Shown piece after piece: positions 1 to 35,747 of a DNA stretch of 35,747 bases. Location: the IMG/VR virus record IMGVR_UViG_3300013883_000001; one strand, written 5' to 3'. This DNA comes from a virus. Each line of letters opens with the position of its first letter. Positions within the stretch are counted from its first letter, which is position 1. The notes under the pieces were generated by a model. It was not told the DNA's origin. It saw only the letters and a list, made by a program, of their open reading frames with translations, and searched no databases. Position numbers and translations under genes: made by a program.

Positions 1-79
1 CAAGAAGCTAAAATTGACGAGCTACTTGAACGGGCCAGGCGGTGATGGTCATGCGGGGATTTTGGAATGATCCTGATGG
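1..79. repeat. 79-bp terminal overlap, identical to 35669..35747 (circular closure of the contig)
   Basis: Read directly: caagaagctaaaattgacgagc...gaatgatcctgatgg occurs at both window ends. It spans the stop of CDS 35474..35713 (TGA = 43..45) and the start of CDS 42..413, so the ends join into one continuous gene pair. Confidence 0.95.
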
Positions 80-413
80 GATCACTATCGAGGACCTTGC
101 GGTCCTTGCATCACTGGGGCTGTATGTCTTTGTTGGAGTAAAAATCGCCCTGGCTGGAGATGTCTCCACAAATCAGGTCGATTTTTTCGCTGTCTTGGGA
201 TACCCGATCATTGCGGCCATTGCCAAAAAAGCCATTGAACGGATTGGGTGGCCTACGCTTGGGCGGCGGGGACAGACCGCACCCTATCAATCTCCGTACC
301 TTTATGACGGATATGGTTACTCGCCTACCCCGCAACAGGCTTATGTCCCGAGGGATGAAGGCGGCGGCGAAGAACAGGCTGGGGCTGGAACTTCTAATAA
401 ACCCACAATTTGA
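42..413 (+). CDS. holin-like membrane protein (2 predicted TM helices)
   Basis: 123-aa ORF with two hydrophobic spans (LAVLASLGLYVFVGVKIALAG; FFAVLGYPIIAAIAKKAI) and a Y/P/G/Q-rich tail. GTG 42 overlaps the upstream TGA (GTGA); alternative ATGs at 45 and 51. Lies directly upstream of the endolysin. Confidence 0.6.
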   Translation: MMVMRGFWNDPDGITIEDLAVLASLGLYVFVGVKIALAGDVSTNQVDFFAVLGYPIIAAIAKKAIERIGWPTLGRRGQTAPYQSPYLYDGYGYSPTPQQAYVPRDEGGGEEQAGAGTSNKPTI

Positions 414-428
414 GGAGGTGTTTTTGAG

Positions 429-1232
429 TTGAAAGTTTGTATCGATCCTGGCCATGGCGGGGGTGATCCGGGGGCCATGGGGGTAAACGGCCGGCCAGAA
501 AAGGAGACCAACCTCAGGGTGGCCCTTTTTGTAGAGCAAGACTTAAAAAGAAGGGGCATTGAGGTTCTGATGACCAGGCGGGACGACCGGGATGTCGGTC
601 TTTCCGAGCGGTGCCAAATGGCAAACCGCTGGGGAGCCGATATTTTTGTGAGCCTCCACGCCGACGCCGCTGGCGGGCCGAGCGCCAAGGGACACCATGC
701 TATCCATAGCATCCATTCACAACCCGGTAAGGGTGGCAATAAACTGGCGAGGCTTTTGGTTGACCAGGTAACGCTGGCTACGGGCCGGCAACCATTCCCG
801 CGAGGAGATAATGGGGTGTGGACCCGTGAGAGTGAGAAAAATCCGGGGGTTGACTACTATGCGGTGATCCGGGAGACGGATATGCCGGCGGCCATATTGG
901 AGCGCGGTTTTCTCACCAACCCAGAAGATGCGTCCCTGCTGTTCGACGATAGCTTCTTGCGGAAACAGGCCCAGGGGATTGCCCGGGCCATCATGATGTA
1001 TTTCGGCTTAAAACTCGAGGAGGTGGCGGTAGCCATGTTCAAGGATATCGTGGGCCACTGGGCGCAAGGCAACATTGAGCACCTGGCCCAATTGGGTATC
1101 GTGCGAGGTCGGGAGGACGGCACTTTCGCCCCGAATGACAACATCACTAGGGCGGAAACAGCTGTGATCGTGGACAGGGCAATCGGGTATGTCCTGACCG
1201 AGGTTCAGAAAATGATTAAGGGGGCGGCATAA
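429..1232 (+). CDS. endolysin: N-acetylmuramoyl-L-alanine amidase (Amidase_3) with C-terminal SLH domain
   Basis: TTG start 9 nt after GAGGAGGTG. Amidase_3 signatures IDPGHGGGDPGA, SLHADA, ERGFLTNPED. The C-terminal FKDIVGHWAQGNIEHLAQLGIVRGREDGTFAPNDNITRAETAVIV reads as an S-layer-homology repeat. Confidence 0.9.
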   Translation: MKVCIDPGHGGGDPGAMGVNGRPEKETNLRVALFVEQDLKRRGIEVLMTRRDDRDVGLSERCQMANRWGADIFVSLHADAAGGPSAKGHHAIHSIHSQPGKGGNKLARLLVDQVTLATGRQPFPRGDNGVWTRESEKNPGVDYYAVIRETDMPAAILERGFLTNPEDASLLFDDSFLRKQAQGIARAIMMYFGLKLEEVAVAMFKDIVGHWAQGNIEHLAQLGIVRGREDGTFAPNDNITRAETAVIVDRAIGYVLTEVQKMIKGAA

Positions 1233-1589
1233 ATGGAAGATCTGGTTTTGCGGCTGGCCTATGACATCTTAGCCATCCTGATTACTGTGGCGGTGGCCCT
1301 GCTGATCGGTTGGCTAAAAAAGAAGCTGGGTATTGAAGGAATCAAGAAGGTGCAGGAGGAACTGACCGCCAAGCAGGAACTGGCACTCCTGGCGGTCAAG
1401 GCCGTGGAGCAACTCTGGGGTGGAGTGCTTCATGGGGAGGAAAAGGTCGAGAAGGCCGCCGAGTTTATATCCACACAGGCAGCCAAGGCTGGATTGACCA
1501 TTTCCCCGGAAGAGATTCGCACATTGATTGAATGGGCGGTACGTACCATGAAGGATGAATTTGGCGAGGAATGGGCCAAGCAGGCGTAA
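1233..1589 (+). CDS. LL-H-family holin-like protein (N-terminal TM, helical C-terminus)
   Basis: ATG abuts the endolysin stop. TM span ILAILITVAVALLIGWL, then GEEKVEKAAEFISTQAAKAGLTISPEEIRTLIEWAV, which matches my memory of the Holin_LLH family pattern. Confidence 0.65.
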   Translation: MEDLVLRLAYDILAILITVAVALLIGWLKKKLGIEGIKKVQEELTAKQELALLAVKAVEQLWGGVLHGEEKVEKAAEFISTQAAKAGLTISPEEIRTLIEWAVRTMKDEFGEEWAKQA

Positions 1590-1595
1590 TATGGC

Positions 1596-1636
1596 AGGAG
1601 GGGCACGGGCAGACCGGCCCCTCCTTTTGTTGTTTT
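1596..1636 (+). terminator. Rho-independent terminator ending the lysis operon
   Basis: AGGAGGGGC (1596..1604) pairs with GCCCCTCCT (1617..1625), followed by TTTTGTTGTTTT. Confidence 0.8.
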
Positions 1637-1662
1637 GGGGAGGTTGGTCATTTCGCCCGAAA

Positions 1663-1684
1663 TGAGAAAACCGCCCATCGGACG
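1663..1684 (-). terminator. probable terminator for the leftward HTH gene
   Basis: Minus strand reads CCGTCC-GAT-GGGCGG (6-bp stem with one G.U) followed by TTTTCTCATTT, about 25 nt after the stop at 1710. It converges on the + strand terminator. Confidence 0.45.
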
Positions 1685-1709
1685 GGTCATCCCGTTTCCG
1701 ATAGCCGGC

Positions 1710-1889
1710 TTACGATACGTCCAGTACCTCGGCGAGTTTACGGAGCATCTCGGGGTCTGGTTTTCTTTGCTCGCGTTCGTATCTATTAATTGTAGCATCG
1801 GAGACATTTAATAGCTTGCCTAATTGAGCCTGTGTAAGCCCCTTCCTTTGGCGGGCCTTTTTTAGTCTTTCTCCAAAACCCATACTCAT
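1710..1889 (-). CDS. XRE-family HTH regulator, 59 aa (leftward gene of the switch)
   Basis: Below the ORF-track cutoff; hand-translated as MSMGFGERLKKARQRKGLTQAQLGKLLNVSDATINRYEREQRKPDPEMLRKLAEVLDVS. AAGGTGG SD at 1891..1897. Classic HTH_3 pattern (LTQ.qLa..l.vs...i.r.E.g...P). Confidence 0.8.
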   Translation of the reverse strand: MSMGFGERLKKARQRKGLTQAQLGKLLNVSDATINRYEREQRKPDPEMLRKLAEVLDVS

Positions 1890-1914
1890 ACCACCTTACC
1901 AACTTGGTAATTTT

Positions 1915-1942
1915 ATTCTACCACAAGAGCAAGGGGAAACAA
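1915..1942 (-). promoter_or_regulatory. candidate leftward promoter (extended -10)
   Basis: Minus strand reads TGG-TAGAAT (-10 = 1915..1920, TG at 1922..1923) with a weak -35 TTGTTT (1937..1942, 16-nt spacer). O1 lies over the expected 5' UTR. Confidence 0.4.
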
Positions 1943-1972
1943 AATATTTCTACCAACATGGTAATTTCCCTC

Positions 1973-2001
1973 TTGACACTACCATATCGGTAGTTTATAA
2001 T
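1973..2001 (+). promoter_or_regulatory. rightward early promoter, perfect sigma-A consensus
   Basis: TTGACA (1973..1978), a 17-nt spacer, then TATAAT (1996..2001). The spacer is occupied by operator O3. Confidence 0.8.
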
Positions 2002-2045
2002 CAGAAGTGAAAGCTACCAGATTGGTAGGAAGGAGGTCGATAAGC

Positions 2046-2435
2046 ATGAAGCGGTATATAGACCTTGCTAAAATCAGAGCACTTCGCAAGCAGAAAGGTC
2101 TTACCCAAGAGGACATGGCGCAAGCCTTAGGATATGAAACTGCCATCGGTTATCACTATTTAGAAACCGGTAAGCGCCGTATTACTGCTGAAAGGCTTGC
2201 AGACATAGCAACCATTTTAGGCGTAAACGTCGATGATTTGTATACCGAAGAACCTACCAATATGGTAGCTAATCCCGCCATCAAAGAACAGGAGGTGATT
2301 CCCCATGTTAGCCCAAGACGCAATGGCTGCCGCCCGCGCAGAAGCCCTTGCTCACATCCAAAAGGCTTCCCTGGTAAGGGAACTGGCCACCATCACGGCA
2401 GGGTCGAAGCGGGACAACTGGCCGGTCAAGATTAA
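2046..2435 (+). CDS. XRE-family HTH regulator (Cro/antirepressor-position gene)
   Basis: ATG 2046 lies 9 nt after GAAGGAGG; the ORF-track GTG 2007 lies inside O4 and the UTR. HTH: LRKQKGLTQEDMAQALGYETAIGYHYLETGKRRITAERLADIATILGV. The last ~40 codons overlap the next gene and look non-protein-like. Confidence 0.75.
   Translation: MKRYIDLAKIRALRKQKGLTQEDMAQALGYETAIGYHYLETGKRRITAERLADIATILGVNVDDLYTEEPTNMVANPAIKEQEVIPHVSPRRNGCRPRRSPCSHPKGFPGKGTGHHHGRVEAGQLAGQD
2254..2268. promoter_or_regulatory. distal fifth operator O5 inside the rightward HTH gene
   Basis: CTACCAATATGGTAG, with both arms matching the consensus exactly, 240 bp downstream of O4. Confidence 0.6.
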
Positions 2436-2718
2436 GGTTCGCGCTGGCGAGTATTTCGAAGTTACCGGCCGGGCCACGAGGTTGGACCTCTACCTGACCG
2501 AGACCAATGCCGGTTATCTGGTGGCGGTACCCAATCATAACAGGTGCGGTCACGTGCCTGCAGACTGCAGCGCCTACGACGTCATGGACTATGTCGGGAT
2601 TGAAAACCAGGTCGATGCCACTACTTTGGCGGCGGCTATTCGATATCTGGTGTCCGCAGGATTAGCGTGCAGTCACCCTTCACCATCAATGCTACCAGAG
2701 AAAGGTGGTGATAAATAG
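2305..2718 (+). CDS. hypothetical early protein
   Basis: ATG 7 nt after GGAGGTG. 137 aa with protein-like composition; no motif recognised. Confidence 0.65.
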   Translation: MLAQDAMAAARAEALAHIQKASLVRELATITAGSKRDNWPVKIKVRAGEYFEVTGRATRLDLYLTETNAGYLVAVPNHNRCGHVPADCSAYDVMDYVGIENQVDATTLAAAIRYLVSAGLACSHPSPSMLPEKGGDK

Positions 2719-2782
2719 CCGGATGGCTCTACAGATGGGACAGCTCGACATGCCTTAACTCTACTGGAAGGAGGTGATAGGG

Positions 2783-3325
2783 ATGTCAATCGGGCAGGCT
2801 CTACGGGAAGCCAGAGAGCGGCGGGGCATGACGCAGGAAACGGCTGGCCAGATCGGCTACGTAAGCAACAAGATGGTATCGGCCATCGAGTGTGGCCGGC
2901 GGGCAGCCGGCCCGGATGTCCTGGAGCGGTTGGCGACCACCCTGGATTATCCCAGGCTCTATATGGAAGCGGCAGCCGAGGTTACAGGCGGAGTTTACGC
3001 CTCACCCTGGTTGGATGGCGACGGCGTGGATCTGCATCGGACAAGTGTCTGGGCCAAAACCTGCGAGGAACTGCAGGAGGCCATCAAGGTTGTGTCGGCG
3101 GCCGACGTGGTGAACGCCCCGAGCCGGGCCGACGAGGCTCACCGCCAGGCTGTTCACGACAGCATGATCCAGATCCTCGACGCCAGGGTAGCCATCGACC
3201 ACTACCTGGCGGTTATGTGCGAGGAATATGGCTTCAGCATCCTGGCGGTTTATCAGGAACATCGCCGGAAATTAGAAAGCCGAGGCTATATATCGCCCCG
3301 GCCAAAAAGAAAGAGCGCTTCGTAA
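2783..3325 (+). CDS. HTH (XRE) domain protein with ~110-aa C-terminal domain
   Basis: ATG 2783 follows GGAGGTG at 2770..2776. N-terminal IGQALREARERRGMTQETAGQIGYVSNKMVSAIECGRR is an HTH_3 pattern. Confidence 0.75.
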   Translation: MSIGQALREARERRGMTQETAGQIGYVSNKMVSAIECGRRAAGPDVLERLATTLDYPRLYMEAAAEVTGGVYASPWLDGDGVDLHRTSVWAKTCEELQEAIKVVSAADVVNAPSRADEAHRQAVHDSMIQILDARVAIDHYLAVMCEEYGFSILAVYQEHRRKLESRGYISPRPKRKSAS

Positions 3326-3409
3326 GCGCCCCATCCGAAATTACCCTACCCCTATTGTATCACGCCTAACAGGCTGGCACAAGAGGGGAAATGAAAGGAG
3401 GCCCGCAGA

Positions 3410-3622
3410 GTGGCCAGACAACCGAAAGACCTTGAATATCGAGCTGAATATGAGCCTGACATGGTCAGGATGGTCAGGGCCCTGCGGGTCCTCCTGAACT
3501 ACGATCCAGGAAAGGAGAATGACCATGGAACAGGCTCAAAAATCAGACCGGTGCATGAGGTGCAACCGGGCCCTGAGCAATCCCCACTCCATTGCCCGGT
3601 GCCTTGGACCAAAATGTTATAA
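3410..3622 (+). CDS. small hypothetical protein (3' third overlaps next gene)
   Basis: GTG 8 nt after AAAGGAGG. MARQPKDLEYRAEYEPDMVRMVRALRVLLNYDPGKE looks coding; the rest runs 104 nt into the next gene. Confidence 0.4.
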   Translation: MARQPKDLEYRAEYEPDMVRMVRALRVLLNYDPGKENDHGTGSKIRPVHEVQPGPEQSPLHCPVPWTKML

Positions 3623-3995
3623 GAAGGCCGGCGGCGGGGTGTTCGACGCCGATTTGCAGGCGGATGACAAAGAGTGGGCCCGCCGGGAGGAGTTGCTAAA
3701 GGCCGGCGGAGAGATTGACCTGGGGGTGAACTGGGATTACCCGGACCCTGGGAACATGATCAGGAGCTACCACATGCGCGTCAGCGTGAGATATAAGGAC
3801 GGGGCCTTTGAGGCCTACGGATGTTTAATGAAGCCCGGCAAGGACCAGGAAGAAGTGGTTTTCGCCAGGGGGCAGGACCTGAAGGTTATCTACCGAGAGG
3901 CCATCGCTGCGGGGCCGACCGCAACGGCACAGGCCTACCAGGCCAGGAAACCGGCCTTTAGAGCTGCTAAACGAGCCGCCCGACGGGCGAGTTAG
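3519..3995 (+). CDS. DUF6011-like zinc-binding protein
   Basis: N-terminal CMRCNRALSNPHSIARCLGPKC matches the C..C.r.L..p.S...G.G..C pattern I associate with DUF6011. The start may be ATG 3525. Confidence 0.6.
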   Translation: MTMEQAQKSDRCMRCNRALSNPHSIARCLGPKCYKKAGGGVFDADLQADDKEWARREELLKAGGEIDLGVNWDYPDPGNMIRSYHMRVSVRYKDGAFEAYGCLMKPGKDQEEVVFARGQDLKVIYREAIAAGPTATAQAYQARKPAFRAAKRAARRAS

Positions 3996-4006
3996 GAGGA
4001 TGATGC

Positions 4007-4129
4007 ATGAAACGCATGATCGCAGCCTTTGCAGGCAAGAACAAAGACTTCGGGCTTTACCTCTTAGCCATGCGGACCTGGCTCAATTGGGAGCGGTCCG
4101 GAGCGACCAAGAAGGCCGTAAACCAATAA
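4007..4129 (+). CDS. small hypothetical protein (40 aa)
   Basis: Hand-translated MKRMIAAFAGKNKDFGLYLLAMRTWLNWERSGATKKAVNQ. TAGGAGGA SD at 3993..4000. Fills an otherwise empty gap. Confidence 0.4.
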   Translation: MKRMIAAFAGKNKDFGLYLLAMRTWLNWERSGATKKAVNQ

Positions 4130-4145
4130 CGAGGGAGGATGTCAC

Positions 4146-4478
4146 ATGGATAAACAAGCATTAATCGAGCGCCTGCTGGCGCTTCCGGTTGATATCGAGG
4201 CAGCGGAAAAGCATGTATTGTCTATGTCCCAGGCCGTTGACGCGGCCCGGGAGCAAGTGGCGACCATTGAGAAGGACGCCATTCTGAACGGTGCCATCAC
4301 CGGCAAGAACGAGACTGAGCGCAAGGCCCAGATGGCCGCTCTTACGGCTGAAGCCAGACAGGCGGTCACAGAGGCGGAGACACAGCTAAGTATAGCCCGG
4401 GTGGCTTATAACCGTCTACTGAACGAGTTCAGGGCGCTGCAAACGGTAGCCCAGTTGTTGAGCAAGGAGGTGGCGTAA
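4146..4478 (+). CDS. hypothetical coiled-coil protein
   Basis: ATG after GAGGGAGGA. 110 aa, Ala/Glu/Leu/Gln-rich heptad-like sequence. Confidence 0.6.
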   Translation: MDKQALIERLLALPVDIEAAEKHVLSMSQAVDAAREQVATIEKDAILNGAITGKNETERKAQMAALTAEARQAVTEAETQLSIARVAYNRLLNEFRALQTVAQLLSKEVA

Positions 4479-5489
4479 GTGGCTGTGAACGAGACCGCTA
4501 TTGCGGTCATCAACGAGTATCCCCCCAGCAAATTCAACCTGCTGATACCTGTTAAAACCATGCAGGAGATCAGCCCTCTGCACAAGGTCGTAATTAATCA
4601 GGTCCAGATCAACCCCGACCCTAAGAGCGGTAAGGACGTTTACGCCGAGAAGAACGGCGAGCTTGCTCTTACCAAGAAGGGGCTGGCAAAGCTGATGGCG
4701 GCGGCCAATATTCAGGTAGTGGACAGCCGGCCGGTAACGCCCCAAAAGTGCCAGCGGTGCGCCGAAATTGCCCGGCAGACGAGGATGGCACCTCGTTGCG
4801 GGGATTGTCCCAGTTCCGACGACGTGGCCTACCAGGTGACCATTGCCGTTCCAGAGCCTTCCGGCACCTGGCGCATGGTCAGAGCCACCAAAGAACTGCG
4901 CATGGAAGACGAGCGGAAGAAAATGACCGATAAACAGTTCGATCAGTTCTTTCCTTACCGGACAGAGCATTGCGAGACTAAGGCGTTGAATAGGGCCCTG
5001 CGAGAAGCTCTGATGATTAGTCCGACCTACCCTGCGGCAGAACTCCAGAAGCCTTTCGCTGTCGCCTATGTGGTGCCCAACATGGCCGACCCGGAGATGA
5101 AGCGGGCCGTGGCCGCTAAATACGCCGGTTCAGTGGTGGAGTTGTTCGGAGCCGGATCGCGCCCAAGCAACGAGCTTCAACAGCGGTATTTAACCGATGG
5201 GTCCCAGCAGCAGGCTGTGGTTGAGATTGGCCCGGATGACCCTGACGAGGCTGAAATTACACCCGCAGCGCAAACAGAAGAAGTCCCGCCCTGGGAGCAA
5301 GATGATCCGTCGACAGAAGTGGCACAGGACACCATTGCATGCGAGGAGTGCGGCCAGGTGATCACGCCCTCGGGAAATTGGACGCCGGAGGCCATTCGAG
5401 ACTATAGCCAGCGGACATGGGGCAGGGTTTTATGCCCTGAATGCCAGAAGGCTGCCCGCAAGAACGGAAAGGCGGGTGGCAGACGATGA
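4479..5489 (+). CDS. double zinc-ribbon protein, possible recombination/annealing factor
   Basis: GTG directly after TAA, SD AAGGAGGTGG. CQRC-x12-CGDC and CEEC-x27-CPEC. ETKALNRALREALMI loosely resembles the conserved helix of SSAP families. The position next to the SbcCD-like genes is the main argument. Confidence 0.55.
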   Translation: MAVNETAIAVINEYPPSKFNLLIPVKTMQEISPLHKVVINQVQINPDPKSGKDVYAEKNGELALTKKGLAKLMAAANIQVVDSRPVTPQKCQRCAEIARQTRMAPRCGDCPSSDDVAYQVTIAVPEPSGTWRMVRATKELRMEDERKKMTDKQFDQFFPYRTEHCETKALNRALREALMISPTYPAAELQKPFAVAYVVPNMADPEMKRAVAAKYAGSVVELFGAGSRPSNELQQRYLTDGSQQQAVVEIGPDDPDEAEITPAAQTEEVPPWEQDDPSTEVAQDTIACEECGQVITPSGNWTPEAIRDYSQRTWGRVLCPECQKAARKNGKAGGRR

Positions 5490-6706
5490 GCATCCGCGTT
5501 CTCCATTTTGCAGATCTGCACATGGGAGAATACCCCGGCCCGACGGTGGCCGGGGTGAACTCCCGCCTCAAAGACATTGAGAACATGCTGTACCATATCG
5601 CCAACGAGGCCCAGGCCGGAATGTATGATCTGGTGGTGTTCGCTGGCGATGCCTTCAAAACCCGTAGACCGTCATACCGTGAAATCCTCACCGTAGCCAA
5701 CGGTTTGGCCCACGTTGCGCCCAGGGTGCCTGTGGTGGCTATATCCGGCAACCACGACACCCCAAATGACGGCAGCGAGGGCGCATGGGATGTAATCACA
5801 GCCATGAATATTCCCGGGCTGACGGTGCGAACCAGGCCAGCAGCGGATGTCATCCACACCAAATCAGGCCCGGTACAGGTGTTCTCACTTCCTCACTTCA
5901 CCAAGTCAACCCTTTTGCAAAAAGAAGAATATCGCGACCTCACGCTGGAGCAGATTAACAAGCTCCTGGGCGAGAAGGCTATGGACATCGTGCGCCATTT
6001 CGCGGGCCAGCGCGATCCAAGAATGCCATCCATATTGATGGCCCACCTGTCAGTTACCGGCGCCGAGCTCTCAAACGGCCAGAACATATTTATGGGGGCG
6101 GAACCGATCCTGCCAACTGCCGAGCTGGAGACGCTGGGGTTTGATTATGTGGCCCTGGGGCATATCCACAAGTTCCAGCAATTGTCACCGCGGGTGGCCT
6201 ACAGCGGCAATCCGGAGCGAATTGACTTTGGGGAAGCCGACGAGGACAAAGGATACCTATCGGTCGAGCTGGAGCCTGGCCAGGTGCCGGTGGTCGAGTT
6301 CCACAAGACGCCAGCGCGGAAGTTCGTAACCGTGGAGGCCGATCTTGAGACACCGGAGGACCTGGAACGGTTCTATGACGACCTTTCCGGCACTTATCCG
6401 GACGGGTCCTTCCTCCTGCTGCCGGATACCACCGGCGCAATGGTGCGGGTCAAGTACCGGGCGCCTGAGGAAGTGGCAAAGATGGTCAATCATCAGGAGA
6501 TCATCCGCCGCCTAAACATGGCCGGAGCCCACTATGTGGCCGGCATCCAGGCCGAGGTTGAACGGGCCAACCGGGCCAGGGATGAGGAAGTAACCGAGGC
6601 CATGAGCGTCCGGGATGCCCTGCTTAAGTATCTGGATAAAAACAATATTCCTGATGATGGTCTCTCCGGCATTGCTCAGGATCTTTTGCAGGAGGTGGCG
6701 ATTTAA
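5486..6706 (+). CDS. sbcD: Mre11/SbcD-type nuclease (calcineurin-like phosphoesterase)
   Basis: ATG 5486 overlaps the upstream TGA (ATGA). Motifs: LHFADLHMG, FAGDAF, ISGNHD, MAHLSV, ALGHIH. Confidence 0.9.
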   Translation: MSIRVLHFADLHMGEYPGPTVAGVNSRLKDIENMLYHIANEAQAGMYDLVVFAGDAFKTRRPSYREILTVANGLAHVAPRVPVVAISGNHDTPNDGSEGAWDVITAMNIPGLTVRTRPAADVIHTKSGPVQVFSLPHFTKSTLLQKEEYRDLTLEQINKLLGEKAMDIVRHFAGQRDPRMPSILMAHLSVTGAELSNGQNIFMGAEPILPTAELETLGFDYVALGHIHKFQQLSPRVAYSGNPERIDFGEADEDKGYLSVELEPGQVPVVEFHKTPARKFVTVEADLETPEDLERFYDDLSGTYPDGSFLLLPDTTGAMVRVKYRAPEEVAKMVNHQEIIRRLNMAGAHYVAGIQAEVERANRARDEEVTEAMSVRDALLKYLDKNNIPDDGLSGIAQDLLQEVAI

Positions 6707-9252
6707 TGGAACCGACCAAGATAAGCCTGGCCAATTTCGGTACTTATAGTCACGAGGAAGTAGACCTGTCAGGCATCCACCTGGCGGTAGTCAGCGGCCC
6801 CAACGGTGCTGGAAAATCCACCCTTTTCACAGACTCCTTACTCTATGCCCTCTTTGGGGCCAGCAGGACAGGCAACCTGGACGATCTGGTCCGCAAAGGC
6901 GAGCAGGACATGACCGTTGAGGTCCAGTTCCTACTCAATGGCCAGGAGTACCGGGTCATGCGGTCCAGGAGCACCAAGGGCAGGGGTAAGTCCGGTCTGG
7001 AGTTGCAGGTTCACAATGGGGATGGATGGCAGTCGCTGTCCGGTTCCAATATCAGGGATACGGAGAAACGCATCCAGGACCTGCTAAAGGTTACCCAGGA
7101 GACGTTCACCAGCTCCTGCCTGATCCTTCAGGGACGCAGCAATGAATTCACGGTTAAGGGGCCGGCGGAACGGAAGAAGGTCCTTGGGGAAATCCTGGGG
7201 CTTGAGGTTTATGACCGGCTGCAGGCGGCAGCCAAGGAAAAGGCCAAGGCCCTGGATGGCGAGATTAAGGCTCTAAAGGACCGGCAGGCGGCCATGGAGG
7301 CCCAACTGGCCGAGGCCGCCGGGCTGGAGGCCAGGAAGACCGAAATTGAGGCGGGCATTGCGGAAAAGACCGCCGCCCTCGCCGCCTTCCAGGAGCAGCT
7401 TGACCAAGTGAAGCGGCAGGAAGCCGAACTGGAGGCCAAGGCAGCCCAATATAATGGCCTGGTCTCCGAGGACGACAAGCTGGAACGGGAAATCGAGGCT
7501 CTGCAGCGGGAACGGGCGGACCTGGAGCAACGAGTGGACAGGGCCAGGAAGATGTTGGCCAGCGAGAAGCAGATCCTTGTCAAGGTTAATGAGTTGGAGC
7601 AGATCAAAGCGCGGATAGCAGTCCTTGAGGCAAAGCTCCCGCGCCTCCAGGCGGTGGCCGATGAGGCCAGGAAGCTGGAAAACCAAAAAGCACAGGCTTC
7701 CCGGACTATTGCGCAGGTAGTTGGGCAAATCAGGGAAATTGAGGCCGTCCTGTCTAACCGTGCAGAGCTGGAAGCGGCGGCGGAGCAATATCAGAAAGCA
7801 ACAGCGGACCTTGAGGCCATCGACGCTATTGGGGAGCGGTGGCTGGTCCTGGACCAGCAGGTAAAAGACGCCCGGCAAAGATGGGAACGGGCCGGCTTCG
7901 AGTTTGGGGCCAGGACCAGGGAACTTGAGAAAGAACTGCAAACACTGAAATCCAAGGCCGCTATGCTCGCCGACAGCGGTTGTATCGACCCCGAAAGGGC
8001 GGCGTGCCGGTTCCTGGCCGACGCCCAGCAAGCTAAATCCCGTATGGTCGAAGTGCAGGCGGAACTGGACGCCCTGGATAAATCGGAAGTGGAGCGCCTG
8101 GAGCAATACTGGCGTGAACTGCAGGCCGAAAGGGACGCCCTTGGTTACGACCCTACCGTTCGGCAGCAGCTGAGAAACCTGGCCACTTCCTTGCGGCATA
8201 AAGCTGAACAGGCGGCGCAATTGGGGGCCAAAGCTGAACTGTTACAGAACCTCAAGCACCAGGAACGGCAGGCAAAAGAAAGTCTGGCCGATATCGAGGC
8301 AAGATATACGGCCCTTGCCGACGAAGGACGCCAGCTACAGGCCGAGCTGAAGGACCTGCAGGCGCTTAAGACTTCTCTCCCCAACCTTGAACGGTGGGCG
8401 GCAGCCAAGGATGAACTGCCGGCAGCTCGCCAAGTGGTGGCCGAGGCGGAAAAACGGTTTGCTTGGTACAAGGAACAAATTGGCGAGCGGACAGCAAGGC
8501 GGGCAGAGATAGCGCGTCAGCTCGAGGAACGGGTTATCTTATGGGCCGAGCAATCAAAACTCGGGAATGAGGCGACATCCCTTAAGGCTAACATCGATGA
8601 GTGCAACCGGGCGCTGTCGGCCCTCCAGCGAGAATTGGGCATGGTCGAGCAACGACTGAAGGCTATTGATGCCCTACGAGCAGAGGCTGAGGACCTGACG
8701 GGCAAGCTGGCACAAATCGCTGCGCTACAAGTGAAGTATCAGACCTTGGTGAGGGCCTTTGGCCGAGATGGCATTCCAGCCTTGATCATCGAGAACGCCA
8801 TTCCAGAGCTGGAGAGCATCACCAATGAAATACTGGGGCGTATGACTTCCAATGGCATGAACCTGCGGTTTGAGACCCAGCGGGAGTTGAAATCGGTTAA
8901 AGGCGCCGTCTCGGAAACACTGGACATCATTATCAGTGACTGGCGTGGAGAACGCCCTTACGAGACATTTAGCGGCGGCGAAAAGTTCAGGATTGACTTC
9001 GCCATCAGGATTGCACTGAGCAAGCTTTTGGCACGGAGAGCTGGGGCGAGCTTGCGGCTGTTGGTCCTGGACGAGGGCATCGGCAGCCAGGATGCTGAAG
9101 GGCGCGAGCGGCTTATGGAGGCTATAGCGGCCATTGAGAAGGACTTCGCGAAAGTTATAGTCATCAGCCACGTCGAGGAAATTAAAGAGGCCTTCCCCAC
9201 TCGAATTGAAGTGGAGCCTGGGCCGGATGGAAGCAAGGTGAGGGTGGCATGA
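6706..9252 (+). CDS. sbcC: Rad50/SbcC-type SMC-like ATPase
   Basis: TAATG junction. Walker A GPNGAGKST, Q-loop LILQG, long coiled coil, signature FSGGEKFR, Walker B LLVLDEG, H-loop VISHV. Confidence 0.9.
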   Translation: MEPTKISLANFGTYSHEEVDLSGIHLAVVSGPNGAGKSTLFTDSLLYALFGASRTGNLDDLVRKGEQDMTVEVQFLLNGQEYRVMRSRSTKGRGKSGLELQVHNGDGWQSLSGSNIRDTEKRIQDLLKVTQETFTSSCLILQGRSNEFTVKGPAERKKVLGEILGLEVYDRLQAAAKEKAKALDGEIKALKDRQAAMEAQLAEAAGLEARKTEIEAGIAEKTAALAAFQEQLDQVKRQEAELEAKAAQYNGLVSEDDKLEREIEALQRERADLEQRVDRARKMLASEKQILVKVNELEQIKARIAVLEAKLPRLQAVADEARKLENQKAQASRTIAQVVGQIREIEAVLSNRAELEAAAEQYQKATADLEAIDAIGERWLVLDQQVKDARQRWERAGFEFGARTRELEKELQTLKSKAAMLADSGCIDPERAACRFLADAQQAKSRMVEVQAELDALDKSEVERLEQYWRELQAERDALGYDPTVRQQLRNLATSLRHKAEQAAQLGAKAELLQNLKHQERQAKESLADIEARYTALADEGRQLQAELKDLQALKTSLPNLERWAAAKDELPAARQVVAEAEKRFAWYKEQIGERTARRAEIARQLEERVILWAEQSKLGNEATSLKANIDECNRALSALQRELGMVEQRLKAIDALRAEAEDLTGKLAQIAALQVKYQTLVRAFGRDGIPALIIENAIPELESITNEILGRMTSNGMNLRFETQRELKSVKGAVSETLDIIISDWRGERPYETFSGGEKFRIDFAIRIALSKLLARRAGASLRLLVLDEGIGSQDAEGRERLMEAIAAIEKDFAKVIVISHVEEIKEAFPTRIEVEPGPDGSKVRVA

Positions 9253-9500
9253 TCAGGATTATTCACGGCAAACACATAGGGGCGTTCGGTTTAATGCCGG
9301 CCGCCCCGGGCACCTGCCCGGAGTGCGCGGTGGATCACCCGCCTGAGTTGCCCCATAACCAGCAGAGCCTGTTCTACCAATACAAATTTTACAATGACCA
9401 CGGTCGGTGGCCGACCTGGGAAGATGCCATGTCCCACTGCAGTGAGGACATGAAGACCATCTGGCGGGAGGAACTGCGAAAGCGGGGTGTAGAGATATGA
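9249..9500 (+). CDS. hypothetical protein with CPEC motif
   Basis: ATGA coupling to sbcC. 83 aa; CPECAVDH...HC. Confidence 0.6.
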   Translation: MIRIIHGKHIGAFGLMPAAPGTCPECAVDHPPELPHNQQSLFYQYKFYNDHGRWPTWEDAMSHCSEDMKTIWREELRKRGVEI

Positions 9501-9889
9501 AAACTGCAATCGAGTGGTGCCCATATTGCGAAAACGAAGTCGAGGTTCATGCAGAGAGTCCTTCTCCTTGCCCGGTTTGCGGGAAGACATTGGTGCCATG
9601 TTCGACTTGCCAAGATAGCCTAAGCCGGCCTCATTTTGGCTGTAATTGGACTAATGAGAGGGGATGCTGGAGATTTAGAAGACCAGATTTGAATATTGAG
9701 TTATACAAATTCACGATCAACGCCATCGAAGCGAAAAGGAAGGCAAGCAAAGGTGAAGTTACGACACTTGAATTTGCTAGGATGGCACAATTGCGCCCCG
9801 ATATATGGTGCGATATTAGGGCGTTCCGCAAAGTAGCTACAACCAAAGAACTAAAAAATATAAAAAACGCTGCGGAGAAGTTGGTATGA
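9497..9889 (+). CDS. Cys-rich zinc-ribbon protein
   Basis: ATGA coupling. CPYC-x15-CPVC, then CSTC and further Cys. The composition switches from GC-rich to AT-rich within this ORF (about 9620..9700). Confidence 0.6.
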   Translation: MKTAIEWCPYCENEVEVHAESPSPCPVCGKTLVPCSTCQDSLSRPHFGCNWTNERGCWRFRRPDLNIELYKFTINAIEAKRKASKGEVTTLEFARMAQLRPDIWCDIRAFRKVATTKELKNIKNAAEKLV

Positions 9890-10026
9890 TTATGATTTTG
9901 CAGTTATTATCCGCTTTACTTGTCTTTTTATCATCTGTAGAAATGTTTTTTGGTAAATACGAACCAGCTATATTCGGTATTCTCTTGGCGATATGGATAA
10001 AACTTGTGCTAAACGATCGAACATGA
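9886..10026 (+). CDS. small membrane protein (46 aa, 2 hydrophobic spans)
   Basis: Hand-translated MIMILQLLSALLVFLSSVEMFFGKYEPAIFGILLAIWIKLVLNDRT. ATGA coupling to the upstream gene. Confidence 0.5.
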   Translation: MIMILQLLSALLVFLSSVEMFFGKYEPAIFGILLAIWIKLVLNDRT

Positions 10027-10027
10027 G

Positions 10028-10246
10028 ATGAGATCCCGGAAGTGGACAACGCTTGAGTGGTCTTGCCCCTACTGCAAACAGAGTATGTTTAGCGCCTACC
10101 CGGCGCGAGATCAGGAGAAAGTGAGGTGCATTCATTGTGGACGGTGGTTTAACAACCCATATCACGAGATTGCTGGTAGATCCCGAGCTGAACGAAGCAC
10201 TAACGGCACTCCAGGTGGCAAAGAACCACCTGGACCAGGCTGTTGA
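10028..10246 (+). CDS. zinc-ribbon mini-protein
   Basis: CPYC-x17-CIHC in the first 40 aa. The tail (RSRAERSTNGTPGGKEPPGPGC) overlaps the next ORF and looks non-coding. Confidence 0.5.
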   Translation: MRSRKWTTLEWSCPYCKQSMFSAYPARDQEKVRCIHCGRWFNNPYHEIAGRSRAERSTNGTPGGKEPPGPGC

Positions 10247-10463
10247 CCAGGACATGGTAGAAGCGGCTTGTTACGAGATTACAGCCGCGGAACTGCGGCT
10301 AAGGGCGATAATCAGGAGGGCCAAAGCGGAAAGGGGTGATATGGTTGATCAAGTGGATGCCAGCAGAAAAAGGCTATTTGAAGATCAAGGTGCAGTGCCC
10401 AGAGTGTGGCCTCATGGTGGCCGGCAAAATAGACATACGGGAAGCGCAGCCAGTTTGGTTTGA
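10137..10463 (+). CDS. hypothetical helical protein (possibly DUF2508-like)
   Basis: GTG 8 nt after GTGAGGTG. DPELNEALTALQVAKNHLDQA...EITAAELRLRAIIRRAK resembles the DUF2508 pattern from memory. The 3' tail overlaps the next ORF. Confidence 0.45.
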   Translation: MDGGLTTHITRLLVDPELNEALTALQVAKNHLDQAVDQDMVEAACYEITAAELRLRAIIRRAKAERGDMVDQVDASRKRLFEDQGAVPRVWPHGGRQNRHTGSAASLV

Positions 10464-10542
10464 CGGACTGGGCTGGCTAACTGCTTTGTTAGCTGTTGCT
10501 ATAGGAGTAGCAGTACTGATTGCCCAGCTGGGTAAATGGTAA
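10336..10542 (+). CDS. tail-anchored membrane protein with CPEC motif
   Basis: KIKVQCPECGLMVAG, then a C-terminal TM span LGWLTALLAVAIGVAVLIAQLG. Start uncertain (GTG 10336, TTG 10345 or ATG 10357). Confidence 0.5.
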   Translation: MIWLIKWMPAEKGYLKIKVQCPECGLMVAGKIDIREAQPVWFDGLGWLTALLAVAIGVAVLIAQLGKW

Positions 10543-11345
10543 GGGTGGTAGGATTGAAACCAATACTCAAATATCCTGGTGCGAAATGGAATTTAGCAAA
10601 ATGGATAATACAACATATGCCTCCACATAAGGTCTACTTAGAACCATTCTTTGGTAGCGGGGCGGTGTTTTTTAATAAGCCTCCTGTTGGGATTGAGACT
10701 ATTAATGATCTCGATGGGAACGTAGTTAATTTATTTAAAGTTATTCGTGACTATCCGGAACAGCTGTCTAATATGATTGAAATGACTCCCTGGGCAAGAG
10801 AAGAATACTATTCCAGTTACAAACCAGCCGACAATGGAATAGAAAAAGCACGAAGATTTTTAGTAAGGTGCTGGCAGGCATACGCAACCAGAACAGGTTG
10901 CAGAACTGGGTGGAGGCATAGTGCTACTGGCTTAGCCCCGAATATGCCCGAGCAATGGAATAAACTTCCGGCTAGAGTATTTAAAGTGGCTGATAGGTTA
11001 AAACATGCACAAATAGAATGCATGGAAGCCCTGAGTTTGATAAAGAAGTATAACTACGACAATGTTTTGATTTATGCTGATCCTCCCTACCTGCTAAATA
11101 CACGCAATCGTGGGATATATGAACACGAAATGACGGATGAACAACACTTGCAATTACTTGAGACATTAAAGAAACATAAAGGGCCAGCGATTGTATCCGG
11201 TTATGAATCGGAGTTATACAACGATGCCTTAAAAGGCTGGCAGGTAATGCGCAAAACAGCGACTACCGAGAAAGGACAGTCAAAAACTGAGGTTATATGG
11301 ATTAACCAAATCGTGTCAAATAATACTGGTTTATGGATGTTATGA
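10536..11345 (+). CDS. dam: DNA N6-adenine methyltransferase, D12/Dam class
   Basis: KYPGAKWNLAKWI, EPFFGSGAVFFNK (AdoMet motif), IYADPPY (catalytic DPPY). Start is ATG 10536 or TTG 10554. Confidence 0.85.
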   Translation: MVRVVGLKPILKYPGAKWNLAKWIIQHMPPHKVYLEPFFGSGAVFFNKPPVGIETINDLDGNVVNLFKVIRDYPEQLSNMIEMTPWAREEYYSSYKPADNGIEKARRFLVRCWQAYATRTGCRTGWRHSATGLAPNMPEQWNKLPARVFKVADRLKHAQIECMEALSLIKKYNYDNVLIYADPPYLLNTRNRGIYEHEMTDEQHLQLLETLKKHKGPAIVSGYESELYNDALKGWQVMRKTATTEKGQSKTEVIWINQIVSNNTGLWML

Positions 11346-11357
11346 GGAGGGATAATC

Positions 11358-11492
11358 GTGAAGCGTGACTGGCAAAAGGACTGGGAGTTATGTCAGAAAG
11401 CTACTAAAGGTAATTGGTTACTAGTGCAGGAGATTGAGAAGAGAGAGCTTTGGGAGAAAGGGGAGCGGGAGTATGCCCAATCGCATAATTAA
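11358..11492 (+). CDS. small hypothetical protein (44 aa)
   Basis: GTG 7 nt after GAGGAGGG. VKRDWQKDWELCQKATKGNWLLVQEIEKRELWEKGEREYAQSHN. Overlaps the next start by 20 nt. Confidence 0.4.
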   Translation: MKRDWQKDWELCQKATKGNWLLVQEIEKRELWEKGEREYAQSHN

Positions 11493-12393
11493 AGAAAGTA
11501 TATGCACAAGTGATAATTTAAACGAACTTACACCTGAGGAGGAGGTTTTTTTCTACCGTCTTTTAGTTAACTGCGATGACTTTGGACGGTTGGATGCCAG
11601 ACCTCAGATTCTATTAGCTAAGTGTTTTCCTTTAAAAATTCATTCTATCACAGTTGAAGATATAGAACAATGGTTACAGGCATTAGTCAAACATGACTTA
11701 GTAATACTCTATGAAGTTGAAGGCAAACAGTATCTGCAGATGGCAACTTGGGATAAACACCAGCAAAAGCGCGCAAAGAATAGCAAATACCCCGCTCTTC
11801 CAGCACATGATAGCGATGCAAGTAATCTGATATCATCTGATATCAAATGCAATCAACTGCAATCAAATGTCCCCGAGAATCGAGAATCGAGAATCGAGAA
11901 TCGAGAATACGAGAATACGAGAATCGAGAATCGAGAAAGTTCTGAGCAACCTGAGCAAAATGAATCTTGTGACGATGTCACGGAACCAGCTGAAAGCAAG
12001 AAAAAAGATTCTAAACCAAAAAGTCAGGGCAAGAAAAACCACAAGTTTAGCGAGGAAGGTAGGGAAATAACAAAATATCTCCAGGAAAAACTGAAGAATG
12101 CCGGAGTAGACCATTTCCCGCGAGACTGGCTCCTGAAAAACTATGCCACAGCAGACCGTTTGCTGAAAACTATACCCAAACATGAGCTGAAAGAGTGTAT
12201 TACCTGGGCTATGGACGACCAGTTTTGGAAAAGTACGATCAATGACCTTCTGGGTGTAGAAAAAGCCTATATGCAGTTCAAGCGGAAAGGGGTGAAGGCT
12301 AATGGAATGCGTTCCCAAAGCATACCAGGACAAGGTAGAAGAGAACTGTATTCGGAGGAAGACAGAGAGAACGCAGCTACTTGGGAGTGGTGA
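11473..12393 (+). CDS. phage replisome organiser / replication initiator-like protein
   Basis: ATG 11473 rather than the track start 11434. IIKESICTSDNLNELTPEEEVFFYRLLVNCDDFGRLDARPQILLAKCFP...ATWDKHQQKR is the N-terminal pattern of Firmicute prophage replication proteins. It precedes a DnaC-like loader. Confidence 0.65.
   Translation: MPNRIIKESICTSDNLNELTPEEEVFFYRLLVNCDDFGRLDARPQILLAKCFPLKIHSITVEDIEQWLQALVKHDLVILYEVEGKQYLQMATWDKHQQKRAKNSKYPALPAHDSDASNLISSDIKCNQLQSNVPENRESRIENREYENTRIENRESSEQPEQNESCDDVTEPAESKKKDSKPKSQGKKNHKFSEEGREITKYLQEKLKNAGVDHFPRDWLLKNYATADRLLKTIPKHELKECITWAMDDQFWKSTINDLLGVEKAYMQFKRKGVKANGMRSQSIPGQGRRELYSEEDRENAATWEW
11874..11937. repeat. tandem heptanucleotide array (CGAGAAT x 8.9, two units with an extra A)
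   Basis: Read directly: units at 11874, 11881, 11888, 11895, 11902, then A+unit at 11910, A+unit at 11918, then 11925, and a partial unit at 11932..11937. Encodes ENRESRIENREYENTRIENRES. Confidence 0.9.
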
Positions 12394-12406
12394 AAGCCTG
12401 CTGGAT

Positions 12407-13291
12407 ATGTTTACTCCTGTTATTCCTGAGCTAGCGAGGATGGAAGCAACAGAAGAAGAGGTGCGCCTAAATCTCCAACTTGGCGGCTGGGATTTATACG
12501 ATGTGTATCAGCACCGAACAGCATGTGCTAATTGCACTTTCACGGATCACGACAGGGAATGCAGTTTCCCCATACAGAAATACAGGTTTATGCGAATTGA
12601 CGTTGGCTTGGTGGTAGAAACAAGGCTGGTAAACAGTTGCAAGGCAAAAGAGGATCCTTACGTTATCGCAAAACGCGAGAAACTGTTGGAGGGTCTAAAA
12701 TTGCCCAAGGAATTTCAGAAAAAAGACTTAGAAAACTACAACCCTAAAAACGACTCCCAAGACCAAGCAGTTGGGAAAAGCAGACAGTACGTGCAAAACT
12801 TTGTAAATCATGCTTTACAGGGCGAAGGCTTGGTTTTTTCAGGCCCTACAGGTACAGGGAAAACACACTTGGCTGTAGGGGTAGCGAAAGAAATTATCCG
12901 AAAATACTTACGTTGGATGGTTTTTATTGATGTAGGAGTATGGGCGCATGATTTTGTTTACGGCAGTAGGAGTTTTGAAGAAAAGAAAAAATCCATAGAC
13001 CGCATGAAAAGAGCAGAGGTCTTAATATTAGACGATTTAGGAGCTGAGCTTGGCCTGTCAAACAAAACAACGGCAATAGGGGCTTTGAATTTGGTTATTA
13101 TGCACCGGTATAACCAAGCAAAGCCAACTATCTGTACTACGAACCTTCCTCCTGAAAAACTAAAGGACTACTTAGGCAAAAGGGCCTGGAGCCGTTTGCA
13201 AGGGAAAAACCTAAATATCCCGCTTATTGGGCAGGATTATCGTATTACGGATAACCCCTGGGCCGATCTGGGCGAACTGGTGGAAATATAA
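12407..13291 (+). CDS. DnaC/IstB-like AAA+ helicase loader
   Basis: Walker A FSGPTGTGKTHLA, Walker B VLILDDLGAE, sensor TICTTNL. ATG 12407 chosen because the track start 12302 lies inside the upstream gene. Confidence 0.8.
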   Translation: MFTPVIPELARMEATEEEVRLNLQLGGWDLYDVYQHRTACANCTFTDHDRECSFPIQKYRFMRIDVGLVVETRLVNSCKAKEDPYVIAKREKLLEGLKLPKEFQKKDLENYNPKNDSQDQAVGKSRQYVQNFVNHALQGEGLVFSGPTGTGKTHLAVGVAKEIIRKYLRWMVFIDVGVWAHDFVYGSRSFEEKKKSIDRMKRAEVLILDDLGAELGLSNKTTAIGALNLVIMHRYNQAKPTICTTNLPPEKLKDYLGKRAWSRLQGKNLNIPLIGQDYRITDNPWADLGELVEI

Positions 13292-13304
13292 GAGGTGACT
13301 GTCG

Positions 13305-14066
13305 GTGCGAGACAAACTTCCTAGCATGTGTATTGAACTAGTTCCCGGCGCAAACACGTATGTAGTGCCGGAAGAGGAACCAGACCCCCAGCCACCGGAA
13401 TGGTTTGTGGACACAAATACCTACTGGAAACGCAGAAACCCAGAAACGGGGAAAGAGGAAATATATAAAATCACGGACATAAAAGGAAATATCCTATGGC
13501 AGAAAGGGGAGGGTGAAGATATGCCAATAAAACCTAGAGATAACAGAGAAGAAAAAATGCCGGAGATAAAAAGGCTCAGAGCCGAAGGCAAGACTCTCAA
13601 AGAAATATCAAGGGAGTTGGACGTACCGTATGCCACGTTGTATATGTGGTTACGGATTGAAGAAGAAGGCAAGACAGGAAACTCGAAAGTACACCCAAAC
13701 AAAGAGGAACTAATTCCGAAAATCCTCAAAATGCGGGAAGAAGGGAAGACAGGAGCTGAGATAGCTAAGGAGCTGAACATACCGGAAGGAACTATCTGGT
13801 CATGGCTGTATGTAGAGAAAAACAAGAAGCAGCAGGCCCAGGAGTCCGAACCGGCTGAGGCTGCCAACCAGGAGCCGGAACAGGAGGAAGAGGAAAAAGA
13901 AGATTATTCTGAGCCTGCTGAGGAAAGTATAGCAGAGGAAATCCCTCCTGTACAGCTAGCGCAGGAACATATACTGGCTAGGGCTAAGGTGCATGTGCAA
14001 AAGGTCATAGAGGACCCGGTTGCCCTGGCCCTCTTGAAAGAGCTTTTACGGCAGGAGGTAATATAA
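13305..14066 (+). CDS. DNA-binding protein with two tandem HTH repeats and an acidic tail
   Basis: GTG 7 nt after AGAGGTGA. Repeats IKRLRAEGKTLKEISRELDVPYATLYMWL and ILKMREEGKTGAEIAKELNIPEGTIWSWL, then an E/Q/P-rich segment. Confidence 0.6.
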   Translation: MRDKLPSMCIELVPGANTYVVPEEEPDPQPPEWFVDTNTYWKRRNPETGKEEIYKITDIKGNILWQKGEGEDMPIKPRDNREEKMPEIKRLRAEGKTLKEISRELDVPYATLYMWLRIEEEGKTGNSKVHPNKEELIPKILKMREEGKTGAEIAKELNIPEGTIWSWLYVEKNKKQQAQESEPAEAANQEPEQEEEEKEDYSEPAEESIAEEIPPVQLAQEHILARAKVHVQKVIEDPVALALLKELLRQEVI

Positions 14067-14105
14067 AAAACACCGCATACTACCTATTCGGAAGAAGGTA
14101 AAGAA

Positions 14106-14834
14106 ATGAAACACATTGTTTCCTATTCAGGCGGAAAAGATAGCACTTATATGCTGATTAAAATGCTAGAAAAGAACATGCCTGTAGACGAAATCATTTT
14201 TATAGATACAGGAATGGAGTTTCAGCAATTGTATGATTATATAGATCGTATTGAAAATTACATAGGACGCAGAATTACACGCCTGAAGCCTAAGAAAACC
14301 TGGGACGACCTGTTCTTTCATAAAAAGACCAGGGGAAAACACGTAGGGCAGATAAACGCTTTCCCTATGGTTAGAACTTGTGATATGTCAAGACAACTGA
14401 AAATTGAAACTGCCAAACGCTATTATCGTTCCATAGCAGACAAGTTTATCGTTTATCTCGGCATAGCGTATAACGAACCTAAGCGGTTCGCAAGGCTTAA
14501 AGACAATGAAAGAGCACCTCTGTACGAATGGAAAATAACAGAGGATTTTGTACTTAAAGAACTCAAGCGTATGGGGTTGCATAATCCCCTCTACGATACT
14601 TTTGACCGCTTGGGTTGTTACACCTACCCCAATATGACTTTAAAGGAACTAAGGCTTATGCGAAAACGATACCCTAAAGAATATTCTAAGTTGTTGTGGT
14701 ATGGCAAGCAGGCGGAAAAGCACGCAATCGAACGTAGGTTTGCAGAGTTCAAACCTGATTGGACGCTATCGGAATTGGAAAAACGCTTCCAGTTGGAAGA
14801 ACAACAGGGAACTTTATTTAGCGAGGTGATATAA
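14106..14834 (+). CDS. PAPS-reductase / PP-loop ATPase family protein
   Basis: N-terminal VSYSGGKDSTYML is the SGGKDS PP-loop. The ~240-aa size is typical of phage PAPS-reductase-like proteins. Confidence 0.75.
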   Translation: MKHIVSYSGGKDSTYMLIKMLEKNMPVDEIIFIDTGMEFQQLYDYIDRIENYIGRRITRLKPKKTWDDLFFHKKTRGKHVGQINAFPMVRTCDMSRQLKIETAKRYYRSIADKFIVYLGIAYNEPKRFARLKDNERAPLYEWKITEDFVLKELKRMGLHNPLYDTFDRLGCYTYPNMTLKELRLMRKRYPKEYSKLLWYGKQAEKHAIERRFAEFKPDWTLSELEKRFQLEEQQGTLFSEVI

Positions 14835-15167
14835 ATGGCACGCAAAAAGCGAGGCAGAGGTGGAAATCGTTATGACGATTCCCTTTACTGGCACTGCATA
14901 CATGCATATGCAGACGATAACTGCTTTAAGACCCCACTGGAGGAACGGACGTGGGTAAGGAAGAAGAAGGGGCGTAAAGTTAAGGTTTATAGAGGGAAAT
15001 TGGCAAATGGCACTATTTGTAAAAAAGAAATCACACTCTGGAAAGTACTGGAATGTGAAAGGTTTAAGAGGGGGAGGAAACATGTTAACGCTGATTGGAA
15101 TCTGTTGTATAGAAGTCCTCTATGGGGGGTTATTTTGAACAAGAAGTTAAGTAAATTGGCAAAGTGA
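14835..15167 (+). CDS. hypothetical basic protein
   Basis: ATG immediately after the upstream TAA. 110 aa, K/R-rich; no motif recognised. Confidence 0.5.
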   Translation: MARKKRGRGGNRYDDSLYWHCIHAYADDNCFKTPLEERTWVRKKKGRKVKVYRGKLANGTICKKEITLWKVLECERFKRGRKHVNADWNLLYRSPLWGVILNKKLSKLAK

Positions 15168-15180
15168 GGAGGGATCCAGG

Positions 15181-15564
15181 ATGGAAATTTCTTTCACAGT
15201 CCCCGGCAGACCCGTCCCGGCTGCCAGGATGACTAGGCGGGGGAAATTCGTAAAGAAAAATGCTCAGCGTTACCTGGCATATAAAGACATGGTGCGCTGG
15301 ACGGCATGGGACGTAATGAGACAAGCCGGGATATCTCCCTTGGAGGGACCTGTTGGTGTAGAAGTACATGCTTACATTGCCGGCGGGAGAATGGGGGATT
15401 TAGACAATATTGAAAAAGCAATTTTCGATGGTATGAATGGCATTGTTTGGCATGACGACAGGCAGATAGAGGAGGTACATGCCTACAGGCACAAGGGTAA
15501 GCCCCAGAGAACGGAAGTCCGAGTATGGCTGTTGAAGGGGGAAAGGGAAAATGAAGTGTCCTAG
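15181..15564 (+). CDS. rusA: RusA-family Holliday junction resolvase
   Basis: FTVPGRPVPAARMT..., GDLDNIEKAIFDGMNGIVWHDDRQI (catalytic Asp cluster typical of RusA). Confidence 0.85.
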   Translation: MEISFTVPGRPVPAARMTRRGKFVKKNAQRYLAYKDMVRWTAWDVMRQAGISPLEGPVGVEVHAYIAGGRMGDLDNIEKAIFDGMNGIVWHDDRQIEEVHAYRHKGKPQRTEVRVWLLKGERENEVS

Positions 15565-15671
15565 ATGTGGTGGAGAGTTGTTTCAGGTTTATTTTCGGGG
15601 ATGAAGTTGAACGCTGGCGTTGCATGAAGTGTGAGATTGTTTTCTGGCTGCAAGTAGGAGGAGGGCAGTAG
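15551..15671 (+). pseudogene. 4-Cys zinc-ribbon mini-gene interrupted by a +1 frame break at a G4 run
   Basis: Frame a: MKCPRCGGELFQVYFRG-TGA (15602..15604). Frame a+1 from 15600: DEVERWRCMKCEIVFWLQVGGGQ-TAG. Removing one G of GGGG (15597..15600) gives a 39-aa CPRC-x16-CMKC ribbon. Confidence 0.6.
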
Positions 15672-15673
15672 AA

Positions 15674-15931
15674 GTGGATATATTTCCTAAACCGCCTCAA
15701 GAACTAGAAGGATATCGCTTTATGGGTTATGCCATTTACGCTGATTATTTTTATGAGATTACCATGTGGGAAGACAAAAACGGGAATCGAGTCCAAGTTT
15801 ATAGGGGAAAACACGGGGAACATATTGCCAGAACGGCAGAGGAACAGTACGCAATCTACAGATTGTATGGAATACCTGAGCCTTATCCGGAATCTGATTT
15901 AAGGCATGAGATTCAAGGAAGTTTGTTTTAA
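15674..15931 (+). CDS. hypothetical protein
   Basis: GTG 9 nt after GGAGGAGGG. 85 aa, Tyr-rich; no motif recognised. Confidence 0.55.
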   Translation: MDIFPKPPQELEGYRFMGYAIYADYFYEITMWEDKNGNRVQVYRGKHGEHIARTAEEQYAIYRLYGIPEPYPESDLRHEIQGSLF

Positions 15932-15958
15932 GGCAAAACCGAGAGGGGAGGAGAGCAG

Positions 15959-16465
15959 TTGAGCAGAAAAAAAGCTAACTGGTATCAGCAGACAGAATCC
16001 TTGCTTTATAATTATAAGAGTTTTAAAATTCGCATCATGGCTCTTATGCAGCAGGTTGATACTGTGAAAGAGCAGCTTATACCTAGAATTGGGCCTGTAT
16101 ACGAACTCAGAGAAGGCACGAATTACAGTATATCCTCCCCAGTTGAAAAAGCAGTTATTGAACGTATTGAAGGAGATACTATTCAGAAGCTTGAACGCAA
16201 AATAAAGAATCTGGAGACTCTGAAGGAGATAGTTGAGATATCAGTTGATATTATGTTGAGTGATTTTGAACGGAAAATAGTGGATATAGCATATAACAAA
16301 GAAGAACCCTGGCAAAATGCATGTAAGATACTTAACATTGAAAAAAGTGCCTATTATGAACATCGAAAAAGAATAGTGCGAAAATTAGCCTGGTGCTTTG
16401 GATATTTGCCAGATGATGAGTTTGATTACAAAGAATTTATAGACGCCGGAATAAACCCGGAATAA
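15959..16465 (+). CDS. late-gene transcriptional activator, RinA/ArpU/sigma-region-4-like
   Basis: TTG after GGGGAGGAG. TESLLYNYKSFKIRIMAL near the N-terminus and a C-terminal HTH-like ERKIVDIAYNKEEPWQNACKILNIEKSAYYEHRKRIVRKLA. Position immediately upstream of the packaging genes. Confidence 0.6.
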   Translation: MSRKKANWYQQTESLLYNYKSFKIRIMALMQQVDTVKEQLIPRIGPVYELREGTNYSISSPVEKAVIERIEGDTIQKLERKIKNLETLKEIVEISVDIMLSDFERKIVDIAYNKEEPWQNACKILNIEKSAYYEHRKRIVRKLAWCFGYLPDDEFDYKEFIDAGINPE

Positions 16466-16498
16466 AACCGGAATAAAACCGGAATAACTCAGGAATAA
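16448..16498. repeat. five GGAATAA boxes spaced exactly 11 bp apart
   Basis: Boxes start at 16448, 16459, 16470, 16481 and 16492. The first two overlap the last codons and stop of the activator gene. Confidence 0.9.
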
Positions 16499-16539
16499 TT
16501 TTGTTGTTCTATGGTTTATACTGGTAGAAAGAAAATCTG

Positions 16540-16566
16540 GCCTCGCAGGAGCGGGGCTTTTATTTT
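16540..16566 (+). terminator. Rho-independent terminator
   Basis: GCCTCGC-AGGA-GCGGGGC (7-bp stem with one G.U) followed by TTTTATTTT. Confidence 0.7.
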
Positions 16567-16618
16567 GGCAGGAAAAATCTCCCTTTTGCCGAAGTGAGTA
16601 GGTGAAAGGAGGAAAATT

Positions 16619-16711
16619 ATGAAAGAAATAACAATACTAATATCATTGGAAGCACTAAATTTGATAAGTGATGAAATAGGAAAAGATTTACGAAAAGATT
16701 TACAAGATTAG
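16619..16711 (+). CDS. 30-codon leader ORF with strong SD
   Basis: GAAAGGAGGA, 7 nt, then ATG. MKEITILISLEALNLISDEIGKDLRKDLQD. Contains a 12-bp tandem repeat GAAAAGATTTAC x2 (16680..16703). Protein expression is unproven. Confidence 0.35.
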   Translation: MKEITILISLEALNLISDEIGKDLRKDLQD

Positions 16712-16731
16712 AGCCTCCGGGCTCTTTTTTA
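16710..16731 (+). terminator. Rho-independent terminator overlapping the leader-ORF stop
   Basis: AGAGCC-TCCG-GGCTCT followed by TTTTTATTT. The TAG stop (16709..16711) lies in the 5' arm. Confidence 0.65.
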
Positions 16732-16746
16732 TTTGGAGTGATTACC

Positions 16747-17097
16747 ATGCCTAGACGTCTACCAACGCCATGCAACTTCCCAGGCTGCCCAGCTTTATCC
16801 CATGAACGCTTCTGCGAGAAACACAAGAAGCAGGAAAGAAAGCGGCAGGATAGCAGGAGAGGAACCAGCGCTCAACGTGGTTATGACTATCGCTGGCAGA
16901 AGATACGCAAGCTGGTGCTAATGGAAGAGCCGCTCTGTCGTGAATGCTTGAAGCATGGACGGGTTAAAGCAGCCCAGCATGTTGACCATATCGACGGCAA
17001 CGTTAGGAACATTAGCAGGGAGAACCTGCAGCCGCTGTGTGCTTCATGTCATAGCAGAAAGACTGTAAAAGAGGATGGAGGGTTTGGGAATGGCTAG
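16747..17097 (+). CDS. HNH endonuclease (packaging-associated type)
   Basis: CPALSHERFCEKH..., HVDHIDGNVRNISRENLQPLCASCHSRKT. Located just upstream of terS/terL, as in HNH-dependent cos phages. Confidence 0.85.
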   Translation: MPRRLPTPCNFPGCPALSHERFCEKHKKQERKRQDSRRGTSAQRGYDYRWQKIRKLVLMEEPLCRECLKHGRVKAAQHVDHIDGNVRNISRENLQPLCASCHSRKTVKEDGGFGNG

Positions 17098-17272
17098 CGT
17101 GGTGGCTGTTGTTAATAAGTTTAATGCCTGGATAGCAATGAGAAAGAGCACGGCACGAATACTCCAGACGATGGACTTGTTAAACGAATTGAGTGATAGG
17201 GACCTTAGAGATATAGCGGAATACGCGAATGAACTGGTCAAGCTGCGTAAGAGTAGGGGTAGGGCGGGGTAA
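17090..17272 (+). CDS. hypothetical protein (60 aa)
   Basis: ATG 17090 follows GAGGATGGAGGG and overlaps the HNH stop by 8 nt. Helical sequence; no motif recognised. Confidence 0.5.
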   Translation: MASVVAVVNKFNAWIAMRKSTARILQTMDLLNELSDRDLRDIAEYANELVKLRKSRGRAG

Positions 17273-17354
17273 ATCTCTGTAGTCCTGGCGCGCTAGACCG
17301 CGCGGGCAGTCTCGAAAAAGATTTCGCAAGTTTTCAGAAAGGAGGTTGTCTAAA

Positions 17355-17837
17355 ATGGGGAAAAGAGGACCAGCACCAAAGCCTACTGTTCTTCGCATTT
17401 TGGAGGGCAATCCAAGTAAGCGGCCTTTGCCTCAGAACGAGCCTAAGCCTGCGCCAGTTATCGAAACACCTAACCCTCCTTCCTGGATGAATACAGAAGG
17501 GAAGAAAATGTGGAAGAGGCGTTTTCCTGAACTTAAGAGGATAGGGCTTATTACATCTGTTGATATAGAATCCTTTGCTATTCTCTGCCAATCCTGGGGT
17601 GAGTATGTGGAAGGGATTAAAGATATAAAGAAGAATGGCAAGTATTACATTTACACAAACAAGGCTGGAGCGTCGAACGAAGTTGAACGTCCCGTTGTTA
17701 GAGCCACACATAGAGCCTTTGAGCGTTATAAGACTATGTGTGCCGAGTTTGGGATAACGCCAGCAAGTAGAACGAGGATAGAGATTAAACCTATAGAAAC
17801 AGAAGAAGATCCAATGGAGATGTTGTTAAGCAAGTAG
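17355..17837 (+). CDS. terS: terminase small subunit, P27 family
   Basis: ATG 17355 after AAAGGAGG. MGKRGPAPKPTVLRILEGNPSKRP and ...FGITPASRTRI are P27-family hallmarks. Confidence 0.85.
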   Translation: MGKRGPAPKPTVLRILEGNPSKRPLPQNEPKPAPVIETPNPPSWMNTEGKKMWKRRFPELKRIGLITSVDIESFAILCQSWGEYVEGIKDIKKNGKYYIYTNKAGASNEVERPVVRATHRAFERYKTMCAEFGITPASRTRIEIKPIETEEDPMEMLLSK

Positions 17838-17846
17838 GTGGTAATA

Positions 17847-19476
17847 ATGTTTTTTTGATAAAGAGAAGGCTGACAGAGCCTTAACTTTCATAAAGCAATT
17901 AAAACACACTAAGGGACTCTGGAAAGGAGTTCCTTTTACTGTACTGCCCTGGCAGGAACAGGCTGTAAAAGATATATTCGGAACTGTCCGTGAAAATGGC
18001 TATAGGCAGTACAACACGGCATATTTGGAAGTGCCAAAAAAAATGGGCAAGAGTGAATTCGGCGCAGCAATTGCGTTGTATTGCCTTTGTGCTGATGGTG
18101 AATGGGCAGCAGAGGTGTATGGCTGCGCAGCAGATAGGCAAAATGCCAGTATTATTTATGATGTAGCCGTGGACATGGTAGATCAAAACCCTGTTTTGAA
18201 GAAAAAAATAAAGCTGGTACTATCTCAGAAGCGTATGGTTTACATGCCTACCCGGTCCTATTATCAGGTGCTAAGCGCAGAAGCGTACAGTAAACATGGA
18301 TACAATGTGCACGCTGTTATATTTGATGAACTTCACGCACAGCCCGACAGGAAACTTTTTGACGTAATGACTGAGGGAAGTGGTGATGCAAGGGCGCAAC
18401 CGCTATATTTTCTCATAACAACAGCCGGGGATGATGCTAACCGCACATCAATTGGCTGGGAAGTACACCAGACGGCGGTTGATGTTCTTACAGGGGTTAA
18501 ATATGACCCTACTTTTTATGCCATGATATTTGGGCTAGATAGGGAGAATAAGCGTATCTGGAAAGGACGAGAGTTTGAGACAATAGACGAGAACCTGGAA
18601 GATGAAGAAATATGGCGCAAAGTTTGGACAGATAAAAAGGTATGGGAAAAGGTTAATCCTAGTATAGGTCATACCGTTTCTTGGGAGAGGGTAAATGATC
18701 AATTCACCCGTGCTAATGGCAACCTAGCAAAGGAAAAGAACTTCCGCTGGCTACGTCTAAATAGTTGGGAAAAAACGAATACAACAAAATGGCTAGGACT
18801 GGACTTCTGGGATCGTTGCAAAGGAAAAATAAACATTGAACAGTTGGAGGGCAGGCCGTGTTATGGAGGGCTCGACCTCTCAAGCAAGATAGACATGACA
18901 TCTTTTGTTTTGCTGTTCCCTCCAGACGACATAAACAAGAAATGGTTGGTTTTGCCCTGGTTCTGGGTTCCGGAAGACCGTATTCAAGAACGAGTAGAGA
19001 TAGATAAAGTCCCTTACGACATTTGGGAGAAGCAGGGATACTTACAGACAACGCCCGGTAATGTTATAGACTATGCGTTCATTGAGCAGCAAATTCTTGA
19101 TTTAGCTGACAAATATCGCATACAGGAAATTGGCTATGACCCCTGGAATGCAATGCAGACAGCAATCAGGTTGGAGGACAACGGTCTCACTTGTGTAGAG
19201 GTAAGGCAAGGTTTTAAAACTATGTCTCCTGCTATGAAAGAGATAGAACAGTTGGTAAGAGGCAAGAAGATGCTTCATAACGGGCATCCAATTTTGCGCT
19301 GGAATGTCAGCAACGTAGAAATAAAGCAGGACGAAAACGAGAACATCAGGCCAGTTAAAGGTAAAGGCACAGAACGCATTGACGGCATAATTGCCCTGAT
19401 TAATGCTATGGCTAGAGCTATGCTCCATGAGGATCATACTAGCGTATACGAAGAAAGGGGGCTGGTGACCCTTTGA
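17847..19476 (+). CDS. terL: terminase large subunit (Terminase_1 type); needs a +1 shift after codon 3
   Basis: ATG 17847 (SD AGGTGG) reads ATG TTT TTT TGA. The conserved N-terminus FDKEKADRALTFIKQLKHTKGLWKGVPFTVLPWQ..., Walker A PKKMGKSE and Walker B VIFDELH are in the +1 frame, open from 17848 to 19476. Confidence 0.85.
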
Positions 19477-21437
19477 GAGTAAAAATCCCTTTCACAAATA
19501 GATACTTAGAACTACGAACGTCCCTAGCAAATCCCGACAAATGGTTAATAGATTGGTTCTCAGGAGGTGGCAAATCAGCCTCCGGCGTAACCGTCAACGA
19601 AAACACGGCCCTCAATGCAACAGCGGTATTCTCCGCCGTTGACATTTTAAGCCGTACTTTGGCATCGCTTCCATTACCGGTTTATAAGCGGCTGCAGGGA
19701 GGCGGCAAGGAACGGGCAACTAATCACCCGCTTTATAGTATTTTGCACAATCTGCCCAACCGGGAGATGACCAGCTTCGAGCTTCGGCAAGCCCTGATGG
19801 GGCATTTGGCGTTATGGGGCAATGCCTTCGCCGAGATTGAGCGCGACAATGCAGGCCGGGTAATCGGCCTCTGGCCCCTGCGTCCCGACCGCATGACTGT
19901 TAAGCGTGATGAACGAGGGCTTTTGTATATATACCGCATTGGCACGACTGGGCAAGAAGTGGCCCTGCGGCAGAGAAACGTAATGCATATTCGCGGGTTA
20001 TCCAGCGATGGCGTCATCGGTTATTCTCCGATTCGGTTGGCGCGGGAAGCTATCGGGTTGACCCTGGCTACGGAGGAATTCGGGGCGCGGTTCTTCGGTA
20101 ATGGCAGCCGTCCAGGAGGAGTACTCCAACATCCAGGCAAACTGAGCGAGGAAGCCTCCAAGCGGCTTAAAAAATCGTGGGAAGAAATGCACCAGGGCCT
20201 CACTCAGGCGCATAGGGTGGCCATTTTGGAAGAGGGGATGACCTGGCAGCAAGTTGGCATCCCTCCTGAAGATGCCCAGTTTCTGGAGACGAGAAAATTC
20301 CAGGTCACTGAAATCGCCCGGATTTTTCATGTGCCTCCGCATATGCTGGCGGACTTAGAACGCAGTACATTTTCAAATATAGAACATCAGGGTATAGAGT
20401 TCGTGGTTCATACAATGCGGCCCTGGCTAGTGTGTTGGGAACAAGCCATGTACCGCGACCTGTTTTTGCCGACTGAGCGACAGACCTACTTCACTGAATT
20501 CCTTGTTGACGGCCTTCTTCGTGGCGATACCGAAAGCCGCTACCGTGCCTATGCGACCGGTAGGCAGTGGGGTTGGCTTTCGGCAAATGATGTCCGCGAG
20601 CTTGAAAACATGAACCCCGTTGAGGGAGGAGATACCTACTTGATTCCGCTGAACATGATTCCGGCGGACACAGCAGGAAGTGCTCCGCAACCGCCAGAAG
20701 GAACAGGGCAGAGGTCAGAAAAGCGAAGCATGCCAGCAAGAGCTAAAAGACCAGAACAGTATTATCGTGTGTTCAAGTCTGCCACTGAAAGGTTGGTGAA
20801 ATGGGAAGCCAGCGAGATCAGGAGCCTTGTCAGGAAACACCTCGCACGGAGCACGAGAGACATAAACACGTTTAACATTGAGCTAGATGCTTGGTACTCG
20901 AAAGATACGACCAAAGAGCGGATCAGGAAATATATGCTTCCGGTCATAGCCTCATATGCTTCTGTTATCGCTGCTGATGCCCAGGAGGAGGTAGGCAACG
21001 AACTGGCTGCCGGTTGGGCAGACGTACAGGCTAATGGATACACGGAAATATATGTCCGAGACCACATAGATAACTCAAAGGGACAAATACAGGCTTTGGC
21101 GAGAAAGCAAGAGCCGGAAGTTGCGATAAATGAGAGACTTGACGAGTGGGGAGAGAAACGGCCAGACAAAATCGCAAAATGGGAAACTGTCAATGCGGCT
21201 GGTGTATTCGCAAGGTTGGCGTTCGCTGCTTTGGGGATTAAATATTTGCGCTGGCGGAATGGAACAAACCCTTGCCCGTACTGCAAAAGCATGGACGGTA
21301 AGGTAGTGGGCATTGACAGCGCATTTACGCTTGGGAATGTGGAAGCTGAAGGAGAGCCGCCGATGAGGCTTTTTAGGAACCCGAAGAACCCGCCGCTGCA
21401 TGAGGGTTGTTCTTGCTTTATCGAACCGTCACGATGA
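19473..21437 (+). CDS. portal protein (HK97 family) fused to a Mu F / SPP1 gp7-like head-morphogenesis domain
   Basis: The N-terminal ~400 aa carry portal patterns (NENTALNATAVFSAVDILSRTLASLPLPVY, FLETRKFQVTEIARIFHVPPHML, NDVRELENMNPVEGGD). The C-terminal ~220 aa end in WRNGTNPCPYCKSMDGKVV...PPLHEGCSCFIEP, the MuF signature. Confidence 0.8.
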   Translation: MRVKIPFTNRYLELRTSLANPDKWLIDWFSGGGKSASGVTVNENTALNATAVFSAVDILSRTLASLPLPVYKRLQGGGKERATNHPLYSILHNLPNREMTSFELRQALMGHLALWGNAFAEIERDNAGRVIGLWPLRPDRMTVKRDERGLLYIYRIGTTGQEVALRQRNVMHIRGLSSDGVIGYSPIRLAREAIGLTLATEEFGARFFGNGSRPGGVLQHPGKLSEEASKRLKKSWEEMHQGLTQAHRVAILEEGMTWQQVGIPPEDAQFLETRKFQVTEIARIFHVPPHMLADLERSTFSNIEHQGIEFVVHTMRPWLVCWEQAMYRDLFLPTERQTYFTEFLVDGLLRGDTESRYRAYATGRQWGWLSANDVRELENMNPVEGGDTYLIPLNMIPADTAGSAPQPPEGTGQRSEKRSMPARAKRPEQYYRVFKSATERLVKWEASEIRSLVRKHLARSTRDINTFNIELDAWYSKDTTKERIRKYMLPVIASYASVIAADAQEEVGNELAAGWADVQANGYTEIYVRDHIDNSKGQIQALARKQEPEVAINERLDEWGEKRPDKIAKWETVNAAGVFARLAFAALGIKYLRWRNGTNPCPYCKSMDGKVVGIDSAFTLGNVEAEGEPPMRLFRNPKNPPLHEGCSCFIEPSR

Positions 21438-21451
21438 AAGGAGTGATTTAA

Positions 21452-22447
21452 ATGCCGGCAATACCGGTACACCATACACCAACTACCGACAGGTCATGGG
21501 ATGGGCCAGGCAATGTTGCAAAGCTGAAAAACGACGAAACAGCGGCATATTACCGCAAGATGTTTGCTTGGGTTGACTCGGAGGCAGATCCTGACACTAA
21601 ATCAGCTTATAAATTTCCCCATCATGAAGTTGATGCAAACGGCAACATCGGCGCGGCTAATGTGAGGGGATGTATCGCCGGTATAGCAGCACTTAATGGC
21701 GCAAGAACCCCCACTGATATTCCTGAATCAGATTATCAAGGGGTGTATAACCACCTGGCAGCGCACCTGCGAGACGCAGATGTTGAACCGCCGGAGCTGA
21801 AACGTTCAGGGAATAGTAAGGTTGAACATAGGTCCTTTACATTAGGCAATATTGAAATAAGAGCCGGAGAACAGGAACAGCCCAAAATCGTAGGACATGC
21901 AGCTGTTTTTAACACATTGTCAGAGGATTTAGGATTTTACCGAGAAAAAATCGCACCAGGTGCTTTTGCAAAGACTATTCAAGAGGCCGACGTTAGAGCA
22001 TTATTTAACCATGACCCCAATTTTGTGCTAGGAAGAACAAAAAGCGGTACATTGAAACTCGAAGAAGACGAAAAAGGTCTCTGGGTTGAAATTACACCGC
22101 CAAATACCCAATGGGCACGAGACTTGATGGAAGTAATGCGCCGAGGAGACGTCGACCAAATGTCCTTCGGATTTTCGGTGGTAAAGGAAGAATGGGAAGG
22201 GGAAGCAGAAAATCCTATACGAGTCCTGAAAGAAGTTAGGCTGTATGATGTTAGCCCTGTAGTGTTCCCTGCATATCCGGCAACGGACGTGCAAGTGCGT
22301 TCGTTGTTGAATATATTAAGAGACTATCTCCCCAATGCCGAGCCGGGCCTGGATGCTCACTCGGCGGACACTGGCACTGATGGTAAGGTCCTGGCTGACC
22401 TTGTCCTGAAGCGCAAGCGACTGGAGATAGCCGAAAAAGAGCTATAA
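21452..22447 (+). CDS. prohead protease, HK97 family (S78), with ~125-aa N-terminal extension
   Basis: IVGHAAVFN, ALFNHDPNFVLGRT, DQMSFGF in the C-terminal two thirds. N-terminal YKFPHHEVDANGNIGAANVRGC segment of unknown role. Confidence 0.8.
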   Translation: MPAIPVHHTPTTDRSWDGPGNVAKLKNDETAAYYRKMFAWVDSEADPDTKSAYKFPHHEVDANGNIGAANVRGCIAGIAALNGARTPTDIPESDYQGVYNHLAAHLRDADVEPPELKRSGNSKVEHRSFTLGNIEIRAGEQEQPKIVGHAAVFNTLSEDLGFYREKIAPGAFAKTIQEADVRALFNHDPNFVLGRTKSGTLKLEEDEKGLWVEITPPNTQWARDLMEVMRRGDVDQMSFGFSVVKEEWEGEAENPIRVLKEVRLYDVSPVVFPAYPATDVQVRSLLNILRDYLPNAEPGLDAHSADTGTDGKVLADLVLKRKRLEIAEKEL

Positions 22448-22470
22448 CTATTAAATAACAAAAGGCAACT

Positions 22471-22497
22471 AACCGCCAAACACGGCGGTTTTTTTGT
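22471..22497 (+). terminator. Rho-independent terminator/attenuator between protease and capsid genes
   Basis: AACCGCC-AAACAC-GGCGGTT followed by TTTTTGTT. The outer GGCAAC/GTTGCC can extend the stem. Confidence 0.7.
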
Positions 22498-22519
22498 TGC
22501 CCAAAAAGGAGGAATCAAT

Positions 22520-23716
22520 ATGGATAAAATTCTGGAAATGAGACAAAAGAGGGCTGCTTTGGTAAAGCAAGTACGCGACATTTTGGATAAGGCCGAAGCC
22601 GAAAAGCGTGGCCTGACCGCAGAGGAAGAACAGCAGTATGACCGCATTATGGCTGACGTGGACAAAATAGGGAAAGACATCGAAAGAGAAGAGCGGCTTT
22701 TAGAACTGGAAAAACAGCTGTCGCAATCTCAAGGGACTGTTGCTGGGGGTAAGGAACAGCCAGGTGATGGCAACCAGCGTGCAAATAGTACCCGGGCAAG
22801 CGAAGAGTATCGGGATGCGTTTTGGAAGGCCGTCCGTCAGACCCGTAACGCTTTGGATGCCCACGAGCTGAGGGCATTGCAGATTGGAACCGACACCGAA
22901 GGTGGGTTCTTAGTGCCACAGGAATTCGAGCGCACTCTAATCCAGGCACTTGAAAACCAGAATATCATGCGTGGTCTGGCTACGGTCATTTCTACTTCTA
23001 GTGACCGCAATGTGCCGGTAGTGACTTCGCGCGGTACCGCTTCCTGGATCTCCGAGGAAGGGTCGTTCACTGAGAGCGACGAAGCTTTTGGGCAAAAGAC
23101 CTTGTATGCTCACAAGGTTGGTACCCTTATTAAGGTATCTGAAGAACTGCTTCAGGATTCGGCATTTGACCTGCCAGGATACCTGGCGTCCGAGTTCGCT
23201 CGCCGCATTGGACGTGCCGAAGAGACTGCGTTTGTGAACGGCAACGGCGTAGGCAAGCCGCTGGGGGTTGTGCAGGATGCTGAAGTTGGCGTGACTGCTG
23301 CTAGCGCTACGGCGGTGACCTCTGACGAGCTCATTGACCTGTTCCACAGCCTGGGCCGTCCATATCGTGGACGGGCAACCTGGCTCATGGCTGATGCTAC
23401 CGCTAAGGCAATTCGCAAACTGAAGGACAGCAATGGTCAATATATATGGCAACCTGGGTTGCAGGCAGGCCAGCCAGACCGTTTGCTGGCGCGTCCGGTA
23501 GCTATCTCTGATGATATGCCAGCTATGGCGACTGGTAATAAGTCCATTCTCTTCGGGGAATTTAACTACTATTGGATTGCCGACCGTGCAGGCCGGGTGT
23601 TCCAGCGGCTGAATGAGCTTTATGCTGTAAATGGTCAGGTTGGCTTCCGCGCTTATCAGCGCGTAGATGGCAAACTGACATTGGCTGAAGCTGTCAAAGC
23701 TTTGCAACAGGCGTAA
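22520..23716 (+). CDS. major capsid protein, HK97 family, with N-terminal delta (scaffold) domain
   Basis: ATG after AAAGGAGGA. Coiled-coil first ~100 aa, then LRALQIGTDTEGGFLVPQEF and the rest of the HK97 MCP pattern. 398 aa. Confidence 0.9.
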   Translation: MDKILEMRQKRAALVKQVRDILDKAEAEKRGLTAEEEQQYDRIMADVDKIGKDIEREERLLELEKQLSQSQGTVAGGKEQPGDGNQRANSTRASEEYRDAFWKAVRQTRNALDAHELRALQIGTDTEGGFLVPQEFERTLIQALENQNIMRGLATVISTSSDRNVPVVTSRGTASWISEEGSFTESDEAFGQKTLYAHKVGTLIKVSEELLQDSAFDLPGYLASEFARRIGRAEETAFVNGNGVGKPLGVVQDAEVGVTAASATAVTSDELIDLFHSLGRPYRGRATWLMADATAKAIRKLKDSNGQYIWQPGLQAGQPDRLLARPVAISDDMPAMATGNKSILFGEFNYYWIADRAGRVFQRLNELYAVNGQVGFRAYQRVDGKLTLAEAVKALQQA

Positions 23717-23770
23717 GTGATTAATGGGGATCTACCCGGTCCCCTCCAACAATAAAAGGGGGAATAACAA

Positions 23771-24151
23771 ATGGCAAGTCGCGATCTTGTTAATAACATT
23801 AGTGTGGCACAAACCCTGGCCCCGGCAGCCAGGACGGCCAGTGCAAACGGCACCGGAGTTGACCTGCAGGGCTACGAGAGTGCTGCCGTGGTGATTGCAG
23901 CCGGTACTATCACCGACGGCACCCACACCATTGAGATCCAGGAAAGCGATGATAACAGCACCTTTACTGCCGTAGCCGATGCGGACCTGCAGGGTAGCGA
24001 ACCAACTGTAGCGTCCAACACAGTTTATGAAGTAGGCTATCTTGGCTCTAAACGGTATATCCGCGCCATTACTACTGTATCCGGTGCCACTTCTGGCGGC
24101 GTATATGGCGCAGTTGTTGTTCGGGGCCATGCACGCAGTAAGCCTATCTAA
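23771..24151 (+). CDS. capsid-associated protein (possible decoration protein)
   Basis: 126 aa, beta-rich, directly after the MCP. No named family recognised; function inferred from position. Confidence 0.4.
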   Translation: MASRDLVNNISVAQTLAPAARTASANGTGVDLQGYESAAVVIAAGTITDGTHTIEIQESDDNSTFTAVADADLQGSEPTVASNTVYEVGYLGSKRYIRAITTVSGATSGGVYGAVVVRGHARSKPI

Positions 24152-24159
24152 TGAGAATT

Positions 24160-24177
24160 GGGGCGGGAAACCGCCCC
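24160..24177 (+). other. GC-rich GAAA-tetraloop hairpin (no U-tract)
   Basis: GGGGCGG-GAAA-CCGCCCC, 9 nt after the stop at 24151. May stabilise or attenuate the mRNA. Confidence 0.4.
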
Positions 24178-24196
24178 TGATCTCTAAAGGGGTGTG

Positions 24197-24421
24197 ATGA
24201 ATTTGAAAGTACGAATTTTGACCGGTATTGCTTCTCCCACATGGAGCTATGCCCCGGGAGATATCGCTGACGTTGATGAAAAAGAAGCGGCGAGATGGAT
24301 CAAAGCCGGGATAGCAGAACCCGTGGAAGAAAAGAAGTCTAAAAAAGTAGAAACTGCCACAGCAGAACCGCCCGAAAACACAATGAAGAAACCGCCCAAA
24401 AGGAGAAAGGCGGGAAAGTAA
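24197..24421 (+). CDS. hypothetical virion-module protein with Lys-rich tail
   Basis: ATG 24197 after AAAGGGG (the track starts at GTG 24194). 74 aa. Confidence 0.55.
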   Translation: MNLKVRILTGIASPTWSYAPGDIADVDEKEAARWIKAGIAEPVEEKKSKKVETATAEPPENTMKKPPKRRKAGK

Positions 24422-25003
24422 ATGGCCTTAAAGCTTATCACTCCGCCAGCCAGTGAACCAATTACTCTGGCAGAAGCGAAACCCCATCTCAGGGTAGATA
24501 TAACCGATGACGATACGCTGATAACAAACTTAATAATAGCTGCTAGGCAGTACTGCGAGAAGTTCCAGAATAGGGCGTATATTACCCAGACTTGGGAACT
24601 CTGGCTGGACGTGTGGCCTGAAAAGGACTATATCACTATTCCTTTACCGCCTCTACAGTCGGTTGTTCATGTCAAATATTACGGTACTGACGATACAGAA
24701 TACACTATGGATACAGCGGATTATTTCGTTGACACAAAATCAGAACCCGGAAGAGTAGCGTTAGCCTACGGCAAGAGCTGGCCAACTACTACATTAAGGC
24801 CGGCCAACGGGGTGGCCGTACAATTTACGGCTGGCTACGGCGACGCAGCCAGTGCCGTGCCTGAGACCGTGAAGCAGGCAATGTATCTCCTAATTGGACA
24901 CTGGTATGAGAACCGAGAGGCCACGCTTGCCGGCACCGTAAGCCGTGAAGTTGAATTTGCCGTGCATTCGCTACTCTGGCAGGAAAGGATTGTTCCGGTA
25001 TGA
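24422..25003 (+). CDS. head-tail connector (gp6-like / Phage_connect_1)
   Basis: ITLAEAKPHLRVDITDDDTLITNLIIAARQYCEKFQNRAYITQTWEL is the characteristic N-terminal pattern. Confidence 0.75.
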   Translation: MALKLITPPASEPITLAEAKPHLRVDITDDDTLITNLIIAARQYCEKFQNRAYITQTWELWLDVWPEKDYITIPLPPLQSVVHVKYYGTDDTEYTMDTADYFVDTKSEPGRVALAYGKSWPTTTLRPANGVAVQFTAGYGDAASAVPETVKQAMYLLIGHWYENREATLAGTVSREVEFAVHSLLWQERIVPV

Positions 25004-25323
25004 GAGCAGGTAAATTGCGGCACCGAGTAACAATACAGCAGAAGTCCGTTACCCAGAACAGCTACGGTGAGGAAATTGTTACCTGGGCCGAACTAGCAAC
25101 CGTCTGGGCTAGTGTGGAGGATTTATCGGGCAGGGAATTTTACGAAGCCCGTCAAGTACCGGCAGCGGAAGTAACGACACGTGTTCGCATTCGCTACCGT
25201 TCTGATGTTGAGCCTACAATGCGCATTGTCCACGGCGGCCGGACGCTGGAGATTGTATTTGTTTTAGACCCGGAAGGGCGAAGGCGGGAAACAGTATTGA
25301 TGTGCCGGGAGCTGGTTGAATGA
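25000..25323 (+). CDS. head closure / head-tail adaptor protein
   Basis: ATGA coupling. LRHRVTIQQKS...WAELATVWASVEDLSGREFYEARQV...RIRYR matches the head-closure family pattern. Confidence 0.75.
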   Translation: MRAGKLRHRVTIQQKSVTQNSYGEEIVTWAELATVWASVEDLSGREFYEARQVPAAEVTTRVRIRYRSDVEPTMRIVHGGRTLEIVFVLDPEGRRRETVLMCRELVE

Positions 25324-25697
25324 AAATAACAGTAAACATTACAGGAGAAAAAGAGCTGCTGCGGAAGTTAAAGAGTCTCCCTAAAGAAATAGCAGGCGAG
25401 CATTTAGAGAGGGCAGCCCTAGAAGGAGCGGAAATAATCCGAGAAGAGGCAAGCAACCGAGCGCCAAGACGGACAGGGAAATTAGCCGCAAACATTGTTA
25501 CAGAGGTGGAAGAGAAGGAGAAAAACAGAGCGACTGTTAACATAGGGCCTGCAAAAGAAGTTTTCTATGGGCTTTTTGTCGAACGAGGAACTAGCAAAAT
25601 GCGTGCAAAGCCTTTCCTGCGGCCTGCTATAGACGAAAAGAAGGAAGAAGCAGAAAAGGCTATTATTAACGCCCTAAAAAGGAGGCTAGGGCTATGA
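25320..25697 (+). CDS. HK97 gp10-family neck/tail-completion protein
   Basis: ATGA coupling. NRAPRRTGKLAANI...VFYGLFVERGTSKMRAKPFLRPA. Confidence 0.75.
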   Translation: MKITVNITGEKELLRKLKSLPKEIAGEHLERAALEGAEIIREEASNRAPRRTGKLAANIVTEVEEKEKNRATVNIGPAKEVFYGLFVERGTSKMRAKPFLRPAIDEKKEEAEKAIINALKRRLGL

Positions 25698-26092
25698 ATC
25701 TAGAGGAAGCATTATTCGCATATCTAAAAGACTACGCAGGTTTGAAAGCTCTTGTCAGCACTAGGATATATCCCCTTATTCTCCCGCAGCCTCCTACCTT
25801 GCCTGCGGTAACGTATTTCAAAGTTAGCATGGTAAATAAACGAACGCTGGCAAGCCCTTCTAATGTGTTGAAACAAGTCAGAATACAGTTTTCCTGCTGG
25901 GCAAACACGTACAGCGAGGCAAAGGACGTGGCAGAGCAGGTAAAACTTGCCCTACAGGACTTCCGGGGAGAAATGGGAGGCGCAGGCGGTGTTCAGGTGC
26001 TGGACGGTAACGTAATAAACGAGCAGGATTTGTATGAAACAGACACCGGCATCTATCACGTGCCGGTTGATGTTTTGATTCTGCACGAATAG
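25694..26092 (+). CDS. tail terminator-like protein (DUF3168-like)
   Basis: ATGA coupling. LFAYLKDYAGLKALVSTRIYPLILPQPPTLPAVTY pattern. Confidence 0.65.
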   Translation: MNLEEALFAYLKDYAGLKALVSTRIYPLILPQPPTLPAVTYFKVSMVNKRTLASPSNVLKQVRIQFSCWANTYSEAKDVAEQVKLALQDFRGEMGGAGGVQVLDGNVINEQDLYETDTGIYHVPVDVLILHE

Positions 26093-26108
26093 GGGGAGGT
26101 AAGGAATT

Positions 26109-26837
26109 TTGGCATTTAAGCACGGTAGCAAAGCAAGAGTATACGCGAACGGCTATGACCTGAGCGCATACTTGAAGAACTTTTCTGTTTCCGGCGAGGC
26201 AGAGACGCACGACGTAACAACGTTTACGGCAACAGCAAAGAAGTACATTCCGGGTCTGAAGGATGCGACCTTAAGCGCGGACGGCGTCTATGACGGCGAC
26301 ACGGGCGGTATAGATGAGATTATGCAAGCTGCGCTGGGGCAAGACAAAAGCATATGGACATACTTTCCCCAAGGCGAAGTCGCGGTTGGAGACGCCGGAT
26401 ACGGTTTCGATGCCATAGAAAATAGCTACGAAATAGAGACACCGGTGGACGATGTGGCTGTTGTTTCCGCAGAAGCGCAAAGCAAAGTGGGTCAAGAGAG
26501 AGTCTTAACGTACCATCCTCTAAGCCAGGAGACAGCGAACGGGAATAGTACAAGCATTGACAACGGAAGTAGTTCTACTGCTGGCGGTATTGGGTATCTG
26601 CAGGTAGTTGATCTATCTGGCACAAGTCCAACCCTGGACGTTACAATTCAACATTCCGACGACGATGGCGTAACTGATCCCTGGTCTGCCGTTTGCACTT
26701 TTACTCAAGTAACAGCAGCGCATAGTAGCGAAAGGAAAGAAATAACGGGCACGGTTAAGCGGTACACCCGGGCGGTCTGGACGCTCGGCGGTACAAGTCC
26801 AAGCGCAACTTTCAGCGTTGCGTTTGGCAGGAAATAG
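26109..26837 (+). CDS. major tail (tube) protein, long paralogue with C-terminal extension
   Basis: TTG after GGGGGAGGTAAGGA. 242 aa. The N-terminal 130 aa are paralogous to the next gene (HGSKA, AETHDVTTF, GLKDATLSADGVYD, YEIETPVDDVA..SAE.Q). Confidence 0.65.
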   Translation: MAFKHGSKARVYANGYDLSAYLKNFSVSGEAETHDVTTFTATAKKYIPGLKDATLSADGVYDGDTGGIDEIMQAALGQDKSIWTYFPQGEVAVGDAGYGFDAIENSYEIETPVDDVAVVSAEAQSKVGQERVLTYHPLSQETANGNSTSIDNGSSSTAGGIGYLQVVDLSGTSPTLDVTIQHSDDDGVTDPWSAVCTFTQVTAAHSSERKEITGTVKRYTRAVWTLGGTSPSATFSVAFGRK

Positions 26838-26863
26838 CCAAAATTTTTAAGGAGGAATGAGTA

Positions 26864-27274
26864 ATGGCTGTACATGGTAGCAAAGCAGTAATTAAGTTTG
26901 GGACTTCGGGAGCACCTGGGACACCGACTGACATTTCTCAGTATGTCAAGAGCATCTCTTTTCCAGAAGAAGCGGAGACTCACGATACTACAACTCTAGG
27001 TGCTACTTCAAAGTCTTACATTGCTGGGCTGAAGGACGCGACAATCAGTATTGACGGCGTCTTCGACCCGACGGTTGATGCACACCTGAACGGCATCTTA
27101 GGGTTAGACGGAGTGGCGTTTGAATATGGACCGGCAGGCAGTACCGCTGGTTCGATAAAATATACCGGTAACTGCATTTGCACCAGTTACGAAGTTGAAA
27201 CGCCTGTGGACGACGTGGCGACGTTTTCGGCGGAATTCCAAGTTTCTGGCAATGTAACCCGCGGGACATACTAG
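26864..27274 (+). CDS. tail tube protein, short paralogue
   Basis: ATG after TAAGGAGGA. 136 aa. Shares AETHDTTTLGATSKSYIAGLKDATISIDGVFD and YEVETPVDDVATFSAEFQ with 26109..26837. Confidence 0.65.
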   Translation: MAVHGSKAVIKFGTSGAPGTPTDISQYVKSISFPEEAETHDTTTLGATSKSYIAGLKDATISIDGVFDPTVDAHLNGILGLDGVAFEYGPAGSTAGSIKYTGNCICTSYEVETPVDDVATFSAEFQVSGNVTRGTY

Positions 27275-27286
27275 GAGGGTTGATTT

Positions 27287-27661
27287 ATGGGTAAAATGCT
27301 ATCTTTTGACGAAATCCTTGCCGCTCAGGATTTGGACGTGCTTGAGGTGGATGTTCCCGAGTGGTCCGGCAAGGTAAAAGTGCGGGAGTTAACCAAGGCT
27401 GCCCGGGATAGGATAACGAAAGAAGCGACAGTAAACGGTCAAATAGACAACGACAAACTGCAGGTGCTTATGCTCGCAGAATGTCTTGAAGAACCCAAGA
27501 TAACTGTTGAGCAAGCTCAGCAGTTGTGGGAAAAATCTGCTGCTGCGATTGACAAAATCTTATTTGCGATTCTAGACGTCAACGGCTTAAGCGAGCTTGC
27601 GCAAAAAGAAATTCAGAAATCCTTTCGTTCTGGGGTTCAAGGCACCGAAGGAGTATCCTGA
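27287..27661 (+). CDS. tail assembly chaperone (gpG-like)
   Basis: Position between the tube and tape-measure genes, 124 aa, acidic. Overlapping downstream ORF in another frame. Confidence 0.75.
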   Translation: MGKMLSFDEILAAQDLDVLEVDVPEWSGKVKVRELTKAARDRITKEATVNGQIDNDKLQVLMLAECLEEPKITVEQAQQLWEKSAAAIDKILFAILDVNGLSELAQKEIQKSFRSGVQGTEGVS

Positions 27662-27839
27662 ACAGGCGGAAAGAGTATTTACCTTCCGTCTTGCCAGGGA
27701 TTTAGGAATGACAGTTAAGGAACTGCAGGAACGCATGACCGTGCGGGAATTTTCCGAATGGATGGCTTTTTATTGGGCGGAGGCAAAAGAAATAGAGGCG
27801 GCTCAGAAGAAGGCCGCCTCGAAGACGAGAAGGCGTTAG
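27287..27839 (+). CDS. tail assembly chaperone G-T fusion via +1 (or -2) shift at CAAAAAG 27602..27608
   Basis: The T-like segment (LARDLGMTVKELQERMTVREFSEWMAFYWAE) is open only from 27589 in the +1 frame. The zero frame reads CAA AAA GAA across the A5 run. Confidence 0.6.
27795..27820 (-). terminator. terminator for the antisense gene, embedded in the chaperone T coding region
   Basis: Perfect 8-bp stem GAGGCGGC/GCCGCCTC with a 10-nt loop. On the minus strand it is followed by TATTTCTTTT. It lies 16 nt past the minus-strand stop. Confidence 0.55.
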
Positions 27840-28093
27840 GCTGCCTCTTTTTTATTTATCCGCCAGGATTTTTTGCAGTCCTGACAAACCAGAACGTTTT
27901 TGCCTAGTGGAGAAAGAATGAAAAATAGAAGAGAGCAAGGCAGCAGGATTAACCCGAGAGGCAGGAAAACAAACAGCAAAATAACACCTACAAGACCAAT
28001 TGCAAACCCAAAGGCAATAAAAGTTGCTACTCCTTGCTGCTGAACCCTATTTGACCCACACCTTGGGCAAGGTTCCCAATTATCTTGTGACAT
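27836..28093 (-). CDS. membrane protein with split zinc ribbon (CPRC - 2 TM - CQDC); antisense moron
   Basis: MSQDNWEPCPRCGSNRV..., two hydrophobic spans, ...VCQDCKKSWRINKKEAA. GGGAAGG SD 9 nt before ATG 28093 (an upstream ATG at 28102 is also possible). Its stop overlaps the T stop (TTAG). Confidence 0.75.
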   Translation of the reverse strand: MSQDNWEPCPRCGSNRVQQQGVATFIAFGFAIGLVGVILLFVFLPLGLILLPCSLLFFILSPLGKNVLVCQDCKKSWRINKKEAA

Positions 28094-28134
28094 AATAATC
28101 ATCCTTCCCAGATTTTAATTGTTTAGTTGTATTA

Positions 28135-28164
28135 ATTATAAGTCTTTAAGGCTGGTGGTGTAAA
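28135..28164 (-). promoter_or_regulatory. promoter of the antisense gene
   Basis: Minus strand: TTTACA (28159..28164), an 18-nt spacer, then TATAAT (28135..28140). The -35 touches the tape-measure ATG. Confidence 0.6.
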
Positions 28165-30188
28165 TGCCAGAAATCGGTAGTTTGTTTGTTCGCATAGGAG
28201 CAAGAATAGATGAATTTGAAGCTGGAATGCGCAAAGTGCAGGATAGGCTAAAACAAGCAGAACAGCGTTTTGAAGGCATGCGAGCAGTAGGACAGAGATT
28301 TACTGCGGCAGGTGCAAAAATGGCTGCTGCTGGAGCTGCTATGGGAGCCGGGCTGGGTTTGGCCGTTAAAACGGCAGCAGATTTTGAAAGCGCAATGAGC
28401 CGTGTAGGGGCGTTGTCAGGCGCAACAGGGAAAGAGTTTTCTAAGTTGCGTGAAACGGCACAAAAGCTAGGAGAAACGACCGCTTTTTCAGCTTCCCAAG
28501 CTGCTGAAGGTATGCAGTTTTTGGCAATGGCAGGATATGATACGAATGAAATTATTGCTGCTATGCCTGGGTTACTGAATGCTGCTGCTGCTGGGCAGGT
28601 AGACCTTGGGACTACCGCAGACATTACCTCGAACATTCTTTCCGGCTTTGGCCTGGCTGCCAGCGAAACAGCGAGGGTTGCGGATGTGCTGACTAAGACA
28701 TTTACCAGTAGCAACACGACAATGGAAATGCTAGGAATAACGATGAAATATGTTGCGCCTCTTGCCAAGTCTGCAGGTGTATCGTTGGAAGAAACAGCAG
28801 CCGCAGCCGGTATTCTTGGGAATGCAGGTATTCAGGCTGACCAAGCTGGAACGGCTTTGCGAGGCATGATTTTGCGTTTGATTGACCCGCCAAAAGAAGC
28901 AGCCGATGCCCTTGCACAGCTAGGAGTTAAAACAACAGACGCAAGCGGGAAAATGCTGCCTCTCGCTGATATAATTGCACAGGTTAAACAAGCAACAGAA
29001 GGCATGACAGAAGCACAAAAGACGGCAATAGCTACACAGATAAGCGGTACTTATGCCGCTTCAGGTTTCTTGGCTTTGCTCGATGCCGGGCCTGATGCAC
29101 TCCGCAGTTTTACGGGCGAGCTTGAAAACGCTGGAGGTACAGCTGACAGGATAGCTAAAGAACAGCTTAATAATCTTAACGGACAGCTCACGATCCTTAA
29201 AAGCGGATTAGAAGGCATGGCTATCTCAATAGGGACAACACTTACCCCTTATATATCTAAACTAGCAAGTCTTGTGCAGGGGCTGGTAGACAGGTTTAAT
29301 AATTTGCCTGGGCCGATTAAGCAGGGTATAGCCATCTTTGCTGCTTTGGGGGCTATAATTTTGGTTGTCGGCGGCGGCATACTTATATTTGCTGGCATGA
29401 TAATGCAAGGGGTAGCGGCGATTGGAACAATAATTACAGCCGTTGGCGGTCTTTCAGGAGCGTTGGCGTTCATTACAGGCCCGGTCGGCATTGTCGTAGC
29501 AGCAGTAGCCGGGCTGATAGCTATAGGCGTTTTACTTTACAAAAACTGGGACAAGATAAAATCAAAAGCAACAGAATTATGGACACATATAGTTGATGCA
29601 TGGGAAAAACTGAAAAATTTTACCCTTAATGCTTGGGGAGCTATTTCTGTTTTCCTAACAAATCTTTGGGCACGCATCAGAAACACGGCACAAAGCATGT
29701 GGAGCAGTATATATGGTGTGATAAAGAGCATAACAGACCGAATCAGTGGTTTGTTTTCTGGACTTGTATCTTCTGCCTATAACTGGGGCAAAAATCTTCT
29801 GGGCGAGTTTATCAGCGGGATAAAGTCAATGATGAGTAGGCTTTGGGACACACTCACAAATATAGGGGAAACTGTAGCAGGCTTTCTAGGATTTCATTCA
29901 CCTACCAAGTTTGGCCCTGGAAGAGAAGCGGATAAATGGGCCCCTAATTTCATGGAAATGTATACAAAAGGGCTGGAATCCAGCCTGCCCAAACTGCAGG
30001 CAGGCATAGAAAGAATTGCCGGTGCGATGGCAGTTAATTTTGCTGCGCCAGCACCGGTCACAGCACCAGCAGGCGGGGTGACGACAATAAACAATTATTC
30101 GTTCAACATTACCGTCTCCGGCAGCACAACTAGCGAACAGGCTGATGATCTCCTGCGTGAGCTAGCGAGAAGAGGTGTCAAGTTCTGA
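28164..30188 (+). CDS. tail tape measure protein (TP901-type core)
   Basis: 674 aa. AADFESAMSRVGALSGATGKEFSKLRETAQKLGETTAFSASQAAEGMQFLAMAGY core, plus Gly/Ala-rich TM-like segment. Confidence 0.9.
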   Translation: MPEIGSLFVRIGARIDEFEAGMRKVQDRLKQAEQRFEGMRAVGQRFTAAGAKMAAAGAAMGAGLGLAVKTAADFESAMSRVGALSGATGKEFSKLRETAQKLGETTAFSASQAAEGMQFLAMAGYDTNEIIAAMPGLLNAAAAGQVDLGTTADITSNILSGFGLAASETARVADVLTKTFTSSNTTMEMLGITMKYVAPLAKSAGVSLEETAAAAGILGNAGIQADQAGTALRGMILRLIDPPKEAADALAQLGVKTTDASGKMLPLADIIAQVKQATEGMTEAQKTAIATQISGTYAASGFLALLDAGPDALRSFTGELENAGGTADRIAKEQLNNLNGQLTILKSGLEGMAISIGTTLTPYISKLASLVQGLVDRFNNLPGPIKQGIAIFAALGAIILVVGGGILIFAGMIMQGVAAIGTIITAVGGLSGALAFITGPVGIVVAAVAGLIAIGVLLYKNWDKIKSKATELWTHIVDAWEKLKNFTLNAWGAISVFLTNLWARIRNTAQSMWSSIYGVIKSITDRISGLFSGLVSSAYNWGKNLLGEFISGIKSMMSRLWDTLTNIGETVAGFLGFHSPTKFGPGREADKWAPNFMEMYTKGLESSLPKLQAGIERIAGAMAVNFAAPAPVTAPAGGVTTINNYSFNITVSGSTTSEQADDLLRELARRGVKF

Positions 30189-31741
30189 TGGCTAGACAAA
30201 TACTTATAGCAGGAACAGACAGAACAGAATATATCCTCAGGGAAGGATTCAGGATAGAACAGGTTCTAACCAGCGCAACGGATACCTTCAATTTCCGTAT
30301 TAAAGACATTCAGCCGACCGAGGGGCAGGAGATAGTTGTCTATGACGGCGGTACTAAGCTATTCGCGGGCATAATAGACCGGGTCAAATTGGCAGACGCC
30401 GACAGGGACGGCTTCAAAATATACGAATGTTCGGCACAGGATTATATATATCTGCTTGACCGGAAATTGGTTGTAGAGACTTACGAGAACGAAACTGCTG
30501 ACTCGATAGTCAAGGACATAATAGCAAAGTACGGAGGGGGCATATTCACAACCAATCACGTTCAATCAAGTGCTCCGACCGTGGAATATATCGTCTTCGA
30601 CTACAAAGCACCTAGCGAATGTTTCAAAGAGCTGGCAGACTACGTAGGTTGGGACTGGTATATCGACTACGACAAGGACGTCTGGTTCTTTAACCCAGCA
30701 GACGAAGTAAGCTCAGCTCCTATATCCCTAGAAGCGGGAGCTAATTTTCGCAACCTCCGGCATGATATAGATACTCAGGGCCTCCGCAACCGAGTTTATG
30801 TCCGGGGCGGGACAATGCTGTCTGACCCCTGGACATATGAAATCAAGGCCGACGGTGCAGCCCGGGCCTGGGTACTGCCGCACAAGCCGCACGAAATAAG
30901 TATGACTGTCGGAGAGACACCGGTTACTGTTGGCATTGAAAACGTCCACGATGAGGCAGACTACGACTATATGATGAATTTCCAGGAAAAATACGTGAGG
31001 TGTTCTTCCCACACAACAACGCCGACGGCAGGCGCAACCATATCGTTTACCTACAAATACGACATCGACGTGATAACGATGGTAGAGGACGTAGCCAGCC
31101 AACAGGCCATAGCCAAAGTGCAGGGCGGGGACGGGGTGTATGAGCACGTCATCGTGGACGACAGCCTGACCACTATAGACGCTGCAGAAGCCGCAGGAAA
31201 CGCTGACCTAAAGGAACACGCTAATCCTAGGGTGAGGGGTAGCTTTGAAACAGAGGTTGCAGGGTGGACACCGGGGCAGTTACTCACGATAGACCTAGCC
31301 GACAGGGGTATACAGGGGACTTATCTGGTACAGGAAGTAACAATCACTCCCAAAACCGACACGCTCTGGACGTACCGCGTAGAATATGGCGGCAGGCTCC
31401 TGGGCATAGCCGACTGGCTCCAGGCTTTGTGGAAGGCGCAGCAGAAGAAGAAGTTGAACGAGACGGCGATTTTGCACAAGTTCCACTATGGGGTGGAGAC
31501 GGCAAAGGTAACTGATGAAGTGTCATCTACACCTCGTAACCCGCCCTGGGTATGCAGCGATTATTTATATGCAGGGGGCAGCAGGGCTGCTAATAGTGTA
31601 GAGGGCGGCTGCTTTATAATGCCGGGCATGATAGTTGAAATAAAGCAAACTGACGCCGTTTGCGGTTTTGTAGTGTGTGACGGCGGCTGGTTCATTATGC
31701 CGGGGATGGTATGTGGAATAAATGAAAGGAAGGTGGCCTAG
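30188..31741 (+). CDS. tail tip / baseplate hub-like protein
   Basis: TGATG junction. 517 aa. N-terminal pattern (VVYDGGTKLFAGIIDRV...YECSAQDYIYLLDRK...ADSIVKDIIAKYG) recalls gp27/gpD-type hub proteins. Cys-rich repeat-bearing C-terminus. Confidence 0.5.
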   Translation: MARQILIAGTDRTEYILREGFRIEQVLTSATDTFNFRIKDIQPTEGQEIVVYDGGTKLFAGIIDRVKLADADRDGFKIYECSAQDYIYLLDRKLVVETYENETADSIVKDIIAKYGGGIFTTNHVQSSAPTVEYIVFDYKAPSECFKELADYVGWDWYIDYDKDVWFFNPADEVSSAPISLEAGANFRNLRHDIDTQGLRNRVYVRGGTMLSDPWTYEIKADGAARAWVLPHKPHEISMTVGETPVTVGIENVHDEADYDYMMNFQEKYVRCSSHTTTPTAGATISFTYKYDIDVITMVEDVASQQAIAKVQGGDGVYEHVIVDDSLTTIDAAEAAGNADLKEHANPRVRGSFETEVAGWTPGQLLTIDLADRGIQGTYLVQEVTITPKTDTLWTYRVEYGGRLLGIADWLQALWKAQQKKKLNETAILHKFHYGVETAKVTDEVSSTPRNPPWVCSDYLYAGGSRAANSVEGGCFIMPGMIVEIKQTDAVCGFVVCDGGWFIMPGMVCGINERKVA

Positions 31742-31891
31742 TTGTATGAAGAAGTTTTCTTCTGGCTAAGTCCGGCGCAGTTTATTACCGTCCTGGTGCC
31801 GGTGCTGAAATATTCGCTTGGAGCAAGTATAATTCCGTCTAAAACAACGGCAATAATATCAAAACCGCTTTATAGGGCGGTGATTCTATGA
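31742..31891 (+). CDS. small hydrophobic protein (49 aa)
   Basis: TTG 6 nt after AAGGAAGGTGG. LYEEVFFWLSPAQFITVLVPVLKYSLGASIIPSKTTAIISKPLYRAVIL. Its TGA overlaps the next ATG (ATGA), exactly filling the gap. Confidence 0.4.
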   Translation: MYEEVFFWLSPAQFITVLVPVLKYSLGASIIPSKTTAIISKPLYRAVIL

Positions 31892-32214
31892 GTGATTTTG
31901 TAATTAAGCAGAACGATACTCGCCCTAATCTGGATGCGCAACTTCTCAATGCGGACAATACGCCGATTAATCTGACCGGTTGCACGGTGAGGTTTTTGAT
32001 GGTGTCAACTTCTGGCGGGGCAGTGAAGGTGGATGGTTTATGCGCTATCACCGACGCCGCAAACGGCAAGGTACGCTACTATTGGCAGGCGGGAAATACG
32101 GCAGACTATGGCGACTATAAAGCCGAATTTGAAATAACATTCCCGGACGGCTCCAAACAGACGGTGCCGAATGACGGATACATTACGGTGTCGATTGTCA
32201 AGGAGATTGCTTAA
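31888..32214 (+). CDS. Ig-like baseplate/tail protein (BppU-type Ig domain-like)
   Basis: IKQNDTRPNLDAQLLNADNTPINLTGCTVRFLM...GKVRYYWQAGNTADYGDYKAEFEITFPDGSKQTVP pattern. Confidence 0.55.
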   Translation: MSDFVIKQNDTRPNLDAQLLNADNTPINLTGCTVRFLMVSTSGGAVKVDGLCAITDAANGKVRYYWQAGNTADYGDYKAEFEITFPDGSKQTVPNDGYITVSIVKEIA

Positions 32215-32229
32215 GGAGGGACTTAAACA

Positions 32230-32895
32230 GTGGCCTATAACACCAAGAACATTATTCGGGACGCGTCCGGCGCTCCAGTGCCGCAGTTTTACAACCCAAC
32301 GTCTGACGCTTACCAGCCCCTCACCGGTGTTGACCTGGGCGGGGGTAGATACGGGTACGATAACCTGGCGTGGGGCAAAACTGCCGGTGGCTTGTATGTG
32401 CCGCTCAAGGTTGCCAATGACGGAACTGTACTTACTCAACTAACGGGCAGTTATGCAAAAGGAGGCACAGATGTTCCAATAGCAGCTAGTAGATCTGGAG
32501 CTTTAGCAGCAGGAGTTAGTGAGACTGTTTTAGATATTACTCAACCCGTGATTGTTGATGATATATCACTAGGAGCAAATACTTTCAAAGCCGCAGTACG
32601 AATACAGCGTTATGATAGTGGTGGTGTAATTAGAAGTTATTCGGTTGCAAGCGTTGCTGGTGTTGGTATTGCTACCTCTTTTACTTCAGAGGAAGCAAAT
32701 AGAACCGGTGGAAGCAAGAAATATGGCCCGTTCATTCTTACAGCTTATGATACAACAGACAATTACTACGGTATGAGTTTTGATTCTAGTTTTTATTTAA
32801 TTTGTCCGTTTGGGTTGAAGGTTATTGTTATTAACAACGATACTGTCGAGAAAAATGTAGCTTTAGCAATAAACTACAGAAAGATGGTGGTATAA
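32230..32895 (+). CDS. tail fibre / receptor-binding protein candidate (mosaic)
   Basis: GTG after GGAGGG. GC-rich N-terminal ~70 codons, then an AT-rich distal domain. Lies in the fibre module. Confidence 0.5.
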   Translation: MAYNTKNIIRDASGAPVPQFYNPTSDAYQPLTGVDLGGGRYGYDNLAWGKTAGGLYVPLKVANDGTVLTQLTGSYAKGGTDVPIAASRSGALAAGVSETVLDITQPVIVDDISLGANTFKAAVRIQRYDSGGVIRSYSVASVAGVGIATSFTSEEANRTGGSKKYGPFILTAYDTTDNYYGMSFDSSFYLICPFGLKVIVINNDTVEKNVALAINYRKMVV

Positions 32896-32896
32896 T

Positions 32897-33127
32897 ATGG
32901 AACAATGGATTAAACATCATTTTCGCGTTATCATAGACGAGATTGGCGAAGAGTGGTTTTTGGTATCTGAAACCCCAGAGCGTATGGCGTCTGTCAGATG
33001 GTTTGTGCAAAATTTTGGTGGTGTAGAAGAGATAACTGAGACAACCCTCAAGTCAATTGACCCAGATGATTGCATGGGATGGCATAGATATTTTGAAGAT
33101 TGGAAAAACCAAGGCATTTTAAACTAA
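32897..33127 (+). CDS. hypothetical (possible fibre chaperone), part of the AT-rich cassette
   Basis: ATG 2 nt after the upstream stop. 76 aa, acidic, Trp-rich. Confidence 0.5.
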   Translation: MEQWIKHHFRVIIDEIGEEWFLVSETPERMASVRWFVQNFGGVEEITETTLKSIDPDDCMGWHRYFEDWKNQGILN

Positions 33128-33147
33128 CGGGGTGCACTAGTTTAACA

Positions 33148-33177
33148 GGCCGGGGCCAATACCCCGGTCTAACTTTT
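33148..33177 (+). terminator. hairpin / weak terminator at the right edge of the AT-rich cassette
   Basis: GGCCGGGG-CCAATA-CCCCGGTC (one G.U), then TAACTTTT. Confidence 0.4.
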
Positions 33178-33189
33178 GGTGGTGATAAG

Positions 33190-33645
33190 ATGATTAATGA
33201 AGCTATCCACGTCACCGGCGAATGGCTGTTCTACTTAGACGGCCAGCTTATCCGGCGAGAGAAGAACCTCATTGTTCAGAGCGGCCTCAACTTCCTGGCC
33301 CAGCTCCTCATTCGGGAGAACGGCCAGACCAACGACATACCCATCCACCTCTCCCTTGGCACCGGCACCACGGCGCCAGCGGCAGGCGACACAAAGCTGG
33401 TGGCCGAGGGACTGCGGAAGCAAGTGAGCGCAAAGACGAGGCAGGCAAATATGGTGCGGCTGCGGACTTACTTTTTACCCAATGAGGCAAATTCGACCTG
33501 GTACGAATTTGGAATATTTCTTGCCGGAACGGATGCTGCTAATACAGGAACTCTGCTTAACCGAATTGTTCCAAGCGGAGGTATCAGCAAGGCGAGTAAC
33601 CAGACGCTGACTGTGGAAGTAAGATTGACATTTACGGCTGGCTAA
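33190..33645 (+). CDS. hypothetical tail-module protein
   Basis: ATG 33190 after GGTGGTGA; the track start 33100 overlaps the previous gene and the hairpin. 151 aa, beta-rich. Confidence 0.55.
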   Translation: MINEAIHVTGEWLFYLDGQLIRREKNLIVQSGLNFLAQLLIRENGQTNDIPIHLSLGTGTTAPAAGDTKLVAEGLRKQVSAKTRQANMVRLRTYFLPNEANSTWYEFGIFLAGTDAANTGTLLNRIVPSGGISKASNQTLTVEVRLTFTAG

Positions 33646-33659
33646 GGAGGTGATAACGG

Positions 33660-34397
33660 TTGGCCTTATATGCATTCAAGAATGGCCTTACCGTGTTGGA
33701 CGAGAGCACGATGAACTCGCTTCTTTCGCTCCAGGACTTTGTTTTGATTTACGAGGGAACCCAGCGGGATGGCAAAACCGGCACCGGAACTGCTGAGTTT
33801 GACTGTGCCTCCTATGACCACGCCATTCGCTTTACGGCTACAGGGACAACCGAAATTGCTAGGGTGGAATTTGAGCTAATTAAGCACGGTACTGGTGCTG
33901 ACTTAGTGGTGGAGGTTCGGAGCGGGTTCGACCCTGCTGGCAGCACCGAGGGCACGCTCCTCAAAAAGATGACGTTGCCAAAGGAGTTTATCCCCACGTC
34001 CAGGGCGTACTTTAGCATACCGATAGCCCTGGAGGGCTTGACCAGCGGAGCGCAGTACTGGTTAATCGTGCGCGGTGCTGGGGATGCGATAAATCACTTC
34101 CACCTCCACGGTGAGACAGCACAGGACGCAAATTATCCCTGCTATTACCGGGCTGTAAACGGTTCTGGGGCATGGACAGCGGAGAATGCGATACATTTCA
34201 AGGTTTACTCTGGCGAAAGTGGCAACTTGCTTCATGGTATTTATGGCAGCAACGGCATAACCTGGATCGAATACTCCGGTGAAATCGTGAGCAAGGTTTA
34301 CCGCTACCTGCCCGACGCAATAGGTGGGCCTGGGATACGTAATGTCGAAACCTTTACCTGGTCTGGTGAGTATCTGAAGAAAGGGGTGGTGAGCTAG
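33660..34397 (+). CDS. hypothetical tail-module protein
   Basis: TTG 7 nt after AAGGAGGTG. 245 aa; no motif recognised. Confidence 0.55.
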   Translation: MALYAFKNGLTVLDESTMNSLLSLQDFVLIYEGTQRDGKTGTGTAEFDCASYDHAIRFTATGTTEIARVEFELIKHGTGADLVVEVRSGFDPAGSTEGTLLKKMTLPKEFIPTSRAYFSIPIALEGLTSGAQYWLIVRGAGDAINHFHLHGETAQDANYPCYYRAVNGSGAWTAENAIHFKVYSGESGNLLHGIYGSNGITWIEYSGEIVSKVYRYLPDAIGGPGIRNVETFTWSGEYLKKGVVS

Positions 34398-34846
34398 TGT
34401 TCGGCATGATGGAAGCAATGCTGAGCTTCCTGCGGCGGCAGATAGGGCTCCGAACTGATGCGGCTGACGTGGCGGGGAGTTTGCACGCGAAGGTTAAAGA
34501 TATTGTTAATAAGGTCGGTACACCATCTGATAGCAGAGCAAATAATACGCTTTTCGGTTGGTTAAACACACCAGTTAAAAGTGTTCAGCGAGGGGTAACT
34601 GCCCCGAGTATTAGTGATGTTAGCACTACAGTTACTATCTCCTCGGTTAACACTTCAAAAGCGATTGTCCTTATAAGCGTTAAAGGTGCTCCTGGGGATA
34701 GCACTGATCCGCAACTTGTTTTTAGGCACGGCATGTTTACTGCTGTACTTAGTTCATCCACTACACTGACTTTTACCCGTGATGCTTATTTTACTGCTAC
34801 TTCCCAATCAATCAACATAGCCTGGCAAGTTATCGAGTTTTATTAA
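34397..34846 (+). CDS. hypothetical tail fibre-associated protein
   Basis: GTG overlaps the upstream TAG. N-terminal LSFLRRQIGLRTDAADVAGSLHAKVKDI and VKSVQRGV motif, as seen in Firmicute prophage tail proteins. AT-rich C-terminal part. Confidence 0.5.
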   Translation: MFGMMEAMLSFLRRQIGLRTDAADVAGSLHAKVKDIVNKVGTPSDSRANNTLFGWLNTPVKSVQRGVTAPSISDVSTTVTISSVNTSKAIVLISVKGAPGDSTDPQLVFRHGMFTAVLSSSTTLTFTRDAYFTATSQSINIAWQVIEFY

Positions 34847-34864
34847 AAAGAGAGGTGATCTCGA

Positions 34865-35260
34865 TTGTATTATGCTCAGTTAGACGAAAAAGGCAAAGTT
34901 TACACTGTCTGTGAGTTAGCAAAAGAGGAACTAAATCAAAACCTTGTAGCGATAGATGCTTTCGACGAAAGCCTGCTGAACAAATATTACGATGCAGAAA
35001 CGGGCATCTTCGAGGAAATAACCCTTTCAGCTGACAAAACCACAATTCAGGCTGACGGTCAGGATAAAGCCACGATAACGGCGAAGATGCCGAAAGTATT
35101 TTTCGAGGCCGTCTTTAAGAACGGGATGACCGGGGAAGTTATAGCAGTCTTGCCGGTTAATTCGGAAACCAGGCTAGCGGCACTGGAAATAAGGGCGACT
35201 ACTCCAGGGGAAATTGTTGTGGCGGTAGAGGAAAAACTTATCAAGGTGGTGGCACAATGA
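34865..35260 (+). CDS. hypothetical protein with Big-like (Ig) segment
   Basis: TTG after GAGAGGTGA. ITLSADKTTIQADGQDKATITAK resembles bacterial Ig-like repeats. Confidence 0.5.
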   Translation: MYYAQLDEKGKVYTVCELAKEELNQNLVAIDAFDESLLNKYYDAETGIFEEITLSADKTTIQADGQDKATITAKMPKVFFEAVFKNGMTGEVIAVLPVNSETRLAALEIRATTPGEIVVAVEEKLIKVVAQ

Positions 35261-35448
35261 AGCACGTAAAAGTAGAGGGTAACAAGGTGGTATTTGCAGA
35301 TAAAAAGCAGGAGAAGAAAAACCAGCGCCAATCCAAGCTCGCCGCCCTCGCCGATAAGAAGGCGAAGGGCAAGCTGACGCTGGAGGACGTAGATGAAAAG
35401 CTGGACGTAGTGATAGAGATGCTCCAAGACCTTATGCCGCCGAAGTAG
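35257..35448 (+). CDS. small Lys-rich hypothetical protein
   Basis: ATGA coupling. 63 aa. Confidence 0.5.
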   Translation: MKHVKVEGNKVVFADKKQEKKNQRQSKLAALADKKAKGKLTLEDVDEKLDVVIEMLQDLMPPK

Positions 35449-35460
35449 GCGGCTTTTATC
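35436..35460 (+). terminator. Rho-independent terminator between tail and lysis modules
   Basis: GCCGCC-GAAGTA-GGCGGC followed by TTTTATCTT. The stop codon lies in the loop. Confidence 0.7.
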
Positions 35461-35473
35461 TTGCTAGGGAGGA

Positions 35474-35713
35474 GTGGTTTTATTGCCGGGAACTGAATTA
35501 GCACAATACGGAATAGCGACCTTCGCGCTTGCGGGGGTCTTTTATTTTGCATCGCAAATTCTGAAACAGAAAAACGATTCGGGAATTGCAGAAGTAATCA
35601 AAAACAACACAAAGGCAATGGAACAGGTGACGGAGGTGGTACAGGCTATCCAGCTTAGCCTTGCTAAGCAAGAAGCTAAAATTGACGAGCTACTTGAACG
35701 GGCCAGGCGGTGA
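35474..35713 (+). CDS. membrane-anchored coiled-coil protein of the lysis cassette
   Basis: One TM span (YGIATFALAGVFYFASQIL), then a helical tail. Start is GTG 35474 or TTG 35483 after GGGAGGAG. Its last 45 nt are the duplicated window start. Confidence 0.55.
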   Translation: MVLLPGTELAQYGIATFALAGVFYFASQILKQKNDSGIAEVIKNNTKAMEQVTEVVQAIQLSLAKQEAKIDELLERARR

Positions 35714-35747
35714 TGGTCATGCGGGGATTTTGGAATGATCCTGATGG
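35669..35747. repeat. second copy of the 79-bp terminal overlap
   Basis: Identical to 1..79. Confidence 0.95.

Follow-up and report, generated by a model that had tools for sequence, protein, structure and literature searches.

COG2856/XRE pairs, in which a peptidase partners an XRE-type repressor, include IrrE/DdrO and the Rir/Crh pair of S. thermophilus phage TP-J34. The repressor-peptidase mechanism of such pairs has been described (PMC6868357). In the CI-MOR switches of TP901-1 and phi13, a CI dimer binds the operators, and a DNA loop around an oligomeric repressor has been proposed (PMC4941734, PMC7250872, PMC8516035). Virulent dairy phages that carry remnants of a lysogeny module are likewise known (PMC6213268), and clear plaques have been traced to mutations in cI (PMC4892519). 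Here we analyzed a 35,747-nucleotide stretch of viral DNA (hereafter, the window) that carries five related palindromes at a pair of divergent HTH genes. We consider it quite probable that these palindromes are the operators of a conserved ImmR/ImmA-type switch whose repressor has been truncated in this particular, ex-temperate phage. The kind of switch is already known; new in this case are the truncation of the repressor, the missing ImmA and integrase genes, and the lost stop codon of cro.

A preliminary description of this DNA had pointed out five CTACCA-N3-TGGTAG sites, one of them ~240 bp away from the others within a coding region, and a mismatch search bore this out. Allowing up to two mismatches, the consensus CTACCANNNTGGTAG matched five times in all 35,747 bases of the window, always at 1896-2268 and never outside this interval, compared with an expectation of 0.85. 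Five sites were attained in 1 of 100 shuffles, and the additional matches that appeared at three mismatches were at chance level. The distal site O5 (Table 1) had been singled out as the best-matching copy, but O4 is equally perfect; the centers of the two lie 240 bp apart. All operators share the core TACC-N5-GGTA. In two genomes of relatives' hosts, too, the motif clusters at the switch only: in a 2.0-Mb Pelotomaculum MAG, all three perfect sites fall within 290 bp there, while a 6.6-Mb Bacillota MAG has 11 sites with up to one mismatch, 5 of which fall within a 360-bp stretch at its switch; the reversed control pattern occurs 29 times in the latter genome. Confinement of the motif to this locus, as originally proposed, holds for CTACCANNNTGGTAG given its clustering in the window and the host MAGs, but not for the pattern TACCA-N5-TGGTA suggested for the scan, which has the wrong spacing and returns chance matches only.

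Table 1 Features of the switch region, with positions in the window
Feature	Position	Strand	Remarks
Junction segment	1590..1712	.	from the holin stop to the truncated-repressor stop; no counterpart in relatives
Terminator-like hairpin and T-run	1671..1685	-	consensus scan; 6-bp stem, 5 GC pairs, tail TTTTCTCATT
ImmR-like repressor gene, truncated	1710..1889	-	59 codons; HTH helices 1-4 only
Candidate operator O1, TTACCAACTTGGTAA	1896-1910	.	2 mismatches; between leftward -10 and SD; outermost bases T/A
PL, extended -10 TGGTAGAAT	1915..1923	-	weak -35 TTGTTT at 1942-1937, 16-nt spacer
Candidate operator O2, CTACCAACATGGTAA	1950-1964	.	1 mismatch; between two back-to-back -35 regions
PR, TTGACA (1973-1978)-17-TATAAT (1996-2001)	1973..2001	+	matches 12/12 positions, promoter scan
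Candidate operator O3, CTACCATATCGGTAG	1979-1993	.	1 mismatch; fills the PR spacer
Candidate operator O4, CTACCAGATTGGTAG	2014-2028	.	0 mismatches; ~+6 to +20 of PR, upstream of the SD at 2030-2036
Cro-like HTH gene	2046..2435	+	ancestral 81 codons end near 2288; now 129 codons
Candidate operator O5, CTACCAATATGGTAG	2254-2268	.	0 mismatches; distal operator, codons 70-74 (PTNMV) of the Cro-like gene
Right-hand mosaic junction	2285..2300	.	in shared SD AAGGAGGTGAT

The leftward and rightward HTH ORFs are separated by 156 bp, and the operators and both promoters are intact in the window. A promoter scan of positions 1500-3500 called PR as the only site, confirming the earlier placement of O3 within the 17-nt spacer of a perfect TTGACA/TATAAT promoter. 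Both PR hexamers are invariant in four relatives, and the design with an operator inside the PR spacer is also present in the loci L019, L020, and L021. The positions of O1, O2, and O4 relative to the Shine-Dalgarno sequences (SDs) and PR had been given correctly as well: O1 overlaps the leftward SD (AAGGTGG, 1891-1897 on the minus strand) by 2 nt, O2 ends 8 bp upstream of the PR -35, and O4 is located between the inferred PR start (~2008) and the rightward SD, AAGGAGG. PL was not called by the promoter scan and was identified by reading the sequence. Of the nine columns in its extended -10, eight are invariant in four relatives, and the same TGGTAGAAT element is found in L020, L026, and L027. 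An extra CTACCA at 1918-1923 is part of this extended -10, being the complement of TGGTAGAAT (minus strand, 1923-1915).

Relatives were drawn from IMG/VR and GTDB, INPHARED containing no DNA relative of the switch region. Operator loci with the TACC-N5-GGTA core were found in 10 relatives, prophages of Pelotomaculum and other Bacillota among them. All five sites are retained in the same layout in L007/L008, L009, L014, and L021, the last of which encodes a repressor of 36% identity and has five sites with at most one mismatch each. L020, L026, and L027 carry four intergenic sites (in L026 and L027, four of the TACC-N5-GGTA type each), encode a shorter Cro-like protein, and have no distal site, while L019 retains three sites and L018 two. 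The weaker form of O1, TTACC...GGTAA, is kept together with its position in L007, L009, L014, L020, L026, L027, and L019. When column invariance was used as a footprint on an alignment of four intergenic regions, 44 of 48 half-site columns were invariant, as opposed to 23 of 56 other intergenic columns (Fisher p = 4e-8); for the central N3 columns, this was 7 of 12. The half-sites of O5 are invariant in L007, L009, L014, and L021 while its central N3 varies, and so do the residues encoded there (PTNMV, PTSVV, TTNVV, PTNLV). Four-fold degenerate sites within the O5 half-sites were invariant in 2/2 cases compared with 10/29 gene-wide, albeit on small numbers. Comparative sequence data support the five palindromes as predicted operators of a divergent-promoter phage switch, and the distal fifth site as a conserved and presumably selected part of it.

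It is extremely unlikely that the palindromes function at the RNA level, as hairpins of the two leaders and the cro mRNA, rather than as protein-binding DNA. O1, O4, and O5 are transcribed, each could form a 6-bp stem, and one palindrome was flagged as terminator-like by a scan. However, the leader stems are weak (-4.2 to -6.5 kcal/mol, with z-scores of -0.4 to -1.6), and O2 and O3 reside in untranscribed promoter DNA. Moreover, it is the half-site sequence and not pairing alone that is conserved, with no compensatory changes, and Rfam returned no match for the palindromes.

The gene neighborhood in relatives informs on the type of switch. The provirus L007 carries the same immunity cassette at near identity; its leftward gene encodes a 113-aa repressor, leftward of which are encoded a 147-aa HEXXH protein (Peptidase_M78), two cargo genes, and a 542-aa serine recombinase. 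The same module order is found in L009, in L014 (a Pelotomaculum MAG), and in the heteroimmune G004 (locus L002). Peptidase_M78 (PF06114) adjoins the repressor in L007 and L002, as does an ImmA-type gene in L009. The relatives' repressor is 111-131 aa long with one C-terminal helix, and its best match in the PDB is 7t8i, the N-terminal domain of ICEBs1 ImmR (E = 8.1e-13). Neither the window protein nor a full-length relative matched Peptidase_S24. Because the relatives' repressor of this size is encoded beside an ImmA/IrrE peptidase and a serine integrase, the switch is, judged from gene content, of the ImmR/ImmA type (COG2856/XRE) and not a TP901-1-like CI/MOR switch. Two features of this type, an XRE repressor with a C-terminal region (present in L007, L009, L014, and L002) and an adjacent HEXXH Peptidase_M78 gene, are missing from the window because of the deletion described below. 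The resemblance to TP901-1 that had been put forward in the preliminary description thus survives at the level of the distal-operator layout, but not of the proteins, as the relatives display a COG2856/XRE module. The RstR family was considered as well: the full-length L007 repressor aligned to positions 1-107 of the 108 in the NCBIfam RstR profile NF041951, yet its score of 74.9 bits is close to but below the curated cut-off of 80 bits, and membership was rejected.

Further information on the layout came from G004, in which both the repressor and the Cro-like protein differ. G004 harbors four copies of an 18-bp palindrome, ACTTTGC-N5-GCNAAG (0.63 expected), positioned beside the repressor SD, over the -35 and spacer of PR, in the leader of cro, and inside the 3′ end of that gene, the distal copy being 221 bp from the leader copy. 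Since a different palindrome occurs here in a similar layout, the design, including its distal site, appears to recur with a new specificity. Recurrence of the distal operator in a heteroimmune relative supports a general looping or roadblock role.

Which protein would recognize the palindromes? The repressor's predicted recognition helix, NVSDATINRYE, is contained in the N-terminal HTH of 10/10 site-bearing loci, and the TACC-N5-GGTA core was absent from all 32 listed metagenome loci (~3 kb each) whose recognition helix is a different one. L028 is an exception: there, NVSDATINRYE lies in the second domain of a tandem-HTH repressor, and the palindromes are of the GTTGC type, with no TACC-N5-GGTA. 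Homologs of the Cro-like protein also occur in Thermanaeromonas and Moorella. The Cro-like family, with its conserved LGY-x-T/S-x-I/A-GY-H/S-YLE signature, is found in 8 of the 10 site-bearing loci, and so sequence alone cannot assign the sites to the repressor only. One may ask, then, whether it is the Cro-like HTH protein, in place of the repressor, that recognizes the array, with the palindromes mediating autoregulation of the early genes. In the window, the Cro-like protein is the only intact HTH protein encoded beside the sites, O5 sits in the coding tail of its own gene, and in a more distant pair from Desulfovirgula (L110), both proteins and the outer operator bases change together. We nevertheless regard this alternative as unlikely: L018 and L019 combine the sites, an operator-in-spacer promoter of the same design, and the repressor with no Cro-like HTH ORF downstream of PR, which favors the repressor as the primary binder, and among the loci examined, there was none in which the Cro-like protein is paired with an unrelated repressor. 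In the lambda and 434 switches, the operators are common to both proteins, making binding by the Cro-like protein more likely an addition to repressor binding than an alternative to it. By this analogy, the repressor and the Cro-like protein likely share their sites, as in lambdoid switches. The 181-aa HTH protein, which had also been listed as a potential binder, was excluded because its distribution does not match that of the motif: a ~90% homolog is encoded in G004, whose switch uses a different palindrome, and in L009, which has the sites, another protein is encoded at that position. The earlier expectation that one protein controls both promoters agrees with our analysis, in that control by one HTH dimer species requires the fewest assumptions.

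The leftward HTH ORF encodes the 59-aa protein of the preliminary description. It matches positions 1-51 of the 55 in Pfam HTH_3, with a better-spaced ATG at 1883 as its likely real start, and its product shares 100% identity with the first 59 residues of the 113-aa L007 repressor. In the DNA alignment, homology between the window and L007 begins exactly at 1713 and breaks at codon 59/60, such that the stop codon sits in sequence unrelated to L007. As judged from this alignment, the 59-aa gene is an L007-type repressor gene truncated at a recombination junction, i.e., a remnant. The adjoining junction segment (123 bp) gave no match in the relatives' loci by local BLAST, the slightly larger interval 1585-1715 matched nothing convincingly when compared with 162 genomes from the order of G005, and a junction 31-mer was absent from IMG/VR. 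Conceivably, the segment is host flank picked up by aberrant excision. A terminator-like hairpin is located just downstream of the truncated ORF. On the opposite (plus) strand, another hairpin followed by a T-run was spotted by eye after the holin gene, at ~1596-1636.

An AF2 model of the full-length repressor (mean pLDDT of 76, and >90 over the HTH domain) placed helices at residues 5-16, 20-27, 31-38, 46-56, 60-65, and 91-108, with a disordered linker preceding the C-terminal helix. Since helix 5 and the C-terminal part are both placed beyond residue 59, the window protein would have neither. The stub could, in principle, still be a working minimal repressor in a fully functional switch, maybe one that supports a non-integrative carrier state. 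It retains its promoter, SD, start codon, recognition helix, and a terminator-like hairpin of its own; short HTH-only regulators exist, and Cro proteins are only about 60-70 aa long. This scenario is very unlikely, though, as the ORF ends exactly where homology to the relatives breaks, the conserved C-terminal helix and one helix of the five-helix fold are gone, all nine other aligned family members are at least 111 aa long, and neither integrase nor ImmA was found in the window. For the 434 and lambda repressors, the isolated N-terminal domain can still bind operators to some extent, and by analogy, the truncated repressor might have residual activity. It is probably inactive, given that DdrO requires its C-terminal domain for dimerization and DNA binding (PMC6868357) and that TP901-1 CI, when reduced to its N-terminal domain, has a far lower affinity than as a dimer (PMC4941734).

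The contig is circular, its ends joining by an exact 79-bp overlap. The genome encodes TerS, TerL, a portal protein, a prohead protease, an HK97-type capsid protein, and a tape-measure protein, in addition to an SbcCD-like pair, a D12 methylase, and a DnaC/IstB-like loader; an Amidase_3-SLH endolysin and a holin are encoded just left of the switch. There was no integrase and no ImmA among the 30 ORFs scanned with Pfam. Tblastn of three ImmA homologs against the window gave best E values of at least 0.02, and no homolog of the serine recombinase was detected in the window by the same method. Judging from its gene content, this phage most likely derives from a temperate one by deletion and can no longer maintain lysogeny, an incapacity that would probably follow from the repressor stub being inactive. 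Deletion of the lysogeny module and truncation of the repressor would explain why a temperate-style switch is encoded in a closed, integrase-less genome. The operators now probably serve mainly the Cro-like protein or the repressor of a resident homoimmune prophage.

The rightward gene has undergone a change at its 3′ end. Its product contains an HTH_3 domain at residues 10-65 (Pfam). In L007, L009, and L014, the Cro-like protein is 81 aa long and ends in AINE or AINQ, followed by a TAA stop codon. Where the relatives have TAA, the window reads CAG, and because of this replacement, the ORF runs to 129 codons. What had been described as a 130-aa HTH gene is hence better viewed as an 81-codon gene with a lost stop. 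The extension overlaps a 137-aa gene out of frame and has a GC3 of 0.51, compared with 0.68 for the overlapping frame. Around the shared SD AAGGAGGTGAT, an L007-type immunity cassette to the left meets G004-type early genes to the right. By local BLAST, the region is a three-part mosaic composed of positions 1-1264 (G004-type, 83%), 1713-2290 (L007-type), and 2290-4000 (G004-type, 88-90%).

Such a mosaic might arise from chimeric metagenome assembly of related phages that occur together, in which case the truncated repressor, the cro gene without its stop, and the absence of the lysogeny module would be artifacts and the real switch intact; indeed, the relatives stem from sister metagenomes. 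We deem this quite unlikely. The left junction consists of 123 bp of unique sequence matching neither parent type, the right junction falls in a shared SD as expected of real homologous exchange, and the contig closes with an exact overlap. Besides, a chimeric assembly would leave the operator finding unchanged.

For the intact relatives, we propose that a dimer of the 111-131 aa XRE repressor binds each TACC-N5-GGTA core via NVSDATINRYE. Occupancy of O3 in the PR spacer and of O4 in the early leader would shut the lytic promoter PR, and O1, a weaker variant over the PL start and SD, could provide negative autoregulation at high repressor levels. O2 would be bound between the two -35 regions. 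O5, ~23 helical turns downstream, may contribute cooperativity through a DNA loop or else act as a roadblock. The neighboring M78 peptidase (ImmA) would relieve repression, and once growth is lytic, the Cro-like protein may bind these same operators. The distance from the leader operator to the distal operator is 240 bp in the window, L007, and L014, 241 bp in L009, 251 bp in L021, and 221 bp in G004, which, at 10.5 bp per turn, corresponds to 22.9 turns (window, L007, and L014), 23.0, 23.9, and 21.0 turns, respectively. It is from this conserved spacing near whole helical turns that we propose looping and cooperativity.

A further, distinctly improbable reading goes beyond this mechanism. It holds that a distal operator within the last codons of cro, ~21-24 whole helical turns from the leader operator, is a design rule of ImmR/ImmA switches across heteroimmune phages, and that the 59-aa stub, retained with its promoter and terminator, is expressed as a monomeric decoy. 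If the former were true, the operator sequence would dictate the tail peptide of Cro; if the latter, the stub would compete for half-sites and thereby aid lytic growth of this integrase-less derivative or help it to overcome homoimmune repression.

Returning to the ImmR/ImmA-type switch with a truncated repressor, the analysis yields an operator consensus validated by comparison, a promoter map, and a recognition helix for prophages of Pelotomaculum, Desulfovirgula, and Desulfosporosinus. These hosts are syntrophic and thermophilic Bacillota, and this prophage group is unstudied; to our knowledge, there is no phage genetics for any of the three. The PR, operator, and repressor set of an intact relative could become a regulated expression cassette for these anaerobes.

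Set against known systems, the locus resembles the CI-Cro switches of lambda, 434, and P22 in having several operators of graded match, a divergent repressor and Cro, and one weaker site over the repressor's own promoter. P22 C2 and the 434 N-terminal domain are, in addition, sequence relatives of its repressor. In contrast to these phages, the S24 autocleavage domain is missing here, and whereas lambda has a second operator cluster 2.3 kb away, the partner site is only 240 bp away and inside cro. With the CI-MOR switches of TP901-1 and phi13, it shares divergent promoters, palindromic operators (O1-O4 at 1896-2028), and one distant operator (O5, 240 bp off). TP901-1 CI, however, is 180 aa long with a hexamerization domain in its C-terminal part and uses three operators (OR, OL, and the distal OD), as opposed to a 111-131 aa family (59 aa in the window) with an ImmA partner and five sites; and MOR is an antirepressor incapable of binding DNA by itself, while the rightward protein here is an ordinary HTH_3 protein according to Pfam.

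With ICEBs1 ImmR/ImmA and other COG2856/XRE pairs, the relatives have in common an XRE repressor with a short C-terminal helical region and, beside it, a HEXXH M78 peptidase, divergent from the repressed genes. The window departs from these pairs in having no peptidase gene and a repressor cut at residue 59, and its lineage has an operator sequence and a 4+1 layout of its own. Finally, as in virulent dairy phages and clear-plaque mutants, the switch region has been retained without an integrase or an intact repressor; what sets the present case apart is that the repressor gene was cut precisely where unrelated DNA joins it, and that the phage, one of anaerobic Bacillota, is uncultured.

Among loci from other genomes, two encode repressors with tandem HTH domains, two in each protein. 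In L028 (1150-1870) the domain carrying the NVSDATINRYE recognition helix is the second HTH and the intergenic palindromes are of the GTTGC type, and in L021 (2749-3375) it is the first HTH and TACC-N5-GGTA sites are present. Alignment of the family (A3) further revealed the C-terminal 35 residues of the repressor, with the tail AAHRTDDPLKELPEEARRSLEEFQEYILRKYGKKKD, to be near-identical across L015, L016, L017 and L002, despite differing HTH domains and operators. This tail has the look of a transferable module and is perhaps the part serving ImmA recognition or dimerisation. A separate arrangement occurs in prophage L009 (2436-3119), where immA and the repressor are separated by two genes, one for a HicA toxin and one of the UPF0150 (HicB-like) type.

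In the Cro-like gene of the window, the stop codon TAA has changed to CAG, extending the ORF by 48 codons (2285-2435) into the 5′ end of a 137-aa gene (start, 2305) read in a different frame; the Cro-like genes of relatives stop at codon 81. On the other side of the switch, the 123-bp segment (see table) bears terminator-like hairpins on both strands and may represent host flank picked up in an aberrant excision. An exact 79-bp overlap between the termini (1-79 = 35669-35747) shows that the contig closes into a 35,668-bp circle.

Further features of the window
Feature	Position	Location
Junction segment, 123 bp	1590-1712	between holin and truncated repressor
D12-class N6-adenine methyltransferase	10536-11345	early/replication region
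PAPS-reductase-domain protein	14106-14834	early/replication region

Heteroimmune L002 (IMGVR_UViG_3300033986_000111, 2891-3231) carries four copies of an 18-bp palindrome, ACTTTGC-N5-GCNAAG, unlike those of the window in sequence and similar to them in layout, with one copy residing 221 bp away in the 3′ end of its own cro-like gene.

What the first reader, a model, noticed from the sequence alone, without database searches (positions are those of the whole stretch)
17836..17861. terL is only translatable through a +1 shift at ATG-TTT-TTT-TGA (T7 run, prfB-like geometry)
The conserved Terminase_1 N-terminus (FDKEKADRALTFIKQLKHTKGLWKGVPFTVLPWQ...) is open from 17848. That frame has no ATG, GTG or TTG until TTG 18025, 56 codons later and just before the Walker A. 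The only SD-preceded start (AGGTGG 17836..17841, ATG 17847) is in the other frame and reads ATG TTT TTT TGA TAA. Skipping one T of the 7-T run (17850..17856) joins M-F-F to DKEKADRA and gives a 542-aa TerL. P-site tRNA-Phe on UUU can re-pair on the overlapping UUU while a UGA sits in the A site. That is the same logic as the RF2 (prfB) CUU-UGA +1 frameshift. If real, packaging would be tuned by termination efficiency. Alternatives are a homopolymer sequencing error or a slipped-strand on/off state of an essential gene.
Basis: partly seen in the sequence, partly recalled or inferred. Interest (0 to 1): 0.8.

Follow-up and report, generated by a model that had tools for sequence, protein, structure and literature searches.

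The report
Frameshifted phage terminase gene start
The DNA-packaging motor gene of this otherwise intact phage carries a real extra T at its third or fourth codon, so the enzyme can only be made if the ribosome (or RNA polymerase) slips on a run of seven Ts; this looks like a tolerated mutation, not an evolved regulatory switch.

Summary
terS ends at TAG 17835-37. AGGTGG (17836-41) precedes ATG 17847, which reads ATG TTT TTT TGA TAA. The TerL frame is open only from 17848 and has no ATG, GTG or TTG before TTG 18025.

The T7 run is not a sequencing error. It is identical in seven assemblies from six or seven samples and sits in two different genome backgrounds. The six-T allele is absent from a 15-billion-protein collection.

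It is not conserved either. About 110 of 120 homologues are single ORFs of about 542 aa that start M-Y/F-F-D, exactly colinear with the repaired MFFDKEK. So this is a lineage-specific one-T insertion in a near-clonal set of sequences.

The genome is a complete, circularly closed, HK97-like siphovirus of 35.7 kb. I found no other broken gene and no integrase, so it should need TerL.

The best explanation is low-level +1 (or -2) slippage of tRNA-Phe on U7 with UGA in the A site. The same phage clade uses a conserved +1 shift at UUU_C in its tail chaperone gene, which supports this. The prfB-like stimulators are absent, and seven Ts is below the run length documented for transcriptional slippage. 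A defective element is not excluded.

The parts
17355..17837 (+). terS (small terminase, Terminase_4). Its stop TAG 17835-37 overlaps the terL Shine-Dalgarno sequence. It is in the same frame as the ATG mini-ORF.
   Evidence: called as 160 aa in all contigs
17836..17841 (+). AGGTGG Shine-Dalgarno sequence. It lies 5 nt before ATG 17847 and 11 nt before the second UUU codon (17853-55).
   Evidence: read directly from the sequence
17847..17861 (+). Three-codon mini-ORF ATG TTT TTT followed by TGA TAA. This is the only SD-preceded start.
17850..17856 (+). T7 run, the only place where the TerL frame can be entered. Proposed events: +1 slip of P-site tRNA-Phe from UUU 17853-55 to 17854-56, giving MFFD; or a -2 slip to 17851-53, giving MFFFD. 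The run is identical in all 7 assemblies.
17857..19476 (+). TerL body in the +1 frame, from GAT (Asp4) to the stop. Landmarks: the invariant PWQ (Q36 = 17953-55), which I infer from general TerL knowledge to be the adenine-binding Q motif; Walker A PKKMGKS at 18034-54; Leu60 = TTG 18025; Met66 = ATG 18043, the start chosen by the gene callers (477 aa).
17866..17882 (+). Small hairpin AAGGCU-GACAG-AGCCUU, starting 10 nt 3' of the UGA. It is probably a by-product of the conserved K-A-D-R-A-L codons. No role has been shown.
   Evidence: 120-nt fold, z = -3.5; comparison with relatives by eye
27620..27627 (+). Related evidence, not part of terL. Invariant CC_UUU_CGU in the tail assembly chaperone gene, where the coding signal switches from frame 0 to frame +1 (G to GT fusion). 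It uses the same tRNA-Phe UUU to UUY +1 slip.

Best explanation
The DNA really carries seven Ts. This is a lineage-specific one-T insertion into an ancestral ATG-TTT-TTT-GAT (or TAT-TTT) start of an HK97-type terL. The insertion is fixed in this phage population.

Ribosomes initiate at the strong SD and ATG 17847 and make fMet-Phe-Phe. Most terminate at UGA 17856-58. While that slowly decoded stop sits in the A site, a minority of P-site tRNA-Phe slips +1 from UUU 17853-55 to UUU 17854-56. A -2 slip to 17851-53 is also possible. GAU is then read and full-length TerL (MFFDKEK..., 542 aa) is made.

A small contribution from RNA-polymerase slippage, giving U6 or U9 transcripts, would yield the same protein. 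TerL is an enzyme needed in few copies, so a low yield could suffice.

Shown here: the sequence, its reproducibility, the colinearity with the family, and the absence of any other route into the frame. Inferred: that the slip happens and that the yield supports packaging.
For: 1. The same ATGTTTTTTTGATAA occurs in 7 assemblies: the window (NCBI LDZT01), JGI 3300013886, JGI 3300010236, and Logan SRR25293831, SRR25293641, SRR28875795 and SRR28876212. They are 99.93-100% identical to the window over 1.6-5.2 kb.
2. In L002 the terS-terL-portal module is joined to unrelated upstream DNA. The junction is near window 17299, and the HNH there is only about 50% identical at the amino-acid level. So the T7 allele sits in two genome backgrounds.
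3. The repaired 542-aa protein (six-T allele) is not in the 15-billion-protein collection. P0001, the truncated gene call, is the only hit above 79% identity.
4. The window has a 79-nt terminal direct repeat, which implies a closed circle of 35,668 bp. All other packaging, head, tail, lysis and replication genes checked are intact, and no integrase was found. Other A7, A8 and T7 runs, including two inside terL, are in frame.
5. The 59 residues lost by starting at TTG 18025 include the invariant PWQ and the first 26 or so positions of the Pfam ATPase domain. They also align to HK97 TerL 6Z6D.
6. UUU_UGA is a listed +1 shift site, and UUU_U is used by some prfB genes (PMC3500957; PMC5009743).
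7. The same phage clade has a conserved +1 shift at the invariant CC_UUU_CGU in the tail chaperone gene. Variable sites fall at codon position 3 of frame 0 upstream (14 of 20) and at position 3 of frame +1 downstream (16 of 21). So tRNA-Phe +1 slippage is apparently already used productively in this host.
Against: - There is no conservation. Every relative read at the DNA level has a plain in-frame ATG or GTG start, so selection for the shift is not demonstrated.
- All T7 copies are near-identical. They may come from one clonal population sampled repeatedly, since independence of the samples could not be checked.
- Known stimulators are missing. The SD is 11 nt, not 3 nt, from the shift codon. 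UGA is followed by U, not C.
- In E. coli, UUU_U is much less efficient than CUU_U (PMC5009743).
- I had no reads, RNA or peptide data.
Confidence: 0.55

Rival explanations
1. The extra T is a genuine inactivating mutation. The element no longer makes TerL and persists without packaging, for example as an episome or prophage in a clonal host lineage that dominates related bioreactor or enrichment samples.
For: - The allele is confined to sequences 99.9-100% identical, and the next relatives are only 79% identical in protein.
- Repressor-like HTH genes and a replication initiator with a DnaC-like loader are present, which is compatible with episomal maintenance.
- The run accession numbers fall into a few batches, so the sources may be related.
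- No stimulatory elements are present.
Against: - All other genes checked are intact and no integrase was found.
- The assembly is circular, and a second independent linear assembly has a different permutation.
- The allele occurs in two genome backgrounds.
- No six-T sister allele has been seen anywhere.
- The site is an ideal slip site that yields exactly the family N-terminus.
Confidence: 0.28
2. Rescue occurs at the RNA level. RNA polymerase slips on the T7 run and makes some U6 (or U9) transcripts that are translated normally.
For: Homopolymeric A or T runs cause transcriptional slippage in bacteria and can restore frameshifted genes (PMC1088944; PMC5009743). The product would be identical (MFFD or MFFFD).
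Against: Productive slippage is documented for runs of 9, and suggested for 8 (PMC1088944; PMC5009743). Seven is below that. No stimulatory RNA hairpin lies immediately upstream.
Confidence: 0.12
3. Homopolymer sequencing or assembly error: the true sequence has six Ts and terL is an ordinary ORF.
For: Homopolymers are the classic site of indel errors, and the repaired ORF is perfect.
Against: - Seven assemblies from different samples, made by different pipelines (NCBI, JGI, Logan), agree base for base.
- A8 and A7 runs within the same gene are in frame.
- The six-T protein is not on record.
Confidence: 0.03
4. Evolved prfB-like sensor: TerL output is tuned by RF2 activity at UGA.
For: The site has the shift codon plus UGA geometry. 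The non-shift product is a useless tripeptide. UUU_U is used in some prfB genes (PMC5009743).
Against: - The arrangement is not conserved in any relative.
- The SD spacing is 11 nt rather than 3 nt.
- UGA is followed by U, not C (PMC5009743).
- Any dependence on RF2 would be a by-product.
Confidence: 0.08
5. A truncated TerL that starts at TTG 18025 or ATG 18043, or a non-canonical start such as AUA 17890, is the functional protein.
For: Gene callers chose ATG 18043 (477 aa) in all contigs.
Against: - These starts fall 3 residues before, or inside, the Walker A motif PKKMGKS.
- They remove the invariant PWQ and about 26 positions of the ATPase domain.
- No SD precedes them.
- No homologue starts there. 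P0041 and P0108 are missed GTG starts.
Confidence: 0.03

Closest known systems
Bacterial prfB (RF2) autoregulatory +1 frameshift, CUU_UGA_C
   Same: A P-site tRNA re-pairs +1 on a U-rich codon while UGA occupies the A site. ORF1 is very short and useless on its own. The functional protein lies wholly in the +1 frame. UUU_U replaces CUU_U in a minority of species (PMC5009743).
   Different: - There is no SD-like stimulator 3 nt upstream. The only SD is the initiation SD, 11 nt away.
- U rather than C follows UGA.
- The gene product is not the factor that reads the stop, so there is no feedback loop.
- The arrangement is not conserved among orthologues.
'Compensatory' or 'corrective' frameshifting at a homopolymer indel (e.g. 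the herpes simplex thymidine kinase G-run mutants; class described in PMC5009743)
   Same: A one-base indel in a homopolymer of an otherwise intact gene, with low-level slippage on that same run restoring enough product. The non-shift product is useless.
   Different: Here the gene is an essential phage packaging enzyme, and the indel lies at codon 3-4 immediately after the start, with a stop codon in the A site. No selective benefit of the indel is known.
UUU-pyrimidine +1 shift sites (tRNA-Phe), e.g. the ICEMlSymR7A msi172-msi171 FseA +1 frameshift at UUU (PMC5009743). From my own knowledge: E. coli argI and other UUU-Y sites (Fu & Parker 1994; Schwartz & Curran 1997).
   Same: The same tRNA and the same re-pairing (UUU to UUY). 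The tail-chaperone site in this very genome (CC_UUU_CGU) belongs to this type.
   Different: The FseA site has a conserved upstream Trp-Gly nascent-peptide context. The terL site has only fMet-Phe-Phe behind it.
Recoding in phage terminase genes: proposed translational bypassing in Streptomyces phage Hau3 terminase (PMC5009743; PMC10732093)
   Same: An essential terminase gene split between frames in a viable phage.
   Different: The Hau3 case is proposed bypassing (hopping) at a UUA codon with a nascent-peptide signal, not a one-base slip at a homopolymer.
HK97 large terminase (PDB 6Z6D) and the HK97-type HNH-TerS-TerL-portal-protease-capsid module
   Same: The repaired protein aligns to 6Z6D from residue 8 to 522 (E = 8e-55). 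The gene order is the same.
   Different: HK97 terL is a plain ORF.

Membership tests
prfB-type programmed +1 frameshift | Shift codon XUU followed by U, with an in-frame UGA in the A site | tested here: met
   UUU 17853-55 followed by UGA 17856-58. UUU_U is a natural minority variant (PMC5009743).
prfB-type programmed +1 frameshift | SD-like stimulator positioned about 3 nt 5' of the shift codon | tested here: not met
   The only SD (AGGUGG 17836-41) is 11 nt 5' of UUU 17853. The 3-nt requirement comes from my knowledge of Weiss 1987 and Larsen 1994. Conservation of the SD is stated in PMC5009743.
prfB-type programmed +1 frameshift | C immediately 3' of UGA (weak terminator) | tested here: not met
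   UGA is followed by U (UGAUAA). 'Nearly always C' per PMC5009743.
prfB-type programmed +1 frameshift | Arrangement conserved among orthologues (positive selection for the shift) | tested here: not met
   116 of 120 listed homologues carry the conserved N-terminus in one ORF, with HTKG at residue 19-21 in 111. All relatives read at the DNA level have in-frame ATG or GTG starts. GenBank phages match residues 1-542 in one piece.
Compensated (corrective) homopolymer indel | One-base indel, relative to orthologues, inside a homopolymer that is itself a slip site | tested here: met
   T7 here, against ATG TAY TTY GAY or GTG/ATG TTC TTC in relatives.
Compensated (corrective) homopolymer indel | Full-length product actually made at a low level | not testable with these tools
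   This needs proteomics or a reporter assay. There is only indirect support: an intact circular genome, the allele in two backgrounds, and no six-T allele.
Productive transcriptional slippage site | Run of at least 8-9 A or T in the coding strand | tested here: not met
   The run is 7 T. Documented productive lengths are 9, and 8 is suggested (PMC1088944; PMC5009743).
HK97-type large terminase (Pfam TerL_ATPase + TerL_nuclease) | Both domains above the Pfam gathering score, and homology to a solved TerL | tested here: met
   PF03354 scores 68 bits (cut-off 23.7) and PF20441 scores 178 bits (cut-off 24). 6Z6D matches at E = 8e-55.
Phase-variable (slipped-strand) contingency locus | Alternative run lengths coexisting in populations | tested here: inconclusive
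   Only T7 is seen in 7 consensus assemblies, and the six-T protein is absent from the collection. Minority alleles within reads could not be examined.

The most novel reading that the evidence does not exclude
The out-of-frame start is maintained because it is useful. A strong SD and AUG load many ribosomes, but only the few percent that slip at UUU_UGA make TerL. The packaging ATPase-nuclease is thus kept scarce, and its level rises when host RF2-dependent termination is slow. This would couple DNA packaging to the translational state of the infected cell. Together with the conserved +1 UUU_C shift in the tail chaperone gene, the phage would rely on tRNA-Phe +1 slippage at two steps of virion assembly.
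Probability: 0.1. Interest if true: 0.75.

Novelty: new member of a known kind. Interest (0 to 1): 0.45.

Why it matters
If TerL is indeed made by slippage, three things follow.
- It would be a natural case of an essential phage packaging gene expressed only through a +1 'shifty stop' three codons after the start.
- It would show how easily homopolymer indels can be tolerated in hosts where tRNA-Phe +1 slippage is already used.
- It would caution against calling such phage genomes defective or their terL 'truncated'. All public gene calls for this phage start at Met66.

Practically, terL is the standard marker for phage classification and completeness scoring. Frameshifted starts like this one produce wrong protein entries. 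P0001 (477 aa) is the only version in the databases.

Tried and rejected
- Megablast of 17300-19500 against GenBank phages found no match.
- DNA pattern scans allowing any T-run length found nothing in metagenome contigs or genome contigs. A second scan of metagenome contigs with a plain 33-mer also found nothing. Those collections evidently do not hold these contigs, so they say nothing about six-T alleles.
- The viral-contig scan returned only the known 3300010236 contig.
- A literature search for the accession numbers (LDZT01, the SRR runs, the Ga identifiers) found nothing, so sample metadata and independence are unknown.
- Apparently truncated homologues (P0041 and P0055 at 515 and 520 aa; P0108 at 491 aa) were checked as possible further frameshift cases. 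P0041 and P0108, read at the DNA level, have in-frame GTG starts missed by the gene caller. P0055 shares P0041's N-terminus and was not read at the DNA level.
- Homologues that start MFF (P0064, P0111) use TTC TTC, so no six-T precursor was found.
- Rfam found no family anywhere in the window.
- The genome contigs protein scan gave only distant MAG hits (Kiritimatiellia at 72%, others at about 40%), so the host was not identified.
- Exact look-ups of the HNH protein and the PAPS-reductase protein were 'not on record'.
- The downstream hairpin 17866-82 was considered as a stimulator. I set it aside because it is formed by the conserved K-A-D-R-A-L codons and is only partly present in relatives.
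- terS stop-codon read-through or a terS-terL fusion was rejected. terS and the mini-ORF share a frame that ends at TGA/TAA, and the TerL frame is closed by TAA 17845-47.

Full report
**1. The observation**

- terS (Pfam Terminase_4) ends with TAG at 17835-37.
- AGGTGG lies at 17836-41 and ATG at 17847-49.
- Seven Ts follow at 17850-56, then GA, so the ATG frame reads ATG TTT TTT TGA TAA.
- The next frame is closed by TAA 17845-47 and open from 17848 (TGT TTT TTT GAT AAA GAG ...). It runs to the stop at 19476.
- That frame has no ATG, GTG or TTG before TTG 18025.

The TerL frame can therefore be entered only between 17848 and 17858, which is on the T run. Omitting one T gives MFFDKEKADRALTF..., 542 aa, with TerL_ATPase at residues 34-198 and TerL_nuclease at 261-528. 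TTG 18025 is Leu60 of this protein. ATG 18043 is Met66 and lies inside the Walker A motif PKKMGKS.

**2. The upstream 59 codons are real TerL**

A search of 5.8 billion proteins returned thousands of homologues. Of the best 120, 94 have the HTKG motif at residue 20, exactly as in the repaired protein, and 111 have it at residue 19-21. The commonest N-terminus is MYFDQxKADR, and two homologues begin MFF.

The only solved relative, HK97 large terminase 6Z6D, aligns from query residue 8. GenBank phages of Clostridia, at about 55% identity, match residues 1-542 in a single frame. The repaired reading is thus exactly colinear with the family, and the window carries one extra T.

**3. It is not a sequencing error**

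The gene callers' truncated product (P0001, 477 aa) and the TerS protein were traced to contigs from six further samples: JGI 3300013886, JGI 3300010236, and Logan SRR25293831, SRR25293641, SRR28875795 and SRR28876212. All carry AGGTGGTAATAATGTTTTTTTGATAAAG.

These contigs are 99.93-100% identical to the window over 1.6-5.2 kb. The only SNPs are at 17301, 19678, 19945 and 20061. The exact 542-aa protein that a six-T allele would encode is not among about 15 billion catalogued proteins.

Other long homopolymers in the window do not break genes. They include an A8 run (18036-43) and an A7 run (18202-08) inside terL itself.

**4. It is not conserved**

Every relative whose DNA I could read has an in-frame ATG or GTG immediately before Y/F-F-D. 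This covers L008-L015, L018, L029, L076, L088, L090 and L092.

Three 'short' homologues looked like possible further cases. The two I read at the DNA level, P0041 and P0108, have GTG starts that the gene caller missed. P0055 shares P0041's N-terminus. The MFF homologues use TTC TTC, not a T run.

The next closest protein is only 79% identical. So the T7 state is known only from a near-clonal set of sequences.

**5. What kind of element carries it**

The window has a 79-nt terminal direct repeat, which implies a closed circle of 35,668 bp. The JGI 3300013886 contig (35,650 nt) is the same genome in another permutation.

All genes are on one strand. The annotated genes are:
- Amidase_3-SLH endolysin and holin
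- HTH regulators
- SbcCD-like nuclease
- Dam-type methylase
- replication initiator and DnaC-like loader
- PAPS-reductase-like protein
- RusA and HNH
- TerS and TerL
- portal, S78 protease and HK97-type capsid
- adaptors and tail proteins
- tail chaperone and tape measure

No integrase was detected and no other gene looks broken.

In L002 (SRR25293831) the terS-terL-portal segment is 99.93% identical to the window. Upstream of about 17299 the DNA is unrelated, and it encodes a 156-aa HNH only about 50% identical to the window's HNH. The T7 allele therefore sits in at least two genome backgrounds.

These facts favour a phage that is still propagating, and such a phage needs TerL. They do not prove it. 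I could not establish how independent the samples are. An episomal or prophage state in a clonal host remains possible.

**6. Mechanism**

With fMet-Phe-Phe-tRNA-Phe on UUU 17853-55 and UGA in the A site, tRNA-Phe can re-pair perfectly at +1 (17854-56) or at -2 (17851-53). The next codon, GAU or UUU-GAU, continues TerL.

UUU_UGA is a catalogued +1 site (PMC3500957), and UUU_U replaces CUU_U in a minority of prfB genes (PMC5009743). However, the features that make prfB efficient and regulatory are absent.
- The SD is at initiation spacing, 5 nt from AUG, and so 11 nt from the shift codon.
- The base after UGA is U, not the conserved C.
- UUU_U was much less efficient than CUU_U in E. coli.

A long SD spacing would, if anything, favour backward slippage, and a -2 slip also reaches the TerL frame. 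That point is inference. I also infer that termination on a tripeptidyl-tRNA is slow, as in minigenes, which would prolong the pause.

Transcriptional slippage could give the same protein. It is documented as productive on runs of nine and suggested for eight (PMC1088944; PMC5009743). Seven is below that.

**7. An internal precedent found in passing**

The tail assembly chaperone gene (27287-27661, phrog_344) is followed by its 'T' extension in the +1 frame, not the usual -1 frame. I compared eight sequences, the window and L094-L100, which are 73-82% identical.
- The octamer CC_UUU_CGU is invariant.
- Upstream of it, 14 of 20 variable sites fall at codon position 3 of frame 0.
- Downstream of it, 16 of 21 variable sites fall at position 3 of frame +1.
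- The position and identity of the frame-0 stop vary.
- The +1 part hits a tail-protein family, phrog_337.

This is the signature of a conserved programmed +1 shift of tRNA-Phe from UUU to UUC. In this phage-host system, the same slip proposed for terL therefore appears to be in productive use already. That makes tolerance of the terL insertion more plausible.

**8. Verdict**

The extra T is real and fixed in the sampled population. It is lineage-specific, and it leaves slippage on U7 as the only route to a full TerL.

The best-supported reading is a compensated ('corrective') frameshift at a shifty stop (PMC5009743), at about 0.55. The main rival is a recently inactivated element, at about 0.28. 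An evolved prfB-like sensor is unlikely, at about 0.1. Sequencing error and a functional truncated TerL are each about 0.03.

This is a new instance of a known kind of event, in an unusual and essential gene. I score it as of moderate interest, and the question can be settled by read pile-ups, proteomics or a reporter assay.

Noticed in passing
window 27597-27661 (site 27620-27627): The tail assembly chaperone G-to-GT extension lies in the +1 frame, not the usual -1 frame. In 8 related sequences the octamer CC_UUU_CGU is invariant. Third-position variation switches there from frame 0 (14 of 20 sites upstream) to frame +1 (16 of 21 sites downstream). The frame-0 stop varies in place and identity. 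This points to a conserved +1 tRNA-Phe (UUU to UUC) programmed frameshift.
   Followed up: yes
window 17290-17315: The independent JGI contig Ga0181296_100095 (35,650 nt) is linear with ends at window 17294 and 17313. It lacks 18 nt (AGACCGCGCGGGCAGTCT) in the G+C-rich spacer between the HNH/ORF65 genes and terS. Three contigs from other samples (L003, L005, L080) all begin at 17309. This could be the cos site of an HK97-like phage, which would imply terminase cutting, or a mosaic junction that breaks assemblies.
   Followed up: partly
L002 1-1432 versus window about 16700-17299: The terS-terL-portal module (99.93% identical, including the T7 run) is joined in SRR25293831 to unrelated upstream DNA with a different 156-aa HNH gene. 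L002 and L004 both end at window 20225, which suggests a second mosaic junction inside the portal gene.
   Followed up: partly
window 1-79 and 35669-35747: An exact 79-nt terminal direct repeat implies a circularly closed assembly of 35,668 bp.
   Followed up: yes
window 1-10000 versus 10001-20000: There is a marked G+C step: 53-59% in the lysis, regulation and SbcCD-like region against 43-46% in the replication and packaging region. This is consistent with a mosaic origin.
   Followed up: no
window 26109-26837 and 26864-27274: Two adjacent ORFs (242 and 136 aa) both match major-tail-protein families (phrog_9522 and phrog_10528, reciprocally). This looks like a duplicated or split major tail gene.
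   Followed up: no
window 429-1232: The endolysin is an Amidase_3 fused to an SLH (S-layer homology) domain. The closest GenBank TerL relatives are phages of Clostridia (about 55%). Together these hint at a host among the Bacillota or another S-layer-bearing group. The host is otherwise unidentified.
   Followed up: partly
window 15181-15564: The exact RusA protein is also recorded on a second contig in the 50-200 kb size class that the tool did not display. This could be an integrated or related copy that would reveal the host.
   Followed up: no
window 16738-17097: The 119-aa HNH endonuclease ORF (Pfam HNH) is not among the genes called on the JGI contig. All public gene calls for terL start at Met66, giving 477 aa. 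Database entries for this phage's packaging genes are therefore incomplete.
   Followed up: no
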